Positions 1 through 64,000 of a DNA stretch of 64,000 bases are shown one piece after another. The stretch is from Octopus sinensis. Taxonomy: Eukaryota. Position numbers and translations under genes: made by a program. The notes beneath the pieces are model-generated. The model did not search any database, was not told the DNA's origin, and saw nothing but the letters and a program-made list of their open reading frames with translations. The DNA lies in the NCBI RefSeq assembly GCF_006345805.1, contig NC_043001.1, forward strand, positions 10,974,001 through 11,038,000. The letters run 5' to 3'. Within the stretch, counting starts at the first letter, position 1. The number at the start of each line of letters is the position of its first letter.

Positions 1-442
1 TTTATACCTTGACACCCAGATTATGTTCCTCCACGCTGTTTATCTTAAATATTTCATCTCATGTGTTTGATCACATCTCTGTCCCTTCCCCTTTTCCATG
101 ACGTCACAGTGTGCATGCAAGCTTCTAATAACTCTACGATATACACCAAAGTTGATTCACACCAACTTCACCCATTCATAATACTTGCGTTCGAATGCAG
201 CGAAGAGTAAAAATCTCCGTGATTGAAGGAATATATGAAATCTATTTTACCAGATTATATCAGTGACAGAAGCTATACATAACATTTCACATAGAAATGC
301 TGCGTTGAATGTTACTGAATTAATCTATCTCACCATTCATTAACCATTTTTCAAAGAGCATCTTCAATATATTTCATTTTTGCCTTCTCATAACTTCAAA
401 TATTTTCTCTATCTTTGCGTTATATTCTTTACTGGTTTCAGT

Positions 443-838
443 GTGGAGGCGCAATGGCCTAGTGGTTAGGGCAGCGAACTCGCGGTGGTAGGATCGCGGT
501 TTCGATTCCCAGACCGGACGTTGTGAGTGTTTATTGAGCGAAAACACCTAAAGCTCCACGAGGCTCCGGCAGGGGATGGTGGTAATCCCTGCTGTACTCT
601 TTCACCACAACTTTCTCTCACTCTTACTTCCTGTTTCTGTTGTACCTGTATTTCAAAGGGCCAGCCTTGTCACTCTCTGTGTCACGCTGAATATCCCCGA
701 GAACTACGTTAAAGGTACACGTGTCTGTGGAGTGCTCAGCCACTTACACGTTAATTTCACGAGCAGGCTGTTCCGTTGATTCGAATCAACCGGAACCCTC
801 GTCGTCGTAACCGACGGAGTAAAATTAAAAAAGAAAAG
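443..838 (+). mobile_element. tRNA-derived SINE, family A (octopus OR-type likely), full length
   Basis: tRNA-like head GGAGGCGCAATGGCCTAGTGGTTAG (A box) and GGTTTCGATTCC (B box); A-rich tail 821-838; 12-bp target-site duplication ACTGGTTTCAGT at 431-442 and 839-850; four more copies in the window. Confidence 0.9.
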
Positions 839-1203
839 ACTGGTTTCAGTCATTAGACTACGGCCATTCTGGGAGCAGATTTTTAAGAGTCCTACTTATT
901 CTACCGGATTCTCTCACCGAACCGCTAAGTTAATTGAATTAATTAATTAAAAGTTAATTAAAATAAGTTGGTGTGTTTACGTCTCCGTAAATACACCAAC
1001 ACCGGGAACAAACAAAGACACACACACACATGTGTGTATGTGCATTTGTGCATGTAGGCTTCTTTCAGTTTCCGTCTACCAAAACCACGCAGAAGCCTGT
1101 GGTCGAACCAAGGTTATCGTAGAAGTCACTTATCGAAGTAGGACTGAACCGGAGATCATCTGGTTGGGAAGCAAGCTTCTGACCACACAGCCACGCTTGC
1201 ACC
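839..1203 (-). mobile_element. SINE family B copy (tail interrupted by the family A insertion)
   Basis: Diverged match to 14199-14602 in reverse; its tail continues at 431-442. Confidence 0.7.
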
Positions 1204-1204
1204 T

Positions 1205-1242
<38 letters not shown>

Positions 1243-1350
1243 TAATCTATCTCACCATTCATAACCGGTTTTCAAAGAGCATCTTCAACATATTTCATTT
1301 TCGCCTTTCTTCTCATAACTTCAAATATTTTCTCTGTGTTTTATCCATTA

Positions 1351-1760
1351 CTGGTTTCAGTCATTAGATTACGGTCATTCTGAGAGCACAGCCTTGGTCA
1401 AAAAAATCGACACAAGTACGCAGTTTTTTAAGGGTCCAAAATATTCTACCGGACTCTCTCATGAACCGCTAAGTTACGGAAACCTAAACACACAAACACC
1501 AGTTGTTAAAAGGAAGGTGGTGGGGAACAAAGACACACACACGTGTTTGTGTGTGCGTGTGCGTGTGTGTGTGTGCGTGTGTGTGCATGTGTGCATGTGG
1601 GATTCTTTCAGTTTCCGTCTACCAAATCCATGTACAAGGCTTTGCTCGAGCTGAGTCTATCGTAGAAGTCACTTGTCCAAGGTGCTCAGTAGTAGGACTG
1701 AACCGGAGACCTTTGTGGTTGGGAAGCAAGCTTCTGACTACCCAGCCACGCTTGCGCCTA
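1351..1760 (-). mobile_element. SINE family B copy (diverged)
   Basis: Reverse match to 14199-14602, including the internal (TG)n tract. Confidence 0.75.
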
Positions 1761-2793
1761 CACACACACACACATAGAAGCGCACACACACTTACACACA
1801 CATTTACATACACATATATGTACGCATGTGATTCTGTGCGCGCATGCGTATGAGGCTGTGGTGTGCGAATTGAGTGTGTATATATGAGCGTAAAGGAAAC
1901 AAAACGAATAGTGAAATCTAGAAATATCTAATTATCACCATCCTCATTATCATAATCACCATCAACATCATCATCATCATCATCATCATCATCTTCATCA
2001 TCAATGAGGATGGTAGTGTTCATTTTCCCAGTTGGTAAGGGATAAATGAGACTGCACTAATATGCATTTTCTCCTTCTATCGATCTTCTATAATATTGTC
2101 TGTGAGATGCAGCATCCCTGAGGTCCGACTTTGATGAATTCTTTCTCTCTGCAGTCCATCTTCTGCTCGCAGTAGTTTTCTTTCACTTATATCATCTCTT
2201 CATGCAATATATGTCCATAACAACGGATCACACAGGGTGCGACTTCCAAGAAATAACAGCCAAATTTCTCTCAATTAACTCTCGATTGTCTTAATAAAAG
2301 GAAGCACCGGTTGGATAATGTGTCCTTGGATACATTAAGCCACAAGTCGATGGGTTAATCATCACGGCCAAATAATATCTGGTTACCATTCTACTAAATC
2401 AGAAATAACAACCAACATACCCAAACCAATTCACTTCTTGTCAATGCGTAGGTTTGCCTCCTCTGGTGTTCTACTCTGCATACATTGGTCAAATTAGTGT
2501 TTAATTACTTTCCTACAATCTCCAAAAGAACTTATTGAACGTTGTAAACATATTAACGGGGGTGGAAAGGTTTTAATTTAAAGTATTAACCAATTAGATC
2601 TGGTCTCAGGCTAAAACAATTACAATCTCTTGTTTGTCACTTACCGAAGAAACCATCTTACAACGATATTTTACACTCTTAGAAGAACCAACCGAATCTC
2701 CCCCCAGTCATGCGCTGACGTTTTAAAAACGAAAGTGCACATGACATAATTCAAACCAAGAGGTTTTATGTTTAAGAAATTGTAAGAAATAAT

Positions 2794-3375
2794 CTTTTCT
2801 GCTCTAGGCACAAGGCTCGAAATTTTGGGGGAGGGAGCCAGTCGATTACATCGACCCCAGTGCGTAACTAGTACTTAATTTATCGACCCCGAAAGAATGA
2901 AAGGCAAAGTCGACCTCGGCGGAATTTGAACTCAGAGTGTAGCAACAGGCGAAATACCCATTTCTTTACTACCCACAAGGGGCTAAACACAGAGGGGACA
3001 AACAAGGACAGACAAACGGATTAAGTCGATTATATCGACCCCAGTGCGTAACTGGTACTTATTTAATCGACCCCGAAAGAATGAAAGGCAAAGTCGACCT
3101 CGGCGGAATTTGAACTCAGAGTGTAGCAACAGGCGAAATACCCATTTCTTTACTACCCACAAGGGGCTAAACACAGAGGGGACAAACAAGGACAGACAAA
3201 CGGATTAAGTCGATTATATCGACCCCAATGCGTAACTGGTACTTATTTAATCGACCCCGAAAGGATGAAAGGCAAAGTGGACCTCGGCGGAATTTGAACT
3301 CAGAGCGTAGCGGCAGACGAAATACAGTTACGCATTTCGCCCGGCGTGCTAACGTTTCTGCCAGATCTCCGCCTT
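2794..3375 (-). mobile_element. SINE family C (Deu/Nin-like core) tandem multimer
   Basis: Head at 3326-3375, junctions at 2957/2958 and 3141/3142 (184-bp period); core GCCTTTCATCCTTTCGGGGTCGAT...AAGTACCAG resembles the Deu/Nin SINE domain. Confidence 0.85.
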
Positions 3376-4241
3376 AATGAAAGAAATAGCCGTGGCCAGA
3401 ATAGCATTGATTATAAATTGATTATAAGTCTGTTCTATCTCATTAACCAAGACCAAAAAATGGCCACAAAAAGTCATTAGACACGCTTCTAACTTTCCTT
3501 TGTTTCATACAGTGAAAAAGAAACATTTTGCTTCTAACTAAACCAGCTGTTCTTAAGCTGGGTCCGACATCACTAATCTGAGAACGACTTTGATGAATTC
3601 TTTCTCTCTGCATTCCATCTTCTGCTCGCAGTAGTTTTCTTTCACTTATATCCTCTCTTCATATAATATATGTCCATAACAACGGATCAAATAGGGAACG
3701 ACTTCCTAGAAATAACAGCCACTTAAGATTGTCTTGTTAAAATTTATCTGCAATAAATTCCTTGTACTTCTACCATACACAAAATATTTTAATTATTCAT
3801 ACAATACTTAATCATAAGAATACGTTGATATTTCTTTTATATATAAAGCGAATGGCTATGGCGGTCCAGTGGAGTAAAGCAGGAATCAAAGAGATCCGTC
3901 TGCAAAAAATGGTTGGAAACCACTGAATTAAACTAACGTACCTCGTCCATTTCTTACTGTGGCTATTATACGTTCATTGTAAGAATCGATGAAGCCATTA
4001 TTAGGTCACATAAGATACAGAAGCTACCTTTTACTTGTAGCAAGTTATTTATGTGGTAGTATATAACATATAGCGATGGTGGGGTGGGGTGGGGAAACAG
4101 TGTCCGGGGAAATGAGTGGTGGTCTCTGTTGGCAGAAATTATACAAAGAAGTTTGTTAGTCTGAATAAATTTGTATTCCTTGTGGAATGAAAAAGAATCT
4201 GATCTTTCAGAACAAGGTCATTAAGCGTTTGTGTATGTGAC

Positions 4242-4276
<35 letters not shown>

Positions 4277-4875
4277 AAGAGAGAGAGAAAAAGAGAGAGA
4301 GAGGATGAGAGAGAGAGAGGGTGAGGGAGACATACAGAGACAAGTCGAAAATATGTTTCTCTTGCGCATGAAGGGATAACTTCTTGACATCAAAGTCCTC
4401 CTGCTTTTATTTGACATACAATCTGAAGAGTATTTGAGATTCATTTTAAGTATACTTCTCTATTAGCTGCTGTGTATCAAGTATATTTAATAGGCTTCTT
4501 CTTAGCCAACGTAACACAGATATTAACACAGATATCCCTGAACCGTTCGTCAAAACGTGGTTTGTTCTTAGCATACAATAGTGATATTTACGGCCTACAA
4601 AAGAGGCAATCCTCCTTCAGAATTGTTTATCGAATTACTTCTTAATTCTTCGGAAATTTAGATATTTTGATTCTGCTGCTAGCTTCACTATTTCAGTAGC
4701 TTCTCCGCAATGAGAATCGAACAATCAGTTTTCGATCTTGACAAGTACAGTTTTTTTTTATGATATCGAAGCGATTTTAAACCTTGTTCTAAACTACATG
4801 TGATAGTTCGTGGATAGAACATGTACGGAGAGATTATAGAGTGAGAACGGATGGAGGTTCATATTTTAAATATTA

Positions 4876-5267
4876 CTAGCAGTATCACCCGGCGTTGCTC
4901 GGGTTTGTAAGGGAAATAACTATATAAGCATTTTTAGAGATGTAAAGTATAATAGCCATCTTAATATTGCTAACCATAAGGGGGGGTGTTACTGTAGCTT
5001 TTTACGTTCTGAGATTTAATAATAAATTTTTAGAGAGTTACTTCCCTTATATATGCCAAAAATTCATTCAAAATGGGAAAAATTGATGGTAAATTTTTTT
5101 TTTAATCGTAGACTCATCGTAGACGCGCGCTAATACCCAGAAAGGCTCGATATGAATCACGACTATAAGATACCCGGTTTTGGTTAAACTGCACCGCAAA
5201 ATGTGGGAGTAGTTAGGAATCTAAATCGTAGAAGACAGACACACAACTTCACTTTTATATATAAAGA
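4876..5267 (-). mobile_element. Non-autonomous Helitron, family H1
   Basis: 5' TCTTTATATATAAAAG; 3' hairpin CCCGAGCAACGCCGGG then CTAG; sits between A and T with no TSD. Confidence 0.88.
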
Positions 5268-5385
5268 TAAGTAGGCGATAGCAATAGTTCTGAAGACAGA
5301 GCCCTAGTGAACATCTATTGTCCCTCTAAATATTTTGAAAACAAACACTCCTGTAAACAATATTTAGATATCTTTACAATGAGAT

Positions 5386-5640
5386 TCATAAATGAGGGGG
5401 TGCTGAAAGGTTCCTGGCTTAGGGCAAAAGGAAATACAGGACGAACAGTTAATTATGATTTTATTCAACATATTGACATCGGATTTACACAATTGTTGCA
5501 ACAGCCCTTCAGTTCTTCTGATGTCTGTAAAAGAACTTGGAAGATTGGGTCTCCAACCACGCCTTTTGCGACATCCTTAAAGCCACGGATGTTTCTTAAA
5601 ACAGACATAATAAGCAACCATCAGACTATAGTTTTTCATT
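5386..5640 (+). mobile_element. Mariner-type DNA transposon terminal fragment
   Basis: TGAGGGGGTGCTGAAAGGTTCCTGGCTT resembles mariner TIRs; no partner TIR or transposase seen. Confidence 0.45.
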
Positions 5641-5813
5641 TTTTTTTTCTTTTCCAAAACAGTTTTGAATAATATATTAAGAAAATGCAAGTCTGGGTGG
5701 TGAATTCTTTAATAATATATATAAAAAGTTTTAACGAACTTCTAAATGGCCGAAGGATTGAAATAATATACCAATAAAACTCTAATATATCCAGCCGATA
5801 TATATATGCAAAT

Positions 5814-5865
<52 letters not shown>

Positions 5866-5922
5866 ATATATATATATTATATATATATATATAATATATA
5901 CATACATATATATATATATGTA

Positions 5923-5989
<67 letters not shown>

Positions 5990-6012
5990 CATATATATAT
6001 ATGCAATATATA

Positions 6013-6045
<33 letters not shown>

Positions 6046-6158
6046 AATACATATATATATATGCAATATATATATATATATTATATATATATATGAATAT
6101 ATACATACATACATGTATGTATATACATACATGTACATATATATATATATATATGCAA

Positions 6159-6189
<31 letters not shown>

Positions 6190-6468
6190 ATAAATACATA
6201 TATATATATATATATTATATATATATATATATTATATATACGAATATATACATACATATATGAATATATACATACATACATGTATGTATATAAGTACGCA
6301 TATATGGGTACAGGACGTCATAAAACGTAAACAACATGAAATACGAAAATAAAGTTGGGTACGCAAAGAACGAGAGAAACAAATGGAAAACAAGACAAGT
6401 AGCATAAAGAAACGACCCTTCAACAGTTGTCGGCTGTCCTTCTACTCCTTATTTCGATCTATATATAT

Positions 6469-6660
6469 AGGACGAATTCATGAAAAAAACCACAAGACGA
6501 AAACAGGTGGTGTAGACATCAAACAAATGTATTAGTATAACGCTCGGGAAGTGAAAAAGTCTTTAACGTTTCGAGCCTACGCTCTTTTACAGAAAGGAAC
6601 ACAGAAAGAAACAAGGAGAGAGAAAAATGTGTGTAGTGGCTACCGATCTATTATGGCGAC
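6469..6660 (-). mobile_element. Dispersed repeat family F (Penelope pLTR-like)
   Basis: Four copies share GAGCGTAGGCTCGAAACGT and abut (TA)n. Confidence 0.65.
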
Positions 6661-6669
6661 TATATATAA

Positions 6670-6735
<66 letters not shown>

Positions 6736-6849
6736 GAAGAAAAGATATATTTTCGTGCTCACCTTTATAAATGATTTCTTTTCTAAAATGCAATAAGTCT
6801 AGAGGAGACGTTAGTATGTTTTCACATGTAGGCAGTCATCACAATCTAA

Positions 6850-7250
6850 ATCTTCCAGAACATGGGTTGGCAAATTCGACAGCATTTTAAAACTGATATT
6901 AGCTTGCTTCTACTTTCTGTTTCCAGATGTGCTGTGTGCAGTTAATTATTCTAGGAAGCATGAAGATATGAGCTACGAAGAGTCTTACTAGTGCTGTTTC
7001 ATGATATCAATCATGTAATAACAAATTAAATCTCCACGTGGATCCTCGGAGGAAATGGAATGCATCTGATCTGATACTTGCTAGTATTATTAATATTATC
7101 ATTAATAGCTGAATACCTGACGGCACTTTTATCATTGAGGTATGCTCATCTCAGTAAATTAATAATCTGATGTTGACGAGCTGTTGGGAATTTTTCATGA
7201 AAATATATTCCCAAACAATCAACCCCCACTCAAGAACTCGACAATGATAC
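6850..7250 (-). mobile_element. Possible highly degenerate CR1/L2-type reverse transcriptase fragment
   Basis: Stop-riddled minus-strand translation with faint similarity to the PQG...YADD region (SIPQ; SAINDNINN); weak. Confidence 0.3.
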
Positions 7251-7569
7251 GTATATTACCCTCAACAATTCATCGCTTTATTGATAAAATAACAGTTATT
7301 ATTCTTTTTATTGGTTCGTCATGATTGTCAAGTGGAATTATCATCTAGGCAAGAAATGCTTGTAAGCAGTTGCCATATAACAGCCAGACCGCGTAACTCT
7401 TATATGGCAGCTCCATATTCGTTTGTATATGAAATTGGAAACACAATCTCACACTGGTTTCGTTCGGACGTTTGCAAAGTATTTGCAGTAAGATCTCAGT
7501 TTGCGGTGTTTAAATTGGACGTAGTCGGAACATCGTTTCATCACGAGCCAATAAAAGCATACTCTCGAA

Positions 7570-7778
7570 CCAGCTGGCAGAATTGTTAGCATGCCGAGCA
7601 AAATGATCAACGGCATTTCGTCTGTCTTTATGTTCTGAGTTCAAATTCCACCGAGGTCGACTTCGCTTTTCATCCTTTCGGAATCGATAAAATAAGTACC
7701 GGTGAAGCACTGGGGGTCAATGTAATCGACTAGGGTCCTTCCCCAAAATTTCAGGCCTTGTTCCTTTAGTACAAAGGA
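7570..7778 (+). mobile_element. SINE family C monomer
   Basis: Head GCTGGCAGAATTGTTAGC, B-box-like GAGTTCAAATTCC, Deu/Nin-like core; ends at a (TTA)n tract. Confidence 0.75.
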
Positions 7779-7839
7779 TTATTATTATTATTACTATTAC
7801 TATTATTACTATTATTATTATTATTACTATTACTATTAC

Positions 7840-7890
<51 letters not shown>

Positions 7891-7934
7891 CATCATCATC
7901 ATCATTAGTATTATTATCTCATACACACAACTGA

Positions 7935-9500
7935 CACTGTGCAGCAAATTTCAGGTTCCCAAAAAGTACAAGTTAAGTAAGACTTGTTTCAGGGTCAAAT
8001 AATTGTCCTGATTCTGATTCTGACCTTTCTTTCTCCAGATTAGGCACCGTTTTCCTCTACCATGAACCCTATGTTTTATAATATACTGCATAATGTTGCG
8101 TATTGAACACAACATTGCAAATACTGAAAGTTACAAAAAACAAAACGAAAATTTAGTTGATATAACAAAACATATATTGGTTATGAATTAAAAACACACC
8201 TGTCAGTTTAAGCGAATTTCGACCTTCTAAGACTCTTGTGAGGAGTGTGCTCTTCTTTGTTTATACCCCTGCAGTAGTCTGACAACATGCCAGGTTTCCA
8301 CTTTCCTTTGAATTGTCGCTCCATCACTGAAATATCCTGATGGAATCTTTCGCCATGTTCATCCCTCACATCACCAAGATTTTCCGCAAAAAAATCCAAA
8401 TGAGAGTGAAGCACATGAACATTTAGAGACATGTTACATCCCATATCATGGTAATGACTCAGCAGATCATTCACAACTTACACATAGTCTTATGAACGAT
8501 GGTTGCTCAGGAAGTTATCGCAAACTTTCTTGAATGACTCAAAGGCAAGCTTCTCTTTACTCTTGAGATGTGTGATGAAGGTTTCATCAAGTACAATTTT
8601 TCGAATTTGGGGCCCTATGAAGAAACCTTCTTTAATTTTAGCTTGACTCAGGGAAGGGAACTTTTCTGCAAGATATGCAAATGCATAGGATTCCTTGTCC
8701 AAGGCTTTCACAAATTGCTTAAACTAAGTTTAATATGCAAAGGTGGTAAAAAAATTATCACTTTCCACAAGTTGTTTGTGCATGATGTTGTGTTTTCCTT
8801 GCTCAATTCCATCTTGGATCGGCCAGTCCTTGCTTACATAATGTTCAGCTCTTGCTCTGGAATTCCATAAGCATACGATGCAGCAAAATGTAGTATAGCC
8901 AAGCTGAAGGCCAGTAAGCATGGCCACAACCTTAAAATCTGCACAAATATGCCAGATATGGCCATCATACTGTATGCTTGTGAAAATTGCTTTCAGATTT
9001 TCATATGATTCTTTCATGGTTGTGCTATAAGCTATGGGAACAGAAAGCAGAGTGCTACCATTGTGTAGCAGAACAGCGTTGATGCTGTCCTTCGATGCAT
9101 CTATGAAAAGTCGCCGGTTGGTTTTATCATATGGTATTTCCAGTTGCTCAAAAAGTTCAGTGATGTCATTACAAATGCATAAGTCATCTTTCATGGCGAA
9201 TAATGCAAGCAGATCCTCTGTACGTTTTCTGTACAGTGTTATCTTCACACATTTCTCAAGGAGATTACGTTCTTGGAGGATTTCAGACACAAATCATACT
9301 TCCTCATCGATACTTCCCCAATCGACATAAATGTGTCGGTCAAGACCTTCCAAAAACTGAACAAATGTAAACATCTTGAAATAGAGTTTGGTAAAAAGGG
9401 GAACCTCAAGACTAGAACAGTACCTGTTGCCATAGGCCCCTAAGGGATGATAGCAAAAGTGGATGATTGTTCCTTGTCTCAGATACCAGGAAATCAAAAG
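7935..9500 (-). mobile_element. Decayed Chapaev/CMC-superfamily DNA transposon (3' TIR plus transposase core)
   Basis: Terminus CACTGTGCAGCAAATT at 7935; transposase fragments in three frames; no second TIR found. Confidence 0.75.
8208..9433 (-). pseudogene. Chapaev-like DDE transposase, frameshifted
   Basis: RLFIDASK (D), ICADFK (D), CCIVCLW (C2C motif), KIKEGFFIGPQIRK, HVLHSHLDFF (H-x-H motif), DEHGERFHQDI (E); split over ORFs 8730-9290, 8490-8711 and 8208-8474. Confidence 0.8.
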
Positions 9501-9867
9501 TGGAAGAAATGAAAACAATAGGGAATTGCTCATATCTTAAGAAAAAATATTGTTTATGTAAATTCAAAAAAACATTTTAATCTGTGAACATAATCAAAAG
9601 TTCTTTTAAATGTACATAAGTAACACCTTTTATTGTCATCTTAAGATTACACTATCGTCTTATGATCAAATCACTTTTAAAACAAACTTGTCAGTTTCTT
9701 ATGTTTTAACAGACATTCTCTACAACAATTGTGTAAAAGCGAAAATATGGCACCCTAGTCATAGCACCAAATTGAACTCCTCCCGGTGAAACTTGGAGAT
9801 AACTTTTAAAAATACAAAGCCAAAATTAAAGTATAATAATAATAGCAATAATAATAATAATAATAAT

Positions 9868-9934
<67 letters not shown>

Positions 9935-9957
9935 TTAACAACAACAACAACAACAAC

Positions 9958-10026
<69 letters not shown>

Positions 10027-10030
<4 letters not shown>

Positions 10031-10441
10031 CTCTGCTGCAGTACCAGGCAGTGGCTCACGTGGTTTCTGATCTTAACTGATTGGAAGTGTTATCATGTAC
10101 ATTGTTTTGTCTTGGTGTAAAAGATGGGCAACAGCAAATATTCTGCTCAATACCACAGATTTGCTTGTTAGTTGTTTGACTTTGACCAGTTGAGCATGTC
10201 CCTTAGTGACTGAAGATATGTGCATCTCTGATCACGAGCAGACGTAGTGGGGGAGCATCATAGCCAGGTGTTGAAAGGGATTCTTAGGGGTTGGAATAAT
10301 TCACCTTTGCAAACATGAGTGTTTCGTTCAACATCCTTAAACAACCGTTATTCAGGGATGGGTTACTCGACCAGAAGAAAATTATGACTGGGCCCCACCT
10401 GCAAGGTCATGTGCTGTTTATCTTGATATGAGATCACCATG
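10027..10441 (+). mobile_element. Family E (TAA-associated element), 3'-truncated
   Basis: Starts AATGCTCTGCTGCAGTACCAGGCAGTGG right after (AAT)n; collinear with 63514-63940. Confidence 0.8.
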
Positions 10442-10551
10442 CTGCGGCTTTTGTGCAAATACGAAAGTAGCAAAAAATTACATTCTATTGTCAAGGAAGT
10501 TTGCAAATTCGCCAGGCAACTTGGCATTAACCCTGAATTAGATAAAGATGT

Positions 10552-10654
<103 letters not shown>

Positions 10655-10669
10655 GTTATGTATGTTTGT

Positions 10670-10882
10670 GCGTTAGTGTGTCTGTGTTTGTCCCACTAAC
10701 ATCTCTTGACAACCGATGCTGGTGTGTTTACGTCTCCGTAACTTAGCCTTTCGGCAAAAGATACCAACGATAGAATAAGTAACTAGGCTTACAAAGAATA
10801 TAAGCTCCTGGGTTGATATGCTCGACTAAAGGCGGTGCTCCAGCATGGCTGAAGTCAAATGACTGAAACAAGCAAAAGAATA
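10670..10882 (+). mobile_element. SINE family B, 3' half
   Basis: Matches the 3' half of 14199-14602; a similar 3' half lies at ~42950-43160. Confidence 0.7.
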
Positions 10883-11001
10883 TTTATGCAACATACCCGC
10901 ACACACCTACACACACACACACACACTCATAGACAGAAACAGAAATCAAATGTAAATCTATTTTTTGCCTTCTCTCTATAATGTACAAACGTTCTTCTCA
11001 T

Positions 11002-11076
<75 letters not shown>

Positions 11077-11639
11077 AAAGCTATAACTAACTGAAGGATT
11101 ACAAAGCATCACTTCTCAGAAACCGACAAACCTGTGGTTGATAAGCTAACCAAGAGTTTATTAAAGATTCCGATCACAGACAAGGCATTGATAGCAACCA
11201 GATCAATCATTGCGCTGTGTATCTTCGGCTTGAAGACTTTTTTCATCCATGGGTAACCTTCAACTGACAACCCATTTTTGATTATAAATCTCCTTTCAGA
11301 TCAGAGTGGACTAAAACAAAGCCAAAAATAAATTGATAACAATAAGAAATGCGAAGAAAAAAAACCAAAAAAAAAAAAACAAGGAGAAGAGAAAAAAAAA
11401 CGGAGAAAGAATAAAATAGAAATAAAATAAAAATAAATTAAAGATATAGCAATAAGGAAATATAAGAATGTGAAGCAAAAATGAAGGAACGGGAAGAAAA
11501 TGTATAAGAAAAGTAAGGAAGGAAGGAAGGATAACCAAGAGAATAGTATGAAGAACAATAATATTACAATGAATGATAAATGCATGAGAGAGGAAACATA
11601 AATAAAAAAATATAGGGCAACATGTATTGGACATAAAAT

Positions 11640-12154
11640 AGCAACGACGACGACGACGATGATGATGATGATGATGATAAATATATAAATAGTAATAATA
11701 TTAATAATAATAATAATGATGATGATGATAATGATAATAATAATAACAGCAACAACAATAATAATAATATTAATAGTAATAATAATAATAATAATAATAA
11801 TGATGATGATGATGATGATGATGATGTTGACGATGATGATGATGATGATAATAATGATGGTAATATTAATGAGAATAATAATAACAACAACAATAATAAC
11901 AATATTAATAGTAATAATATAATAATAATAATAATGATGATGATGATGATGATGATGTTGACGATGATGATGATGATGATAATAATGATGGTAATATTAA
12001 TGAGAATAATAATAACAACAACAATAATAACAATATTAATAGTAATAATAATAATAATAATAATAACAATAATAATGATGATGGTGATGATGATGATGAT
12101 GATAATAATAATAATGATAATAATAATAATGATACTACTACTACTACTACTACT

Positions 12155-12206
<52 letters not shown>

Positions 12207-12245
12207 CAACAACAATAATAAGAAGAAGAAGAAGAAGAAGAAGAA
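11640..12245. repeat. Compound AAT/GAT/AAC/GAA triplet array with a 130-bp internal duplication
   Basis: Block at ~11820-11940 repeated at ~11950-12070. Confidence 0.9.
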
Positions 12246-13315
12246 CGTAGATCTGGAACCATCAATAACAGAAAAATATTTTATGTATCAATGTTTGCAT
12301 ATGCGTGTGCATATGCGTGTGCATATGTGCGTGTGTGTGTGTGTATGTATACACATTTATGTATGTATACACATTTATGTATGTATACACATTTATGTAT
12401 GTATACATATATATTCAAGTAAGCATATATATACATACACATGTATATATATGACTCTCTCTCTATGTGTGTGTGTGTTTGTGTATGTATATGCATATAT
12501 TTATATATATATACATATGTATATATATGTGTGTGTGTGTACGTATATATGTATATATGTATGTATTCATTTATACGCACACACACATATACCTATACAT
12601 ACTTATGCGTGATAAAGAAATCCTCATCGAAAATGTCAATGTCTTTCGCTGACTTATAATTTTTGTTGCTCGTATGTTTTCACATTCTCTGAATGTCTTT
12701 AGTTATCTCTCCCCACCTCTTTCTCTTTTCTCTCTCTGTCTGGATAATATGCGTATATATTTGTGTGTGTATGTGTGTGTGTGAGTATTATGTATGTATC
12801 TATTATGTGTGTGCACATATAAACATATAAATATCGATATATATATATATACATATATAAAATACATACTTCAGAAATATGATTGAAGAATAAAGTTTGA
12901 ATTTTTTTGTTTACAGACGTTTCAGTAGAAATTTCCGGTTGTTTACGTCAAATCTTATACAATGCGTCATCGAAGCTTCGTCAGGAATTTTATTATGAGA
13001 AACACCGATGATTTGGTGATAAAACATTCATTAAGGTTTTCGTGCCTAATCAGTTTCTAAAGTTTTGTAAGTTTCTAATATGTAATTATTTTAAGTCACC
13101 AGTCTTCTTTTATTTTTGTACATTTGCATTATCAGCTTCTTAGTGAATGAGAACTGTACCAAGAAATTTCAATGAGATAAAACGAATTCTCTACAGATGA
13201 TTTTCCTGTATAGTGTAATGGAACGTATGGAATTCTGACAACATGCTTTTGGCAGTCGTGTATCTAGTACGATAGTATATATTTAGTAGCAGATATATAT
13301 ATATATATATCGGGT

Positions 13316-13634
13316 GACCCGCTTCGGTCATGAATGACCATCGGATTGCTCCTAGAAAGTTACCCTCCGAGGCACAAGTCCGGGCAAGGTTGTTTATGGA
13401 AGACAAGTAGTCGCCTATGCATTCCAGCCTTCCCTCTCCCCGCCACGGATGTTATCCAAGGGGAGGAGAAACGCCGATACAGCTTGGCACCTGTGACGTC
13501 GCAATTCATTTCTACAGGTGAGTGAACTGGAGCAACGTGAAATAAAGTGTCTTGCTCAAGAACACAACACCCAGCCCGGTCCGGGAATCGAACTCAAAAC
13601 CTCGATGTTCTAACCACTGAGCCATGCGCCTTCG
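13316..13634 (-). mobile_element. tRNA-derived SINE, family D (CORE-like segment)
   Basis: Minus-strand head GAAGGCGCATGGCTCAGTGGTTAG...GAGTTCGATTCC, then GTTGTGTTCTTGAGCAAGACACTT; tail hairpin GGTCATTCATGACC. Confidence 0.8.
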
Positions 13635-13744
13635 CATATACATAAAAAAAATATATATATATATACTTAGATATATGTGTGTGTATGTATATATATATAT
13701 ATATATGTATGTATACATACGCACACACGCACACGCATATACGC

Positions 13745-13821
<77 letters not shown>

Positions 13822-14198
13822 AACAGAGAGAGAGAGATTTGACTTTTGATAAACCGTTACCATAGCACGGAATGCGTCGATGAAGGGAAGTTCATTGCTA
13901 TTTGGTTGTCCACAACTGCAACACTATTCAAAAGAATAGAAACTTAAGTCTGGCGTAAGAACATAATAAAACAAACGAATAGGTTATCAGGCACAGCTAT
14001 CATTTCTTCATTAAGAATCTTCAGTGTAGCGTAAACACAGTACAGTCAGGTATGTAGTGTGCAAGGCATCCGTAAGGATTTGCCGCACGTTATCCATCTC
14101 TCAACTCATCAGATTCACCAACTAAAGAAGAGAGCAATGATATGCCTCTGATGAATCAATAGTTTATCAGTGAAATTTCAAATTAGAATTACCAATAT

Positions 14199-14602
14199 AG
14201 GCGCAGGAGTGGTTGTGTGGTAAGTAGCTTGCTTACCAACCACATGGTTCCGGGTTGAGTCCCACTTGGGAAAGTATCTTCTACTATAGCTTCAGGCCGA
14301 CCAAAGCCTTGTGAGTGGATTTGGTAGACGGAAACTGAAAGAAGCCCGTCGTATATATGCATGTATATATATATGTGCGTGTATGTTTGTGTGTCTGTGT
14401 TTGTCCCCCTAGCATTGCTTGACAACCGATGCTGGTGTGTTTATGTCCCCGTAACTTAGCGGTTCGGCAAAAGAGACCGATAGAATAAGTACTGGGCTTA
14501 CAAAGAATAAGTCCCGGGGTCGAGTTGCTCGGCTAAAGGCGGTGCTCCAGAATGGCCGCAGTCAACTGACTGAAACAAGTAAAAGTGTAAAGAGAGTAAA
14601 AA
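14199..14602 (+). mobile_element. tRNA-derived SINE, family B
   Basis: Head AGGCGCAGGAGTGGTTGTGTGGTAAG...GGTTGAGTCC; central GTGAGTGGATTTGGTAGACGGAAACTGAAAGAAG; internal (TA/TG)n; tail GACTGAAACAAGTAAAAG; many copies in the window. Confidence 0.85.
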
Positions 14603-15467
14603 GTATTTCAGAAATGTAGTGAGTGGGACTGTAATTAGTCGATGAGGAGGGTGAGTAGCAGAATAAGGTTGTAAATCATAGAATAGTTAAAAGCCGAAGC
14701 CATCCTAAAGCAGTCATTAATCTTCGGGACGTCCCTCATAAGAACTGGTGCTGGCAAAACAGGTCTATACACCAGCTGACTGTAGGCTCCAACCATGGCA
14801 TTTGACCCTATGACAACATTTCTGAAGACAATTGCAGATGTTGTTGTCAAGAAACAACAATATTTACTGTGTTGTGGTGCTTAGTATTTTGAAGTGATAT
14901 GGTTAGTATATTCAATAGTTGCATATTCTTTAACTTCATTCATATCAATTAAATTGAACTGATTAATTATTGCAGAACCATTTTCGGAAGAGAGGAATGG
15001 AAATGAAAGATAAAAGAAAAGAAGATAATTAATATATGGAGATAGCAATAATCATAGATAAATACTTAAATAGAAATAGAATGGCATAAATTTAATTGAG
15101 AAAGTGAACAAGACAGTTAGCGGGGAGAGTGAGTAGGTGTAAACAAGCAAATAAGTGTGTATACTAGAATAATGAAAATAGTTTAGGCAATAATCAGGGT
15201 CAACATTATTGATATAAATTTGTTATTTATCGAAAGATGAGTTGTATTGCTGTTATCAAGTTACGAGTCCAAACGGTTAAAAATTAACAGAAAAACAAAA
15301 AACAGAACCGATATTTCCAATAAAAAAAACGAAAAACCTGAAACCCTAGGTTGTTGTTCACCAATATCGTCACAATAGTATTGAGAATAAAGCAAAATCA
15401 AAATCTGCAGTGGATTCTCAACGAACATTTTATTGTATCAAGGCATTTTCAATGTGGAGTGGTGGAA

Positions 15468-15846
15468 GCACTCCGTCGGATACGGCGATGAGGGTTCCGG
15501 TTGATCCGAATCAACGGAACAGCCTGCTCGTGAAATTAACGTGTAAGTGGCTGAGCACTCCACAGACACATGTACCCTTAACGTAGTTCTCGGGGATATT
15601 CAGCGTGACACAGAGAGTGACAAGGCCGGCCCTTTGAAATACAGGTACAACAGAAACAGGAAGTAAGAGTGAGAGAAAGTTGTGGTGAAAGAGTACAGCA
15701 GGGATCACCACCATCCCCTGCCGGAGCCTCGTGGAGCTTTTAGGTGTTTTCGCTCAATAAACACTCACAACGTCCGGTCTGGGAATCGAAACCGCGATCT
15801 TATGACCGCGAGTCCGCTGCCCTAACCACTGGGCCATTGCGCCTCC
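15468..15846 (-). mobile_element. SINE family A copy
   Basis: Reverse complement of 443-820 over its full length. Confidence 0.9.
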
Positions 15847-15966
15847 AATATTTTCATTGTATTAGTCAAAAGAAGAGAGGTTTGCTCTTTAATGAATTAC
15901 CGTTTTCGCTCCATGATTTAATCTGGAAAATACATTTGTCATTACAGGTCTCACTTTAACTGTCTC

Positions 15967-16187
15967 CTTTACTCTTTTGCTATTTTACTTGTTTCAGTCA
16001 GTTGACTGCGGCCATGCTGGAGCACCGGCTTTAGTCGAGCAAATCGACCCCGGGACTTATTCTTTTTTGTAAGCCCAGTACTTATTCTATCGGTCTCTTT
16101 TGCCGAACCGCTAAGTGACGGGGACGTAAACACACCAGCATCGGTTGTCAAGCAATGCAAGGGGGACAAACGCAGACACACAAACAC

Positions 16188-16220
<33 letters not shown>

Positions 16221-16391
16221 CATATATACGACAGGCTTCTTTCAGTTTCCGTCTACCAAATCCACTCACAAGGCTTTGGTCAGCCCGAGGCTATAGTAGA
16301 AGGCACTTGTCCAAGGAGCTAAGCAGTGGGACTGAACCCGGAACCATGTGGCTGGTAAGCAAGCTACTTACCACACAGCCACTCCTACGCC
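15967..16391 (-). mobile_element. SINE family B copy
   Basis: Full-length reverse match to 14199-14602. Confidence 0.85.
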
Positions 16392-16596
16392 GATTTGCTG
16401 TATATTATTTCATTTAATTAAATAAATACTAACTGCAATAATCTTCCAATAACATCGGAGCAGCTAAATCCTCCGAGGAGAAACTCCCAGCTCCTTTTTC
16501 TTTGTTTTATATCATACCATATCCTTAGACAGTCTTGAACCCATAACAAATCCGAAGCCTCACCATCAAGCAGATGCGAACTAAATGTCGGTATAT

Positions 16597-16995
16597 TATG
16601 TATATATAAAAGTGAAGTTGTGTGTCTGTCTCCTACGATTTAGATTCCTAACTACTCCCATATTTTGCGGTGCAGTGTAACCAAAACCGGGTATCTTATA
16701 GTCGTGATTCATATCGAGCCCTTCTGGGTATTAGCGCGCGTCTACGATGAGTCTACGATTTAAAAAAAAATTACCATCATTTTTTCCCATTTTTAATGCA
16801 TGTTTTGGCTATTATATAAGGGAAGTAACTCTCTAAAAATGTATTATTAAATCTCAGAACGTAAAAAGCTACAGTAACACCCACCCCCCATTTGTTGTTA
16901 GCCATATTGAGATGGCTATTATACTTTACATCTCTAAAAATGCTTATATAGTTATTTCCCTTACAAACCCGAGCAACGCCGGGCGATACTGCTAG
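16597..16995 (+). mobile_element. Non-autonomous Helitron, family H1
   Basis: Collinear with 4876-5267; ends CCCGAGCAACGCCGGGCGATACTGCTAG|T; the 5' TC is mutated. Confidence 0.85.
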
Positions 16996-17364
16996 TTATG
17001 TATATCTCTGACCGTCACTATCCTGATGATCTTACCGTCGCAGCTCATTTAATCATTAATCAATTTGAGTTTTCGAGTTCTCTTCCTTGACTTCCTTCAC
17101 AAAATATGCCATTAACAATGATAGCATGTCTCTTCATTACGGCTTTAATTTCAGCAGGTTATGCTTAATTTAGGTTTCCTCGCTAATTATGTGAGCCCAA
17201 GTCTAAATACGTTCTTCATGCATAAGGCACTCTTTGACAAATTTCCAATATATTCCACTCGTTACCTCCCCACAGTAAACTTATATATTATTCCCGAATT
17301 CTTCAGATTTTACATTCTCTTGTTTCTTTCTTCGTTCACTCAAATTTTCATCTCTAGCTCGTGT

Positions 17365-17366
17365 TC

Positions 17367-17446
<80 letters not shown>

Positions 17447-17447
17447 A

Positions 17448-17512
<65 letters not shown>

Positions 17513-17593
17513 ACTATCTATCTACCTATCCATCTATCTATCTATCTATCTATCTATCTACCTATCTATCTATCTATCTATCTACCTACCTAC

Positions 17594-17656
<63 letters not shown>

Positions 17657-17690
17657 CTTGCCTGTCTGTCTCTTTCAATCCGTCTATCTG

Positions 17691-17730
<40 letters not shown>
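17365..17730. repeat. (TCTA)n then (TC)n microsatellite
   Basis: Direct inspection. Confidence 0.95.
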
Positions 17731-17732
<2 letters not shown>

Positions 17733-18307
17733 GCTCTCTCTTACCCCTCTCTCTTTGGCTATCGGTTTCTATTTTTCTTTCTCCTCTCCTCTCCACTCCA
17801 CTGTTTTATGTTGCTTCTCCCTTTTCCTTTCCTGTACTCTCTCTCTCTCCCTCTGTCACTCTCACTATCTCTCCCCCCATTCCCCCATTTAATCTTAACC
17901 ATTCACTGCTGTACATATCTTCTGCAATCTTTCCTATTACATTTATATAATCCTTACTCTCCTTTCTTTGTCACTGTATTTTACTCTCCGCTTTTCAGTC
18001 TTATAAGTTCGTTCCCTGCTTTAGTCAGTTTCTCTTAACCCACCGTTTTCTCTCATAAAATTTTCTCTCATTCTAACACTCTCTTTATCTTTAACAAGTT
18101 TACTCTTTCTCTTCAAAGCTCTTTCCTTCTATATTTCATTCATTTTTCATTCTGTTTTCCTTATTGCTCCTTCCTATTTATTCTTTTAACACTTCACCTT
18201 TATTGCATTCAATATTTTCCTCCATCCTTTGTTCCCTCCAATTCTCGCACTACTTCCCCCATTCGCCCTCTGTTTTCACACACACACACACACACACACA
18301 ACACACA

Positions 18308-18360
<53 letters not shown>

Positions 18361-18968
18361 CATAAACATACATGTATGTATATGTCTACTTCAGCATCTC
18401 AGAAATCCTCGTCATCCCTCGCCATTCTCTCCTCTCCTTCTACCGATTTTAAAAATTACTTTTCTCTCCAACGCCCATAAATCTCAACCCTCTCATTTTA
18501 CCCACATTCATCTCTGATCTCTTCCTTTCCCCCATACTGTACTTTACTATCAGTCTCTTCTCTCCTTCGCTTAAATTCTTTCGTCTTACTCTTTCTAACA
18601 CTTAGCTCAAGAGAAGCACAAATATGATTGTATGTACGTATATGTATGTGTGTAAGTATGTGAGTGTGTGAATGAAAGACTTATGCATACACCTATATGC
18701 TCACAGATACCCATACACACACTTACATCCACATACACTTCTCTGCCAAGCTTTCCTTCTTTCATTCATTTCACAACTCTTTATAAACGAATGTTGAAAC
18801 TCTCTGATTCGCTCTTCGTCACCTCTGTTCAGATAACACTTTTAATCAGATTCTCATCCACGTACGCGACAAACCAAACTGCCACCTTTTCCCCCTCTTA
18901 TACATACGTATACGTACATATGCGCGTGTGTGTGTGTGTGTGTGTGTGTGCCTGTATAGAAATGTATT

Positions 18969-19017
<49 letters not shown>

Positions 19018-19086
19018 GTATATGTGCATATATGTATATATGCATGTATATACTGATGTATATGTACATGTGTATATATATATATA

Positions 19087-19140
<54 letters not shown>

Positions 19141-19291
19141 GATATATATTTATGCATATACATATATACATATATATGTATACACATATGTGTTTGTGTG
19201 CTGATGTGTATAGATAAATATACCTGCATACAAATACATATATATATATATATACACACACACTCATATATATAGATATATTTATGTACGT

Positions 19292-19322
<31 letters not shown>

Positions 19323-19931
19323 TATATATATATATCTATAAATATATATACGTATATATATATATATATATGTATTATATAAGTATGTGTGTGTGTGTGC
19401 GCTCGCGCGCTCGCACACACAAATAAGTGTCAATTTATACAAAGAAACCTTAATATACATATATAGAGAAATACACGTATGTATTTGTGCACATATATAT
19501 ATATAAGTAAATCTATTATTTGTGTATATATAAATTTTTAGGTGTATGCATACATATATATATATGTATGTATGCATGTATATATATATATATACACATA
19601 TATATGCATATATATATATGCATATATATATATATGCGTAGACACACTATATGATATATATGTGTGTGTATGTGTGTGTGCGCGTGTGTGTGTGTGTATG
19701 AAAGCAAAGTGACACACTCATAGACAGGCACATAGAAAGCCCCTTTCTTTAATCCCGCTGCCATATTGCAATAAACTGAGATGGTGCAGATAGCTTATCA
19801 GCAACATTGATAAGACTATTTTTATCTATCAGTAGTTAAGTATTCCAACTAAACTACACCAGAACATTGCCACTTATCTATGGTGTACCACCAGCATCAG
19901 CACCAGCACCAGCACCACCACCACCATCACC

Positions 19932-19964
<33 letters not shown>

Positions 19965-20096
19965 ACTGCAACAAATTACTCAATCTCTCTCTTCCATCAA
20001 CATAGTTTCGTTTTCCCTATCTTACATTCTTTCACCATCTCTTCGTATCTATTTCTCACAGTGTATATTTATATATACATTAATGAGAGAGTGAAT

Positions 20097-20140
<44 letters not shown>

Positions 20141-20269
20141 AGTATATGTATATACACGTATATTTGTGTTTGTGTGAGTAAGAGAGTGATAGAACATCTT
20201 AGAATGATTATTATACATCCGTGTAGATGTACGTGAATGTCATAAAGACATATGCACACGTGTATATGA

Positions 20270-20314
<45 letters not shown>

Positions 20315-23312
20315 TGTGTGTGCATAAGCATACCTAGATAATACATATAAATCCATGCATATCTATATTTCTATGCTGGTGTACACACACACACACACAA
20401 ACACACACACACGTGATTAAATAAATCCAAACGCAGATATACACATATACACAGATATATGTATGTGTGTGTGTGTGTGTACATGTGAATATACATGTGT
20501 ATGCGTATTTCTTTGGCTTAAGTGTGGAGATAAATATTCATACTTATTGGATACATCTCAGACGTCTTTCATTAACAATGTTACGTGCTTCGACGGAAAA
20601 AATTTTTATAAACCTTATGTAATCTCCGGGGATTGCATAACAGTCGTTATGCAGGAGTGATGCACTTGTTACTGCTATGAACCCTAACACTTCGGCTTAG
20701 AAAAGGTTCTGTAAAAGATGGCATAAACTTTGTTCAAGCCTTGGTCTTTCAATTAATATTAACAGCAATACCAAGACAATTAATTGTCATAATAACTCAT
20801 TAGATATCGACACTGGTTTCCAGTATATATTTCATAAAGCTAACGGAGGGTCTAATACATACAGAAGTAATCCAAACACTCTGGATCAGTTACTAGTAAT
20901 TGAGTTAAGAATATATCTATTAGGATCTTCAAAATATGCGCCAACAAACTGGCGTTTAACTATAATGCTGATTAGTATAGCCAAGTGCCCAGACAAAGCA
21001 GGCTTGAGGAAAAATATTTTATATTACTAACTTTAAGTAACTATTAGCATGACGACCTGGAATACGTAACAGTTCTACCTATACGTAATAAAAAGGACCA
21101 TATCCTCATCCACATAAATGATATAACAATCTTTCTGATTCTTGAATAAGGGCTGCATTTTTTGAGAGGAGTGAAAAATCGTGTACATCTAACTCAGTGC
21201 TCGACTGATACGTATTTTAATGTCTCCGAAAAGATAAAAGATAAAGATTGACGTTGGCAGAATTTGAACTCGGAATATAAAGAGCCGGAAGAAATAATGC
21301 TAATAGTTTTGTCTGATTCGGTAACGACTACACCAGCTCGCTGCCTTGCATATAAGCCAAAATAATGTTGCCAAAATTTGCCAATTCTGGGAAGGCGGTT
21401 AAGTCGTTAAGACCGATTCCACTGCTCAATTTTATCGACAGCTAGAGGAATGAAAGACAAAGTCGACTTCAGTGAAATTTGAACTCAGATCGTAAAGACG
21501 AAAGCTGCTTAGCATTTTACTAGGTGTGCTAACGAGTCTGCAAACTCTCTGCTTCACACAGAACAAAATAATAATAAAAGTTAACATGTCACGGACAAAA
21601 AAACAAACAAAAAAACATACAGCTAATGCAAATACTGTATCTCATAACCAACAAAACAAAGAGCATGATAATTACTACTCTACAAAACAGCCTGGTGGTA
21701 TGAAGACTATTATTGGCAAACATAATCAGTAATAATTAAGTGAAAAGCGTAGAAAATAAACATAAACTAACTCAACTGCTTTGAATACCAAATGAAATAG
21801 ATATATTTCTATGAAACACATTCTTTCTTACCTAACAATGAAAGATAATTCATTCATGGAATTGTTAACAATTAGCATTCTTATCACAGCTATAAGAATA
21901 TTAAAGACGGAATATAAGAGCGATGGCTATCTCTATATCTCTCCAAGAAGGAGCATCTTCTTCGAATAATACTACTAACACTCTGCCAAAGAGACTTAGA
22001 ATAGTATCTAAGTATTTTAAGACGCTATGAAACCCAGAAGGAAGTTTTAACGGTTTAGCATGAGAGAAGAAATCTAGGAAAAGGTGAACCCACCTGTCTC
22101 TCTAAATACGCCTTGACCAACATTGCAATTATGCATTTTTTTCAAACTCTAAGTAAAACTACACCTCCGACACTTGAATATAATAAAACATTTAATATCT
22201 ATACAGTAAAACTAACATACTCAACAACTTTTAATGTGACGGAAAATATAATTATTGTATTAACTCTAAATTGATGACTACACTAATAGTGGGGGTGACC
22301 TGCTAAGACCAAATAACACCTTTATTCGTAGTAAATTCATATGAACAGGTAGCATTTATATAGAGAGACATATTTGCACAGTAACATATATATATAAATA
22401 TATATTTGCAGGATAAAAATCGAGTAAGAATAAATATCAGCTGTGCATAGTGTTAAAAATGTTAGCTTTATTTAAAATTTGATATAGATATAGACTTATA
22501 GATGCTTTCATAAAACGTATTAACTCGGATATTGGGTGTAAATTATTTAGGAAAGATATCGGGTGTAAACTGTGTAGAATAAAGAAACGCTAAGAGATTA
22601 AAAAATGTAAATAACGGCATAAATTTAGATTGTAAGGTGATAATTTACGAAAAAGTTATCGCGAAATATTCACTTTCAAGACTTCATGTGTGAGTATGTG
22701 TATGTATTTGTGCCTGTGCGTGCTTGCGTGTGCTCCCACGTGCGTTTGTGTGTGTGAGAGTAAGGGAGTGTGCGTATGAGAGAGAGTAAGAGAGTGTGCA
22801 CGTGTGTTTGTGAACGTGTGAATGTGTGTTTAATGAAGTGTTATTTAACCTAAAAAGTCTACATGTGTATAGATCAAGCGAATAAACATTCGATTCAACT
22901 ACAACTTCGAGGAATGATTATAAGATAACTTAAAATTATACAAATATTTTATCCTATAATTTTAAGATTAAAAAATAGCACGAAACAAGTAGCTTTTGAG
23001 AAAGAAATCTTCAATTAGAATATTTCATAAATCACTATAGTGCATGGTGTGCATGGTTGTTCACTGTATGGTGTAGCGTTAAGAGGGATATCCAAATTTT
23101 AGTTATAACGTATATTCGTATCTTCAATTCTGAAATATGACTTCCAAATGCTGTCACATGATTACAGGGGAAATTCTCAAATGCATGGATAGCAGATACA
23201 CCGAAACATCAAAGAATTGACGGTTAAAGCAATGTAGAAGTAATGCAAATACTAGTCAAGTTTATTTTGACTAGGGTAGAAGATTTAATTATTTTCTTGA
23301 AGTTAGATATAG

Positions 23313-23765
<453 letters not shown>

Positions 23766-24384
23766 ATCAATATTTACTTACATACATAATATGTATGTTT
23801 GTAGATATTTATACATGTGTATGTGTGTGTGTGTTCAGTAACGAATTAAGAACAGCGCTAGTATTGTAAGCATTATCGATGATATTTGCAACATTATCGC
23901 TGCTTTTAAATTGTTTCTGAATTAAATCTTGTGCATGCATCGTCGTGACATACCAGCAAATAGTATTCACACTTTATAAGGCCATAAACAGGCGATTCAT
24001 TTCGTCCCCGCTTCGACTTTTGTATGTACGCGATGTTGATAAGCCACAAAAATGGCGAAATATTGATATCCATCATTCGCTTTGACCAACATTGCAATTA
24101 TGCATTTTTTTCAAACTCTAAGTAAAACTACGCCTCCGACACTTGAATATAATAAAACATTTAATATCTATACAGTAAAACTAACATACTCAACAACTTC
24201 TTGAATGGGATCTGGGGAGTGTGGTTACGCCTATCTGTAACTTTCAGGTGTTTTGATAATGGAGTCGTTCTTGGGATACTTTACCGCAACGAACTGGCGA
24301 ACAAACAAAACATACATTAATAACGTGTAGTTGATAATATCATATATATATAATTGTGTGTATGAGTGTGTATGCGCGTGTATT

Positions 24385-24882
24385 CTTTTCTTTTTAATGT
24401 TTTTACTTGTTTCAGTCATTTAACTGCGGCCATGTGTGTGTGTGCACGCGCGCGTGTGTGTATAAGTATATGTATATTCTCTCTTTTACTCTTTTACTTG
24501 TTTCAGTCATTTGACTGCGGCCATGCTGGAGCACCGCCTTTAGTCGAGCAAATCGACCCCGGGACTTATTCTTTGTAAGCCCAGTACTTATTCCATCGGT
24601 CTCTTTTGCCGAACCGCTAAGTGACGGGGACGTAAACACACCAGCATCGGTTGTCAAGCAATGCTAGAGGGACAAACACAAACACACAAACACACACACA
24701 TACATATATATATACATATATACGACAGGTTTCTTTCAGTTTCCGTCTGCCAAATCCACTCACAAGGCATTGGTCGGCCCGGGGATACAGCAGAAGACAC
24801 TTGCCCAAGATGCCACGCAGTGGGACTGAACCCGGAACCATGTGGTTGGTTAGCAAGCTACTTACCACACAACCACTCCTGC
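24385..24882 (-). mobile_element. SINE family B copy with a duplicated tail segment
   Basis: Full copy 24478-24882 plus an extra tail fragment 24385-24432. Confidence 0.85.
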
Positions 24883-24934
<52 letters not shown>

Positions 24935-25228
24935 TAGACAAGAACAGAACATAAAGCCAAGGCTGTGAGGAATTTGCAGGACATTTATAAGGAAAGAGAT
25001 ATTGTCGCTGCAGTTCTATTATTCGAGTAAAGTGGTTTATAGAAGTGGTAAAAAAACTTTCCCGTACATGGTAAGTTCCAATAGTAGTTCATGTTTAGTC
25101 ATTTCAAAGTACGGAGCTGTGGATTCTGTGTTGCCCATTCGAAAGGGACTTGTGGTGGGAATGGAAATTTGGGAATGTATTTGTAGTATTTGTGGATAGA
25201 CGGGGAGGGGGCGGAGGTGTGTATGATT

Positions 25229-25614
25229 TTTTGAAGCACTCCGTCGGTTACGACGACGAGGTTTCCGGTTGATCCGAATCAACGGAACAGCCTGCTCGTG
25301 AAATTAACGTGTAAGTGGCTGAGCACTCCACAGACACGTGCACCCTTAACGTAGTTCTCGGGGATATTCAGCGTGACACAGAGAGTGACAAGGCCGGGCC
25401 CTTGAAATACAGGTACAACAGAAACAGGAAGTAAGAGTGAGAGAAAGTTGTGGTGAAAGAGTACAGCAGGGATCAGCACCATCCCCTGCCGGAGCCTCGT
25501 GGAGCTTTTAGGTGTTTTCGCTCACTAAACACTCACAACGCCCGGTCTGGGAATCGAAACCGCAATCCTATGACCGCGAGTCCGCTGCCCTAACCACTGG
25601 GCCATTGCGCCTCC
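25229..25614 (-). mobile_element. SINE family A copy
   Basis: Reverse complement of 443-820; GTGTGTATGATT repeated at 25217-25228 and 25620-25631 (probable TSD). Confidence 0.9.
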
Positions 25615-25937
25615 ACAATGTGTGTATGATTAGAATGAGCAGATAACTCAAAATGAAGAGAGGAAGGGTAAATGAGAGGAAGAAAGAGAAAAAGAAAAAG
25701 GATAAAAAAGTAATGATAATAAGAGAGAGAGAGAAAAGAAGAGGGAAAGAGAAAAATGCGTGCTGATACAGGACCCACATTAGATTCCTCACTCGTATCA
25801 CGGTCGAACCAAATGTTTAACTACGGTCTGTCCTTAGCACTTATTTAGCATTACCTGCCACTCTTTGGGTCTTCTAGGTATCAATACCTCTCATACCTTG
25901 TATATATATGTATGTGTATACATATGTATACATATAT

Positions 25938-26135
25938 AGGGAGAGTTCACGAAAAAAAAACAAAAGACGAAGACAGGTGGTGTACAACACAAACAGATGT
26001 ATTAGTATAACGCTCAGGAATTGAAAAAAGTCTTTTACGTTTCGAGCCTATGCTCTTCTACAGAAAGGGATACAGAAAAAATAACAAAGAGAGAAACAAG
26101 GAGAGAAAAAAAATGTGTGTAGTGGCTATCGAGTG
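25938..26135 (-). mobile_element. Family F copy
   Basis: Collinear with 6469-6660. Confidence 0.65.
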
Positions 26136-26655
26136 GACTTCCAAGATACGTTGAAGTGCAATCGAATGTGGTACCAACTGATTATATAACGGACTTATTA
26201 ACTGTGTCTGCATAAACGTGTAGAATTTCTGTGCCTATGTGTGTCTGTTGCTGACTGCATTCCAAGTGCATTTAAAAGGAGATTAAGAAAACTGATTGCA
26301 CGCAAGAAAACTAAATCTAAATAGACGTCAGTTGTGCGTTGGCGCGTACAAGTGCGAACGCATGCACTTGTATTAAATATATAAACAAACATTTTCTTGT
26401 CAATCATGAGATTGCAAACATAAACACAGACACACAGAAATGCACTGGTAAATAGTCTTTCATACATACTTACAATCGTATGTGCATGCGCATACACTGC
26501 CTAACAGAAACATACAGACGCAACTTTTCACATTATCTTCAGAATAGCTTTCAACTTAAATCGCATTTTTTTACATCATAAAATGTTTACGTCATAAATG
26601 TTTACGTCAACGTATGATGGAAATGACTTGGTTATTTAAGTAGAAACAGAGGACA

Positions 26656-26990
26656 AGGCGGCGAGCTGGAAGAATCGCTAGCATAAGGCGGGTAGCTGGC
26701 AGAAACGTTAGCACGCCGGGCGAAATGCTTAGTGGTATTTCGTCTGCCGTTACGTTGTGAGTTCAAATTCCGCCGAGGTTGACTTTGCCTTTCATCCTTT
26801 CGGGGTCGATAAATTAAGTAACAGTTATGCACTGGGGTCGAGGTAATCGACTTGTGGGCAATAAAGAAATAAGAATCGCTAGCATATCGGACAAAATTCT
26901 TACCAGTATTTCTTCTGGTCATTTATGTTATGAGTTCAAATATCGCTGAGGTCAGCTATGCCTTTTATCCATTCGGGGCCAAGGAAATAG
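26656..26990 (+). mobile_element. SINE family C, duplicated head plus tandem degenerate unit
   Basis: Head repeated at 26656-26700; tail GTGGGCAATAAAGAAATAAG joined to a second degenerate unit. Confidence 0.7.
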
Positions 26991-28093
26991 ATTACTAGTC
27001 AAATGCCCTTCTCTCAAAATATTTAGTATGACCTCTGCAACGGATCGGCATCCCGTTGGGAGCGAATATCGGGATACCGGTTAATTGTACGCCATGGAAA
27101 TCAGGTAACCAGCCTTATGTGTTCGATGGCTTGACAAAAGAAAAAAAGGAAGAAAGAGAGAAAAGCTGTACGGTATTTACGTTCATGTTCCTCAGTCAGG
27201 AGTTCAATTTCATGTGAGATATAAATCTACAGTGGTTGTTGCGGTACATCATAGTGGATTTTAGGTTTAGCTTATTTCCTAATGTATTATCCAGGTGAGA
27301 TATGGCTTTCGCAGTGAACAAGAAACCTGACTCTCAGTGCAACGCTCTCTGACATGAACCGAGGTGACATAGAAAGAAATGTACTTCCCAAATACATAAT
27401 GTCACACATACAATTCTGTTTTAGTGATTGATTATTTCTGTATTTCAGAAAATTAATTCGAGTTCGGTCTTAGCAATAAAAACGTGTTAAGCTTAGATGC
27501 TGGGGTAAAAATGCCTGCTTCGTAAATACAAGGTTCCTGGATCGAATTAATAGTTGGATTCCTCAAATAAATATCGTTTCCATAACCTTAGATCAAGCCA
27601 AGTCTTTTTAATGAAAATAAACGAAGCAGAAATTCGAAGGAATTCTAGGAGATTAACAGTATGGCTTTTCGGGTGGCAGATTTAATCCGTTAGCCCGTCG
27701 TCAACTTTAATGCCGATCGAGAACAGAAAACCCTAACAACTAAGCCACGTGACTTCACTCCATTTGGTATCGATGACAAAGACGTGAGAGATTGACAAAG
27801 CCATTGAAGTCTTGAATAGAAAGACTTGCGTCATACGATCCGTCTCTGTATTCAGATGTGATTTCAAATTTTACTAAGGTCACCTTTGCCGTTCACAATT
27901 TCTTGGTCGATAAATAAAGTACCAGATCAGTATCTTTGTCAATTATTTTCTCGATTAAAAACTTTCAAGACTTTAAAAAAAATTTTGAAACTTTTGAAAC
28001 TTTTACATCTGCGAACCTTTAGGCTTCTTTATAACCGTAATATTAACAGGAAAGTTAATCTTCTACTCTTCTGCCTTTATTGTATTCGAGATT

Positions 28094-28494
28094 ACTCTCT
28101 CTTTTACTCTTTTACTTGTTTCAGTCATTTGACTGCGGCCATGCTGGAGCACCGCCTTTAGTCGAGCAAATCGACCCCAGGACTTATTCTTTGTAAGCTC
28201 AGTACTTATTCTATCGGTCTCTTTTGCCGAACCGCTAGGTGACGGGGACGTAAACACACCAGCCTCGGTTGTCAAGCAATGCTAGGGGGACAAATACAGA
28301 CACACAAACACACACACATATATATATATACATACATATATACGACAGGCTTCTTTCAGTTTCCGTCTACCAAATCCACTCACAAGGCATTGGTCGGCCC
28401 GGGGCTATAGCAGAAGACACTTGCCCAAGATGCCACGCAGTGGGACTGAACCCGGAACCATGTGGTTGGTTAGCAAGCTACTTACCACACAGCC
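28094..28494 (-). mobile_element. SINE family B copy
   Basis: Reverse match to 14199-14602. Confidence 0.85.
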
Positions 28495-29061
28495 TTGCTT
28501 TATTTTATTTTATTTCATTTCTCCACTTTATTGTAACTTATCCATTTTTTATTTTATTTTATTTCTTCTCATCTTCATCCCTACCAATCCAAGAGTGCTA
28601 TGTCATCTTACTTTTTCTCAAATGTACCTCTAATACATAAATCTTATAATTTCCCATCGTATTACACTGATTCGACCCAAGCATCTCATTAACGTTACAC
28701 GTATCTGGGGAATATTTAATTGCTTATAATTTATTTCGCAAGTATGAATTTCAGTTGATCGAACAGCAGCGGACTGCTCCTCGTTGAGATCGACGAAGAA
28801 TCCATAAGTGAGGATAAAATAACTAATAGTAAGACAATGAGATTGATTCCTGATAAGAATTCACTCCAAAACTTGACTAAACAAATCGATACCTTTCCAT
28901 ATCATGTAGAAAGAGTTTTCAAATAGAGTTTGAAGCTTTGAATAAGGAGTCCATTACTTGAAACTTGATTCTTGGTTATAGCCATTTCACTTCCTCTAGA
29001 CGCCTAATGTCTTTGAGAAAGCCATAAATATCACACAATCTTACTTCTCATCTTCACTTAA

Positions 29062-29560
29062 TATACAGGATGTGCTGCGAACAGTCGTAATCATCGTAGT
29101 AAGCTAATAATCAGAGGGAAAGTGACGAAATGTTGTCCTCTTATGCCTATATAATGTGGGTTTATATTTCGTCATCCATTTAAAATATTAATTTCATCGT
29201 TTTAGAATGACGTTTGATACAGGACCTGAAGTATTTCGAGTTGTTTTATAAAAATGGTGTAAATATAATGGCAACTTTACGTGCCAACAAAACTAAACAT
29301 GATCAACACACAGATCCATTTATAGCAGAAGCTATTACAAATTATAAAGAAAAAATTTGACAAAATAAAAAACTGTCCTTACACAAACCTTCACCGACTG
29401 GTCGACCTTCACGCGAACAAAACAAAAAAATACAAATCTATCATAAATATTACAAGAAGTGTAAAATTCAAATGTAATTGGCCGTACGAGTTCCAGTTCT
29501 GTAAATAGCGTTTATGACATCCCCAAACGAAGCCTGTGCAGATTATTCCTTCCATTCCAG
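29062..29560 (+). mobile_element. Degenerate Tc1/mariner-type element 5' end (TIR-like start plus HTH remnant)
   Basis: TATACAGGATGTG start; broken translation KNGVNIMATLRANKTKH...KKFD...PTGRPS...TSSSSVNSVYDIPKRSLCRL resembles a Tc1/mariner N-terminal HTH. Confidence 0.5.
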
Positions 29561-30439
29561 TAGATTTCGACCATACACAATATTTTGCTGCAATTAATTA
29601 CACGTGAAGTAAAGAATTTTCCCCGGGTGGATTCTAAATAATCAAGTCTTGCTTAAATGATATTTTTAGGGTCATATGAACCATGTATTTCTCTAAGTGC
29701 TTTGGTTAATCGCTATCGTTGCATTGTTTCTTCTCGTGTTAAGTCGTTATAGCATTTTTCAATAATTCTATAAAATAATTTTATTACTTCAAGTCCTGCG
29801 TCTAAAGTTTTCCAAAATAACCAAATTAATATCATATGAATGAAAGAATTGAAATTAAAATATATTTCTCCATTTCGTAAAACTTGTTAATTTATTGAAT
29901 AATAACTTTTTAGTGCACGCTTTGTATGTGAAGCATTAAGTTCATTTGAACAAACTCCCGAGATTTAATTATACATGTCCTTCTTCGAGGGAAGAACCCT
30001 AGACCTCTGTTCCTATTAATGTTACGCTTTTGTTGTTGCAGTTGGCTTGTTCCAGGCCATCCCTGATTGAGCAGATCTATGATCAAAAGCATTCGATCAG
30101 GGAACATTGTCTTTTGTTTCACAGTGTGCCTAGGGCTACATTAGTGAATGTGTCCTTCAATTTTCGCACAGTAGAGCAGGCTTTGAAAATGTGGCTGCTA
30201 TTATGTAAGGCCTGCTATTATTTTTCTTGTTTAGAATCCGCTCAGTTCACATCCATCAGAATCATGGTCAACAATGTATCAGCCATGACAAAACCAGTTC
30301 TTGTTTCTCGTAAAAATATTAATATCGTAAAAATATTAATGGCGGTGCCCCAGCATGGCCACAGCTCATAAGCTGAAACTGGAAAAATCAAAATCAAAAA
30401 TCAAATCGTATCCACGAGACTACATTCTACATTCTGTCT

Positions 30440-30703
30440 CTACTTTCTTTCTTCCTCTCTTTCTTTCTTTCTTTCTTTCTTTCTTTTTTCCTTTCCTCTT
30501 TCTTTCTTTCTTTCTTTCTTTTTTCCTTTCCTCTTTCTTTCTTTCTTTCTTTCTTTCTTTTTTTCTTTCTTTCTTTCTTTCTTTCATCTTTCCTTCCTTT
30601 CTTTCTTTCTTTCTTTCTTTTTTCTTTCTTTTCTTTCTTCCTCTCTTCTTTTCTTTCTTCCTTCCTTTCTTCCTTTCTTCCTTCTCCCTTCCTTCATTCC
30701 TTC

Positions 30704-30748
<45 letters not shown>

Positions 30749-30918
30749 TTCCTTCTTTTCTTCCTTCCTTCCTTTCTTTCTTTCTTCCTTCCTTCTTTTC
30801 TTCCTTCCTTCCTTTCTTTCTTTCTTTCTTTCTTTCTTTCATCTTTCCTTCCTCTCTTTCTTTCTTCCATCCTTCTTTTCTTCCTTCCTTCCTTTCTTCC
30901 TTCTCCCTTCCTTCATTC

Positions 30919-30951
<33 letters not shown>

Positions 30952-31225
30952 TTCCTTTCTTTTCCTTCTTGTTTTCCTCCTCCCTTCCTTTCTTTCTTCT
31001 ATCCTCTCTTCCTTCCTTCTTTTCTTTCTTCCTTCCTTCCTTCCTGCCTTCGTTCGTTCGTTCCTTTCTTTCTTCCTTCTTTCCTTTCATTCTTTCTTCT
31101 TTCTTTCTTTCTTCCTTTCTTCCTTTCTTTCTTCCCTTCCTTCCGTCTTCTTTCTTTCTTTCTTTCTTCCTTCTTTTCTTCCTTCCTTCCTTCTTTTCTT
31201 TCTTCCTTCCTTTCCTTCTTTCTTA
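30440..31225. repeat. ~780-bp (TTTC/TTCC)n polypyrimidine tract
   Basis: Direct inspection. Confidence 0.95.
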
Positions 31226-31607
31226 ACGTGGTACCTGTGTGAGTTTGCTGTTATTTCTAGCTGATCGAAGACCACGTCGATGTCTTTGTAGAGGCGTCAA
31301 TCAAACGGCCGATACCTCTTGGATAGGATCGATACCAACCAAACTGACATTTGGCCCAAGTTGGAAACAATTTGCTACAACTTCACCCTAATATTAGGAG
31401 CACTTGGGCAAAGATTATAGCCTCTACTTCCCTCTTCCTGGAAAGCGGATAAAACAGGATTTGCACTCCGACCTCGTAAAACTTTCACCACCCGAAACAG
31501 ACCCATGGAGGGTTGTCGCCTGTGTGGTGCAAGATGTCATCCGTCAGGGGTAGCGAGGAGTCACCAACAAACAGTTAAACACTGTTACAGCATTTCCCCA
31601 TAGTACT

Positions 31608-31945
31608 GGTGGTGGTGGTGGTGGTGGGTGGTGGTTAATGGTTGTAGTGGTAGTGGTGGTAGTGGTGGTGGTTCGTGGTTGTGGTGGTGGTGGTGGTGGT
31701 GGTGGTGGTAATAGTGGTGGTGGTTCGTGGTTGTGGTTGTGGTGGTGATGATGGTGTGGTGATGGTGGTGGTAGTGGTGGTGGTTGTTGTTGTTGGTGGT
31801 GGTGGTTGTGGTAGTAGTGGTGGTGGTGGTGGTGGTGGTGTTGGTGGTGGTGGTGGTGGTGGTGGTGGTAATGGTGATGGTGATGGTGGTACTACTACTA
31901 CTACTGCTGCTGCTATTGCTGCTACTACTACTACTACTACTACTC
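31608..31945. repeat. (GGT)n/(ACT)n triplet-repeat block
   Basis: Direct inspection. Confidence 0.9.
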
Positions 31946-32029
31946 CCCCTCTTCTAGTAGACAAAGATGGCCAAGAGCTTTAAACGACATCGTATCCATT
32001 GTATAGTCTGCTTTACCATTGAGTTTCGT

Positions 32030-32063
<34 letters not shown>

Positions 32064-32585
32064 ATTAATATTATTCCGGCTGCGACCAGCGAAGAAAGCC
32101 AGAAAGTAGCGTTCAGAAATATGGAATTCTCGAGAGAAAGACTTGTGAAATGGTTCAGTTTAGAGCTGGATCAGGTAGCGACGAAGCATAATAAGGGTGG
32201 TGGGAGGTAGTAGAAAGTTGAATGTAAGATGTGGGTTAAGGAAGAGGAGGTCGAGAGTCAGCAGGGAAGCTGGGATTACCGTTGCGGAGGAGGCCGTGAG
32301 AATGGCTGTAGTTTAATTAAGGAACTAGCTATTGTTTACTCATCAATCTGTCAGCATCCTTTTAAGAATGGATTGAAATATGCGCATGGTTCAGGATAAT
32401 GCAACAACTCAGAACAGCGAATGGGAATGGTATTATAAAGTATTTTAAAGTTTAGTATTAAGTTAGCAAATGTTTAATGTAGGAGTATTATCTGGCCGTA
32501 AGAATGAAAACCAGGTAAAATGCTATTTTAATTGAAAATAGCAGCATTAACGCCAAACAGTGATTAGGAATAAATGGACTTTAGT

Positions 32586-32903
32586 TTAGTTAAAATATAT
32601 TTGTGACATATTTTAACTTCTAAAGGCAAAGTCACTGCTGCACTTATTGTGGAGAAAAAAATTTCTCTCTTATGGTAAAAGGTGTTAAAACGCTATATAT
32701 CTACCTGGTGTTTCTCTCTAAAGGTATTTCCCATTGAGGAAGGCTAAAGAGCTAGAAAAGCGCGTCTGAGAGTCCGCTGGATGTAAGCACTGGGCAGATA
32801 GTGTTTTTACACCTTTTGCCATCAGAGAGAAATTTTTCTCCAAGGTGACTAGAGTGAATTTACCTTCAGAAGTTAAAATATGTCTCAAAAATATTTTAAC
32901 TAA
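32586..32903 (+). mobile_element. Foldback element with central degenerate hammerhead-like motif
   Basis: Inverted arms 32586-32696 and 32798-32903; TTGAGGA-AGGC-TAAA-GAGCT-A-GAAA-AGCGCG-TC at 32734-32766. Confidence 0.55.
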
Positions 32904-33899
32904 CCTAGAGATCAGCTATTTTAATTATATACTATAAACGTGGATCACTGCGGAATGAAATCTGATACGTTATCTATTAGTGACTCTACATCGTGTAATA
33001 ACTTGAACAGATCTCATGTGTGATGGAAGAGAAGGCGGTTTTGCGGGCTTCATGAGCCTAAGTTGTGAATAATGTTATGTAAGATGCTTAGAGAAGACTG
33101 CTTAGAGATGGAGGATATACATATTGAGGGTGGCTGTGAAGGAAAATAATGGTAGAAATTGATATTAATCAATTAAGACCAGTGGCTTCGCATATTTTTT
33201 AAAAATTCGAAGATTAAAAATTGTGTTACATACAAAATTTAGATGACTGACCACTAAAAGTGGACAGCCTATATGCTAAGCATAGACGTCAAATCGCCAT
33301 TACCACGAAGAATGTGTTCTCAAGAAAAATCTCAGCAAAGAACCAAAATTTTCCACTTGCTAAGTTATTTTCGACATTTTTGATAATTAGTTATTTTGGA
33401 TATTGTTTAAGACTGCATTGTGTGTATTAAACCTTAAGGAGTTAGAAAAAATATCTCTCACGATCCTATACAAATGGATTCTTGCGAAACCCTAGTGGGT
33501 TTTCTCTCAGTGTTTACATTTACGAGGGAAATGGGGTCGGGGCAAGCTGACACATGGAATCATGGGCACGTTGACACAGTGTGTCAACTTGCCCCGGCCT
33601 GTGATACAAAACTGAAAAGATCAATATAAATGACAACTGAAAAAATTAAACATCTTATTTGAACTTGATAACATTTTAAAAACAAATCATACCATGGCTA
33701 TTGAGGAGGCCAAACATCAACAACGTATTGAAATATTGAATGAAAAGGGATCTAACTCGTTTAATCTAATCTCTTGCCACCACATTAACTCGATTTTTTA
33801 GTGAGGAGATAACCCGGTTTTTAATGGCAATTTTTTAATGGGGGTGAGATAACCAAAAAGTACCAGTTCAAGCATTTATATATTGCTTTTATTCATGTT

Positions 33900-34253
33900 A
33901 TTACGTAGATGTACTTGCATAGCAAGTGACTTGATCTGAGATCGTGTGCTGAAACAAAAACAATTGCAGCATGGAAGGTGTTTATAAGTCATTTAAAAAC
34001 ACAAAAAAACCCTTAGATTCACTTCAAATATTTAAATTTAATTAGTCGAAATATTTTCGTCATTTTGAAACCGTGACCTGTTCACTGACAAAAGGATGCA
34101 GCACGGAATTTTGTCAAAGAACAGGTCGTAGTTTCAAAGCGACGAAAATATTTTGACAAGCTAAATTTAAATGTTGAAGTGAATCTAACGGTTTTTTGTG
34201 TGTGATTTAAATGGCTTATAAACACCTTCCACGCTGCAATTGTCTTTGTCTTC
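33900..34253. mobile_element. Near-perfect palindromic (foldback) element
   Basis: Arms 33951-34093 and 34109-34253 with a ~15-bp spacer. Confidence 0.75.
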
Positions 34254-34344
34254 CTGTTCTTGCTTTTGTTAAACTCCAGCTCAGTTCTGATCTAGCGGAC
34301 TTACAATTTAAGACATTACAGCCGTGACCAAACCGCCTTTATAT

Positions 34345-35135
34345 CTATTTCTTTACTACCCACAAGGGGCTAAACACAGAGGGGACAAACAAGGACCAAC
34401 AAACTGATTAAGTCGATTATATCGACCCCAGTGCGTAACTGGTACTTATTTAATCGACCCCGAAAGGAGGAAAGGCAAAGTCGACCTCGGCGGAATTTGA
34501 ACTCAGAACGTAGCAGCAGGCGAAATACCTATTTCTTTGCTGCCCACAAGGGGTTACACACAGAGAGGACACACAAGGATAGACAAACGGATTAAGTCGA
34601 TTATATCGGCCCCAGTGCGTAACTAGTACTTAATTTATAGACCCCGAAAGGAGGAAAGGCAAAGTCGACCTCGGCGGAATTTGAACTCAGAACGTAGCAG
34701 CAGGCGAAATACCTATTTCTTTGCTGCCCACAAGGGGCTACACACAGAGAGGACAAACAAGGATAGACAAACGGATTAAGTCGATTATATCGGCCCCAGT
34801 GCGTAACTAGTACTTAATTTATCGACCCCGAAAGGAGGAAAGGCAAAGTCGACCTCGGCGGAATTTGAACTCAGAACGTAGCAGCAGGCGAAATACCTAT
34901 TTCTTTATAACCCACAAGGGGCTAAACACAGAGAGGACAAACAAGGATAGACAAACGGATTAAGTCGATTATATCGACCCCAGTGCGTAACTGGTACTTA
35001 TTTAATCGACCCCGAAAGGATGAAAGGCAAAGTCGACCTCGGCGGAATTTGAACTCAGAACGTAGCAGCAGGCGAAATACCGCTAAGCGTTTCAGCTGGC
35101 GTGCTAACGATTCTGCCAACTCACCACCTTTACCG
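34345..35135 (-). mobile_element. SINE family C tandem multimer, head plus 4 x 184 bp
   Basis: Junctions at 34528/9, 34712/3 and 34896/7; single head at 35081-35135. Confidence 0.9.
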
Positions 35136-35176
35136 CCTTTATATCACAAAGTCCGTTCTTAGCTATAGCAGACAAC

Positions 35177-35233
35177 CTGTCCTCCGGTTTTTAGTGGGTA
35201 GAGTTGTCGTTTCTGAAGGTGTCATTGTCATAA
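35177..35233 (-). CDS. Candidate exon 4, Thr/Pro-rich (MTMTPSETTTLPTKNRRT-)
   Basis: Acceptor TAGTTCTCATTTCAG, donor CAG|GTTGTC, 57 nt symmetric phase 1-1, in frame with exon 3. Confidence 0.4.
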
Positions 35234-35563
35234 CTGAAATGAGAACTAATCTTGTTGAGGCTTTGTGTCAATGCTTTGTTGATGCCACTGTAGTGTTTAA
35301 GGGCAAGAAAGCGAAGCTCGGTGAACGTAAAATAATAAATGTCGAGAATTCGCACTCGCGGTCGTCAAGGAGAAAATGAGAATGAAGCAGGTGCTGAAGG
35401 TGAATTTTAGGTCAGCATCAAATTTGAAACACAGGTGAGGAAAGAGTTTATCTTTCATAAGGATAAGACACTCCGTGGCTATATTTGCTGTTTCCACCGT
35501 TCCCTCTCCCGCCATAACTGTCACCTCAGGTGTTCCTACCACTAAGGTGGTAGTATTACTTAC

Positions 35564-35628
35564 GGTTGCTGTCATTGTTAGCAAGTTTATTGCAAACCGA
35601 TTTTGCCCCGTCATCAAACATACACGGC
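35564..35628 (-). CDS. Candidate exon 3 (PCMFDDGAKSVCNKLANNDSN-)
   Basis: Acceptor AATGTTCCTTTACAG, donor C|GTAAGT, 65 nt, open in phase 2 to 1. Confidence 0.45.
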
Positions 35629-35987
35629 CTGTAAAGGAACATTTACAAGGCCGTTAAGACTGCTAGAAATACAAGTAAAATATCCATGAAATCACGGTTT
35701 GCCATCTTTATAGAGGAAGACTTGTCATGTGATGTAGTATCCAAATGTTTGCAGGTATGGCTAAAATTAATGTCTTTGGTTGGATACCAATTCTATCACT
35801 GGAGAAATGGCTCTAAGCAATAAACAAATATGTATACACGTAACGCGCGCGCATGTGCTTACATGCATACAAACTAAGATATACACACGCACATTTTCTC
35901 TGTCTCTCTCTTTCTCTCACATACATATTCATACGGATGCACATTTATTTAATTGGCCAAGTGGTGAAGTGTGCTTCATAATGTTCG

Positions 35988-36062
35988 GGTTGCAAATTTT
36001 TTTTCCCCACGAGAGTTCTGGACCCCAGTAATGAACTCATTTGCATACAGCCAATCAGAGCT
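35988..36062 (-). repeat. Isolated inverted partial monomer of the 152-bp array (TIR-like)
   Basis: GCAAATTTT...CCCCACGAGAGTTCTGGACCCCAGTAATGAACTCATTTGCATACAGCCAATCAGAG is the reverse complement of the array's last unit (41968-42035). Confidence 0.9.
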
Positions 36063-36087
36063 CATCTTGACCTTGTTGTCATGTTAC

Positions 36088-36157
36088 CAAACACACTCTA
36101 CCAAGTAAACTTGAGACGAAGAACGGTGTTGTAAGTCGACCGATCGCCAAGTTATGC
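36088..36157 (-). CDS. Candidate exon 2 (ITWRSVDLQHRSSSQVYLVECV-)
   Basis: Acceptor CTAATTACTTGTCTCCTAATATCAG; donor TG|GTAACA chosen for phase compatibility, alternative donors exist. Confidence 0.3.
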
Positions 36158-36307
36158 CTGATATTAGGAGACAAGTAATTAGACAGATTTGCCTCGAGAC
36201 CTATTATCGGATTTTGTTATATTTTGTTATATCGACCCCATATGGTAAAGATGTGGAAGCGAAAAAAATGAGTCGAGGGTGATGGTCTAGCAAACCTCTC
36301 CCCTTAC

Positions 36308-36356
36308 TATTGTACAAAGTAACCAACAACATAAATAACGACACAGAGGCAGCCAT
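36308..36356 (-). CDS. Candidate exon 1, signal-peptide-like (MAASVSLFMLLVTLYN-)
   Basis: ATG at 36356 with an upstream in-frame stop; phase-1 donor A|GTAAGG; ab initio only. Confidence 0.35.
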
Positions 36357-36471
36357 AGTTGAGACAAGAACAAGAACAACAAAAGTTATTAAAAGAGAAA
36401 AGAAGCATGGTCATTGCTTAGCCAAGTGACCTTATCTTATCGAACATCACTCGATATGCGCACATAAATAA

Positions 36472-39400
36472 GTTTGATATTTGATCTCTGATTGGCTGTA
36501 TGCAAATAAGTTCATAAATGGTGTCCGGAACTCTCGTGGAAAAAAGAATTCGCGGGCCGGTCTGTGAAAGTCCCGACCATTATTTCGTAGTCACGCCGTG
36601 TCACCACCATAGTTGATTAAATTAGTTTGATAGTTGATCTCTGATTGGCTGTATGCAAATAAGTTCATAAATGGTGTCCGGAACTCTCGTGGAAAAAAGA
36701 ATTCGCGGGCCGGTCTGTGAAAGTCCCGACCATTATTTCGTAGTCACGCCGTGTCACCACCATAGTTGATTAACTTAGTTTTATAGTTGATCTCTGATTG
36801 GCTGTATGTAAATAATATCATAACTGGGGTCCGGAACTCACGTGGGAAAAATAATTCGCAGGCCGGTCTGTGAAAGTCCCGACCATTGTTTCGTAGTCAC
36901 GCCGTGTCACCACCATAGTTGATTAAATTAGTTTGATAGTTGATCTCTGATTGGCTGTATGCAAATAAGTTCATAACTGGGGGTCCGGAATCTCGTGGGA
37001 AAAAATTCGCGGCCCGGTCACACAAAGTCCCCACCATTCTTACGTAGTCCTGCCGTGTCACCACCATAGTTGATTAAATTAGTTTGATATTTGATCTCAG
37101 ATTGGCTGTATGTAAATAAGTTCATAACTGGGGTCCGGAACTCTCGTGGGAAAAAGAATGTGTGGCCCGGTCTCTCAATGTCCCGACCATTGTTTTGTAG
37201 TCACGCCGTGTCGGCACCATAGTTGATTAAATTAGTTTGGTAGTGGATCTCTGATTGGCTGTATGCAAATAAGTTCATAAATGGGGTCCGGAACGCTCGT
37301 GGGAAAATATTCGTGGCCCGGTCACTCAAAGTCCCCACCATTCTTACGTAGTCCTGCCGTGTCAACCCAATAGTTGATTAAATTAGTTTGATATTTGATC
37401 TCTGATTGGCTGTATGCAATTAAGTTCATATCTGGGGTCCGGAAGTCTCGTGAGAAGAAGAATTCGCGGCCCGGTCTGTCAAAGTCCTAACGATTGTTTC
37501 GTAGTCACGCCGTGTCACCACCATAGTTGATTAAATTAGTTTGATAGTTGATCTCTGATTGGCTGTATGCAAATAAGTTCATAACTGGTGTCCGGAACTC
37601 TCGTGGGTAAAAGAATTCGCGTCCCCGTCTCTATAAATCCCAAGCATTCTGACGTAGTCCCGCGGTGCCACCACCATAGTTGATTAAGTTAGTTTGATAG
37701 TTGATCTCTGATTGGCTGTATGCAAATAAGTACTTAACTGGGGTCCGGACGTCTCGTGGGAAAAAGAATTCGCCGACCGGTCTCTATAAATCCGGAGCAT
37801 TCTGACGTTGTCACGCCGTGTCACCACCATAGTTGATGAAATTAGTTTGATATGTGATCTCTGATTGGCTGAATGTAAATCAGTTCAAAAATGGTATCCG
37901 GAACTCTCGTGGGAAAAATTTTGCGTTCCGGTCACTCAAAGTCCCGACCATTCTTACGTAGTCCTACCATGTCACCACCATAGTTGATTAAATTAGTTTG
38001 ATAGTTGATCTCTGATTGGCTGTATGCAAATAAGTTCATAACTAGGGTCCGGAACTCTCGTGGGAAAAAGAATGCGTGCCCCAGTCTCTCAACGTCCCGA
38101 CCATTGTTTCGCAGTCACGCCGTGCCGCCACCATAGTTGATTCAATTAGTTTCATAGTCGATCTTTTATTGGCTGCATGCAAATAAGTTCATAACTGGCG
38201 TCCGGAACTCTCGTGGGTAAAAAATTCACGGCCCGGTCACTCAAACTCCAGACCATTCTTACGTAGTCACGCCGTGTCACCACCATAGTTGATTAAATTA
38301 GTTTGATAGTTGATCTCTGATTGGCTGTATACAAATAAGTTCATAACTGGGTCCGGAACTCTCGTGGGAAAAAAGAATGCGTGGCCCGGTCACTCAAAGT
38401 CCAGACCATTGTTTCGTAGTCACGCCGTGCCGCCACAATAGTTGATTTAATTAGTTTGATATTTTAGCTTTGATTGGCTGTATGCTAATAAGTCCATAAA
38501 TGGGGTACGGAACTCTAGTGGGAAAAAGAATGCGTGGCCCCGTCTCTCAAAGTCCCCACCATTGTTTCGTAGTCGCGCCGTGCCGCCACCATAGTTGATT
38601 TAATTAGTTTGATAGTTGATCTCTGATTGGCTGTATGCAAATATGTTCATTACTGGGGTCCGGAACTCTCGTGGGAAAAAGAATTCGCGGCCCGGTCTCT
38701 ATAAATCCGGAGCATTCTAACGTTGTCACGCCGTGTCACCGCCATAGTTGATTAAATTAGTTTGATATTTGATCTCTGATTGGCTGTATGCAAATAAATT
38801 CATAACTGGGGTCCTGAAGTCTCGTGGGAAGAAGAATTCACGGCCCGGTCTCTCAAAGTCCGACCATTGTTTTATAGTCCCGCCGTGTCACCACCATAGT
38901 TGATTAAATTAGTTTGATATTTTAGCTTTGATCGGCTGTATGCAAATAAGTTCATAACTGGGGTCCGGAACTCTCGTGGGAAAAAGAATTCGCAGCCCGG
39001 TCTCTCAAAGTCCCGACCATTGTTTCATAGTCACGCCGTGTCACCACCATAGTTGATTAAATTAGTTTGATGTTTTAGCTTTGATTGGCTGTATGCAAAT
39101 AAGTTCATAACTGGGGTCCGAAACTCTCGTGGGAAAAAATTCGCTGCCCATTCTGTCAAAGTCCTCACCATTGTTTCGTCGTCACGTCGTGTCACCACCA
39201 TAGTTGATTAAATGAGTTTGATAGTTCATCTCTGATTGGCTGTATTCAAATAAGTTCATAAATGGGGTCCGGAACTCTCGTGGGAAAAAGAATGCGTGGC
39301 CCGGTCTCTCAAAGTCCCAGCCATTGTTTCGTAGTCACGCCGTGCCGCCACCATAGTTGATTTAATTAGTTTCAAAGTTGATCTCTGATTGGCTGTATGC

Positions 39401-42037
39401 AAACAAGTTCATAACTAGGGTCCGGAACTCTCGTGGGAAAAAATTGCGGCCCGGTGACTCAAAGTCCCGGCCATTTTTACGTTGTCCTGCCGTCTCACCA
39501 CCACAGTAGATTAAATTAGCTTGATAGTTGATCTCTGATTGGCTGTATGCAAATAAGTTTATAACTTGTGTCCGGAACTCTCGTGGGAAAAAGACTTCGT
39601 GTCTCGGTCTCTATAAATCCGGAGCATTCTGATGTTGTCATGCCATGTCACCACAATAGTTGATGAAATTAGTTTGATAGTTGATCTCTGATTGGCTGTA
39701 TGCAAATAAGTACATAAATGGTGTCCGGAACTCTCGTGGGAAAAAATTCGTGGCCCGGTCACTCAAAGTCCCCAGCATTCTTACGTAGTCCTGCCGTGTC
39801 AACCCCATAGTTTGTTTAAATTACTTTGATATTTGATCTCTGATTGGCTGTATGCAAATAATTTCATAACTGGGTCCGGAACTCCCGTGAGAAGAAAAAA
39901 TCGCGGCCCGGTCTGTCAAAGTCTTGAGCATTGTTGCGTAGTCACGCCGTGTCACCACCATAGTTGATGAAATTAATTTGATATTTGATCTTTGATTGGC
40001 TGTATGCAAATAAGTTCATAACTGGGTTCGGAACTCTCGTGGGAAAAAGACTTCGTGTCCCGGTCTCTATAAATCCGGAGCATTCTGATGTTGTCATGTC
40101 ATGTCACCACAATAGTTGATGAAATTAGTTTGATAGTTGATCTCTGATTGGCTGTATGCAAATAAGTACATAAATGGTGTCCGGAACTCTCGTGGGAAAA
40201 AATTTGTGGCCCGGTCACTCAAAGTCCCCACCATTCTTACGTAGTCCTGCCGTGTCAACCCCATAGTTTGTTTAAATTAGTTTGATATTTGATCTCTGAT
40301 TGGCTGTATGCAAATAATTTCATAACTGGGTCCGGAACTCCCGTGAGAAGAAAAATTCGCGGCCCGGTCTGTCAAAGTCTTGAGCATTGTTGCGTAGTCA
40401 CGCCGTGTCACCACCATAGTTGATGAAATTAGTTTGATAGTTGATCTCTGATTGGCTGTATGCAAATAAGTTCATAACTGGGTCTGGAACTCTCGTGGGA
40501 AAAAAAATCGCGACCTGGTCTGTCAAAGTCCAGACCATTCTTACGTAGTCCTGCCGTGTCACCACCATATTTGATTAAATTAGTTTGATATTTGATCTCT
40601 GATTGGCTGTATGCAAATAAGATCATAACTAGGGTCCGGAACTCTCGCGGGAAAAAATTTCGCGACCCGGTCTGTCAAAGTCCCGACCATTGTTTCGTAG
40701 TCACGCCGTGTCACCACCATTGTTGATTAAATTAGTTTGATATTTTAGCTTTGATTGGCTGTATGCAAATAAGTTCATAACTGGGGTCCGGAAGTCTCGT
40801 GTGAAAAAGAATTCGCGGCCCGGTCACTCAAAGTCCCGACCATTGTTTCATTGTCACGCCGTGTCACCACCATAGTTGATTAAATTAGTTTGATGTTTTA
40901 GCTTTGATTGGCTGTATGCAAATAAGTACATAACTGGGGTCCGAAACTCTCGTGGGAAAAAATTCGCGGCCCGTTCTGTCAAAGTCCCGACCATTGTTTC
41001 GTAGTCGCGCCGTGTCACCACCATATTTGTTTAAATGAGTTTGATTGTTCATCTCTGATTGGCTGTATGCAAACAAGTTCATAACTGGGGTCCGGAACTC
41101 TCGTGGGAAAAAGAATTTGCGCCCCCGTCTCTATAAATCTCGAGCATTCTGACGTAGTCCCGCCGTGTCACCACCATAGTTGATTAAATTAGTTTGATAG
41201 TTGATCTCTGATTGGCTGTATGCAAATAAGTTCATAACTGGGGTCCGGAACTCTCGTGGGAAAAAATTTCGCGACCCGGTCTGTCAAAGTCCCGACCATT
41301 GTTTCGTAGTCACGCCGTGTCACCACCATTGTTGATTAAATTAGTTTGATATTTTAGCTTTGATTGGCTGTATGTAAATCAGTTCATAACTGGGGTCCGG
41401 AAGTATCGTGGGAAGAAGAATTCACGGCCCGGACTCTCAAAGTCCCGACCATTGTTTTATAGTCCTGCCGTGTCACCACCATAGTTGATTAAATTAGTTT
41501 GATATTTTAGCTTTGATTGGCTGTATGCAAATAAGTTAATAACTGGGGTCCGGAACTCTCGTGGGAAAAGATTCGTGGCCCGGTCACTCAAAGTCCCCAC
41601 CATTCTTACGTAGTCCTGCCGTGTCAACCCCATAGTTGATTAAATTAGTCTGATATTTGATCTCTGATTGGCTGTATGCAATTAAGTTCATATCTGGGGT
41701 CCGGAACTCTCGTGAGAAGAAGAATTCGCGGCTCGGTCTGTCAAAGTCCCGACCATTGTTTCGTAGTCACGCCGTGTCACCACCATAGTTGATTAAATGA
41801 GTTTGATAGTTCATCTCTGATTGGCTGTATGCAAACAAGTTCATAACTGGGATCCGGAATTCTCGTGGGAAAAAGAATTCGCGGCCCCGTCTCTATAAAT
41901 TCCGAGCATTCTGACGTAGTCCCGCCGTGTCACCACCATAGTTGATTAAATTAGTTTGATATTTTAGCTTTGATTGGCTGTATGCAAATAAGTTCATTAC
42001 TGGGGTCCGGAACTTTGGTGGGAAAAAATTTGCGTCC
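36472..42037. repeat. Tandem satellite-like array, 37 monomers of ~152 bp
   Basis: Block (C/T)TGATTGGCTGTATGCAAAT recurs every 151-153 bp from 36488 to 41970, with a few variant copies; conserved GTGTCACCACCATAGTTGATTAAATTAGTTTGAT; variable middle segment. Confidence 0.97.
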
Positions 42038-42159
42038 AGGTTTACTTCCACTGCGTGCCAACTACTCTTCTATTGCAGCCTCGAAGCGACTAATGTGTCC
42101 GGCGTGGATTTGGTAGACTATAGCAGAAAGAAGTCTGGCGTGTATGTACACACACACAC

Positions 42160-42192
<33 letters not shown>

Positions 42193-42464
42193 CACGTGCC
42201 TGAGAGTACTTTACAGCATATAAATGAAACTTCGATCGCACAATAACTGTGAAAACAGCTTAAAAGATCGGGTGAATACCGTTAGAACGTCAGCAAGTCC
42301 TGTGTGCATATTTCCTTGATCTTCTAAGCTGTTCCCACAGGCATTCTAGGTTCGAGACTTCCTTTGTTTGCTGTCAGATACCGCCAACCCACTCGGTACT
42401 TCAAATGTTTGTGTGTAAAAATGTACTCCTATCTCAAAAGTTATTATTAGGTTACGTTTATCAA

Positions 42465-42735
42465 TTTGTGTTGCTAGATTCCTGATGTGAAATCGTGTGT
42501 TGAAAGGGATATTGTTGTATTTCGGGACGGTCACTTCTTGTTGCCAAATAAAACACACGCACCATACCTTCGTTCTTCACTCGTTTATTACTCTTTTTAT
42601 TCTAAGTCATGTCCATTGTCTGGGAATCTTTCGTCACACATCTGAGACCTCTTCAGCGACACTTTCCATCTTCGTGTATGCTCTCGCTCCTCTTATACCA
42701 TTCTTCATATTAGGCATTTAAAAGAACGGTATTTA
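42465..42735 (-). mobile_element. Penelope-like pLTR fragment with hammerhead motif
   Basis: Shares its end with 46772-46850; minus strand CTGAAGA-G-GTC-loop-GAC-GAAA-GAT-TC at 42617-42662. Confidence 0.6.
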
Positions 42736-43211
42736 CTGTCAGGGATCGTTTATCTTAATGGTATAAAACGCACATCCGAAATTTAAAAGATTCTGTGGTT
42801 GTTCCTCTGTAGCGACTGGCTGGCTACCCCTTACCCTCTTCTAAGGGTATTTACCAGATCTTCTAAGCTGTTTTTACAGATATTCTACGTCTGAGAATTT
42901 CTTTTATTTTCTGCAAAATGTACACTTATGTATGTATATATCTATTTGAGTGTGTCTTTCTGCTTGTCCCCACCGCCGCTTGACAAGCCGGTGTTAGTTT
43001 GTTTACGTCCCCGTGACTTAGCAATCAGGGCAAAAGCTATCGATAGAATGCGTGCCAGGCTCTTTAAAGGAAATACGTTCTAAGATGGATTCATTCGACT
43101 AAACCGTCCACGTCAATGTACTAGCATGGCCGCAGTCCAATGATTGAAACACGTAAATAATAAAAGATATAGACAGATGATTTGACTAAGATCAAAGTGT
43201 AGATGATTCGT

Positions 43212-43593
43212 GGCACTCCGTCGGTTACGACGACGAGGGCTCCAGTTGATATGATCAACGGAACAGCCTGCTCGTGAAATTAACGTGCAAGTGGCCGAGC
43301 ACTCCACAGACACGTGTACCCTTAACGCTTAATTCTCAGGGAGAATTAAGCGCGACACAGAGTGTGACAAGGCTGGCCCTTTTGATATACAAGTACATCA
43401 GAAACAGGAAGAAAGAGTGAGAGAAGGTTGCAGTGAAAGAATACAGCAGAGTTCGCCACCACCCCTTGCTGGGGCCTCGTAGAGCTTTAGGTGTTTTCGC
43501 TCAATAAACACTGACAACACTCGGTCTGGGAATCGAAACCGCGATCTTACGACCGCGAGTCCACTGCCCTGACCACTGGACCATTGCACCACC
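43212..43593 (-). mobile_element. SINE family A copy (diverged)
   Basis: Same body and tRNA-like head; abuts the Helitron starting at 43601. Confidence 0.85.
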
Positions 43594-43600
43594 GCAGATA

Positions 43601-43994
43601 TCTTTATATATAAAAGTCAAGTTGTGTGTCTATCTCCTACGATTTAGATTCCTAACTACTCCCACATTTTGCGGTGCAGTGTAACCAAAAGCGGGTATCT
43701 TATAGTCGTGATTCATATCGAGCCCTTCTGGGTATTAGCGCGCGTCTATGATGAGTCTACGATTTAAAAAAAAATTACCATCATTTTTTCCCATTTTAAT
43801 GCATTTTTTTGCTACTATATAAGGGAAGTAGCTCTCTAAAAATGTATTATTAAATCTCAGAACGTAAAAAGCTACAGTAACACCCCTCCTTTGTGGTTAG
43901 CCATATTGAGATGGCTATTATACTTTACACCTCTAAAAATGCTTATATAGTTATTTCCCTTACGAATCCGAGCAACGCCGGGCGATACTGCTAG
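43601..43994 (+). mobile_element. Non-autonomous Helitron, family H1
   Basis: A|TCTTTATATATAAAAG ... CGAGCAACGCCGGGCGATACTGCTAG|T. Confidence 0.88.
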
Positions 43995-44278
43995 TATGAC
44001 TATAATATAATAGTACACAGCATGTTCAAATTATTCCCTATGTGAAAATGATATTGTGAAAGAAGTAGATTACTACGGAAGAAATATATATTTAGATTCG
44101 TTCTAAAACAATTATACGATTGTAACCTAACATATTTAGTAGAGGAGAGATTCAGGATTTTGGAAACGCTCAACTCAATTGAATTATGGAATATTAAGTG
44201 TGCATACGTGTACGCACTAAAGTATGAATAAATATATACATGTGTATGAATACTACATATATACATAATTACATGCAT

Positions 44279-44315
<37 letters not shown>

Positions 44316-44410
44316 TAACTATTTATCTATTTATATACGTATACATCAATGCGTGTGTCAATACACACATATACATATGTATGCATAATGCATATATATG
44401 TGAGTAGATT

Positions 44411-44477
<67 letters not shown>

Positions 44478-44499
44478 GATATACATACATACACACACG

Positions 44500-44530
<31 letters not shown>

Positions 44531-44592
44531 GTAAATGGATAGATAGATAAATAGATAGATAGATTAGATAGATAGATAGATAATAGATAGAC

Positions 44593-44643
<51 letters not shown>

Positions 44644-44735
44644 CAGATAGATGGATAGATAGACAGATAGATAGATAGATAGATAGAATAGATAGATAGA
44701 TAGAGATAGATAGATAGATTGACAAGTAGATAGAC

Positions 44736-44810
<75 letters not shown>

Positions 44811-44970
44811 TAGATAGATAGATAGATATAGAGAGTGAGGTAGATAGATAGATATACAGATAGATATCAATATGTGTACATATACATATATGCAAACATG
44901 CATCCCCCACACATAAAAATATACTCCCGCATTGTGAGACAGATGTATCCGCACACACACACACATACAC

Positions 44971-45010
<40 letters not shown>

Positions 45011-45387
45011 CCATACACACATATACACACGCACACATGCGTACTTTAAATATCTGGCTCTAAATCTCTTTAGGGAGATAAAATAGAATCTTCGTTATAT
45101 AAATTGAGATACACAAGACAGGTATTAAGCTATCGATGCGCAGTGCACGTGCACTCCGAACACGACGGTCACTGCAAAGGCTAATTATCCTCCCACCTTC
45201 ATTTTGGGGGCTGGTATTAGAGCAGGGGTCAAACTGAATACAGCTAAAAATACAACCATATGGACGAACTAGTGGACAGTAATGGGACCAGAAAACATTC
45301 AATCTCACTTTGCTTTTTATATATCTATTAGATCTGTACTAAACGAATTCAAATCAGCAGCGGTCCCTCTGTATCTCTCTCCCCATG

Positions 45388-45447
<60 letters not shown>

Positions 45448-45683
45448 TCAACAACAATTGAGGAACGGCCTCAAATAGGTCATTCGACCCACTAGAAAGA
45501 GCAGCCAGGACTCAAACCGCCAAGTAGTAGTAATTCAGAAATTAAAGGAAAATTAAAAACATTTACCCTATTCATCTTTAGACAATGCATTGTTTCGATG
45601 TTTTTAATGGCAAACCAGCCCAATTAAATTAAATTACACTTAATTAAGTCGATCTACCAAAGGCTACATCTCGTCGGTATATA

Positions 45684-46712
45684 TCTCTCTATATATAAAC
45701 GGCAGTTTGTCTGTCTGTGTATCTGTCTGTGTGTCTGTCAGGTTGTACCTTCACCCTGACCACGGTTTTCAACCAATTCTGATGAAACTTGACACACACA
45801 TAGCCTAATGTCATAATTCAAAACTAACGCAGCGAAAATTTTGAAAAGTTCCCCCAGTTTTGAAAAAAATTCGCTAAATTCGACATAGGGTCGAGAATCT
45901 AAGCTTATCATATGCAACATATTTTCCGTTGTAGTTTTCGCAACTTGCAATCGATTTTCACCAAACTCATGGTGAAGCTTAATGTTACCCTAAGGAACTT
46001 AATTCTGATGTTAGTTTTCCATGCAATACCTTACCATCAGAAAAAAAATCGATAAAATCATGCCATTTTGGGAAATCGCGTTCAAATTCAAGATGACATA
46101 TTTTCGACAATATCTTTAACAAATTGGCAGGAATTTTTTTTTTGAAATTCACAGTGAGCATCGTGTCTGCTCCAAGGGGCTATATGACCCTTTTGATTCC
46201 AATAGGATACATTATTACTGGAAAATAATCGGTTAACTACATCATATGTGACACACATAGCAAACCGAATTTTCTGCGATATTTTTTGAAAGTTCACATA
46301 GATTTTCCCTACACCGATGTTGGACATCAAGTTTGCATTAAATGTCAAACTAACGACTTTTTGTCAATGTAGTTAACAAGTATTGGGAGAAATCGACAAA
46401 ACCATATCATGCGAACCCTACAAAACTGACTTTTGTTAAATAGTTGGCGGATTTCAGGCAATTTAGTCGATTTTTGCCGCTTTTATCATAAAGGTTACTA
46501 GAAATGGCATATGTTTTCCTTTTGCTTCAAATCTGAGCAATGTTGGGCTGTAGTCATGCATGCAAGGGAACGGTGCCTTGAATGCCTTAATGCCTTTTAG
46601 GCTTCATTTTACAAAATAACGGTTCAATGAGTACAAAAAAGGGTAAAACACTAAAGGACATTGCTTATCGACAGTTTCTTACATACCCGGGCTACGCCGG
46701 GCTATGCTGCTA

Positions 46713-46713
<1 letters not shown>
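45684..46713 (+). mobile_element. Non-autonomous Helitron, longer family H2
   Basis: A|TCTCTCTATATATAAAC, (TCTG/TG)n near the 5' end, 3' hairpin CCCGGGCTACGCCGGG then CTAG|T. Confidence 0.8.
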
Positions 46714-46758
<45 letters not shown>

Positions 46759-46771
46759 GTTTATATATTTG

Positions 46772-47227
46772 TTGTGCTAGATATTTTATGTGAAGTCGTG
46801 TGTTGAAACAGATATTGTTATATTTCGGAATGGTCATTTTGCCAGTTTAGCCAATAAAAACACACACAGTATATATTTGGTGTTACTATGCTTCAGCGTT
46901 ATCTATTTTTTACATTAATCTTAATTTTATTTCGGCCAGAGTCCTTTCGTCACATAGACGCACATAGAGATATAAGCATGCGCAAATGAAGACATACAAT
47001 AGAAATACAAAATGGCTGACGGTTACTAAGGTGAGACACAAATAAGAAAGAAGAAAAAAAAGGACCACTGATGCGGTCACAGGAGTGTGACGAAAGAACT
47101 CTGGCCGAAATAAGATTAAGATTAATGTAAAAAATAAATAACACTGAAGCAAAATAACACCAAATATATAGTGCGTGTGTTTTTATTGGCTAAACTGGCA
47201 AAATGATCATTCCGAAATATAACAATA
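46772..47227 (+). mobile_element. Penelope-like foldback element with hammerhead-like motif
   Basis: Inverted arms 46813-46954 and 47086-47227; CCA-CTGATGC-G-GTCAC-loop-GTGAC-GAAA-GAAC-TC-TGG at 47065-47104. Confidence 0.65.
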
Positions 47228-47234
47228 ATATATA

Positions 47235-47303
<69 letters not shown>

Positions 47304-47452
47304 CAGTATACATTTAAACACATCCACTTCGGTTTGAGGATATCTTCATCGCCTATTTATTGCCCCGGTGCATTCTACATGCATTTATATATACATTCAC
47401 TCATTCTCTGTAAGAAATATTTGTATTCCCTACAGCCTATCAATATAATCTC

Positions 47453-47507
<55 letters not shown>

Positions 47508-47635
47508 GTCTATCTATCTATCAGCACACACACACATATATATATATTTTTACACACATGCATACATACATGAATTCTTGCATATATATAAACATACATA
47601 CATATATATGTGTGTGTATATATAAATATATATAC

Positions 47636-47683
<48 letters not shown>

Positions 47684-47821
47684 CTAAAAACGGTAAGATA
47701 ACAAAAGAAAGAAAGAGACCTCAATATTATGTAAATAGAAGAAATAGAGGTGGATTTCCACTTCGGCATCCGTAACTCAGAGTTTTATCTTGGCTATTGA
47801 ATAATGTCACATATGTTACAG

Positions 47822-47891
<70 letters not shown>

Positions 47892-48424
47892 CATATATAT
47901 ATATAATTAAGAGAAGAAAATGGAGAGATAATGGTTAATATTTATTCATCAACAAATTGATAGTCATTTCTTCCTACACGTGTTTCCATTTGTACTCATT
48001 AAATAAATTTCAAATTTATGCATTAAATTTACATTTATAAGTTACGTGCAAAATATCACCATGGAAAATTTAGACATTAAAAGCTTACGTCGTCCAATGT
48101 GTTCATTCCAACAGACTAAATGTATGGAATTGATTTATTTTTTATTTATTATATTATAAGTTATTTTATTCTATTTTCTTTCTGTATTTTATTTTTATTT
48201 TATCTTTATTTTTTATTTTACTTCTTATTTTATCTTATTCTTTATTTTAATTTATTCTATTATATTCAAACGAATCCATTAACCCCCACGCATATACATA
48301 AATATAAATGTGTGTGTGTATGTACAAATATAAATATGTTTATATATATGTGTGCGTGTGTGTATACATACATGCGTACATGAATACACCCATACATATG
48401 CGCCCATACTCATATTAGTTTTAA

Positions 48425-49118
48425 ATTTTAGCACAAGGCCAGCAAATTCGCTGGAGGCAGTAAGTCGATTATGTCGACCCCTGGCACAGCCGATTCCTTT
48501 TTATCGACTGCGAAAGGATGAAAGGCAAAGTTGACCTCGGCGGAATTTGAACTCAGAACGTGCAGACAGACGAATGAGAGAGCAGTGCATGTCACCAAGT
48601 GACACTGGGGTAAAATATACGAAACCCAGTATACCCATCATGACTAACCGTCTGATATGGGGTAAAATATACGAAGCCCAGTGTCACTTTGATGGCATGC
48701 ACTGCTCTCTCACTCAATAATAATAATAATAATAATGATAATAATAATAATGCTTTCTACTATAAGCACAAGACCTGAAATTTTGGTGGCAGCGTGGTAG
48801 GGCCAGTATTCAACTGGTACTTATTTTATCGATTCCCGTGAAGCTGAAAGGCAAAGTCGACCTCGGCAAGATTTGAACACATTGCGTAAAGATGGACAAA
48901 ATTGCCTTTCTACACTAGGCACAAGGCCAGAAATTTTTTGGGAAGTAGGGTAAGTCGATTAAATCGACCCTAGTACGCAAGTGGTACTTATTTCATCGAC
49001 TCCGAAAAGATGAAAGGCAAAATCGACCTCGGTGGAATTTGAACTCAGGGCGTAGCGGCAGACGAAATACAGATAAGCATTTCGTCCAGCGTGCTAACGA
49101 TTCTGCCAGCTCACCGCC
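48425..49118 (-). mobile_element. Cluster of SINE family C copies and fragments
   Basis: Three core matches (~48425-48570, 48760-48890, 48915-49118) with a family E fragment between them. Confidence 0.7.
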
Positions 49119-49152
49119 TTGTCTGTACACATATTGATATTTGCATTTATGT

Positions 49153-49535
49153 GGCGGCGCAATGGACCAGTGGTTAGGGCAGTGGACTTGCAGTCATAGG
49201 ATCGCGGTTTCGATCCTCAGACCGGGCTTTATGAGTGTTCATTGAGCGAAAACACCTAAAGCTGCACGAGGCTCCGGCATGTGGTAGTGGCTAACCCTGC
49301 TGTACTCTTTCACCACAACTTTCTCTCACTCTTTCTTCCTCTTTCTGTTGTACCTGTATTTCAAAGGGGCCAGCCTTCTCACACCCTGTGACACACTGAA
49401 TCTCCCCCCATGAACTACGTTAAAGGTACACATGTCTGCCCAGTACTCAGCCACTTGCACGTTAATTTCACGAGCAGGCTGTTCCGTTGATCGGATCAAC
49501 CGGAACTCCCGTCGTCGTAACCGACGGAGTACCAC
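49153..49535 (+). mobile_element. SINE family A copy (diverged)
   Basis: Same head and body as 443-820. Confidence 0.85.
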
Positions 49536-50179
49536 GATTTGTATTTATACGTATTCAAACCCACATACACACACATTCAGCTAAAACTCTCCTATAGCTG
49601 ATAGGTGAAGATGATTGAACTGATATTTTACGCCCATCATTTATACATACATGCAGCTAATATTCCGCATTTATCCTTTATATTTCCCAGCCATACGGTG
49701 GATTCTAAAGAATCTTATGGTGTAATTTTCTTGTCGACATAACATGATTTATCTTCAAAGCACCAGGTTTCTATGATGTGGTTTCGTGTGCTGTGGGCTG
49801 GTGGGTGTATAGCGACGGCTCCGGTATGGTGCAGTGGTCAGTGTGTATATAGAATGTATGAAGAGACTCTGCAAGTGTCTGTGAATATGAAAAGTAATTG
49901 TATGCATTTGAAGGCGCTTTGCCGTGGTTTGTGTGCTTTGCAAGAAGTGGGTGTATATATATATATATAAGTAGCCTGGTTTCTTCTATGTGTGTGTGTA
50001 TGTGTCTGGTGTATTATATTTGCGCTGTGTTTGATATATAATTATATGTTTGGTCTCTTGTGTGTGTGTGTATGTGTGTGTGTGTGTATGCGTGTGTGTG
50101 TGCGTATGTCTGCATACTGATGTACATGTATTAGTGGTTGTCGTAGACTAATCAATATACATTAATACATGCATATACA

Positions 50180-50212
<33 letters not shown>

Positions 50213-50522
50213 ATATATACATAAATACATACATATATATATACATACATATATATACATATATATATACATGCATATACATATACATATACATAAACAT
50301 ACATATATATATACATAATTACACACACACGTATTTGTATACATATGCATATACATACATAAATACTAACAGACAGACACACGCACACATTCACATAAAC
50401 ACAGATATATACACATATTAAAATCCGAGGACATATTGCATACATCACTGTCTTTATACATTTTATACACATAATATTACGTTCCGTTTTCTCTCCTTTG
50501 GTATCTCTGTTGAAGCATATAT

Positions 50523-50580
<58 letters not shown>

Positions 50581-51141
50581 CAAGCATGTGTGTCTGTGTT
50601 GATAAGAATGCGTATTAAGGTTAGTATATATGTATGTGTGCCTATCTATTGAAATGTGGCTTTGGGGAGCGAAGCCGTAGCATTTCATTGCAACTCGTTG
50701 ATGTACGGGTAAGACAGAGAAGCGATTCACACAGGTCAGTTGGCATTATATTGTAAGTGGATGCTTGAGAGAATACCGTAGCATGTTCTGTTGAAGAAGG
50801 AGGCGTAGGAGGGCGGAGGAGGTGGTGATGGTTGTGGTGGTTGTGGTGGTGGTGGCGGGGGGGGAGTGGATAAGGAAGAGCATGCGGATGGATGACACGA
50901 ATCGAAGAAACCATAGAAGTTTAGATTTGGAACTGTGTAGATCAGTTCCTCTACACCCACCAACGCACAAACCCCCCAGCACACACACGTGCACACACAC
51001 ACACACACACACGCACGCATACACATACACATGTATACATAAAGAAACGGAGATGGATTGGTAGATACATACGCCGATATATATTCATACCTACATAAAT
51101 ATGATACATGCCTGTATATATATATATATATATTATATATA

Positions 51142-51182
<41 letters not shown>

Positions 51183-51769
51183 GATATATACATACATATA
51201 TATACATATATATATATATACATATATATATGTATATATATATGTATATATATATGTTATAATATGTTATATATATATATATAATATATATATATATATA
51301 TGAGAGAGAGAGGGGGAGGGGTGGATAAATAAATAGGGTTACTTAATCTCTTCCTTCAATCTGACTACATTCAAAACACTGCCTGGATTCATCTGGGATT
51401 ATACTTAGGGATCTTCAGGACAAGAGATAGATAAATATCTGGAATAAGCTAGTTAAAGAAAGATAATAGTTACATAAATAAACGTTTATGTGTAGACAAA
51501 CGAAAGAAGGGCACTCAATACATTTATTGGGACTTACGTGTGAATATCAAAACAGTTTTACTTAATATCCTGGGTACTCTGAGTTTCAAGCGTAACGCTA
51601 ATCGACGGCTATTGGAGTCTGACTTCATTGGCCGAGGATTAGCGTCACGCCTGAAAATCAGAGTACCAAAGAGTTTGAATCAAACTATTTTGATCCACAC
51701 ACGCACGCACACGCGCACACACACACACACACAACACGCACACACACACACTGATCGCTAGCCACTAAA

Positions 51770-51934
51770 CCTTTTTTATTAAATTTTCTCTCTCTGTTTA
51801 GTTCTGTGTTCCTTTATGTTGAAGAGCGTAGGCTTGAAACGTAAAAGACTTTCTCACTTCCTGAGCATTAAACTAATACATGTTTGCTATTTACACACCC
51901 GTCTTCGTTTTTTGTTTCTCCCGTAAATTCTCAC

Positions 51935-51937
<3 letters not shown>
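51770..51937 (+). mobile_element. Family F copy
   Basis: Reverse complement of 6469-6660; ends at (TA)n. Confidence 0.65.
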
Positions 51938-51995
<58 letters not shown>

Positions 51996-52084
51996 GATGA
52001 ATATATGTGTGTGTACATGCATGTATATTTGTGTATGTAAACGCACATGCACTTGCGCAAATATTGTTAAAGAAGTAAACTGGA

Positions 52085-52330
52085 AAAGTCATTCAGGGGC
52101 CCATACTACCTGGGATATGTATCACACTGCCTAAATACCAATCTTGAGAAATCAGGCTTCTCAAAACCAGAAAGGAAAAATCTTGTTCGAAGACTACAGA
52201 TGTAAGCCATCACTGGAACTGTAGAAATCTATAAAACTTTCCAGAATTTATCATTTCAGTATATATGAGCATTTCTAGATATGAAAATGTTATATCGCAA
52301 TACTACACAGCGGCTGTGTGAGCTACGAAA
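52085..52330 (+). mobile_element. R4/Dong-like RLE C-terminal remnant
   Basis: LNTNLEKSGFSKPERKNLVRRLQM*AITGTVEIYKTFQ. Confidence 0.5.
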
Positions 52331-52661
52331 TCTTCGTCGCCACTGTTATGTCGCACGTTGTGATGACCTCTACTCAACGCTACTCTGCTTTATTCTGTTC
52401 TAGTCTCTTCTGACGGATAGGCTTCTCCCTATATATCTACGTATTGGGCTAGCCTATTTCATCGTCTGGGAGCATACACACAACTGAAAGTAAATGCATA
52501 AAACAAAACATTCGAATCAGTGCGTATACATTCATACATACAAAAATACTCTGTTGTTGATGTTGAAATTCCAATGAAGGAGCCTTGGATCTAGCTTAGA
52601 ATCCGACTCTTGTTATGGGCAAAAAATCTTGAAATATAACTGAATGATGACATACATATAT

Positions 52662-52986
52662 GAGACCCCCTTCGGTCATGAATGACCATAAGATTGCACC
52701 TAGAAAGTTACCCCCCCCAGGCACAAGTCCGGGTAAGGTATTTTTTTGTATGGAAGGCCAGCAGTCGCCCCTCCCCACACCACTGATGTTATCCAAGGGA
52801 AAGGCAAAGGCCGATACAGCTTGGCACCAATGATGTCGCAACGCATTTCTACAGCTGAGTGAACTGGAGCAATGTGAAATAAAGTGTCTTGCTCAAGAAC
52901 ACAACACGCAGCCCGGTCCGAGAATCGAACTCACAACCTCACGATCGTAAGCTCGACGCTCTAACCACTAAGCCATGCGCCTTCAC
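52662..52986 (-). mobile_element. SINE family D copy
   Basis: Collinear with 13316-13634. Confidence 0.8.
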
Positions 52987-53235
52987 GCATACATACATGA
53001 ATAATTACATAAATGCATACATATATACGCGCACACATACTTAGACACATATTCTTGCAAACAGAAAGACCTTCTTCGGTTTTCAAGGATGAGGAGGAAC
53101 CAAACAAAATATTTTTCTTCACAATCTTCCTATCACGTTGGAGGTCAAAATTTACTCTAAATTAAATAGAAAAAAAGCGAACGTGCATACATATAGAAAT
53201 ATAACTTTAAGTTGTAATTATATATATATATATAT

Positions 53236-53300
<65 letters not shown>

Positions 53301-53438
53301 CATTTATACATTATTATTATTTTTTCTGTAGAAATATGAATACTATAAATATACGTGTGTATATAAAGACAGATGGATAGATAGATAGTTACATAGATAG
53401 ACAGATATATAGATACATAGATAGACAGACAGACAGAC

Positions 53439-53520
<82 letters not shown>

Positions 53521-53669
53521 GGATGGATGGATGGATAGACTCATTGCTTGATTGATTGGTAGATAAATAGACATATGTATCTTTACATGTATATATGTAT
53601 TTATGTATGTGCGTATTATGAATGTATTATGTTTGCATACATACATACGTACATAGATACATGCGTATG

Positions 53670-53715
<46 letters not shown>

Positions 53716-53726
53716 CGCATGTATAT

Positions 53727-53787
53727 AAAGCTCTACTTTTAATCTGTTCCGTCTGTGTGAAGCCCTGTGTGGCTAATAAAGAAACAT
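53727..53787 (+). mobile_element. ~60-bp 3'-terminal fragment of the same Tx1-like family
   Basis: AAAGCTCTAC...AGCCCTGTGTGGCTAATAAAGAAACAT matches the reverse complement of 54253-54312; followed by (AT)n. Confidence 0.8.
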
Positions 53788-53821
53788 ATATATGTGTATA
53801 TATATATATATATATGTTTCT

Positions 53822-54110
53822 TTATTACACCTTTCTGTTGGGGGTCATCTTTACCTTGTTATCTCCCCTACTTTCCTCCTCGTGTTTGACCCTTCTGTCC
53901 GGCACTAGTCGCCATGATAGATCGTTAGGCACTACACACATTTTTTTCTCTCCTTGTTTTTCTCCCTGTTTTTTTTTCTGAGTCTCTTTCTGTAAACGAG
54001 CGTAGGCTCGAAACGTAAAAGACTTTTCTATTCCTGACGTTAATACTAATACATCTGTTGTTTTGTATACCACCTGTCTTCGTCTTTTGTTTTTTTCTAA
54101 AGTCTCCCTA
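53822..54110 (+). mobile_element. Family F copy (longest)
   Basis: Same motif and 3' end; flanked by (TA)n. Confidence 0.65.
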
Positions 54111-54116
54111 CATATA

Positions 54117-54175
<59 letters not shown>

Positions 54176-54632
54176 TATATTATATATATATATATATATA
54201 TATCGATATATATATAGACAGATAGATAGATGGATAGATAGATAGATAGATATGTTTCTTTATTAGCCACACAGGGCTGCACACAGATAGAACAAATTAC
54301 AGGTAGAGCTTTCTTTTGAAGGTTTAAAAAAAAAAAAAAAAAAAGGAAGGGGAGTTTCGATCAAAAGGGATCGTAAAAGGAGAGAAAGAGGACAAAACAA
54401 AGGGGGGGTTAAAAAAAAAAGGGGGGAGGAAAAAAAAAATTGATCAATAGGGATCGTTATCACAGAAATGTCAATATGAAGTGTAAAGGGGAGGACAGGT
54501 GAGGTTTACCCGTGGAAAGAAAAGCCTACGGAAAAGACCACGGTAACCTCGGTCAATGAAGTCACATTTTATATTTCTTTTTTTTTTTTTTTTTTTTGCA
54601 AATAAGCAACTCTCTGTTTTCGATTTCTGGGT

Positions 54633-57600
54633 TCATAGGACTATGCTCAAGGTGGCTTCGTCATTCATACGTGCCATTCTTGCTACATTCACCCATCTTT
54701 TTTTAAAACATTCGCTAGACAAAACTTGCCTCTCTACTCTCACTTTCCTTTTCAAGTGGTACTTGGAAGAAGTTGATGAGAGATTGACCAGAGAGGAAGT
54801 GTTTGTCTCCAATCCTTTCAGACGCGTCCACCAGATACATTCTTTCGCCATAGCCACAAGGATGATGAAAATAGCTCTTCCTTCCCGTTTAAGGAAGGAG
54901 GCGTGACAATATTGACGATAGACTCAGCTGATAAACCGACTCGTCCCACACGTGACAGCAGTTGTTCGACATAAGCCCACAGGTCGGAAATTGTTGGACA
55001 CTGAACGAGTGCGTGCAGAACGGTTTCGTCGCTCTGACCGCATCTCGGGCAGGTCGGCCCCGTGTTTCTCGAGCCGTGTCTGTAGAGCTTATCCCGAACG
55101 GGTAGCGCTTCTCGGTAGCACTGCCAGGCCAGGGATCTCTGGAAGTTGTCCATGGGCCTGGCCCGAAAGTCGTCCCGAACAGGCGGGTCAGGTACTCCTC
55201 GTCGCCGTCCAGGTTCGCCCCGAGCTCGTCGTCGTACTTCCCCTCCACTAAATCCCTATAGAATGCTTTGGTTGTGTTGAAGTCACTTAAGGTCGACCCA
55301 GGACGGCAGAGTTGCTTGAGAGCAACGCGACACTCGCGCGGTGCCATTCGCCCTTCCTCGGCCTCTTTTTGATCCACGACTGCAGTTCGGTCATGGAGAC
55401 GAGCTGCGGGAAAGCGTGCCTCACAAACGGCGACCACACCTGTTCACCGTCGTCTACATAGAGCCAGAGATGTCGCAGTCTCAGCGCGTGTCTGCGCATC
55501 ATCAACCACGGCATGCCCAGCCCTCCTTTTACGGGTGTTGACAGCAAATGGATCGCCTGACCATCGGGACGCATCCTTTCCACAAGAAGCGAAAGAGGAT
55601 GCGTTGTTGTAGTTTGGTGATGGTAGGGTCGGGACAAGGTACGACGGTCAGGCGGTAGTAGATGACGGACGCGATGTACGTGTTCGCCACCTCCGCTCGA
55701 CCTTTTAGGGACAGTTTCTCTCGGCCCATTGCCGGGCGAGAGTGACCACCCTACTCGTTATCTCGTTCCAGTTCTTCTCCACTTGGAGGTCCGGACCAAA
55801 CCAGACCCCGAGCAACTCAACCGGGCCGTCGGTCCAGCGTCCCACGACGGAGGGCTGGTGGACGGCATGGGCTTGCTTCTCCAGGTGCCTAGTCGCAAGC
55901 CCACTGACTTTTCCCGGTTGATTTTCGCTCCTGTCACCGCTTCGTAGTTTTTCAGTGTCTCGCCGACCAGCTCGATGTGCTCGTGGCTAGACACTATGAC
56001 GGTGACGTCGTCCGCATATGCAGACACGCTCGTCCCGCATCCAATTCTCGCGGGATGCCCCTTAGAGTCGCCAGCTTCCGCAGTAGTGGCTCAAGAGTCA
56101 ATACGTATAGAAGCGCCCGAGGGGGCATCCCTGACGGACCGAACGTGCAATGTCGAAAGGTGTCGATAGATGTCCATTTACGCGAATTACCGAACGGATG
56201 CCTCTGTACAAGGCAGCTATCCAGCCGCGGAGAGACGGGACCGAAACCAGCCGCTCTCAGGACTGCCTCCAAGTATCGATGGTCTACCCTATCAAAGGCT
56301 TTCGATTGATCCAAGTTGATCAGGGCCCCACCCATGCCAGGTTCGTTAACTACCCTGTCTATGATGTAGCGCATCAGATGGAGGTTGTCATGGATGGTCC
56401 GGCCTGGCACGGCGCATGTTTGCGCCTTGTCGACCAGTTTCTCGATGACAAGCGCCAACCTCTTGGCTAGCACCTTGGCCAAAATTTTCAAGTCTGCATT
56501 AAGCAGAGTGATGGGCCTAAAGTTATCTATTACATTTCCCTTGTTTAGATCTTTCTTCAGCAGTGTTACGGCTCCTCGGCTCACAAAACCAGGAATGCTC
56601 CCGTTTTACTGCCAGTTGCAGTACACCGCCGCCAAGAGATCTCCAAACAAGTCTGGCATACAATTGTAAAGCTCGTAGGGTAGACCATCCAAACCCGGTG
56701 ATTTGTCCCTCGAGCATTCTGCCATCGCTTTCCGCACTTCCGCCGCCGTGATGGCACCTTCGCAGCACCCTGCCCTTCTTGTCGAGAGTCGTGGTAGGCT
56801 ATGTAGGTAGGCACTGAAGTCCACCCTACGTTCTTGCCCTCCACTCGTTCCGAACAGTCGGGCAAAATGCTGCTGAAAGGCCTCACACATTTTACTTGGC
56901 TCGAGCAATTCGCGCCCCTGTTCATCTACCAGTGACCGAATGGTGGCTTTGTTGCCCTGTTGCGCCTCTGCCACCCGGGCCCTCTCGCGGCTCCAACACC
57001 TTCGTTCCTTAGAGCACGCATCCTAGCTCTGACAGCACATCCTTCGTGTTTAGCGTTGAAGTGTTGGTCGAGGGCCAACCTCGCCGCCAAAACGTCGGAT
57101 GCGATGCCGCTTCTAATTGCCTCTTCTAGCTTCTTAAGTAGCTCACCCTCTACTCTATTTCTATCTATGGCTAGTGCTTTGCTGTACCTAATCGCTTCTG
57201 CTTTTACTGCTCTCTTGAGGGCAAACCACCATTTGTTGTTGATGATGGCTCCCGTCAAAGCCCTCTTTACTAGTGTGCTAATCCGGTCTCTGAAAACTTG
57301 TCTCGATGGGAAAGACGCGTTTAGTTTCCAGTATCCGGGACCCTGCCTAAGTGTCTTACCTAAGTCTAGCGTACATGTCACAAGTTTGTGATCCGTGTAG
57401 CTGACTATGTGGAATTGTGGACATCCTATGCTATCTCTATCTACTGTCCTACACAGTATCCTATCTAGATACGATCTCGACGACCCGATGCGGTTGCTCC
57501 ATGTCCACGTTGGCGCATTCGGGTGGTCTAGTCGGAACCTGTCAGACAGTTGAAAGCGTCTGAGCAGGTCTCTGAGGCATTTGCATCCCCGTCTATTCCT

Positions 57601-58070
57601 ATCTCTACCCACGTAGTCTACATGCGTGTCCAAGGTAGCATTCCAATCCCCCACTAAGAGTAAAGGACGAGACGTTCCCAAGAAAAACTTCTAGACGTTG
57701 AAAGAATCCGCCCGACCTGTTAAGGGCGGTGCGTAAACTGATACGAGTCGAAAAGCGCACCCATTGCTGCCGTCGACATCCAGGACGACCAGTCTACCCT
57801 CCGGGTCTACGAATATTGTCCTTACATTGAGATCCAGACTCTTGTGTGAAAAAGTACCGCGGTGCCACTACCGCCCATTCTCGGCAGACAGGGGGAAAAA
57901 TAAATGTTGAACTGTCCGCCAAACATGGTCTTTAGGGCCCGCGGATTGTGGAGTCTGGTCTCGCTTATGGCTATGATTTCTAACTTATGTGACTTTATGT
58001 CATTTAAGAGGTACCCTTGTTTCCAAGGGGACCCCAAGCCACGCGCATTTACACAACCAATCTTGATCAT
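54633..58070 (-). pseudogene. LINE ORF2: APE endonuclease plus reverse transcriptase, multiple frameshifts
   Basis: IGCVNARGL, IAISETR, LLVGDWNA, SYLDRILC, TDHKLV (APE); KSPGLDGLP, FRPITLLNADLKILAK, LDQSKAFDRVDH, YADDVTV (RT); CPRCGQSDETVLHALVQC. Confidence 0.92.
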
Positions 58071-58101
58071 AGTTCTAATGAATTAGAATACAGAGGGTTA
58101 C

Positions 58102-59885
58102 TTACTGCTCGAAAGTTTTTGCTTTCTCCTCCGTTGGTTTGTCCTCGAGAAGATCCCAGTACAGTTTCTTTGTGAGATATTTTTGGCATTTACCAACCGC
58201 ACTGGGGAAAATGCCTTTGAGTGTGTGGTGCAGACTTTTGGAGATGTGTAATATTTTGATGTGGTCTGGTGGTGTTGTGTATGGGTGATGTTTGTTTTTA
58301 TGTCATCTGTTATGTGTTTGTTTTTGATTGGATGTATTCCATCAAATTTGTGTTTTTGGTGTGTCTATGGCTGTGAGCATGTTTGCTGTATATGTTTTTG
58401 TGGTGTTGGTGGGTGTGGCTGTTGTTTGCGTTGGGTTTTGAAATGTCTTCGGGAGATGTATTTCCCCCTGCTTTGTTCGTGTTTGCATTTGGTTTGGTTG
58501 TGTTTCTGCTCTTTATTTTCCTTCTTTTGTGTAGCTATTTGCCATTCCTCACTGGTTCGTCTTCCGACGAAATTTCTGAGGAATCAGAAGGGGGTAGGGT
58601 ATGTTGTGGGCTTCTATGTATGTCTGTGTAAGTGGTTTGTGTTGTTGTTGGTTGTTGAGTGTTGTGGTGTGTTGAGTGCGGTATAAGGGATGGGGGATCA
58701 GTTTGTGTGTGTTTTCTTTGTTTTTCTGTTCCTTTGGGTTTTGCTGTTGATGGTGGTGTTGGTATTTTTTCAGGTGTCGAGTGGTTTTTGGTTGATGACG
58801 GATTAGCTTGGTGTGCTTCTCTTGTCGTCTTCTGTGTTGATGGTGGTGTGGGTAGTAGAGCTTTTTTTCCGGAGTGCTTTGGTTGTGGTAGTGGTTGTTG
58901 TTGTTGCTCTTGGTGTGCAGTGGTTGGGCACGTCTTTTTCAAGTGTGTTTCGCTTCCACACAAATAGCAGCGTGGTCGCCTGCCCTCTACCACTATATAG
59001 AGTTTGTAGCCTCCTGGCAGTTCTATAGCGGTGGGTATCTTCTCTCTTGCTGCTTCATCCAATTGAAGCAGGAATTCGATTGATTTGCCCACATAGTCTT
59101 TCTCTCCTAGAACCGCGATTTCCAGGATGTTTGTCTCTGACATTGTCTCTGACATTTCAAAGCAGATGGCAGAGACCAACCATGTGTTTTTCGACATCAA
59201 ATGGTATGTTTTTTATTTGGACTTTCGTGACCCTTTTGTTTAAATAGACTGGTATCATTACCAAGTCGTCCGAATGCAGCTCCAATGTGGAAAAACGTTT
59301 TGCTAAACTTTCGTTGAGGAAACGTACTTGGACTGTACCAAATTTGTTTCCCCAACTGATATATTCCTTGGAGTCCCATGCAGGACGAAGGTATTTATCG
59401 ATTTTTTCCTGCGGTGCATTTGCTGTTCTTCTTGTTTTTTTGTTTATTACTTTATAAATTATTGTTTTTTTTTGTGTGTTTTCCACGATGTGTTGTGGAA
59501 TATGAAGGTGAAATTTGTCTCCTTCTTTGGAGAAGAGTGCCTTTGTGCGGTTTATCTCTTGTGTGGTGAATGTTACAATTGTTCTTTTTGTTTTGTTACG
59601 TCCGCAAAATTCGTTTTGAATTTGGCAGTAGAAGTGTTAATTGTGGCAGTGTTAATTGAAGTCATGGTAGGTGTTGGTGTTGGCGGTGATTAGCAGCAGA
59701 AGGCTTGGATGTAGCATTTGACGTCGTAGTAGTGGTGTTGGTGTTGGGCGGTGTTGTCTTTGGTAGGTGGCTTTGTGCCAATTTCGTTGTTGTTGTTGTT
59801 GGTGGTGATGGTGGTGGTGCTGGCATTCATGTTTTCGTTTGTATTCATTTTTGAAATCCCTTTCTCTGTCCCTTATCATCAACAA
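58102..59885 (-). pseudogene. LINE ORF1 (RRM-like region plus CCHC zinc knuckle), frameshifted
   Basis: GTVQVRFLNE...VTKVQIKNIPFDV, then GRRPRCYLCGSETHLKKTC (C-x2-C-x4-H-x4-C); ends ...KAKTFEQ* just before ORF2; the start is uncertain and could lie near 60096. Confidence 0.75.
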
Positions 59886-60279
59886 ATGTGGTGTGGGGAG
59901 TGAGGGGAAATCTAAGTTAATGTCTTTGGTCGCGGCGATGGTGAATGCGACGTTAGATTTGTGTGTTGGTTGTGGTGGTGGTGATGGTGGTGACAGCGGT
60001 GTTCACGCTGCGATGTTTAGCAGCTAGTGGTAGCAATAGTGTTTTGCTACCGTTCTGCATGACTGGCGGGCTAGCCACGTGGTTTCTAGTTGCCATTTAC
60101 AAAATGAAAAATGGCTAAAAAACCCACGAAAGTTTTGAAAGTTTTTTTGTAATTTCGCCCATACAGGGGCGGAATTCTACGTGAATAATTCTCAGGTTTT
60201 TTAGTGAATGAACTTGCACAACGATTAAAACAAAATATTTGACAACAAGGGGTTTTAAACATGTAAAAGTGGCCAACTT

Positions 60280-60280
<1 letters not shown>

Positions 60281-60370
<90 letters not shown>
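60281..60370. repeat. (AGAT)n tract at the LINE 5' junction
   Basis: Direct inspection. Confidence 0.95.
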
Positions 60371-61078
60371 GTGTGTGTTTGTGTTATGATTCTTAAACAT
60401 TAACATATTTAAGTGTGAGTGTTCTCTTCTCCGTGCGGCGTCTGTGATGTGTTTCTATGCAGAAACGTGTTTGTCTGGCCTATATATGCTTAAACCAGTA
60501 TTCAGTCTCTATCTGAATACGGAAAACAGTAGCTGAATATGGCCGTGTATTTGTAACTGTGTATTTGTTTGGTCTTCTCATGATCTTTTTATTTGTCTTG
60601 TTATGTGATTACTCTTTGTATCAACACGTCTTCCTTTGTTGAAACATATACACATGTATTCACCATTGTAGAGCTTAGTTTCTCGAACAATAAATTTAAT
60701 TTAATTATCTATTTATTATCAATTAACATCAATCTGCATAAATATACGTGTACACAACGACTACACACACACACACACCCATATGTATGCACATATGTGT
60801 GTCTGTGTATGTATAAATGTAAGTCTGTGCATTTATCTATGCATATATATACAAACGCAAACACACATACATACACTCACATATATATATATATTTCTAT
60901 AATCCATGTGTATATGACTATCTAACGTATATATATGTCTGTGTGTGTGTGTGAATATATATGTGTGTGTTTGTGTATACATACAAGTATATGTCTATAT
61001 TTATGTAAATATGTATTTATATATATATACATGTAAATATATATGTGTGTATATATATATGTATACACACACACACAC

Positions 61079-61121
<43 letters not shown>

Positions 61122-61236
61122 CATACATACATATATATATATATATAATACAAATACATACATACATATATATCTATATATATATATAAAAATACATACA
61201 TATATATATATTATATATATATATATATATATACAC

Positions 61237-61272
<36 letters not shown>

Positions 61273-61707
61273 CACCAATACACACACGAAGAGACAGAAA
61301 AAGAAAGAGAGAAGGAGAAGCTGTGTTTGTGTGTGTTCGTATGTGCTTTTGTCTGCGTTTATTTTTACATCCAATTAAGTATTTATTAATTATAACCGCA
61401 ATTTAATACTTCCTTGACATGATTCATACAGACGAGCACCATACTCTAACGATTTGTTTGAACAATCAGATCTTCCAATCGTAAACAGCCACTGTTTGTA
61501 GACAACAGCAATGCTGATGAATACAATCGAAAACGGAATATAAGACGCAATAGATATACAGAGACAAGTCATTATAGTGTGGCTAACGTAGTAATTCCAT
61601 GCAACATAATGAATAACGTTATTTACATGATTTCCATTTGACGGATATTTGTCATCTTTGCTTGCTGTTGACACAACGTTTCGACTGATATATACCCTCC
61701 AATCTGA

Positions 61708-61747
61708 GTAATAATAATAATAATAATAATAGTAATAATAATAATGA

Positions 61748-61812
<65 letters not shown>

Positions 61813-61911
61813 TAAAAAAAAAAAATAATAATAATATAATAAAAAACCCACTGAATAATAATAATAATATGATAATAATAATAATATTAATAATAATAAT
61901 AATAATATTGG

Positions 61912-61976
<65 letters not shown>

Positions 61977-62055
61977 TATAATATAATAATAATAATAATA
62001 ATAATATTGGAATAATAATACATGAAACTGCTCTCTCACTCAATAATAATATTGG

Positions 62056-62125
<70 letters not shown>

Positions 62126-62166
62126 TTAATAATATAATAATAATAATATTGGGAATAATAATAATA

Positions 62167-62220
<54 letters not shown>

Positions 62221-62271
62221 TTAATAATAATAATAATAAATTGGGAATAATAAATAATAATAATAATAATA

Positions 62272-62302
<31 letters not shown>

Positions 62303-62339
62303 TAATAATAATAATATGGGAATAATAATAATAATAATA

Positions 62340-62391
<52 letters not shown>

Positions 62392-62395
62392 TTGG

Positions 62396-62448
<53 letters not shown>
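61708..62448. repeat. (AAT)n array punctuated by ATTGGG
   Basis: ATTGGG or a variant at ~61907, 62005, 62051, 62148, 62240, 62316 and 62391. Confidence 0.9.
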
Positions 62449-62449
<1 letters not shown>

Positions 62450-62983
62450 GGCAATGGCTCTCATGGCTTCTGATCTTAACTGATTGGAAGTGTTATCATG
62501 TACATTGTTTTGTCTTGGTATAAAAGATGGGCTACAGCAAATATTCTGCTCAATACCACAGATTTGCTTGTCAGTTGTTTGACCTTAACCAGTTGAGCAT
62601 GTCCCTTAGTGGCTGACGATATGTGCATCTCTGATCACGAGCAGAAGTAGTGGGGGAGCATCATAGCCATGTGTTGAGAGGGATTCTTTGGGGTTTGAAT
62701 AATTCACCTCTGGAAATATGGGTGGTTCTTTCAACATCCTTAAAACCCTTATTCAGGGACCGTTTGAGCGGGATGGGCTACTCAACCTGAAGAAAATTCT
62801 AACTGGGCCCCACCTGCAAGGTCATGTGGGTTTATCTTGATATGAGATCACCATGTCGCGCACATATGGTTGTGATGCATGTGCCTGGTGTGCCTTTATC
62901 AGACGGGTAGTCATGATGGGTATATTGGGCTTCGTATATTTTACCCCAGTGTCACTTTGATGGCATGAACTGCTCTCTCACTC
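62449..62983 (+). mobile_element. Family E copy, (AAT)n on both sides
   Basis: 535 bp ending CTGCTCTCTCACTC|ATAATAAT. Confidence 0.85.
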
Positions 62984-63048
<65 letters not shown>

Positions 63049-63052
<4 letters not shown>

Positions 63053-63200
63053 TTGCACTATTAGGCACTGCACACATCCTACGCAGAACACTTTCCATAC
63101 AATAACCATCAGAGCATCGCAAGAAATCACAGCACATACCCAAGGCACACAGAGCTGCGCTCGGTAGTGAAGTGAAAGCACGCTATAAAATAAAACTACC
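63049..63200 (+). mobile_element. 5'-truncated R4/Dong-type retrotransposon 3' end in (TAA)n
   Basis: Translates KIALLGTAHILRRTLSIQ* (63049-63105), typical of the RLE-type ORF C-terminus, then a ~95-bp UTR; (TAA)n on both sides. Confidence 0.7.
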
Positions 63201-63230
63201 TAATAATAATAATAATAATAAATAATAATA

Positions 63231-63309
<79 letters not shown>

Positions 63310-63320
63310 CATATAATATT

Positions 63321-63416
<96 letters not shown>

Positions 63417-63513
63417 CATAATAATATTTATAATAATAATAATAATAATAATAATCATAATAATAATAAAAAAAAAAATAATAATAATAATAACAAGAAG
63501 AAGAAGAAGAAGA

Positions 63514-64000
63514 AATGCCCTGATGCAGTACCAGGCAGTGGCTCTCATGGCTTCTGATCTTAACTGATTGGAAGTGTTATCATGTACATTGTTTTGTCTT
63601 GGTATAAAAGATGGGCTACAGCAAATATTCTGCTCAATACCACAGATTGCTTGTCAGTTGTTTGACCTTAACCAGTGAGCATGTCCCTTAGTGGCTGACG
63701 ATATGTGCATCTCTGATCACGAGCAGAAGTAGTGGGGGAGCATCATAGCCATGTGTTGAGAGGGATTCTTTGGGGTTTGAATAGTCACCTCTGGAAACAT
63801 GGGTGGTTCTTTCAACATCCTTAAACAACCCTTATTCGGGGACCGTTTGAGCAGGATGGGCTACTCAAAATGAAGAAAATTCTAACTGGGCCCCACCTGC
63901 AAGGTCATGTGCTGTTTATCTTGATATGAGATCACCATTTCGCGCACATATGGTTGTGATGCATGTGCCTGGTGTACCTTTATCAGACGGGTAGTCATGA
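63514..64000 (+). mobile_element. Family E copy (runs off the window)
   Basis: Same 5' start as 10027; near-identical to 62449-62930. Confidence 0.85.

What the first reader, a model, noticed from the sequence alone, without database searches (positions are those of the whole stretch)
35988..42037. The array looks like one hugely expanded terminal inverted repeat of a TIR element
Seen: a single inverted partial monomer at 35988-36062 mirrors the last array unit (41968-42035). Both carry the rare GTTCATTACTGGGG variant where most monomers read CATAAC; it also occurs near 38648. They stop at matching points (CGGGTTGCAAA versus reverse complement CCTGGACGCAAA). About 400 bp of unique sequence lies between the lone copy and the array. 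No TSD could be read. Inference: a non-autonomous TIR element whose right arm amplified 37-fold, i.e. a satellite born from a transposon end. This is analogous to satellite arrays carried inside Helentron/MITE-like elements in bivalves.
Basis: partly seen in the sequence, partly recalled or inferred. Interest (0 to 1): 0.7.

Follow-up and report, generated by a model that had tools for sequence, protein, structure and literature searches.

The report
Transposon with one end amplified 37-fold
A 6-kb non-coding cut-and-paste transposon sits here whose right inverted end has grown into a 37-copy tandem array, which is a clear but not new example of satellite DNA arising from a transposon end.

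Summary
A 153-bp tandem array (37 units, 36465-42033) faces a single inverted partial unit (35992-36067) across 397 bp of unique DNA.

The ~76-bp shared core also occurs, ~86% identical over the full arm (about 90% in the best ungapped 65-70 nt), in an unrelated eukaryote assembly (ENA ERZ26222911). There it forms the outward-facing termini of 1.0-2.8-kb non-coding elements. Their inverted arms are 124-155 nt and reach about 400 nt. Four of six elements have perfect 9-bp target-site duplications at a CC(C/G)GG-type target.

Applying the same terminus (5'-GCRAAWTT...) to the window bounds the element at 35992-42033. It is flanked by GTTCGGGTT and GTCCAGGTT (7/9), and both fit that target motif. 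The right flank is the body of a SINE-like repeat.

The bivalve Helentron comparison does not fit. The architecture matches Foldback / Mutator-like elements (Rehavkus, Tetris, Tm1, Muta1), which have 8-10-bp TSDs and tandem repeats in their inverted termini.

No transposase was found, so the superfamily is inferred. Copy number in the host genome could not be tested.

Verdict: a new member of a known kind, of moderate interest.

The parts
35983..35991 (+). Left target-site duplication, GTTCGGGTT
   Evidence: It lies immediately outside the terminus defined by the ENA elements. It matches the right copy 7/9 and fits the target motif nnCC(C/G)GGnn.
35992..36067 (+). Left terminal inverted repeat (76 bp), the lone inverted partial monomer. 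Terminus 5'-GCAAATTTTTTTTCCCCACGAG; carries an octamer (ATTTGCAT) and a CCAAT box (AGCCAATCAGAG).
   Evidence: Inverted-repeat search. It is 88% identical to the monomer-consensus core, 83.5% to the terminal unit and 86% to the ENA L006 arm. Termini align in A1.
36068..36464 (.). Internal unique non-coding region (397 bp)
   Evidence: No other copy in the window. No similarity to the monomer or to the interiors of the ENA elements. No ORF above 50 aa.
36465..41946 (+). 36 full 150-153-bp tandem units. Each is the TIR core (monomer positions 14-89, ending in the terminus GAATTCGC) plus 77 bp of non-core sequence that begins with a target-like 9-mer, GGCCCGGTC.
   Evidence: TRF, anchors, alignment and conservation profile. 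Block duplications are seen, for example units 21-23 copied to 24-26 and units 1/2 at 98.7%.
41947..42033 (-). Terminal partial unit, which is the right terminal inverted repeat (core 41958-42033). It ends at the terminus ...GGGAAAAAATTTGC.
   Evidence: It stops at monomer position 89, the same point as the left arm and as the ENA termini.
42034..42042 (+). Right target-site duplication, GTCCAGGTT
   Evidence: Matches the left copy 7/9 and fits the target motif. From 42035 it corresponds to SINE consensus ~50-57, TCCGGGTT.
42035..42145 (+). Flanking host DNA: the body of a SINE-like interspersed repeat that begins at about consensus position 50. It continues at 42927-43167 after a nested insertion.
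   Evidence: Local alignment, 0/2000 shuffles reach the score. nhmmer E=4.9e-14. BLAST to other copies.

Best explanation
Window 35992-42033 is one old insertion of a non-autonomous cut-and-paste DNA transposon of a Foldback / Mutator-like type.

**How it would move.** A transposase supplied in trans by an autonomous relative (not found) would bind the ~76-bp terminal inverted repeats (5'-GCRAAWTT...CCAATCAGAG). It would cut and reinsert the element at a CC(C/G)GG-type target with a 9-bp stagger. Here that gave the TSD GTYCRGGTT, apparently in the B-box-like region of a SINE-like repeat.

**How the array arose.** The right end is not a single TIR. It is an array of 36 full 153-bp units plus a terminal partial unit that ends at the true terminus. 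Each full unit contains a complete copy of the TIR core, including the terminus. The array arose by tandem duplication of a 153-bp segment ending at or straddling the right terminus. It then grew by unequal exchange or replication slippage of one- to many-unit blocks, and some of that growth is much younger than the insertion.

**Shown:** inverted arms, a common terminus, an imperfect 9-bp TSD, the family's TIR/TSD behaviour in another genome, and block duplications.

**Inferred:** the superfamily, trans-mobilisation, the order of array birth and insertion, and any promoter or transposase-binding role of the octamer/CCAAT-bearing core.
For: **The core in a second genome**
- Translating the core in several frames recovered about 17 ORF-bearing contigs from ENA ERZ26222911.
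- In six of eight fetched loci the core occurs as an inverted pair with termini outward.
- Elements are 1,027-2,758 bp. Arms are 124-155 nt at 97-99%, and reach about 400 nt in L005 and L008. None has coding capacity.
- Four of six have perfect 9-bp TSDs, one is off by a single base, and one matches 6/9.
- Sequences outside the terminus differ in every copy.

**The same terminus in the window**
- It gives flanks GTTCGGGTT and GTCCAGGTT, matching 7/9. Unrelated target sites of the family match 4.6/9 on average and 0 of 27 pairs reach 7.
- Both flanks carry the invariant C4 and G6 of the target motif.
- Alignment A1 shows all arms starting at GC(G/A)AA.
- There is only one inverted copy and one array in 64 kb.
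- The right flank is a SINE-like repeat starting mid-element at a CCGGG site.

**Other support**
- An ENA element (L011) has a 46-bp x2.1 tandem duplication of the CCAAT/octamer part in its right arm only. Asymmetric TIR-internal duplication therefore recurs in this family.
- Unit pairs at 98.7% identity, against about 85% on average and 76-88% to the left arm, show continued in-situ growth.
- Published elements share the architecture: Rehavkus, with a 9-bp TSD and a minisatellite before the 3' TIR (PMC6446971) and up to 50 repeats or >11-kb inverted termini in Tribolium (PMC12581902); Tetris (PMC4079207); Tm1 (PMC3169594); Muta1 (PMC5225508).
Against: - The TSD is imperfect (7/9). Because the family has a target preference, two independent target sites would reach 7/9 perhaps up to 9% of the time, assuming a per-site match of about 0.5.
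- The left flank cannot be shown to be the missing SINE head (z about 1; nhmmer adds no score). There is therefore no empty-site proof.
- No transposase and no second copy were found in the window.
- The host genome could not be searched, so mobility of this particular array-bearing form is unproven.
- The left arm is only 76 bp, against at least 124 bp in the ENA elements.
- Each internal unit carries a target-like 9-mer after its terminus. No tested model explains this.
Confidence: 0.78

Rival explanations
1. Two separate remnants lie side by side: a solo or truncated left end of one element, and a TIR-derived satellite array (or the right end of another element). They are inverted relative to each other by chance and are not one mobile unit.
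For: The TSD is only 7/9, and target preference inflates chance similarity. The left flank is not demonstrably the other half of the SINE. Solo ends do exist in the family (L001).
Against: This needs two insertions plus deletions that leave exactly one outward-facing left terminus and one outward-facing right terminus 6 kb apart, with no other core copy in 64 kb. None of 27 unrelated TSD pairs reaches 7/9.
Confidence: 0.13
2. This is an ordinary satellite whose first unit was locally inverted (array-edge rearrangement). The resemblance to a transposon end is incidental.
For: A weak similarity of the left flank to the monomer's non-core half (27/3000 shuffles) could mean the inverted copy is a degenerate full unit.
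Against: That similarity disappears with stricter gap penalties or once the TSD 9-mer is removed (p=0.06-0.3). The inverted copy ends where the ENA elements' TIR terminus lies and is followed by a target-type 9-mer. The core is shown to be a TIR with TSDs elsewhere.
Confidence: 0.04
3. The conserved ~80-bp core is a host cis-regulatory module (an octamer plus an NF-Y CCAAT box, as in histone H2B-type promoters) that was amplified here. It is not a mobile-element end.
For: It carries a perfect ATTTGCAT and AGCCAATCAGAG 4 bp apart. It is ~86% identical over the arm (about 90% in the best ungapped stretch) between genomes that share nothing else. The ENA copies sit in GC-rich stretches with GCGCATGCGC palindromes.
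Against: In the ENA genome it is multi-copy, always at the ends of inverted pairs with 9-bp TSDs and different flanks. No gene lies next to it. A promoter inside a TIR is compatible with the transposon reading (MuDR TIR promoters; from my own knowledge).
Confidence: 0.03

Closest known systems
Rehavkus elements (MuDR/Mutator-related; Repbase; Dupeyron et al. 2019, PMC6446971; Tribolium satellites, PMC12581902)
   Same: A 9-bp TSD and TIRs of tens to hundreds of bp. A mini-satellite lies immediately before the 3' TIR. Subterminal tandem repeats vary in number (up to 50 repeats, inverted termini >11 kb) and can seed satellite arrays.
   Different: No PHD-finger/MULE transposase was found here. 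Rehavkus is so far reported from arthropods and annelids. Here the repeat unit contains the terminal TIR sequence itself, and only one arm is expanded (1 versus 37).
Tetris foldback transposon and its TIR-220 satellite in Drosophila virilis (PMC4079207)
   Same: Non-autonomous, with 8-10-bp TSDs. About 220-bp tandem repeats inside the TIR partly derive from the TIR's outer domain and form kb-size satellite-like arrays. The autonomous partner is unknown.
   Different: Tetris keeps a long non-repeated flanking domain outside the repeats, and both arms carry repeats. Here the array runs to the very terminus, on one arm only.
Tm1 (Meloidogyne) and Muta1 (Aedes aegypti): Mutator/Phantom elements with Foldback-type TIRs (PMC3169594, PMC5225508)
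   Same: 8-9-bp TSDs, long composite TIRs with tandem subrepeats, and many non-autonomous derivatives that share only the ends.
   Different: Their subrepeats are 9-15 bp rather than 153 bp. No target preference is reported for them, whereas this family prefers nnCC(C/G)GGnn.
   Same: A tandem array is carried inside, or derived from, a non-autonomous mobile element.
   Different: Helentrons are rolling-circle elements without this kind of TIR pair and without a 9-bp TSD. Their arrays are internal cargo, not a multiplied terminus.

Membership tests
Class II cut-and-paste (TIR) DNA transposon | Terminal inverted repeats with a common terminus | tested here: met
   Window arms 35992-36067 and 41958-42033. 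The ENA arms share the same start, GC(G/A)AA.
Class II cut-and-paste (TIR) DNA transposon | Target-site duplication of fixed length flanking the TIRs | tested here: met
   9 bp. Perfect in 4 of 6 ENA elements and 7/9 in the window.
Class II cut-and-paste (TIR) DNA transposon | Multiple copies at unrelated sites in one genome | tested here: inconclusive
   Met in the ENA genome (at least 8 loci with different flanks). The window's own genome was not available, and there is only one copy in the 64 kb.
Mutator-like superfamily (MULE, including Foldback/Phantom/Rehavkus) | 8-11-bp TSD, usually 9 | tested here: met
   9 bp. The criterion is from PMC6446971.
Mutator-like superfamily (MULE, including Foldback/Phantom/Rehavkus) | Long TIRs (commonly >100 bp) | tested here: met
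   ENA arms are 124-155 nt and reach about 400 nt. In the window the left arm is only 76 bp, while the right arm is an array of 37 core copies.
Mutator-like superfamily (MULE, including Foldback/Phantom/Rehavkus) | DDE transposase of the MULE type encoded by autonomous members | not testable with these tools
   No transposase ORF in the window or in the ENA elements. Searching by TIR for an autonomous copy needs the genomes. Merlin (8-9-bp TSD) is therefore not excluded.
Rehavkus | Mini-satellite immediately before the 3' TIR / subterminal tandem repeats | tested here: met
   36 tandem units abut the terminal TIR unit on one side only. A 46-bp x2.1 duplication lies in the right arm of L011.
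Rehavkus | PHD-finger-containing transposase | not testable with these tools
   No autonomous copy is available.
Helentron/Helitron-borne satellite | Rolling-circle element ends (no TIR pair of this kind, no multi-bp TSD) | tested here: not met
   The element has 76-bp inverted termini and a 9-bp duplication.
Satellite DNA | Long head-to-tail array of one monomer | tested here: met
   37 units, 5.6 kb, about 85% mean pairwise identity.
Satellite DNA | High genomic abundance / many arrays | not testable with these tools
   No access to the host genome. No satellite-derived ORFs from this species were found in the protein collection.

The most novel reading that the evidence does not exclude
The ~76-80-bp TIR core, with its perfect octamer and NF-Y CCAAT pair, is ~86% identical over the arm (about 90% in the best ungapped stretch) between two genomes that share no other repeat in 115 kb versus 64 kb. 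This could reflect recent horizontal transfer of a Foldback/Mutator-like family between distant animal lineages. It could also reflect a TIR that doubles as a strongly constrained inward promoter. In that case the 37-copy array would be a dense cluster of transcription-factor and transposase-binding sites, offering 37 alternative right termini and able to drive alternative transposition or local regulatory effects.
Probability: 0.12. Interest if true: 0.6.

Novelty: new member of a known kind. Interest (0 to 1): 0.36.

Why it matters
This is a clean, fully bounded snapshot of how a satellite is born from a transposon end: the intact left arm, the unique interior, a right arm multiplied 37-fold up to the true terminus, and a readable TSD. 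It adds a family with an unusual CC(C/G)GG target preference and a promoter-like TIR core that is shared across unrelated genomes. For annotation, it means this 153-bp satellite should be masked and classified as transposon-derived. Its arrays may mark sites prone to transposase-mediated rearrangement. It does not reveal a new mechanism.

Tried and rejected
1. **Monomer derived from the neighbouring SINE-like repeat** (the A-box-like GATTGGCTGTATG resembles GAGTGGCTGTGTG). Local alignments were not better than shuffles, and nhmmer with the SINE profile finds nothing in the array.
2. **Left flank as the missing SINE head** (paralogous empty-site proof). The alignment is colinear and ends at the junction, but z is about 1, 16% of window 60-mers score as well, and nhmmer adds no score. 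Left as 'consistent, unproven'.
3. **Inverted copy extending beyond the terminus as a degenerate full monomer.** 27/3000 shuffles with permissive gaps, but not robust.
4. **Monomer non-core or 397-bp spacer homologous to ENA element interiors.** No.
5. **RNA gene or tRNA origin.** No Rfam hit at gathering score and no ARAGORN hit.
6. **Histone-type promoter module.** Rejected because the ENA copies are TSD-flanked inverted pairs with no adjacent gene.
7. **Exact-pattern scans.** Bacterial genomes and JGI metagenomes gave only chance 20-mer hits in bacterial DNA (L002-L004).
8. **Host identification by exact ORF look-up.** Failed. The impression that the window looks cephalopod-like is recollection only and was not tested.
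Full report
**1. What is in the sequence**

The window is eukaryotic DNA, dense in microsatellites and interspersed repeats.
- TRF reports one array at 36465-42027 with period 153, 36.5 copies and 85% matches.
- A 17-nt anchor (GATTGGCTGTATGCAAA) occurs 37 times in direct orientation at 150-153-bp spacing. It occurs once on the opposite strand, at 36040-36056, and nowhere else in the 64 kb.
- The inverted copy pairs with many monomers over 63-70 nt at 84-91%.
- Aligning all units with the reverse complement of the lone copy shows homology from monomer position 14 to position 89. The last array unit stops at the same position.
- The variant GTTCATTACTGGGG is found only in unit 15 (38648), the last unit (41995) and the lone copy.
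- The 397 bp between the lone copy and the array is unique in the window and unrelated to the monomer.

**2. Finding relatives**

No eukaryotic DNA collection was available. I therefore translated the monomer and searched the large predicted-protein collection for accidental ORFs that run over related DNA.
- One frame gave a single hit.
- A concatenate of the other open frames gave 17 hits.
- All hits come from one ENA assembly, ERZ26222911.
- The eight contigs fetched (115 kb in total) share nothing with the window except this core and two microsatellite matches. The assembly therefore comes from a different organism.
- Exact-pattern scans of bacterial genomes and JGI metagenomes gave only chance hits.

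**3. What the core is in that genome**

In six of eight loci the core occurs twice, inverted, with the GCGAAATTC... end outward and the CCAAT end inward.
- The elements are 1,027-2,758 bp and non-coding.
- Arms are 124-155 nt at 97-99% identity. In L005 and L008 the inverted homology continues to about 400 nt, so these elements are foldback-like.
- The ORF translations diverge immediately outside the terminus, so the flanks differ from copy to copy.
- Using GCGAAATT as the first base of the element gives these TSDs:

| Locus | 9-bp duplication |
|---|---|
| L005 | TGCCGGGCA, perfect |
| L006 | GCCCGGGGA, perfect |
| L008 | GTCCCGCTT, perfect |
| L009 | TCCCCGGAG, perfect |
| L007 | off by one base (low-coverage assembly) |
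| L011 | 6/9 (most diverged element) |

- The target sites share a motif, nnCC(C/G)GGnn. Position 4 is C and position 6 is G in all ten sites.
- L011 carries a 46-bp x2.1 tandem duplication of the CCAAT/octamer segment in its right arm only.

**4. Applying this to the window**

The window arms align with the ENA arms from the same first bases, GC(A/G)AA.
- The element is 35992-42033 (6,042 bp).
- The 9-mers just outside are GTTCGGGTT (35983-35991) and GTCCAGGTT (42034-42042). They match 7/9 and both fit the target motif.
- Against random sequence, 7/9 has p of about 0.001-0.004.
- Against the family's own target preference the test is weaker. Unrelated TSDs match 4.6/9 on average, with a maximum of 6 in 27 pairs. 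A per-site match probability of 0.5 would give p of about 0.09.
- The right flank from 42035 is the body of a ~400-bp SINE-like repeat starting at about consensus position 50, at its CCGGG site (0/2000 shuffles; nhmmer E=4.9e-14). It resumes at 42927 after a nested insertion.
- If the element inserted into that repeat, the left flank should be the repeat's first ~55 nt. The alignment is colinear and ends at the junction, but it is not significant. I treat it as consistent only.

**5. Arm and array relationships**

| Comparison | Identity |
|---|---|
| Left arm vs monomer-consensus core | 88% |
| Left arm vs terminal unit | 83.5% |
| Left arm vs ENA arm | 86% |

- At the positions where the left arm differs from the array consensus (AGTA vs AGTT, CTCATTTGC vs CTTATTTGC, GAGCT vs GAGAT), it agrees with the ENA copies. 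The CATTAC variant in the left arm, unit 15 and the last unit is therefore the ancestral state. It is retained at the array edge and is not a special link between the two ends.
- Monomers average about 85% pairwise identity. Units 1/2, 22/25 and 23/26 are 98.7% identical, and blocks recur at lags of 3, 4, 5, 12 and 28 units.
- The array has therefore kept growing by block duplication long after the insertion, whose TSD and arms are 12-22% diverged.

**6. How the array probably began (inference)**

Each full unit is the 76-bp TIR core ending in the terminus, followed by 77 bp that has no counterpart in the left arm, in the ENA elements or in the present flank. This 77 bp begins with GGCCCGGTC, a good match to the target motif. 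Two models fit.
- **(a) Duplication straddling the right end.** A 153-bp tandem duplication straddled the right end at an earlier locus. The outer copy of the terminus was then used, so a fossil TSD and flank became internal.
- **(b) Duplication of the subterminal 153 bp.** This would have been triggered by microhomology between an internal GGCCCGGTC and the flanking TSD.

I could not discriminate between the two.

**7. Classification**

A 9-bp TSD, long and composite inverted termini, non-autonomous derivatives sharing only the ends, and a tandem array directly before one TIR are the published hallmarks of Mutator-related Foldback-type elements:
- Rehavkus: 9-bp TSD, TIRs of 26-400 bp, a minisatellite before the 3' TIR (PMC6446971). 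In Tribolium, up to 50 repeats, >11-kb inverted termini, and expansion to 80-kb satellites (PMC12581902).
- Tetris: 8-10-bp TSD, with TIR-220 repeats seeding satellite arrays (PMC4079207).
- Tm1 (PMC3169594) and Muta1 (PMC5225508).

No transposase was found in the window. The only coding remnants there are a frameshifted LINE. None was found in the ENA elements either. Superfamily membership therefore rests on structure alone, and Merlin (8-9-bp TSD) is not excluded. The Helentron analogy fails on TIR and TSD.

**8. Rivals**

- **Two independent remnants.** Possible, because the TSD is imperfect and the family has a target preference. It is less parsimonious.
- **An array-edge inversion.** Contradicted by the terminus and target-motif coincidence. 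The supposed extension of the inverted copy beyond the terminus is not robust.
- **A host promoter module.** Contradicted by the TSD-flanked, multi-copy behaviour in the ENA genome. The octamer plus CCAAT pair may still act as a promoter inside the TIR, as known for MuDR (my own knowledge, untested here).

**9. Verdict**

The phenomenon of a satellite arising from a foldback-type transposon end is already documented. This is a new member of a known kind and of moderate interest.

The extra points of interest are:
- the extreme one-sided expansion up to the terminus;
- the CC(C/G)GG target preference;
- the high conservation of the TIR core between unrelated genomes.

Noticed in passing
window 2840-3325 and 34341-35081: Two short tandem arrays (2.6 and 4 copies) of a 184-bp unit. 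About 120 bp of this unit also occurs dispersed as single copies (7612-7731, 26734-26853, 48461-48574, 48951-49070). This is a second interspersed repeat forming tandem arrays in the same window.
   Followed up: partly
window 14211-14599(+), 15972-16380(-), 24475-24874(-), 28090-28500(-), 1008-1198, 1329-1753, 10636-10882: A ~400-bp SINE-like family with an internal TA/TG microsatellite and an A/B-box-like 5' part (by eye; ARAGORN finds no tRNA). The copy at 42035-43167 flanks the element.
   Followed up: partly
window 42146-42926: An insertion nested in the flanking SINE-like repeat: an (AC)n run followed by a ~700-bp unit with 78-nt inverted ends (42210-42287 and 42839-42917, 78%). Part of its interior (42453-42566) recurs at 46756-46868 and 47167-47227.
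   Followed up: no
window 54818-59200 (-): A frameshifted non-LTR retrotransposon remnant. It has endonuclease (Exo_endo_phos), reverse transcriptase (RVT_1) and zf-RVT pieces in separate ORFs.
   Followed up: partly
window 8730-9290 (-): A 186-aa ORF with a cysteine-rich C-terminal part. It has no Pfam hit and is not on record as a called gene. It may be a remnant of another mobile element.
   Followed up: partly
L011 3791-3885: The right TIR of an ENA element carries a 46-bp x2.1 tandem duplication that includes the CCAAT/octamer segment. The left TIR lacks it.
   Followed up: yes
L005, L006, L007, L008, L009, L011 element flanks: This transposon family shows a clear target preference, nnCC(C/G)GGnn. 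Position 4 is C and position 6 is G in 10 of 10 sites. This is unusual for Mutator-like elements, for which Muta1 and Tm1 are reported to have no preference (PMC5225508, PMC3169594).
   Followed up: partly
L001 9790-10200 and ENA TIR inner parts: The inner part of the ENA TIRs and the nearby DNA carry GCGCATGCGC palindromes in a GC-rich stretch. With the octamer and the CCAAT box, this makes the arm look promoter-like.
   Followed up: no
window array, monomer positions 90-98 of every unit: Each internal unit has a target-like 9-mer (GGCCCGGTC) directly after its copy of the terminus, as if a fossil TSD were repeated with the unit. No tested model explains this.
   Followed up: partly

What the first reader, a model, noticed from the sequence alone, without database searches (positions are those of the whole stretch)
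36472..42037. 37-copy tandem array of a CCAAT box plus octamer module
Seen: the most conserved part of the ~152-bp monomer is CTGATTGGCTGTATGCAAAT, a CCAAT box (minus strand CAGCCAATCAG) 4 bp from an ATGCAAAT octamer. A few copies carry ATGTAAAT or other variants. About 7 monomers also carry TATAAAT ~55 bp downstream, and the unit is CpG-rich against an AT-rich background. Established: CCAAT binds NF-Y and ATGCAAAT binds POU/Oct factors; the pair is the core of histone H2B-type promoters. Inference: the array could be a massively amplified promoter/enhancer or a transcription-factor sink, with roughly nucleosome-length periodicity.
Basis: partly seen in the sequence, partly recalled or inferred. 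Interest (0 to 1): 0.8.

Follow-up and report, generated by a model that had tools for sequence, protein, structure and literature searches.

The report
Transposon-borne 153-bp tandem repeat array
A 5.6-kb run of 37 copies of a 153-bp non-coding unit is real; it is most likely the amplified end of an old DNA transposon that landed in a SINE, and its least variable bases look like a CCAAT box next to an octamer, so it is an ordinary kind of repeat with an untested chance of regulatory activity.

Summary
There are 36 full monomers and one partial monomer of 150-153 bp at 36465-42033. The 20-mer CTGATTGGCTGTATGCAAAT occurs in every copy with at most 3 mismatches (38 matches against 0.01 expected). 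It is the least variable block of the unit (P about 0.01), but that rests on the CCAAT half: the core GATTGGCTGTAT is almost invariant, while the octamer is intact in only 25 of 37 copies.

Its outer end falls at the same monomer position as the far end of the array. Both ends abut an imperfect 9-bp direct repeat (GTTCGGGTT/GTCCAGGTT). The two flanks read as the two halves of one tRNA-like SINE. The best reading is therefore a non-autonomous transposon with terminal inverted repeats whose right repeat and subterminal DNA were amplified in tandem, as in foldback/Tetris elements and repeat-carrying MITEs.

The unit is not coding, has no Rfam match and shows no RNA-structure signal. It is not a histone H2B promoter. 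No relatives were reachable, so mobility and any binding of NF-Y or POU factors remain untested. Interest is low to moderate.

The parts
35954..35991 (+). Left flank. Weak match to the 5' part (positions 11-58, A-box-like head) of a tRNA-like SINE family ('SINE-B') that has several copies in the window.
   Evidence: The local alignment alone is not significant (score 24 against shuffles 18.7 +/- 3.3). An extension anchored at the junction scores 20, P=0.003-0.005 against shuffles and random genomic 60-mers.
35983..35991 (+). Candidate target-site duplication, left copy: GTTCGGGTT.
   Evidence: 7 of 9 bases identical to 42034-42042, directly abutting both repeat ends. P=1.3e-3 (uniform) to 4e-3 (window 9-mers), before correcting for about 10 lengths tried. 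Corresponds to SINE-B positions about 50-58.
35992..36067 (-). Left terminal inverted repeat: an inverted partial monomer (consensus positions 89 to 15). It contains an exact copy of the 20-mer at 36039-36058.
   Evidence: blastn 88% over 82 bp; inverted-repeat pairs with many monomers at 84-91%; pairwise alignments; nhmmer E=2e-21, model positions 16-99; exact 20-mer.
36068..36464 (.). Internal spacer of 397 bp, single-copy within this window, non-coding.
   Evidence: No match elsewhere in the window. No significant similarity to the monomer or to the 184-bp SINE-like unit. Only short ORFs.
36465..41946 (+). 36 full monomers of 150-153 bp, head to tail. Each carries the CCAAT-like box (ATTGG on this strand) 4 bp from an octamer or octamer variant.
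   Evidence: Mean pairwise identity is 0.853 at every lag, so there is no higher-order repeat, only a few block duplications.
41947..42033 (+). Last, partial monomer (consensus 1-89). Its part at 41961-42033 is the right terminal inverted repeat and ends in ...AAAATTTGC like the left one.
   Evidence: Alignment of the reverse complement of the left end with the right end: about 89% over 71 columns, both stopping at TTTGC. nhmmer ends at model position 98 here and 99 for the inverted copy.
42034..42042 (+). Candidate target-site duplication, right copy: GTCCAGGTT.
   Evidence: These bases also align to SINE-B positions 50-58. They can alternatively be read as monomer consensus 90-98, so the boundary is uncertain by about 9 bp.
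42035..42141 (+). Right flank: a 5'-truncated SINE-B copy (SINE positions 51-165), followed by its (CA)n stretch.
   Evidence: Multiple alignment with five other copies in the window. Local alignment score 90 to the SINE-B consensus.

Best explanation
The array is the tandemly amplified end of an old, non-autonomous DNA transposon with terminal inverted repeats (35992-42033) that inserted into a tRNA-like SINE.

The element has a 76-bp left inverted repeat, a 397-bp non-coding middle, and a right end in which the terminal 153 bp (inverted repeat plus about 78 bp of subterminal DNA) have been copied to 36.6 units. The copying was probably by replication slippage or unequal exchange, followed by block duplications.

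The CCAAT/octamer block lies inside the inverted repeat, about 45-65 bp from the tip, pointing inward. It is most simply a functional piece of the transposon end: an inward-facing promoter or a docking site for host factors or transposase. It was multiplied passively with the repeat.

Shown: the array, the inverted copy, the coinciding ends, the lower variability of the block, and the absence of coding or RNA-structure signals. Inferred: transposition, the target-site duplication, the mechanism of amplification and any protein binding.
For: - An inverted partial monomer lies 397 bp left of the array.
- Its outer end and the far end of the array fall at the same place in the monomer: nhmmer model positions 99 and 98, and both alignments stop at AAAATTTGC. 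About 3% is expected for two independent truncation points within 2 of 153 positions (own estimate).
- A 9-bp direct repeat with 7 of 9 identities abuts both ends.
- The right flank is a SINE-B copy that starts only at SINE position about 51 (score 90). The left flank extends colinearly from the junction as SINE positions 58 back to 11 (P=0.003-0.005). Joining the flanks and removing 9 bp raises the SINE alignment score from 90 to 102. This is an 'empty site'.
- The left repeat is slightly more distant from the monomers (82.5%) than they are from each other over the same segment (86.8%), as expected for the un-amplified partner end.
- The unit is non-coding, has no Rfam family and no structure signal (z from -0.8 to +2.1).
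- The same window holds other mobile-element segments amplified in tandem (184-bp unit).
- Precedents: Tetris foldback elements have tandem repeats in their inverted repeats that grew into kb-size arrays, with 8-10 bp target-site duplications (PMC4079207). Repeat-carrying MITEs and Helentrons occur in molluscs (PMC3879986, PMC7492417).
Against: - There is only one locus. No second copy exists in the window and no relatives were found in any collection, so mobility is not shown.
- The left-flank SINE match is weak. It is not significant without the anchor, and the anchor was chosen after looking at the data.
- The duplication is imperfect and nearly palindromic. The same 9 bases can be read as monomer positions 90-98, in which case there is no duplication.
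- No transposase is present and no superfamily could be assigned.
- The amplification is on one side only and runs to the very tip, unlike Tetris.
- The array starts abruptly at consensus position 1, not at position 90 as the simplest terminal-duplication model predicts.
Confidence: 0.6

Rival explanations
1. An ordinary dispersed satellite or minisatellite array that grew in place by unequal exchange. The inverted fragment at 35992-36067 is an orphan left by a local inversion or strand switch at the array edge. No transposon is involved.
For: - Monomers are old and heterogeneous (mean 85% identity at all lags), with block duplications typical of unequal exchange.
- There is no transposase and no second copy.
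- The 9 bp at each end can be read as monomer sequence.
- The left-flank SINE match is not significant without an anchor.
Against: This does not explain why the inverted fragment and the distal array end stop at the same monomer position. It also does not explain why the flanks line up as two halves of one SINE with an 8-9 bp overlap.
Confidence: 0.22
2. Whatever its origin, the array is kept because it works as a cluster of 36-37 composite NF-Y (CCAAT) and POU (octamer) sites: a strong enhancer, an internal promoter for repeat transcripts, or a factor sink. This is compatible with a transposon origin.
For: - The 20-mer is the least variable block (P=0.009-0.016), and the core GATTGGCTGTAT is almost invariant.
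- The block is exact in the solitary inverted copy, which is otherwise about 12% diverged.
- CAGCCAATCAG is a full extended NF-Y consensus (own knowledge).
- CpGs are largely kept (249 of 324 cells; CpG observed/expected 1.05).
- Precedents: NF-Y binds the CCAAT-bearing tandem repeats of ERV9/LTR12, which matter for beta-globin locus expression (PMC3730095; PMC12065363). Some satellites are reported to have internal promoters (PMC2220036).
Against: - The octamer is intact in only 25 of 37 copies and is barely better kept than blocks without a known motif (cons 71-80 and 141-150 are as good).
- Conservation among copies of one array is not independent evidence of selection, because copies share history and homogenisation.
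- CpG sites show a threefold excess of transitions (0.086 against 0.030), a hint of past methylation.
- No gene or ORF is nearby. TATAAAT is in only one monomer subtype.
- The motif was picked post hoc from many known motifs. The same bases also fit an NFI site in 9 of 10 positions (own knowledge).
Confidence: 0.12
3. An array of small genes: a structured small RNA or ribozyme unit, as in hammerhead-bearing satellites, or a 51-codon protein repeat (153 = 3 x 51).
For: The period is divisible by three. Minus-strand ORFs of 46-67 aa recur. Octamer-containing snRNA-type promoters drive newt satellite 2 (cited in PMC2220036; the octamer detail is from memory).
Against: - Every frame of the consensus has at least one stop per unit.
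- Unit lengths of 150-153 bp break the frame.
- No protein in 5.8 billion resembles the ORF peptides.
- No Rfam hit at gathering score or at E<=10 apart from two chance hits far below threshold. No tRNA.
- Folding energy is not lower than shuffles on either strand.
Confidence: 0.03
4. A remnant of a histone H2A/H2B intergenic promoter that was amplified.
For: A CCAAT box and an octamer lie close together, as in vertebrate and sea-urchin H2B promoters (own knowledge).
Against: - No histone-like ORF anywhere in the window, and none in the unit.
- The box order and the spacing to TATAAAT differ from H2B promoters.
- TATAAAT is in only 7 of 37 units.
Confidence: 0.02

Closest known systems
Tetris foldback transposon and its TIR-220 satellite (Drosophila virilis; PMC4079207)
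   Same: Non-autonomous element with inverted ends. A tandem repeat belongs to the inverted repeat and has grown to a kb-size array. Target-site duplication of 8-10 bp (here a candidate of 9 bp). No coding capacity.
   Different: - In Tetris the repeats lie inside long inverted repeats, behind an outer flanking domain, and on both arms. Here one arm has less than one unit, the other has 36.6, and the array runs to the tip.
- Unit is 153 bp, not about 220 bp.
- No sequence relation was tested or expected.
- Only one locus is known here.
Tandem-repeat-containing MITEs and Helentron-derived elements of molluscs (DTC84/pearl, PMC3879986; Cg_HINE, PMC7492417)
   Same: Short satellite-like arrays of units around 150-170 bp are dispersed in mollusc genomes as the central part of non-autonomous mobile elements. 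Array length is variable, and monomer variants are arranged in blocks.
   Different: - Those elements have unrelated left and right flanks, with 11-12-bp subterminal inverted repeats, a microsatellite in the left flank and a 3' palindrome.
- None of these features is seen here.
- Here the monomer itself contains the inverted repeat.
U3 tandem repeats of ERV9/LTR12 bound by NF-Y (PMC3730095, PMC12065363)
   Same: A mobile-element segment made of tandem units that each carry a CCAAT box.
   Different: - LTR12 is a retroviral LTR of primates with far fewer repeats (14 in the beta-globin copy; PMC3730095).
- Its partner motif is GATA, not an octamer.
- Binding is demonstrated there and untested here.
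Satellites with internal promoters (beetle PRAT; newt satellite 2, cited there; PMC2220036)
   Same: Promoter-like elements lie within every monomer and in the most conserved part of the unit.
   Different: Transcription was measured for those satellites. Newt satellite 2 encodes a hammerhead ribozyme. Here there is no ribozyme or Rfam match and no expression data.
Histone H2B promoter (CCAAT + octamer + TATA)
   Same: A perfect octamer lies beside a consensus CCAAT box.
   Different: There is no histone gene. The order and spacing differ. A TATA box is present in a minority of units only.

Membership tests
Tandem repeat / satellite-like DNA | Head-to-tail copies of one unit, far beyond chance | tested here: met
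   36.5 copies, period 153, 85% matches; 37 profile hits on the plus strand; 38 motif matches against 0.01 expected.
Tandem repeat / satellite-like DNA | Classical satellite: very long arrays in heterochromatin, many loci, homogenised monomers or higher-order repeats | tested here: inconclusive
   The array is only 5.6 kb, lies among SINEs and microsatellites, and has 85% identity at all lags with no higher-order repeat. Genome-wide abundance could not be tested.
TIR-bounded non-autonomous DNA transposon (foldback/Tetris-like or MITE-like) | Terminal inverted repeats at both ends | tested here: met
   35992-36067 against 41961-42033, about 89% over 71 columns. The outer ends coincide in monomer coordinates.
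TIR-bounded non-autonomous DNA transposon (foldback/Tetris-like or MITE-like) | Target-site duplication abutting both ends | tested here: inconclusive
   GTTCGGGTT / GTCCAGGTT, 7 of 9 identical, P about 1e-3 to 4e-3 before multiple-length correction. The same bases can also be read as monomer sequence.
TIR-bounded non-autonomous DNA transposon (foldback/Tetris-like or MITE-like) | Empty site: the flanks join into a continuous sequence | tested here: inconclusive
   The right flank is clearly a 5'-truncated SINE-B (score 90). The left flank continues it only weakly (anchored P=0.003-0.005; unanchored not significant).
TIR-bounded non-autonomous DNA transposon (foldback/Tetris-like or MITE-like) | Multiple dispersed copies with the same ends (evidence of mobility); an autonomous partner with a transposase | not testable with these tools
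   No other copy in the window. The source genome is not in any searchable collection.
Foldback / Tetris-like | Tandem repeats inside both long inverted arms | tested here: not met
   The left arm holds 0.5 unit and the right holds 36.6 units. So it works like Tetris but is not shown to be a foldback element.
Helentron-type non-autonomous element (HINE) | Short subterminal inverted repeats, a microsatellite in the left flank, a 3' palindrome after the array | tested here: not met
   No microsatellite between 35992 and 36465. The sequence after the array is SINE-B, without a palindrome. Features are as listed in PMC7492417.
Histone H2B-type promoter | CCAAT and octamer upstream of a TATA box and a histone gene | tested here: not met
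   No ORF of at least 110 aa in or near the array and no histone-like ORF in the window. All frames of the unit are closed. TATAAAT is in 7 of 37 units, 57 bp from the octamer.
NF-Y / POU composite regulatory element | Consensus CCAAT box with flanks, and a consensus octamer | tested here: met
   CAGCCAATCAG on the minus strand in 26 of 37 units, CCAAT in 36 of 37, ATGCAAAT in 25 of 37. The consensus sequences are from own knowledge.
NF-Y / POU composite regulatory element | Factor binding, open chromatin, motif-dependent activity | not testable with these tools
   No functional data are available.
Small RNA gene or ribozyme array | Match to an RNA family or a stable conserved fold | tested here: not met
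   Rfam: nothing at gathering score; two chance hits at E 0.08 and 0.35, far below threshold. No tRNA. Folding z from -0.8 to +2.1.

The most novel reading that the evidence does not exclude
The inverted repeat of a mollusc DNA transposon family carries a composite host-factor site (NF-Y or NFI-type CCAAT box plus POU octamer) that is under selection. The 37-fold amplified version acts as a strong NF-Y/POU platform: an enhancer, a promoter of repeat transcripts or a factor sink.

This would be an invertebrate DNA-transposon counterpart of the NF-Y-bound LTR12 repeats. It would also be reminiscent of the adjacent NFI and Oct-1 sites in adenovirus inverted terminal repeats. That second parallel is recalled from memory, so it is a lead only.
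Probability: 0.1. Interest if true: 0.6.

Novelty: new member of a known kind. Interest (0 to 1): 0.3.

Why it matters
If the transposon reading is right, this locus is one more example, probably in a cephalopod-like genome where repeats are poorly catalogued, of how mobile-element ends seed satellite-like arrays. It also offers a datable case, because one insertion sits in a recognisable SINE.

The conserved CCAAT core inside the inverted repeat gives a concrete, cheap hypothesis: host NF-Y docking on a transposon end. If binding were shown, arrays of this family would be candidate regulatory platforms scattered through the genome. Without that, it is a routine repeat that should be masked, not a gene-regulatory discovery.

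Tried and rejected
- **Coding repeat:** all six frames of the consensus have stops. ORF peptides have no relatives.
- **RNA gene or ribozyme:** no Rfam match, no tRNA, no folding signal.
- **Higher-order repeat:** none; identity is flat with lag.
- **Related loci elsewhere:** exact 27-mer and 20-mer scans of metagenome, prokaryote-genome and viral collections gave only one chance hit, L001, a bacterial RNase III-like gene with no repeat. Literature string searches for the motif and SINE sequences found nothing.
- **Organism identification through LINE relatives:** hits came without names. A search for the assembly accession in papers found nothing. The cephalopod or octopus guess rests only on my memory of the SINE sequences.
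- **Monomer derived from SINE-B, or spacer derived from the 184-bp SINE-like unit:** not significant.
- **Degenerate monomers left of 36465:** none.
- **Helentron/HINE architecture:** features absent.
- **CENP-B-box-like motif:** checked by eye; absent.
- **Superfamily assignment from the TIR tip (GCAAATTTTTT...) and a 9-bp duplication:** not possible from one copy.
- **Papers on cephalopod satellites:** none describes this unit.


Full report
**1. The observation**

Tandem Repeats Finder reports one array at 36465-42027 with period 153, 36.5 copies, 85% matches and 1% indels. The anchor T[TC]GGCTG occurs 37 times, spaced 150-153 bp. A profile built from the monomers finds 36 full units and a last partial one at 41948-42042.

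The 20-mer CTGATTGGCTGTATGCAAAT is exact in 17 units and present with at most 3 mismatches in all 37. That gives 38 matches in the window against 0.01 expected from dinucleotide shuffles.

- The CCAAT pentamer (ATTGG on the plus strand) is intact in 36 of 37 units.
- The octamer is ATGCAAAT in 25, ATGTAAAT in 4, ATGCAAAC in 3, ATGCAATT in 2, plus three single variants.
- TATAAAT occurs in 7 units, 57 bp after the octamer. These 7 share a linked set of changes (CTCTATAAATCCGGAGCATTCTGA), so they form one monomer subtype spread by duplication.
- The array is only mildly GC- and CpG-enriched: GC 0.437 against 0.374, and CpG observed/expected 1.05 against 0.875 for the window.

The description is therefore correct. 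'CpG-rich' and 'nucleosome length' are loose.

**2. Is the motif the most conserved part?**

Yes, with a qualification. Mean identity to the consensus is 0.912. The seven best 20-bp windows all overlap the motif (0.964-0.974). The next block, ATAGTTGATTAAATTAGTTT at the unit junction, reaches 0.958, and the variable part is consensus 81-130 at 0.82-0.88.

I also counted parsimony steps on a tree of the monomers, to discount inherited changes.

- The motif has 21 steps (1.05 per site) against 1.85 per site overall (P=0.016).
- Against composition-matched non-CpG sites, 37.5 steps are expected (P=0.009).
- The signal is uneven. GATTGGCTGTAT has 0.33 steps per site and the octamer 1.25, against 1.97 for the rest.
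- Blocks without any named motif (consensus 71-80 and 141-150) are kept as well as the octamer.

Copies of one array share history and homogenisation. This is a hint of constraint, not proof.

**3. What it is not**

- *Not coding.* All six frames of the consensus contain a stop in every unit. Unit lengths of 150-153 bp break any frame. The recurrent 46-67-aa minus-strand ORFs have no relatives among 5.8 billion proteins.
- *Not a known RNA.* No Rfam family matches at gathering score, only two chance hits appear at E<=10, and there is no tRNA. Folding energies of the unit on either strand and in five phases are not lower than shuffles (z from -0.8 to +2.1).
- *No higher-order repeat.* Mean pairwise identity is 0.853 at every lag. 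There are a few block duplications: m1/m2, m21-23/m24-26, m17-18/m29-30 and m28/m32.
- *Not young.* With 15% divergence among units, the array is old rather than freshly homogenised.
- *CpG decay.* CpG sites show about three times the transition rate of other G/C sites (0.086 against 0.030 per cell). That is a mild sign of past methylation, although 77% of CpG cells are retained.

**4. What the surroundings show**

The window is eukaryotic, microsatellite-rich and full of SINE-like repeats. A degraded non-LTR retrotransposon lies at 54.8-59.2 kb. From memory the SINEs look cephalopod (octopus), but I could not verify this.

The key new fact is an inverted partial monomer at 35992-36067, 397 bp left of the array.

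- It matches by blastn at 88%, forms inverted-repeat pairs at 84-91%, and scores E=2e-21 with nhmmer.
- It covers consensus positions 89 back to 15 and contains an exact copy of the 20-mer.
- Its outer end and the distal end of the array stop at the same place in the unit. Both pairwise alignments end at ...AAAATTTGC, and the profile alignments end at model positions 99 and 98.
- Nothing else in the window resembles the unit or the 397-bp spacer.

**5. The flanks**

Directly outside the two ends lie GTTCGGGTT (35983-35991) and GTCCAGGTT (42034-42042). They are 7 of 9 identical. P is 1.3e-3 to 4e-3 for a fixed position and length, so about 1-4% after allowing for the ten lengths tried.

The right flank from 42035 is a copy of a tRNA-like SINE family with at least six other copies in the window, but it begins only at SINE position about 51 (score 90). 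The left flank, read outward from the junction, continues as SINE positions 58 back to 11.

- This left-flank match is weak and not significant as a free local alignment (24 against 18.7 +/- 3.3).
- It is unusual when anchored at the junction (score 20; P=0.003 against shuffles and 0.005 against random genomic 60-mers).
- Joining the flanks and removing 9 bp raises the SINE alignment score from 90 to 102.
- The unit itself is unrelated to this SINE.

Together these give the anatomy of an insertion with terminal inverted repeats and an 8-9-bp target-site duplication in a SINE head.

**6. Best explanation (confidence 0.6)**

An old non-autonomous DNA transposon spans 35992-42033. It consists of a 76-bp left inverted repeat, a 397-bp non-coding middle, and a right end whose terminal 153 bp (inverted repeat plus subterminal DNA) were amplified to 36.6 units and later shuffled by block duplications.

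The left repeat is a little further from the units (82.5%) than they are from each other over the same segment (86.8%). This fits an un-amplified partner end.

The CCAAT/octamer block lies inside the inverted repeat, 45-65 bp from the tip. Read inward it runs octamer, then CCAAT. It could be an inward-facing promoter or a docking site of the parent element, multiplied passively with the repeat.

Weak points:
- There is only one locus and no transposase.
- The duplication is imperfect and nearly palindromic, so its bases can also be read as unit positions 90-98.
- The left-flank match is weak.
- The array starts abruptly at consensus position 1.

**7. Rivals**

- (a) A plain satellite-like array with an orphan inverted fragment (0.22). 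This fits the heterogeneity, but not the coinciding ends or the SINE continuity.
- (b) A functional NF-Y/POU platform, compatible with a transposon origin (0.12). It is supported by the low variability of the CCAAT core, by the exact motif in the solitary inverted copy, and by precedents. It is weakened by the decaying octamer, the CpG transition excess, the absence of any nearby gene and the post hoc choice of motif. The same bases also fit the NFI palindrome TTGGC(N5)GCCAA in 9 of 10 positions (own knowledge).
- (c) A small-gene array (0.03), and (d) a histone-promoter remnant (0.02). Both fail direct tests.

**8. Comparison with what is known**

- *Tetris.* It works like the Tetris foldback element of Drosophila virilis, whose inverted repeats contain about 220-bp tandem repeats that grew into kb-size satellite arrays, with 8-10-bp duplications (PMC4079207). 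It is not shown to be a foldback element, because only one arm is repetitive.
- *Mollusc repeat-carrying elements.* It resembles the tandem-repeat-carrying MITEs and Helentron derivatives of bivalves in being a short dispersed array carried by a non-autonomous element (PMC3879986, PMC7492417). It lacks their defining flank features.
- *Satellites with internal promoters.* These are described in PMC2220036.
- *H2B-type promoter.* This is excluded.

**9. Verdict**

The better description is a transposon-derived satellite-like array, which is a new member of a known kind. Interest is 0.3.

The decisive step is a search of the source genome for further copies, end points, duplications and empty sites, followed by chromatin and transcript data and simple binding assays.

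Noticed in passing
window 2840-3325 and 34341-35081: 184-bp tandem repeats (2.6 and 4.0 copies, 94-96% matches) made of a SINE-like unit (…AGTCGATTATATCGACCCC…GGCGGAATTTGAACTCAGA…). The second is followed by the element's tail at 35082-35130. This is another case in the window of a mobile-element segment amplified in tandem.
   Followed up: partly
window ~1008-1235(-), 1590-1775(-), 14160-14404(+), 16186-16406(-), 24672-24900(-), 28100-28520(-), 42035-42145(+): A tRNA-like SINE family ('SINE-B') with A/B-box-like head and an internal TG/TA microsatellite. From memory it resembles octopus SINEs, which is my only clue to the organism.
   Followed up: partly
window 42146-42926: The SINE-B copy to the right of the array seems interrupted a second time. 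Its 5' part ends at 42145 and its 3' part resumes at 42927-43167. The ~780 bp between consist of a (CA)n run (42148-42195) and ~730 bp with 79-bp inverted repeats at 42210-42287 / 42839-42917 (78%). This may be another MITE-like insertion.
   Followed up: no
window 54818-59200, minus strand: A degraded non-LTR retrotransposon. Endonuclease (Exo_endo_phos), reverse transcriptase (RVT_1) and zf-RVT lie in separate, frameshifted ORFs, and a 221-aa upstream ORF has no Pfam match. This region is the GC-rich peak of the window (GC 0.55-0.59). Closest relatives are 64% identical.
   Followed up: partly
window 8730-9290, minus strand: A 186-aa ORF (…ICADFKVVAMLTGLQLGYTTFCCIVCLWNSRARAEHY…) with no Pfam match. 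It may be a fragment of an unclassified mobile-element protein.
   Followed up: no
monomer consensus 146-153 + 1-28 (e.g. window 36610-36645): Three to four short direct subrepeats (AGTTGAT / AGTTTGAT / AGTTGAT / CTCTGAT) straddle the unit junction, just inside the inner boundary of the inverted repeat. This is the kind of subterminal reiteration that transposases often bind (own knowledge). This block is as conserved as the CCAAT/octamer block.
   Followed up: no
window 36492-36506 and each unit: TTGGC-TGTAT-GCAAA within the 20-mer matches the NFI palindrome TTGGC(N5)GCCAA in 9 of 10 positions (own knowledge). The 'CCAAT box' could therefore be read by NFI-type rather than NF-Y-type factors. 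The near-invariant bases (GATTGGCTGTAT) do not discriminate between them.
   Followed up: no
L001 3627-3646: The only exact 20-mer match in the metagenome collection lies inside what looks like a bacterial RNase III gene, with no repeat. It is a chance hit, about the number expected for a 20-mer.
   Followed up: yes
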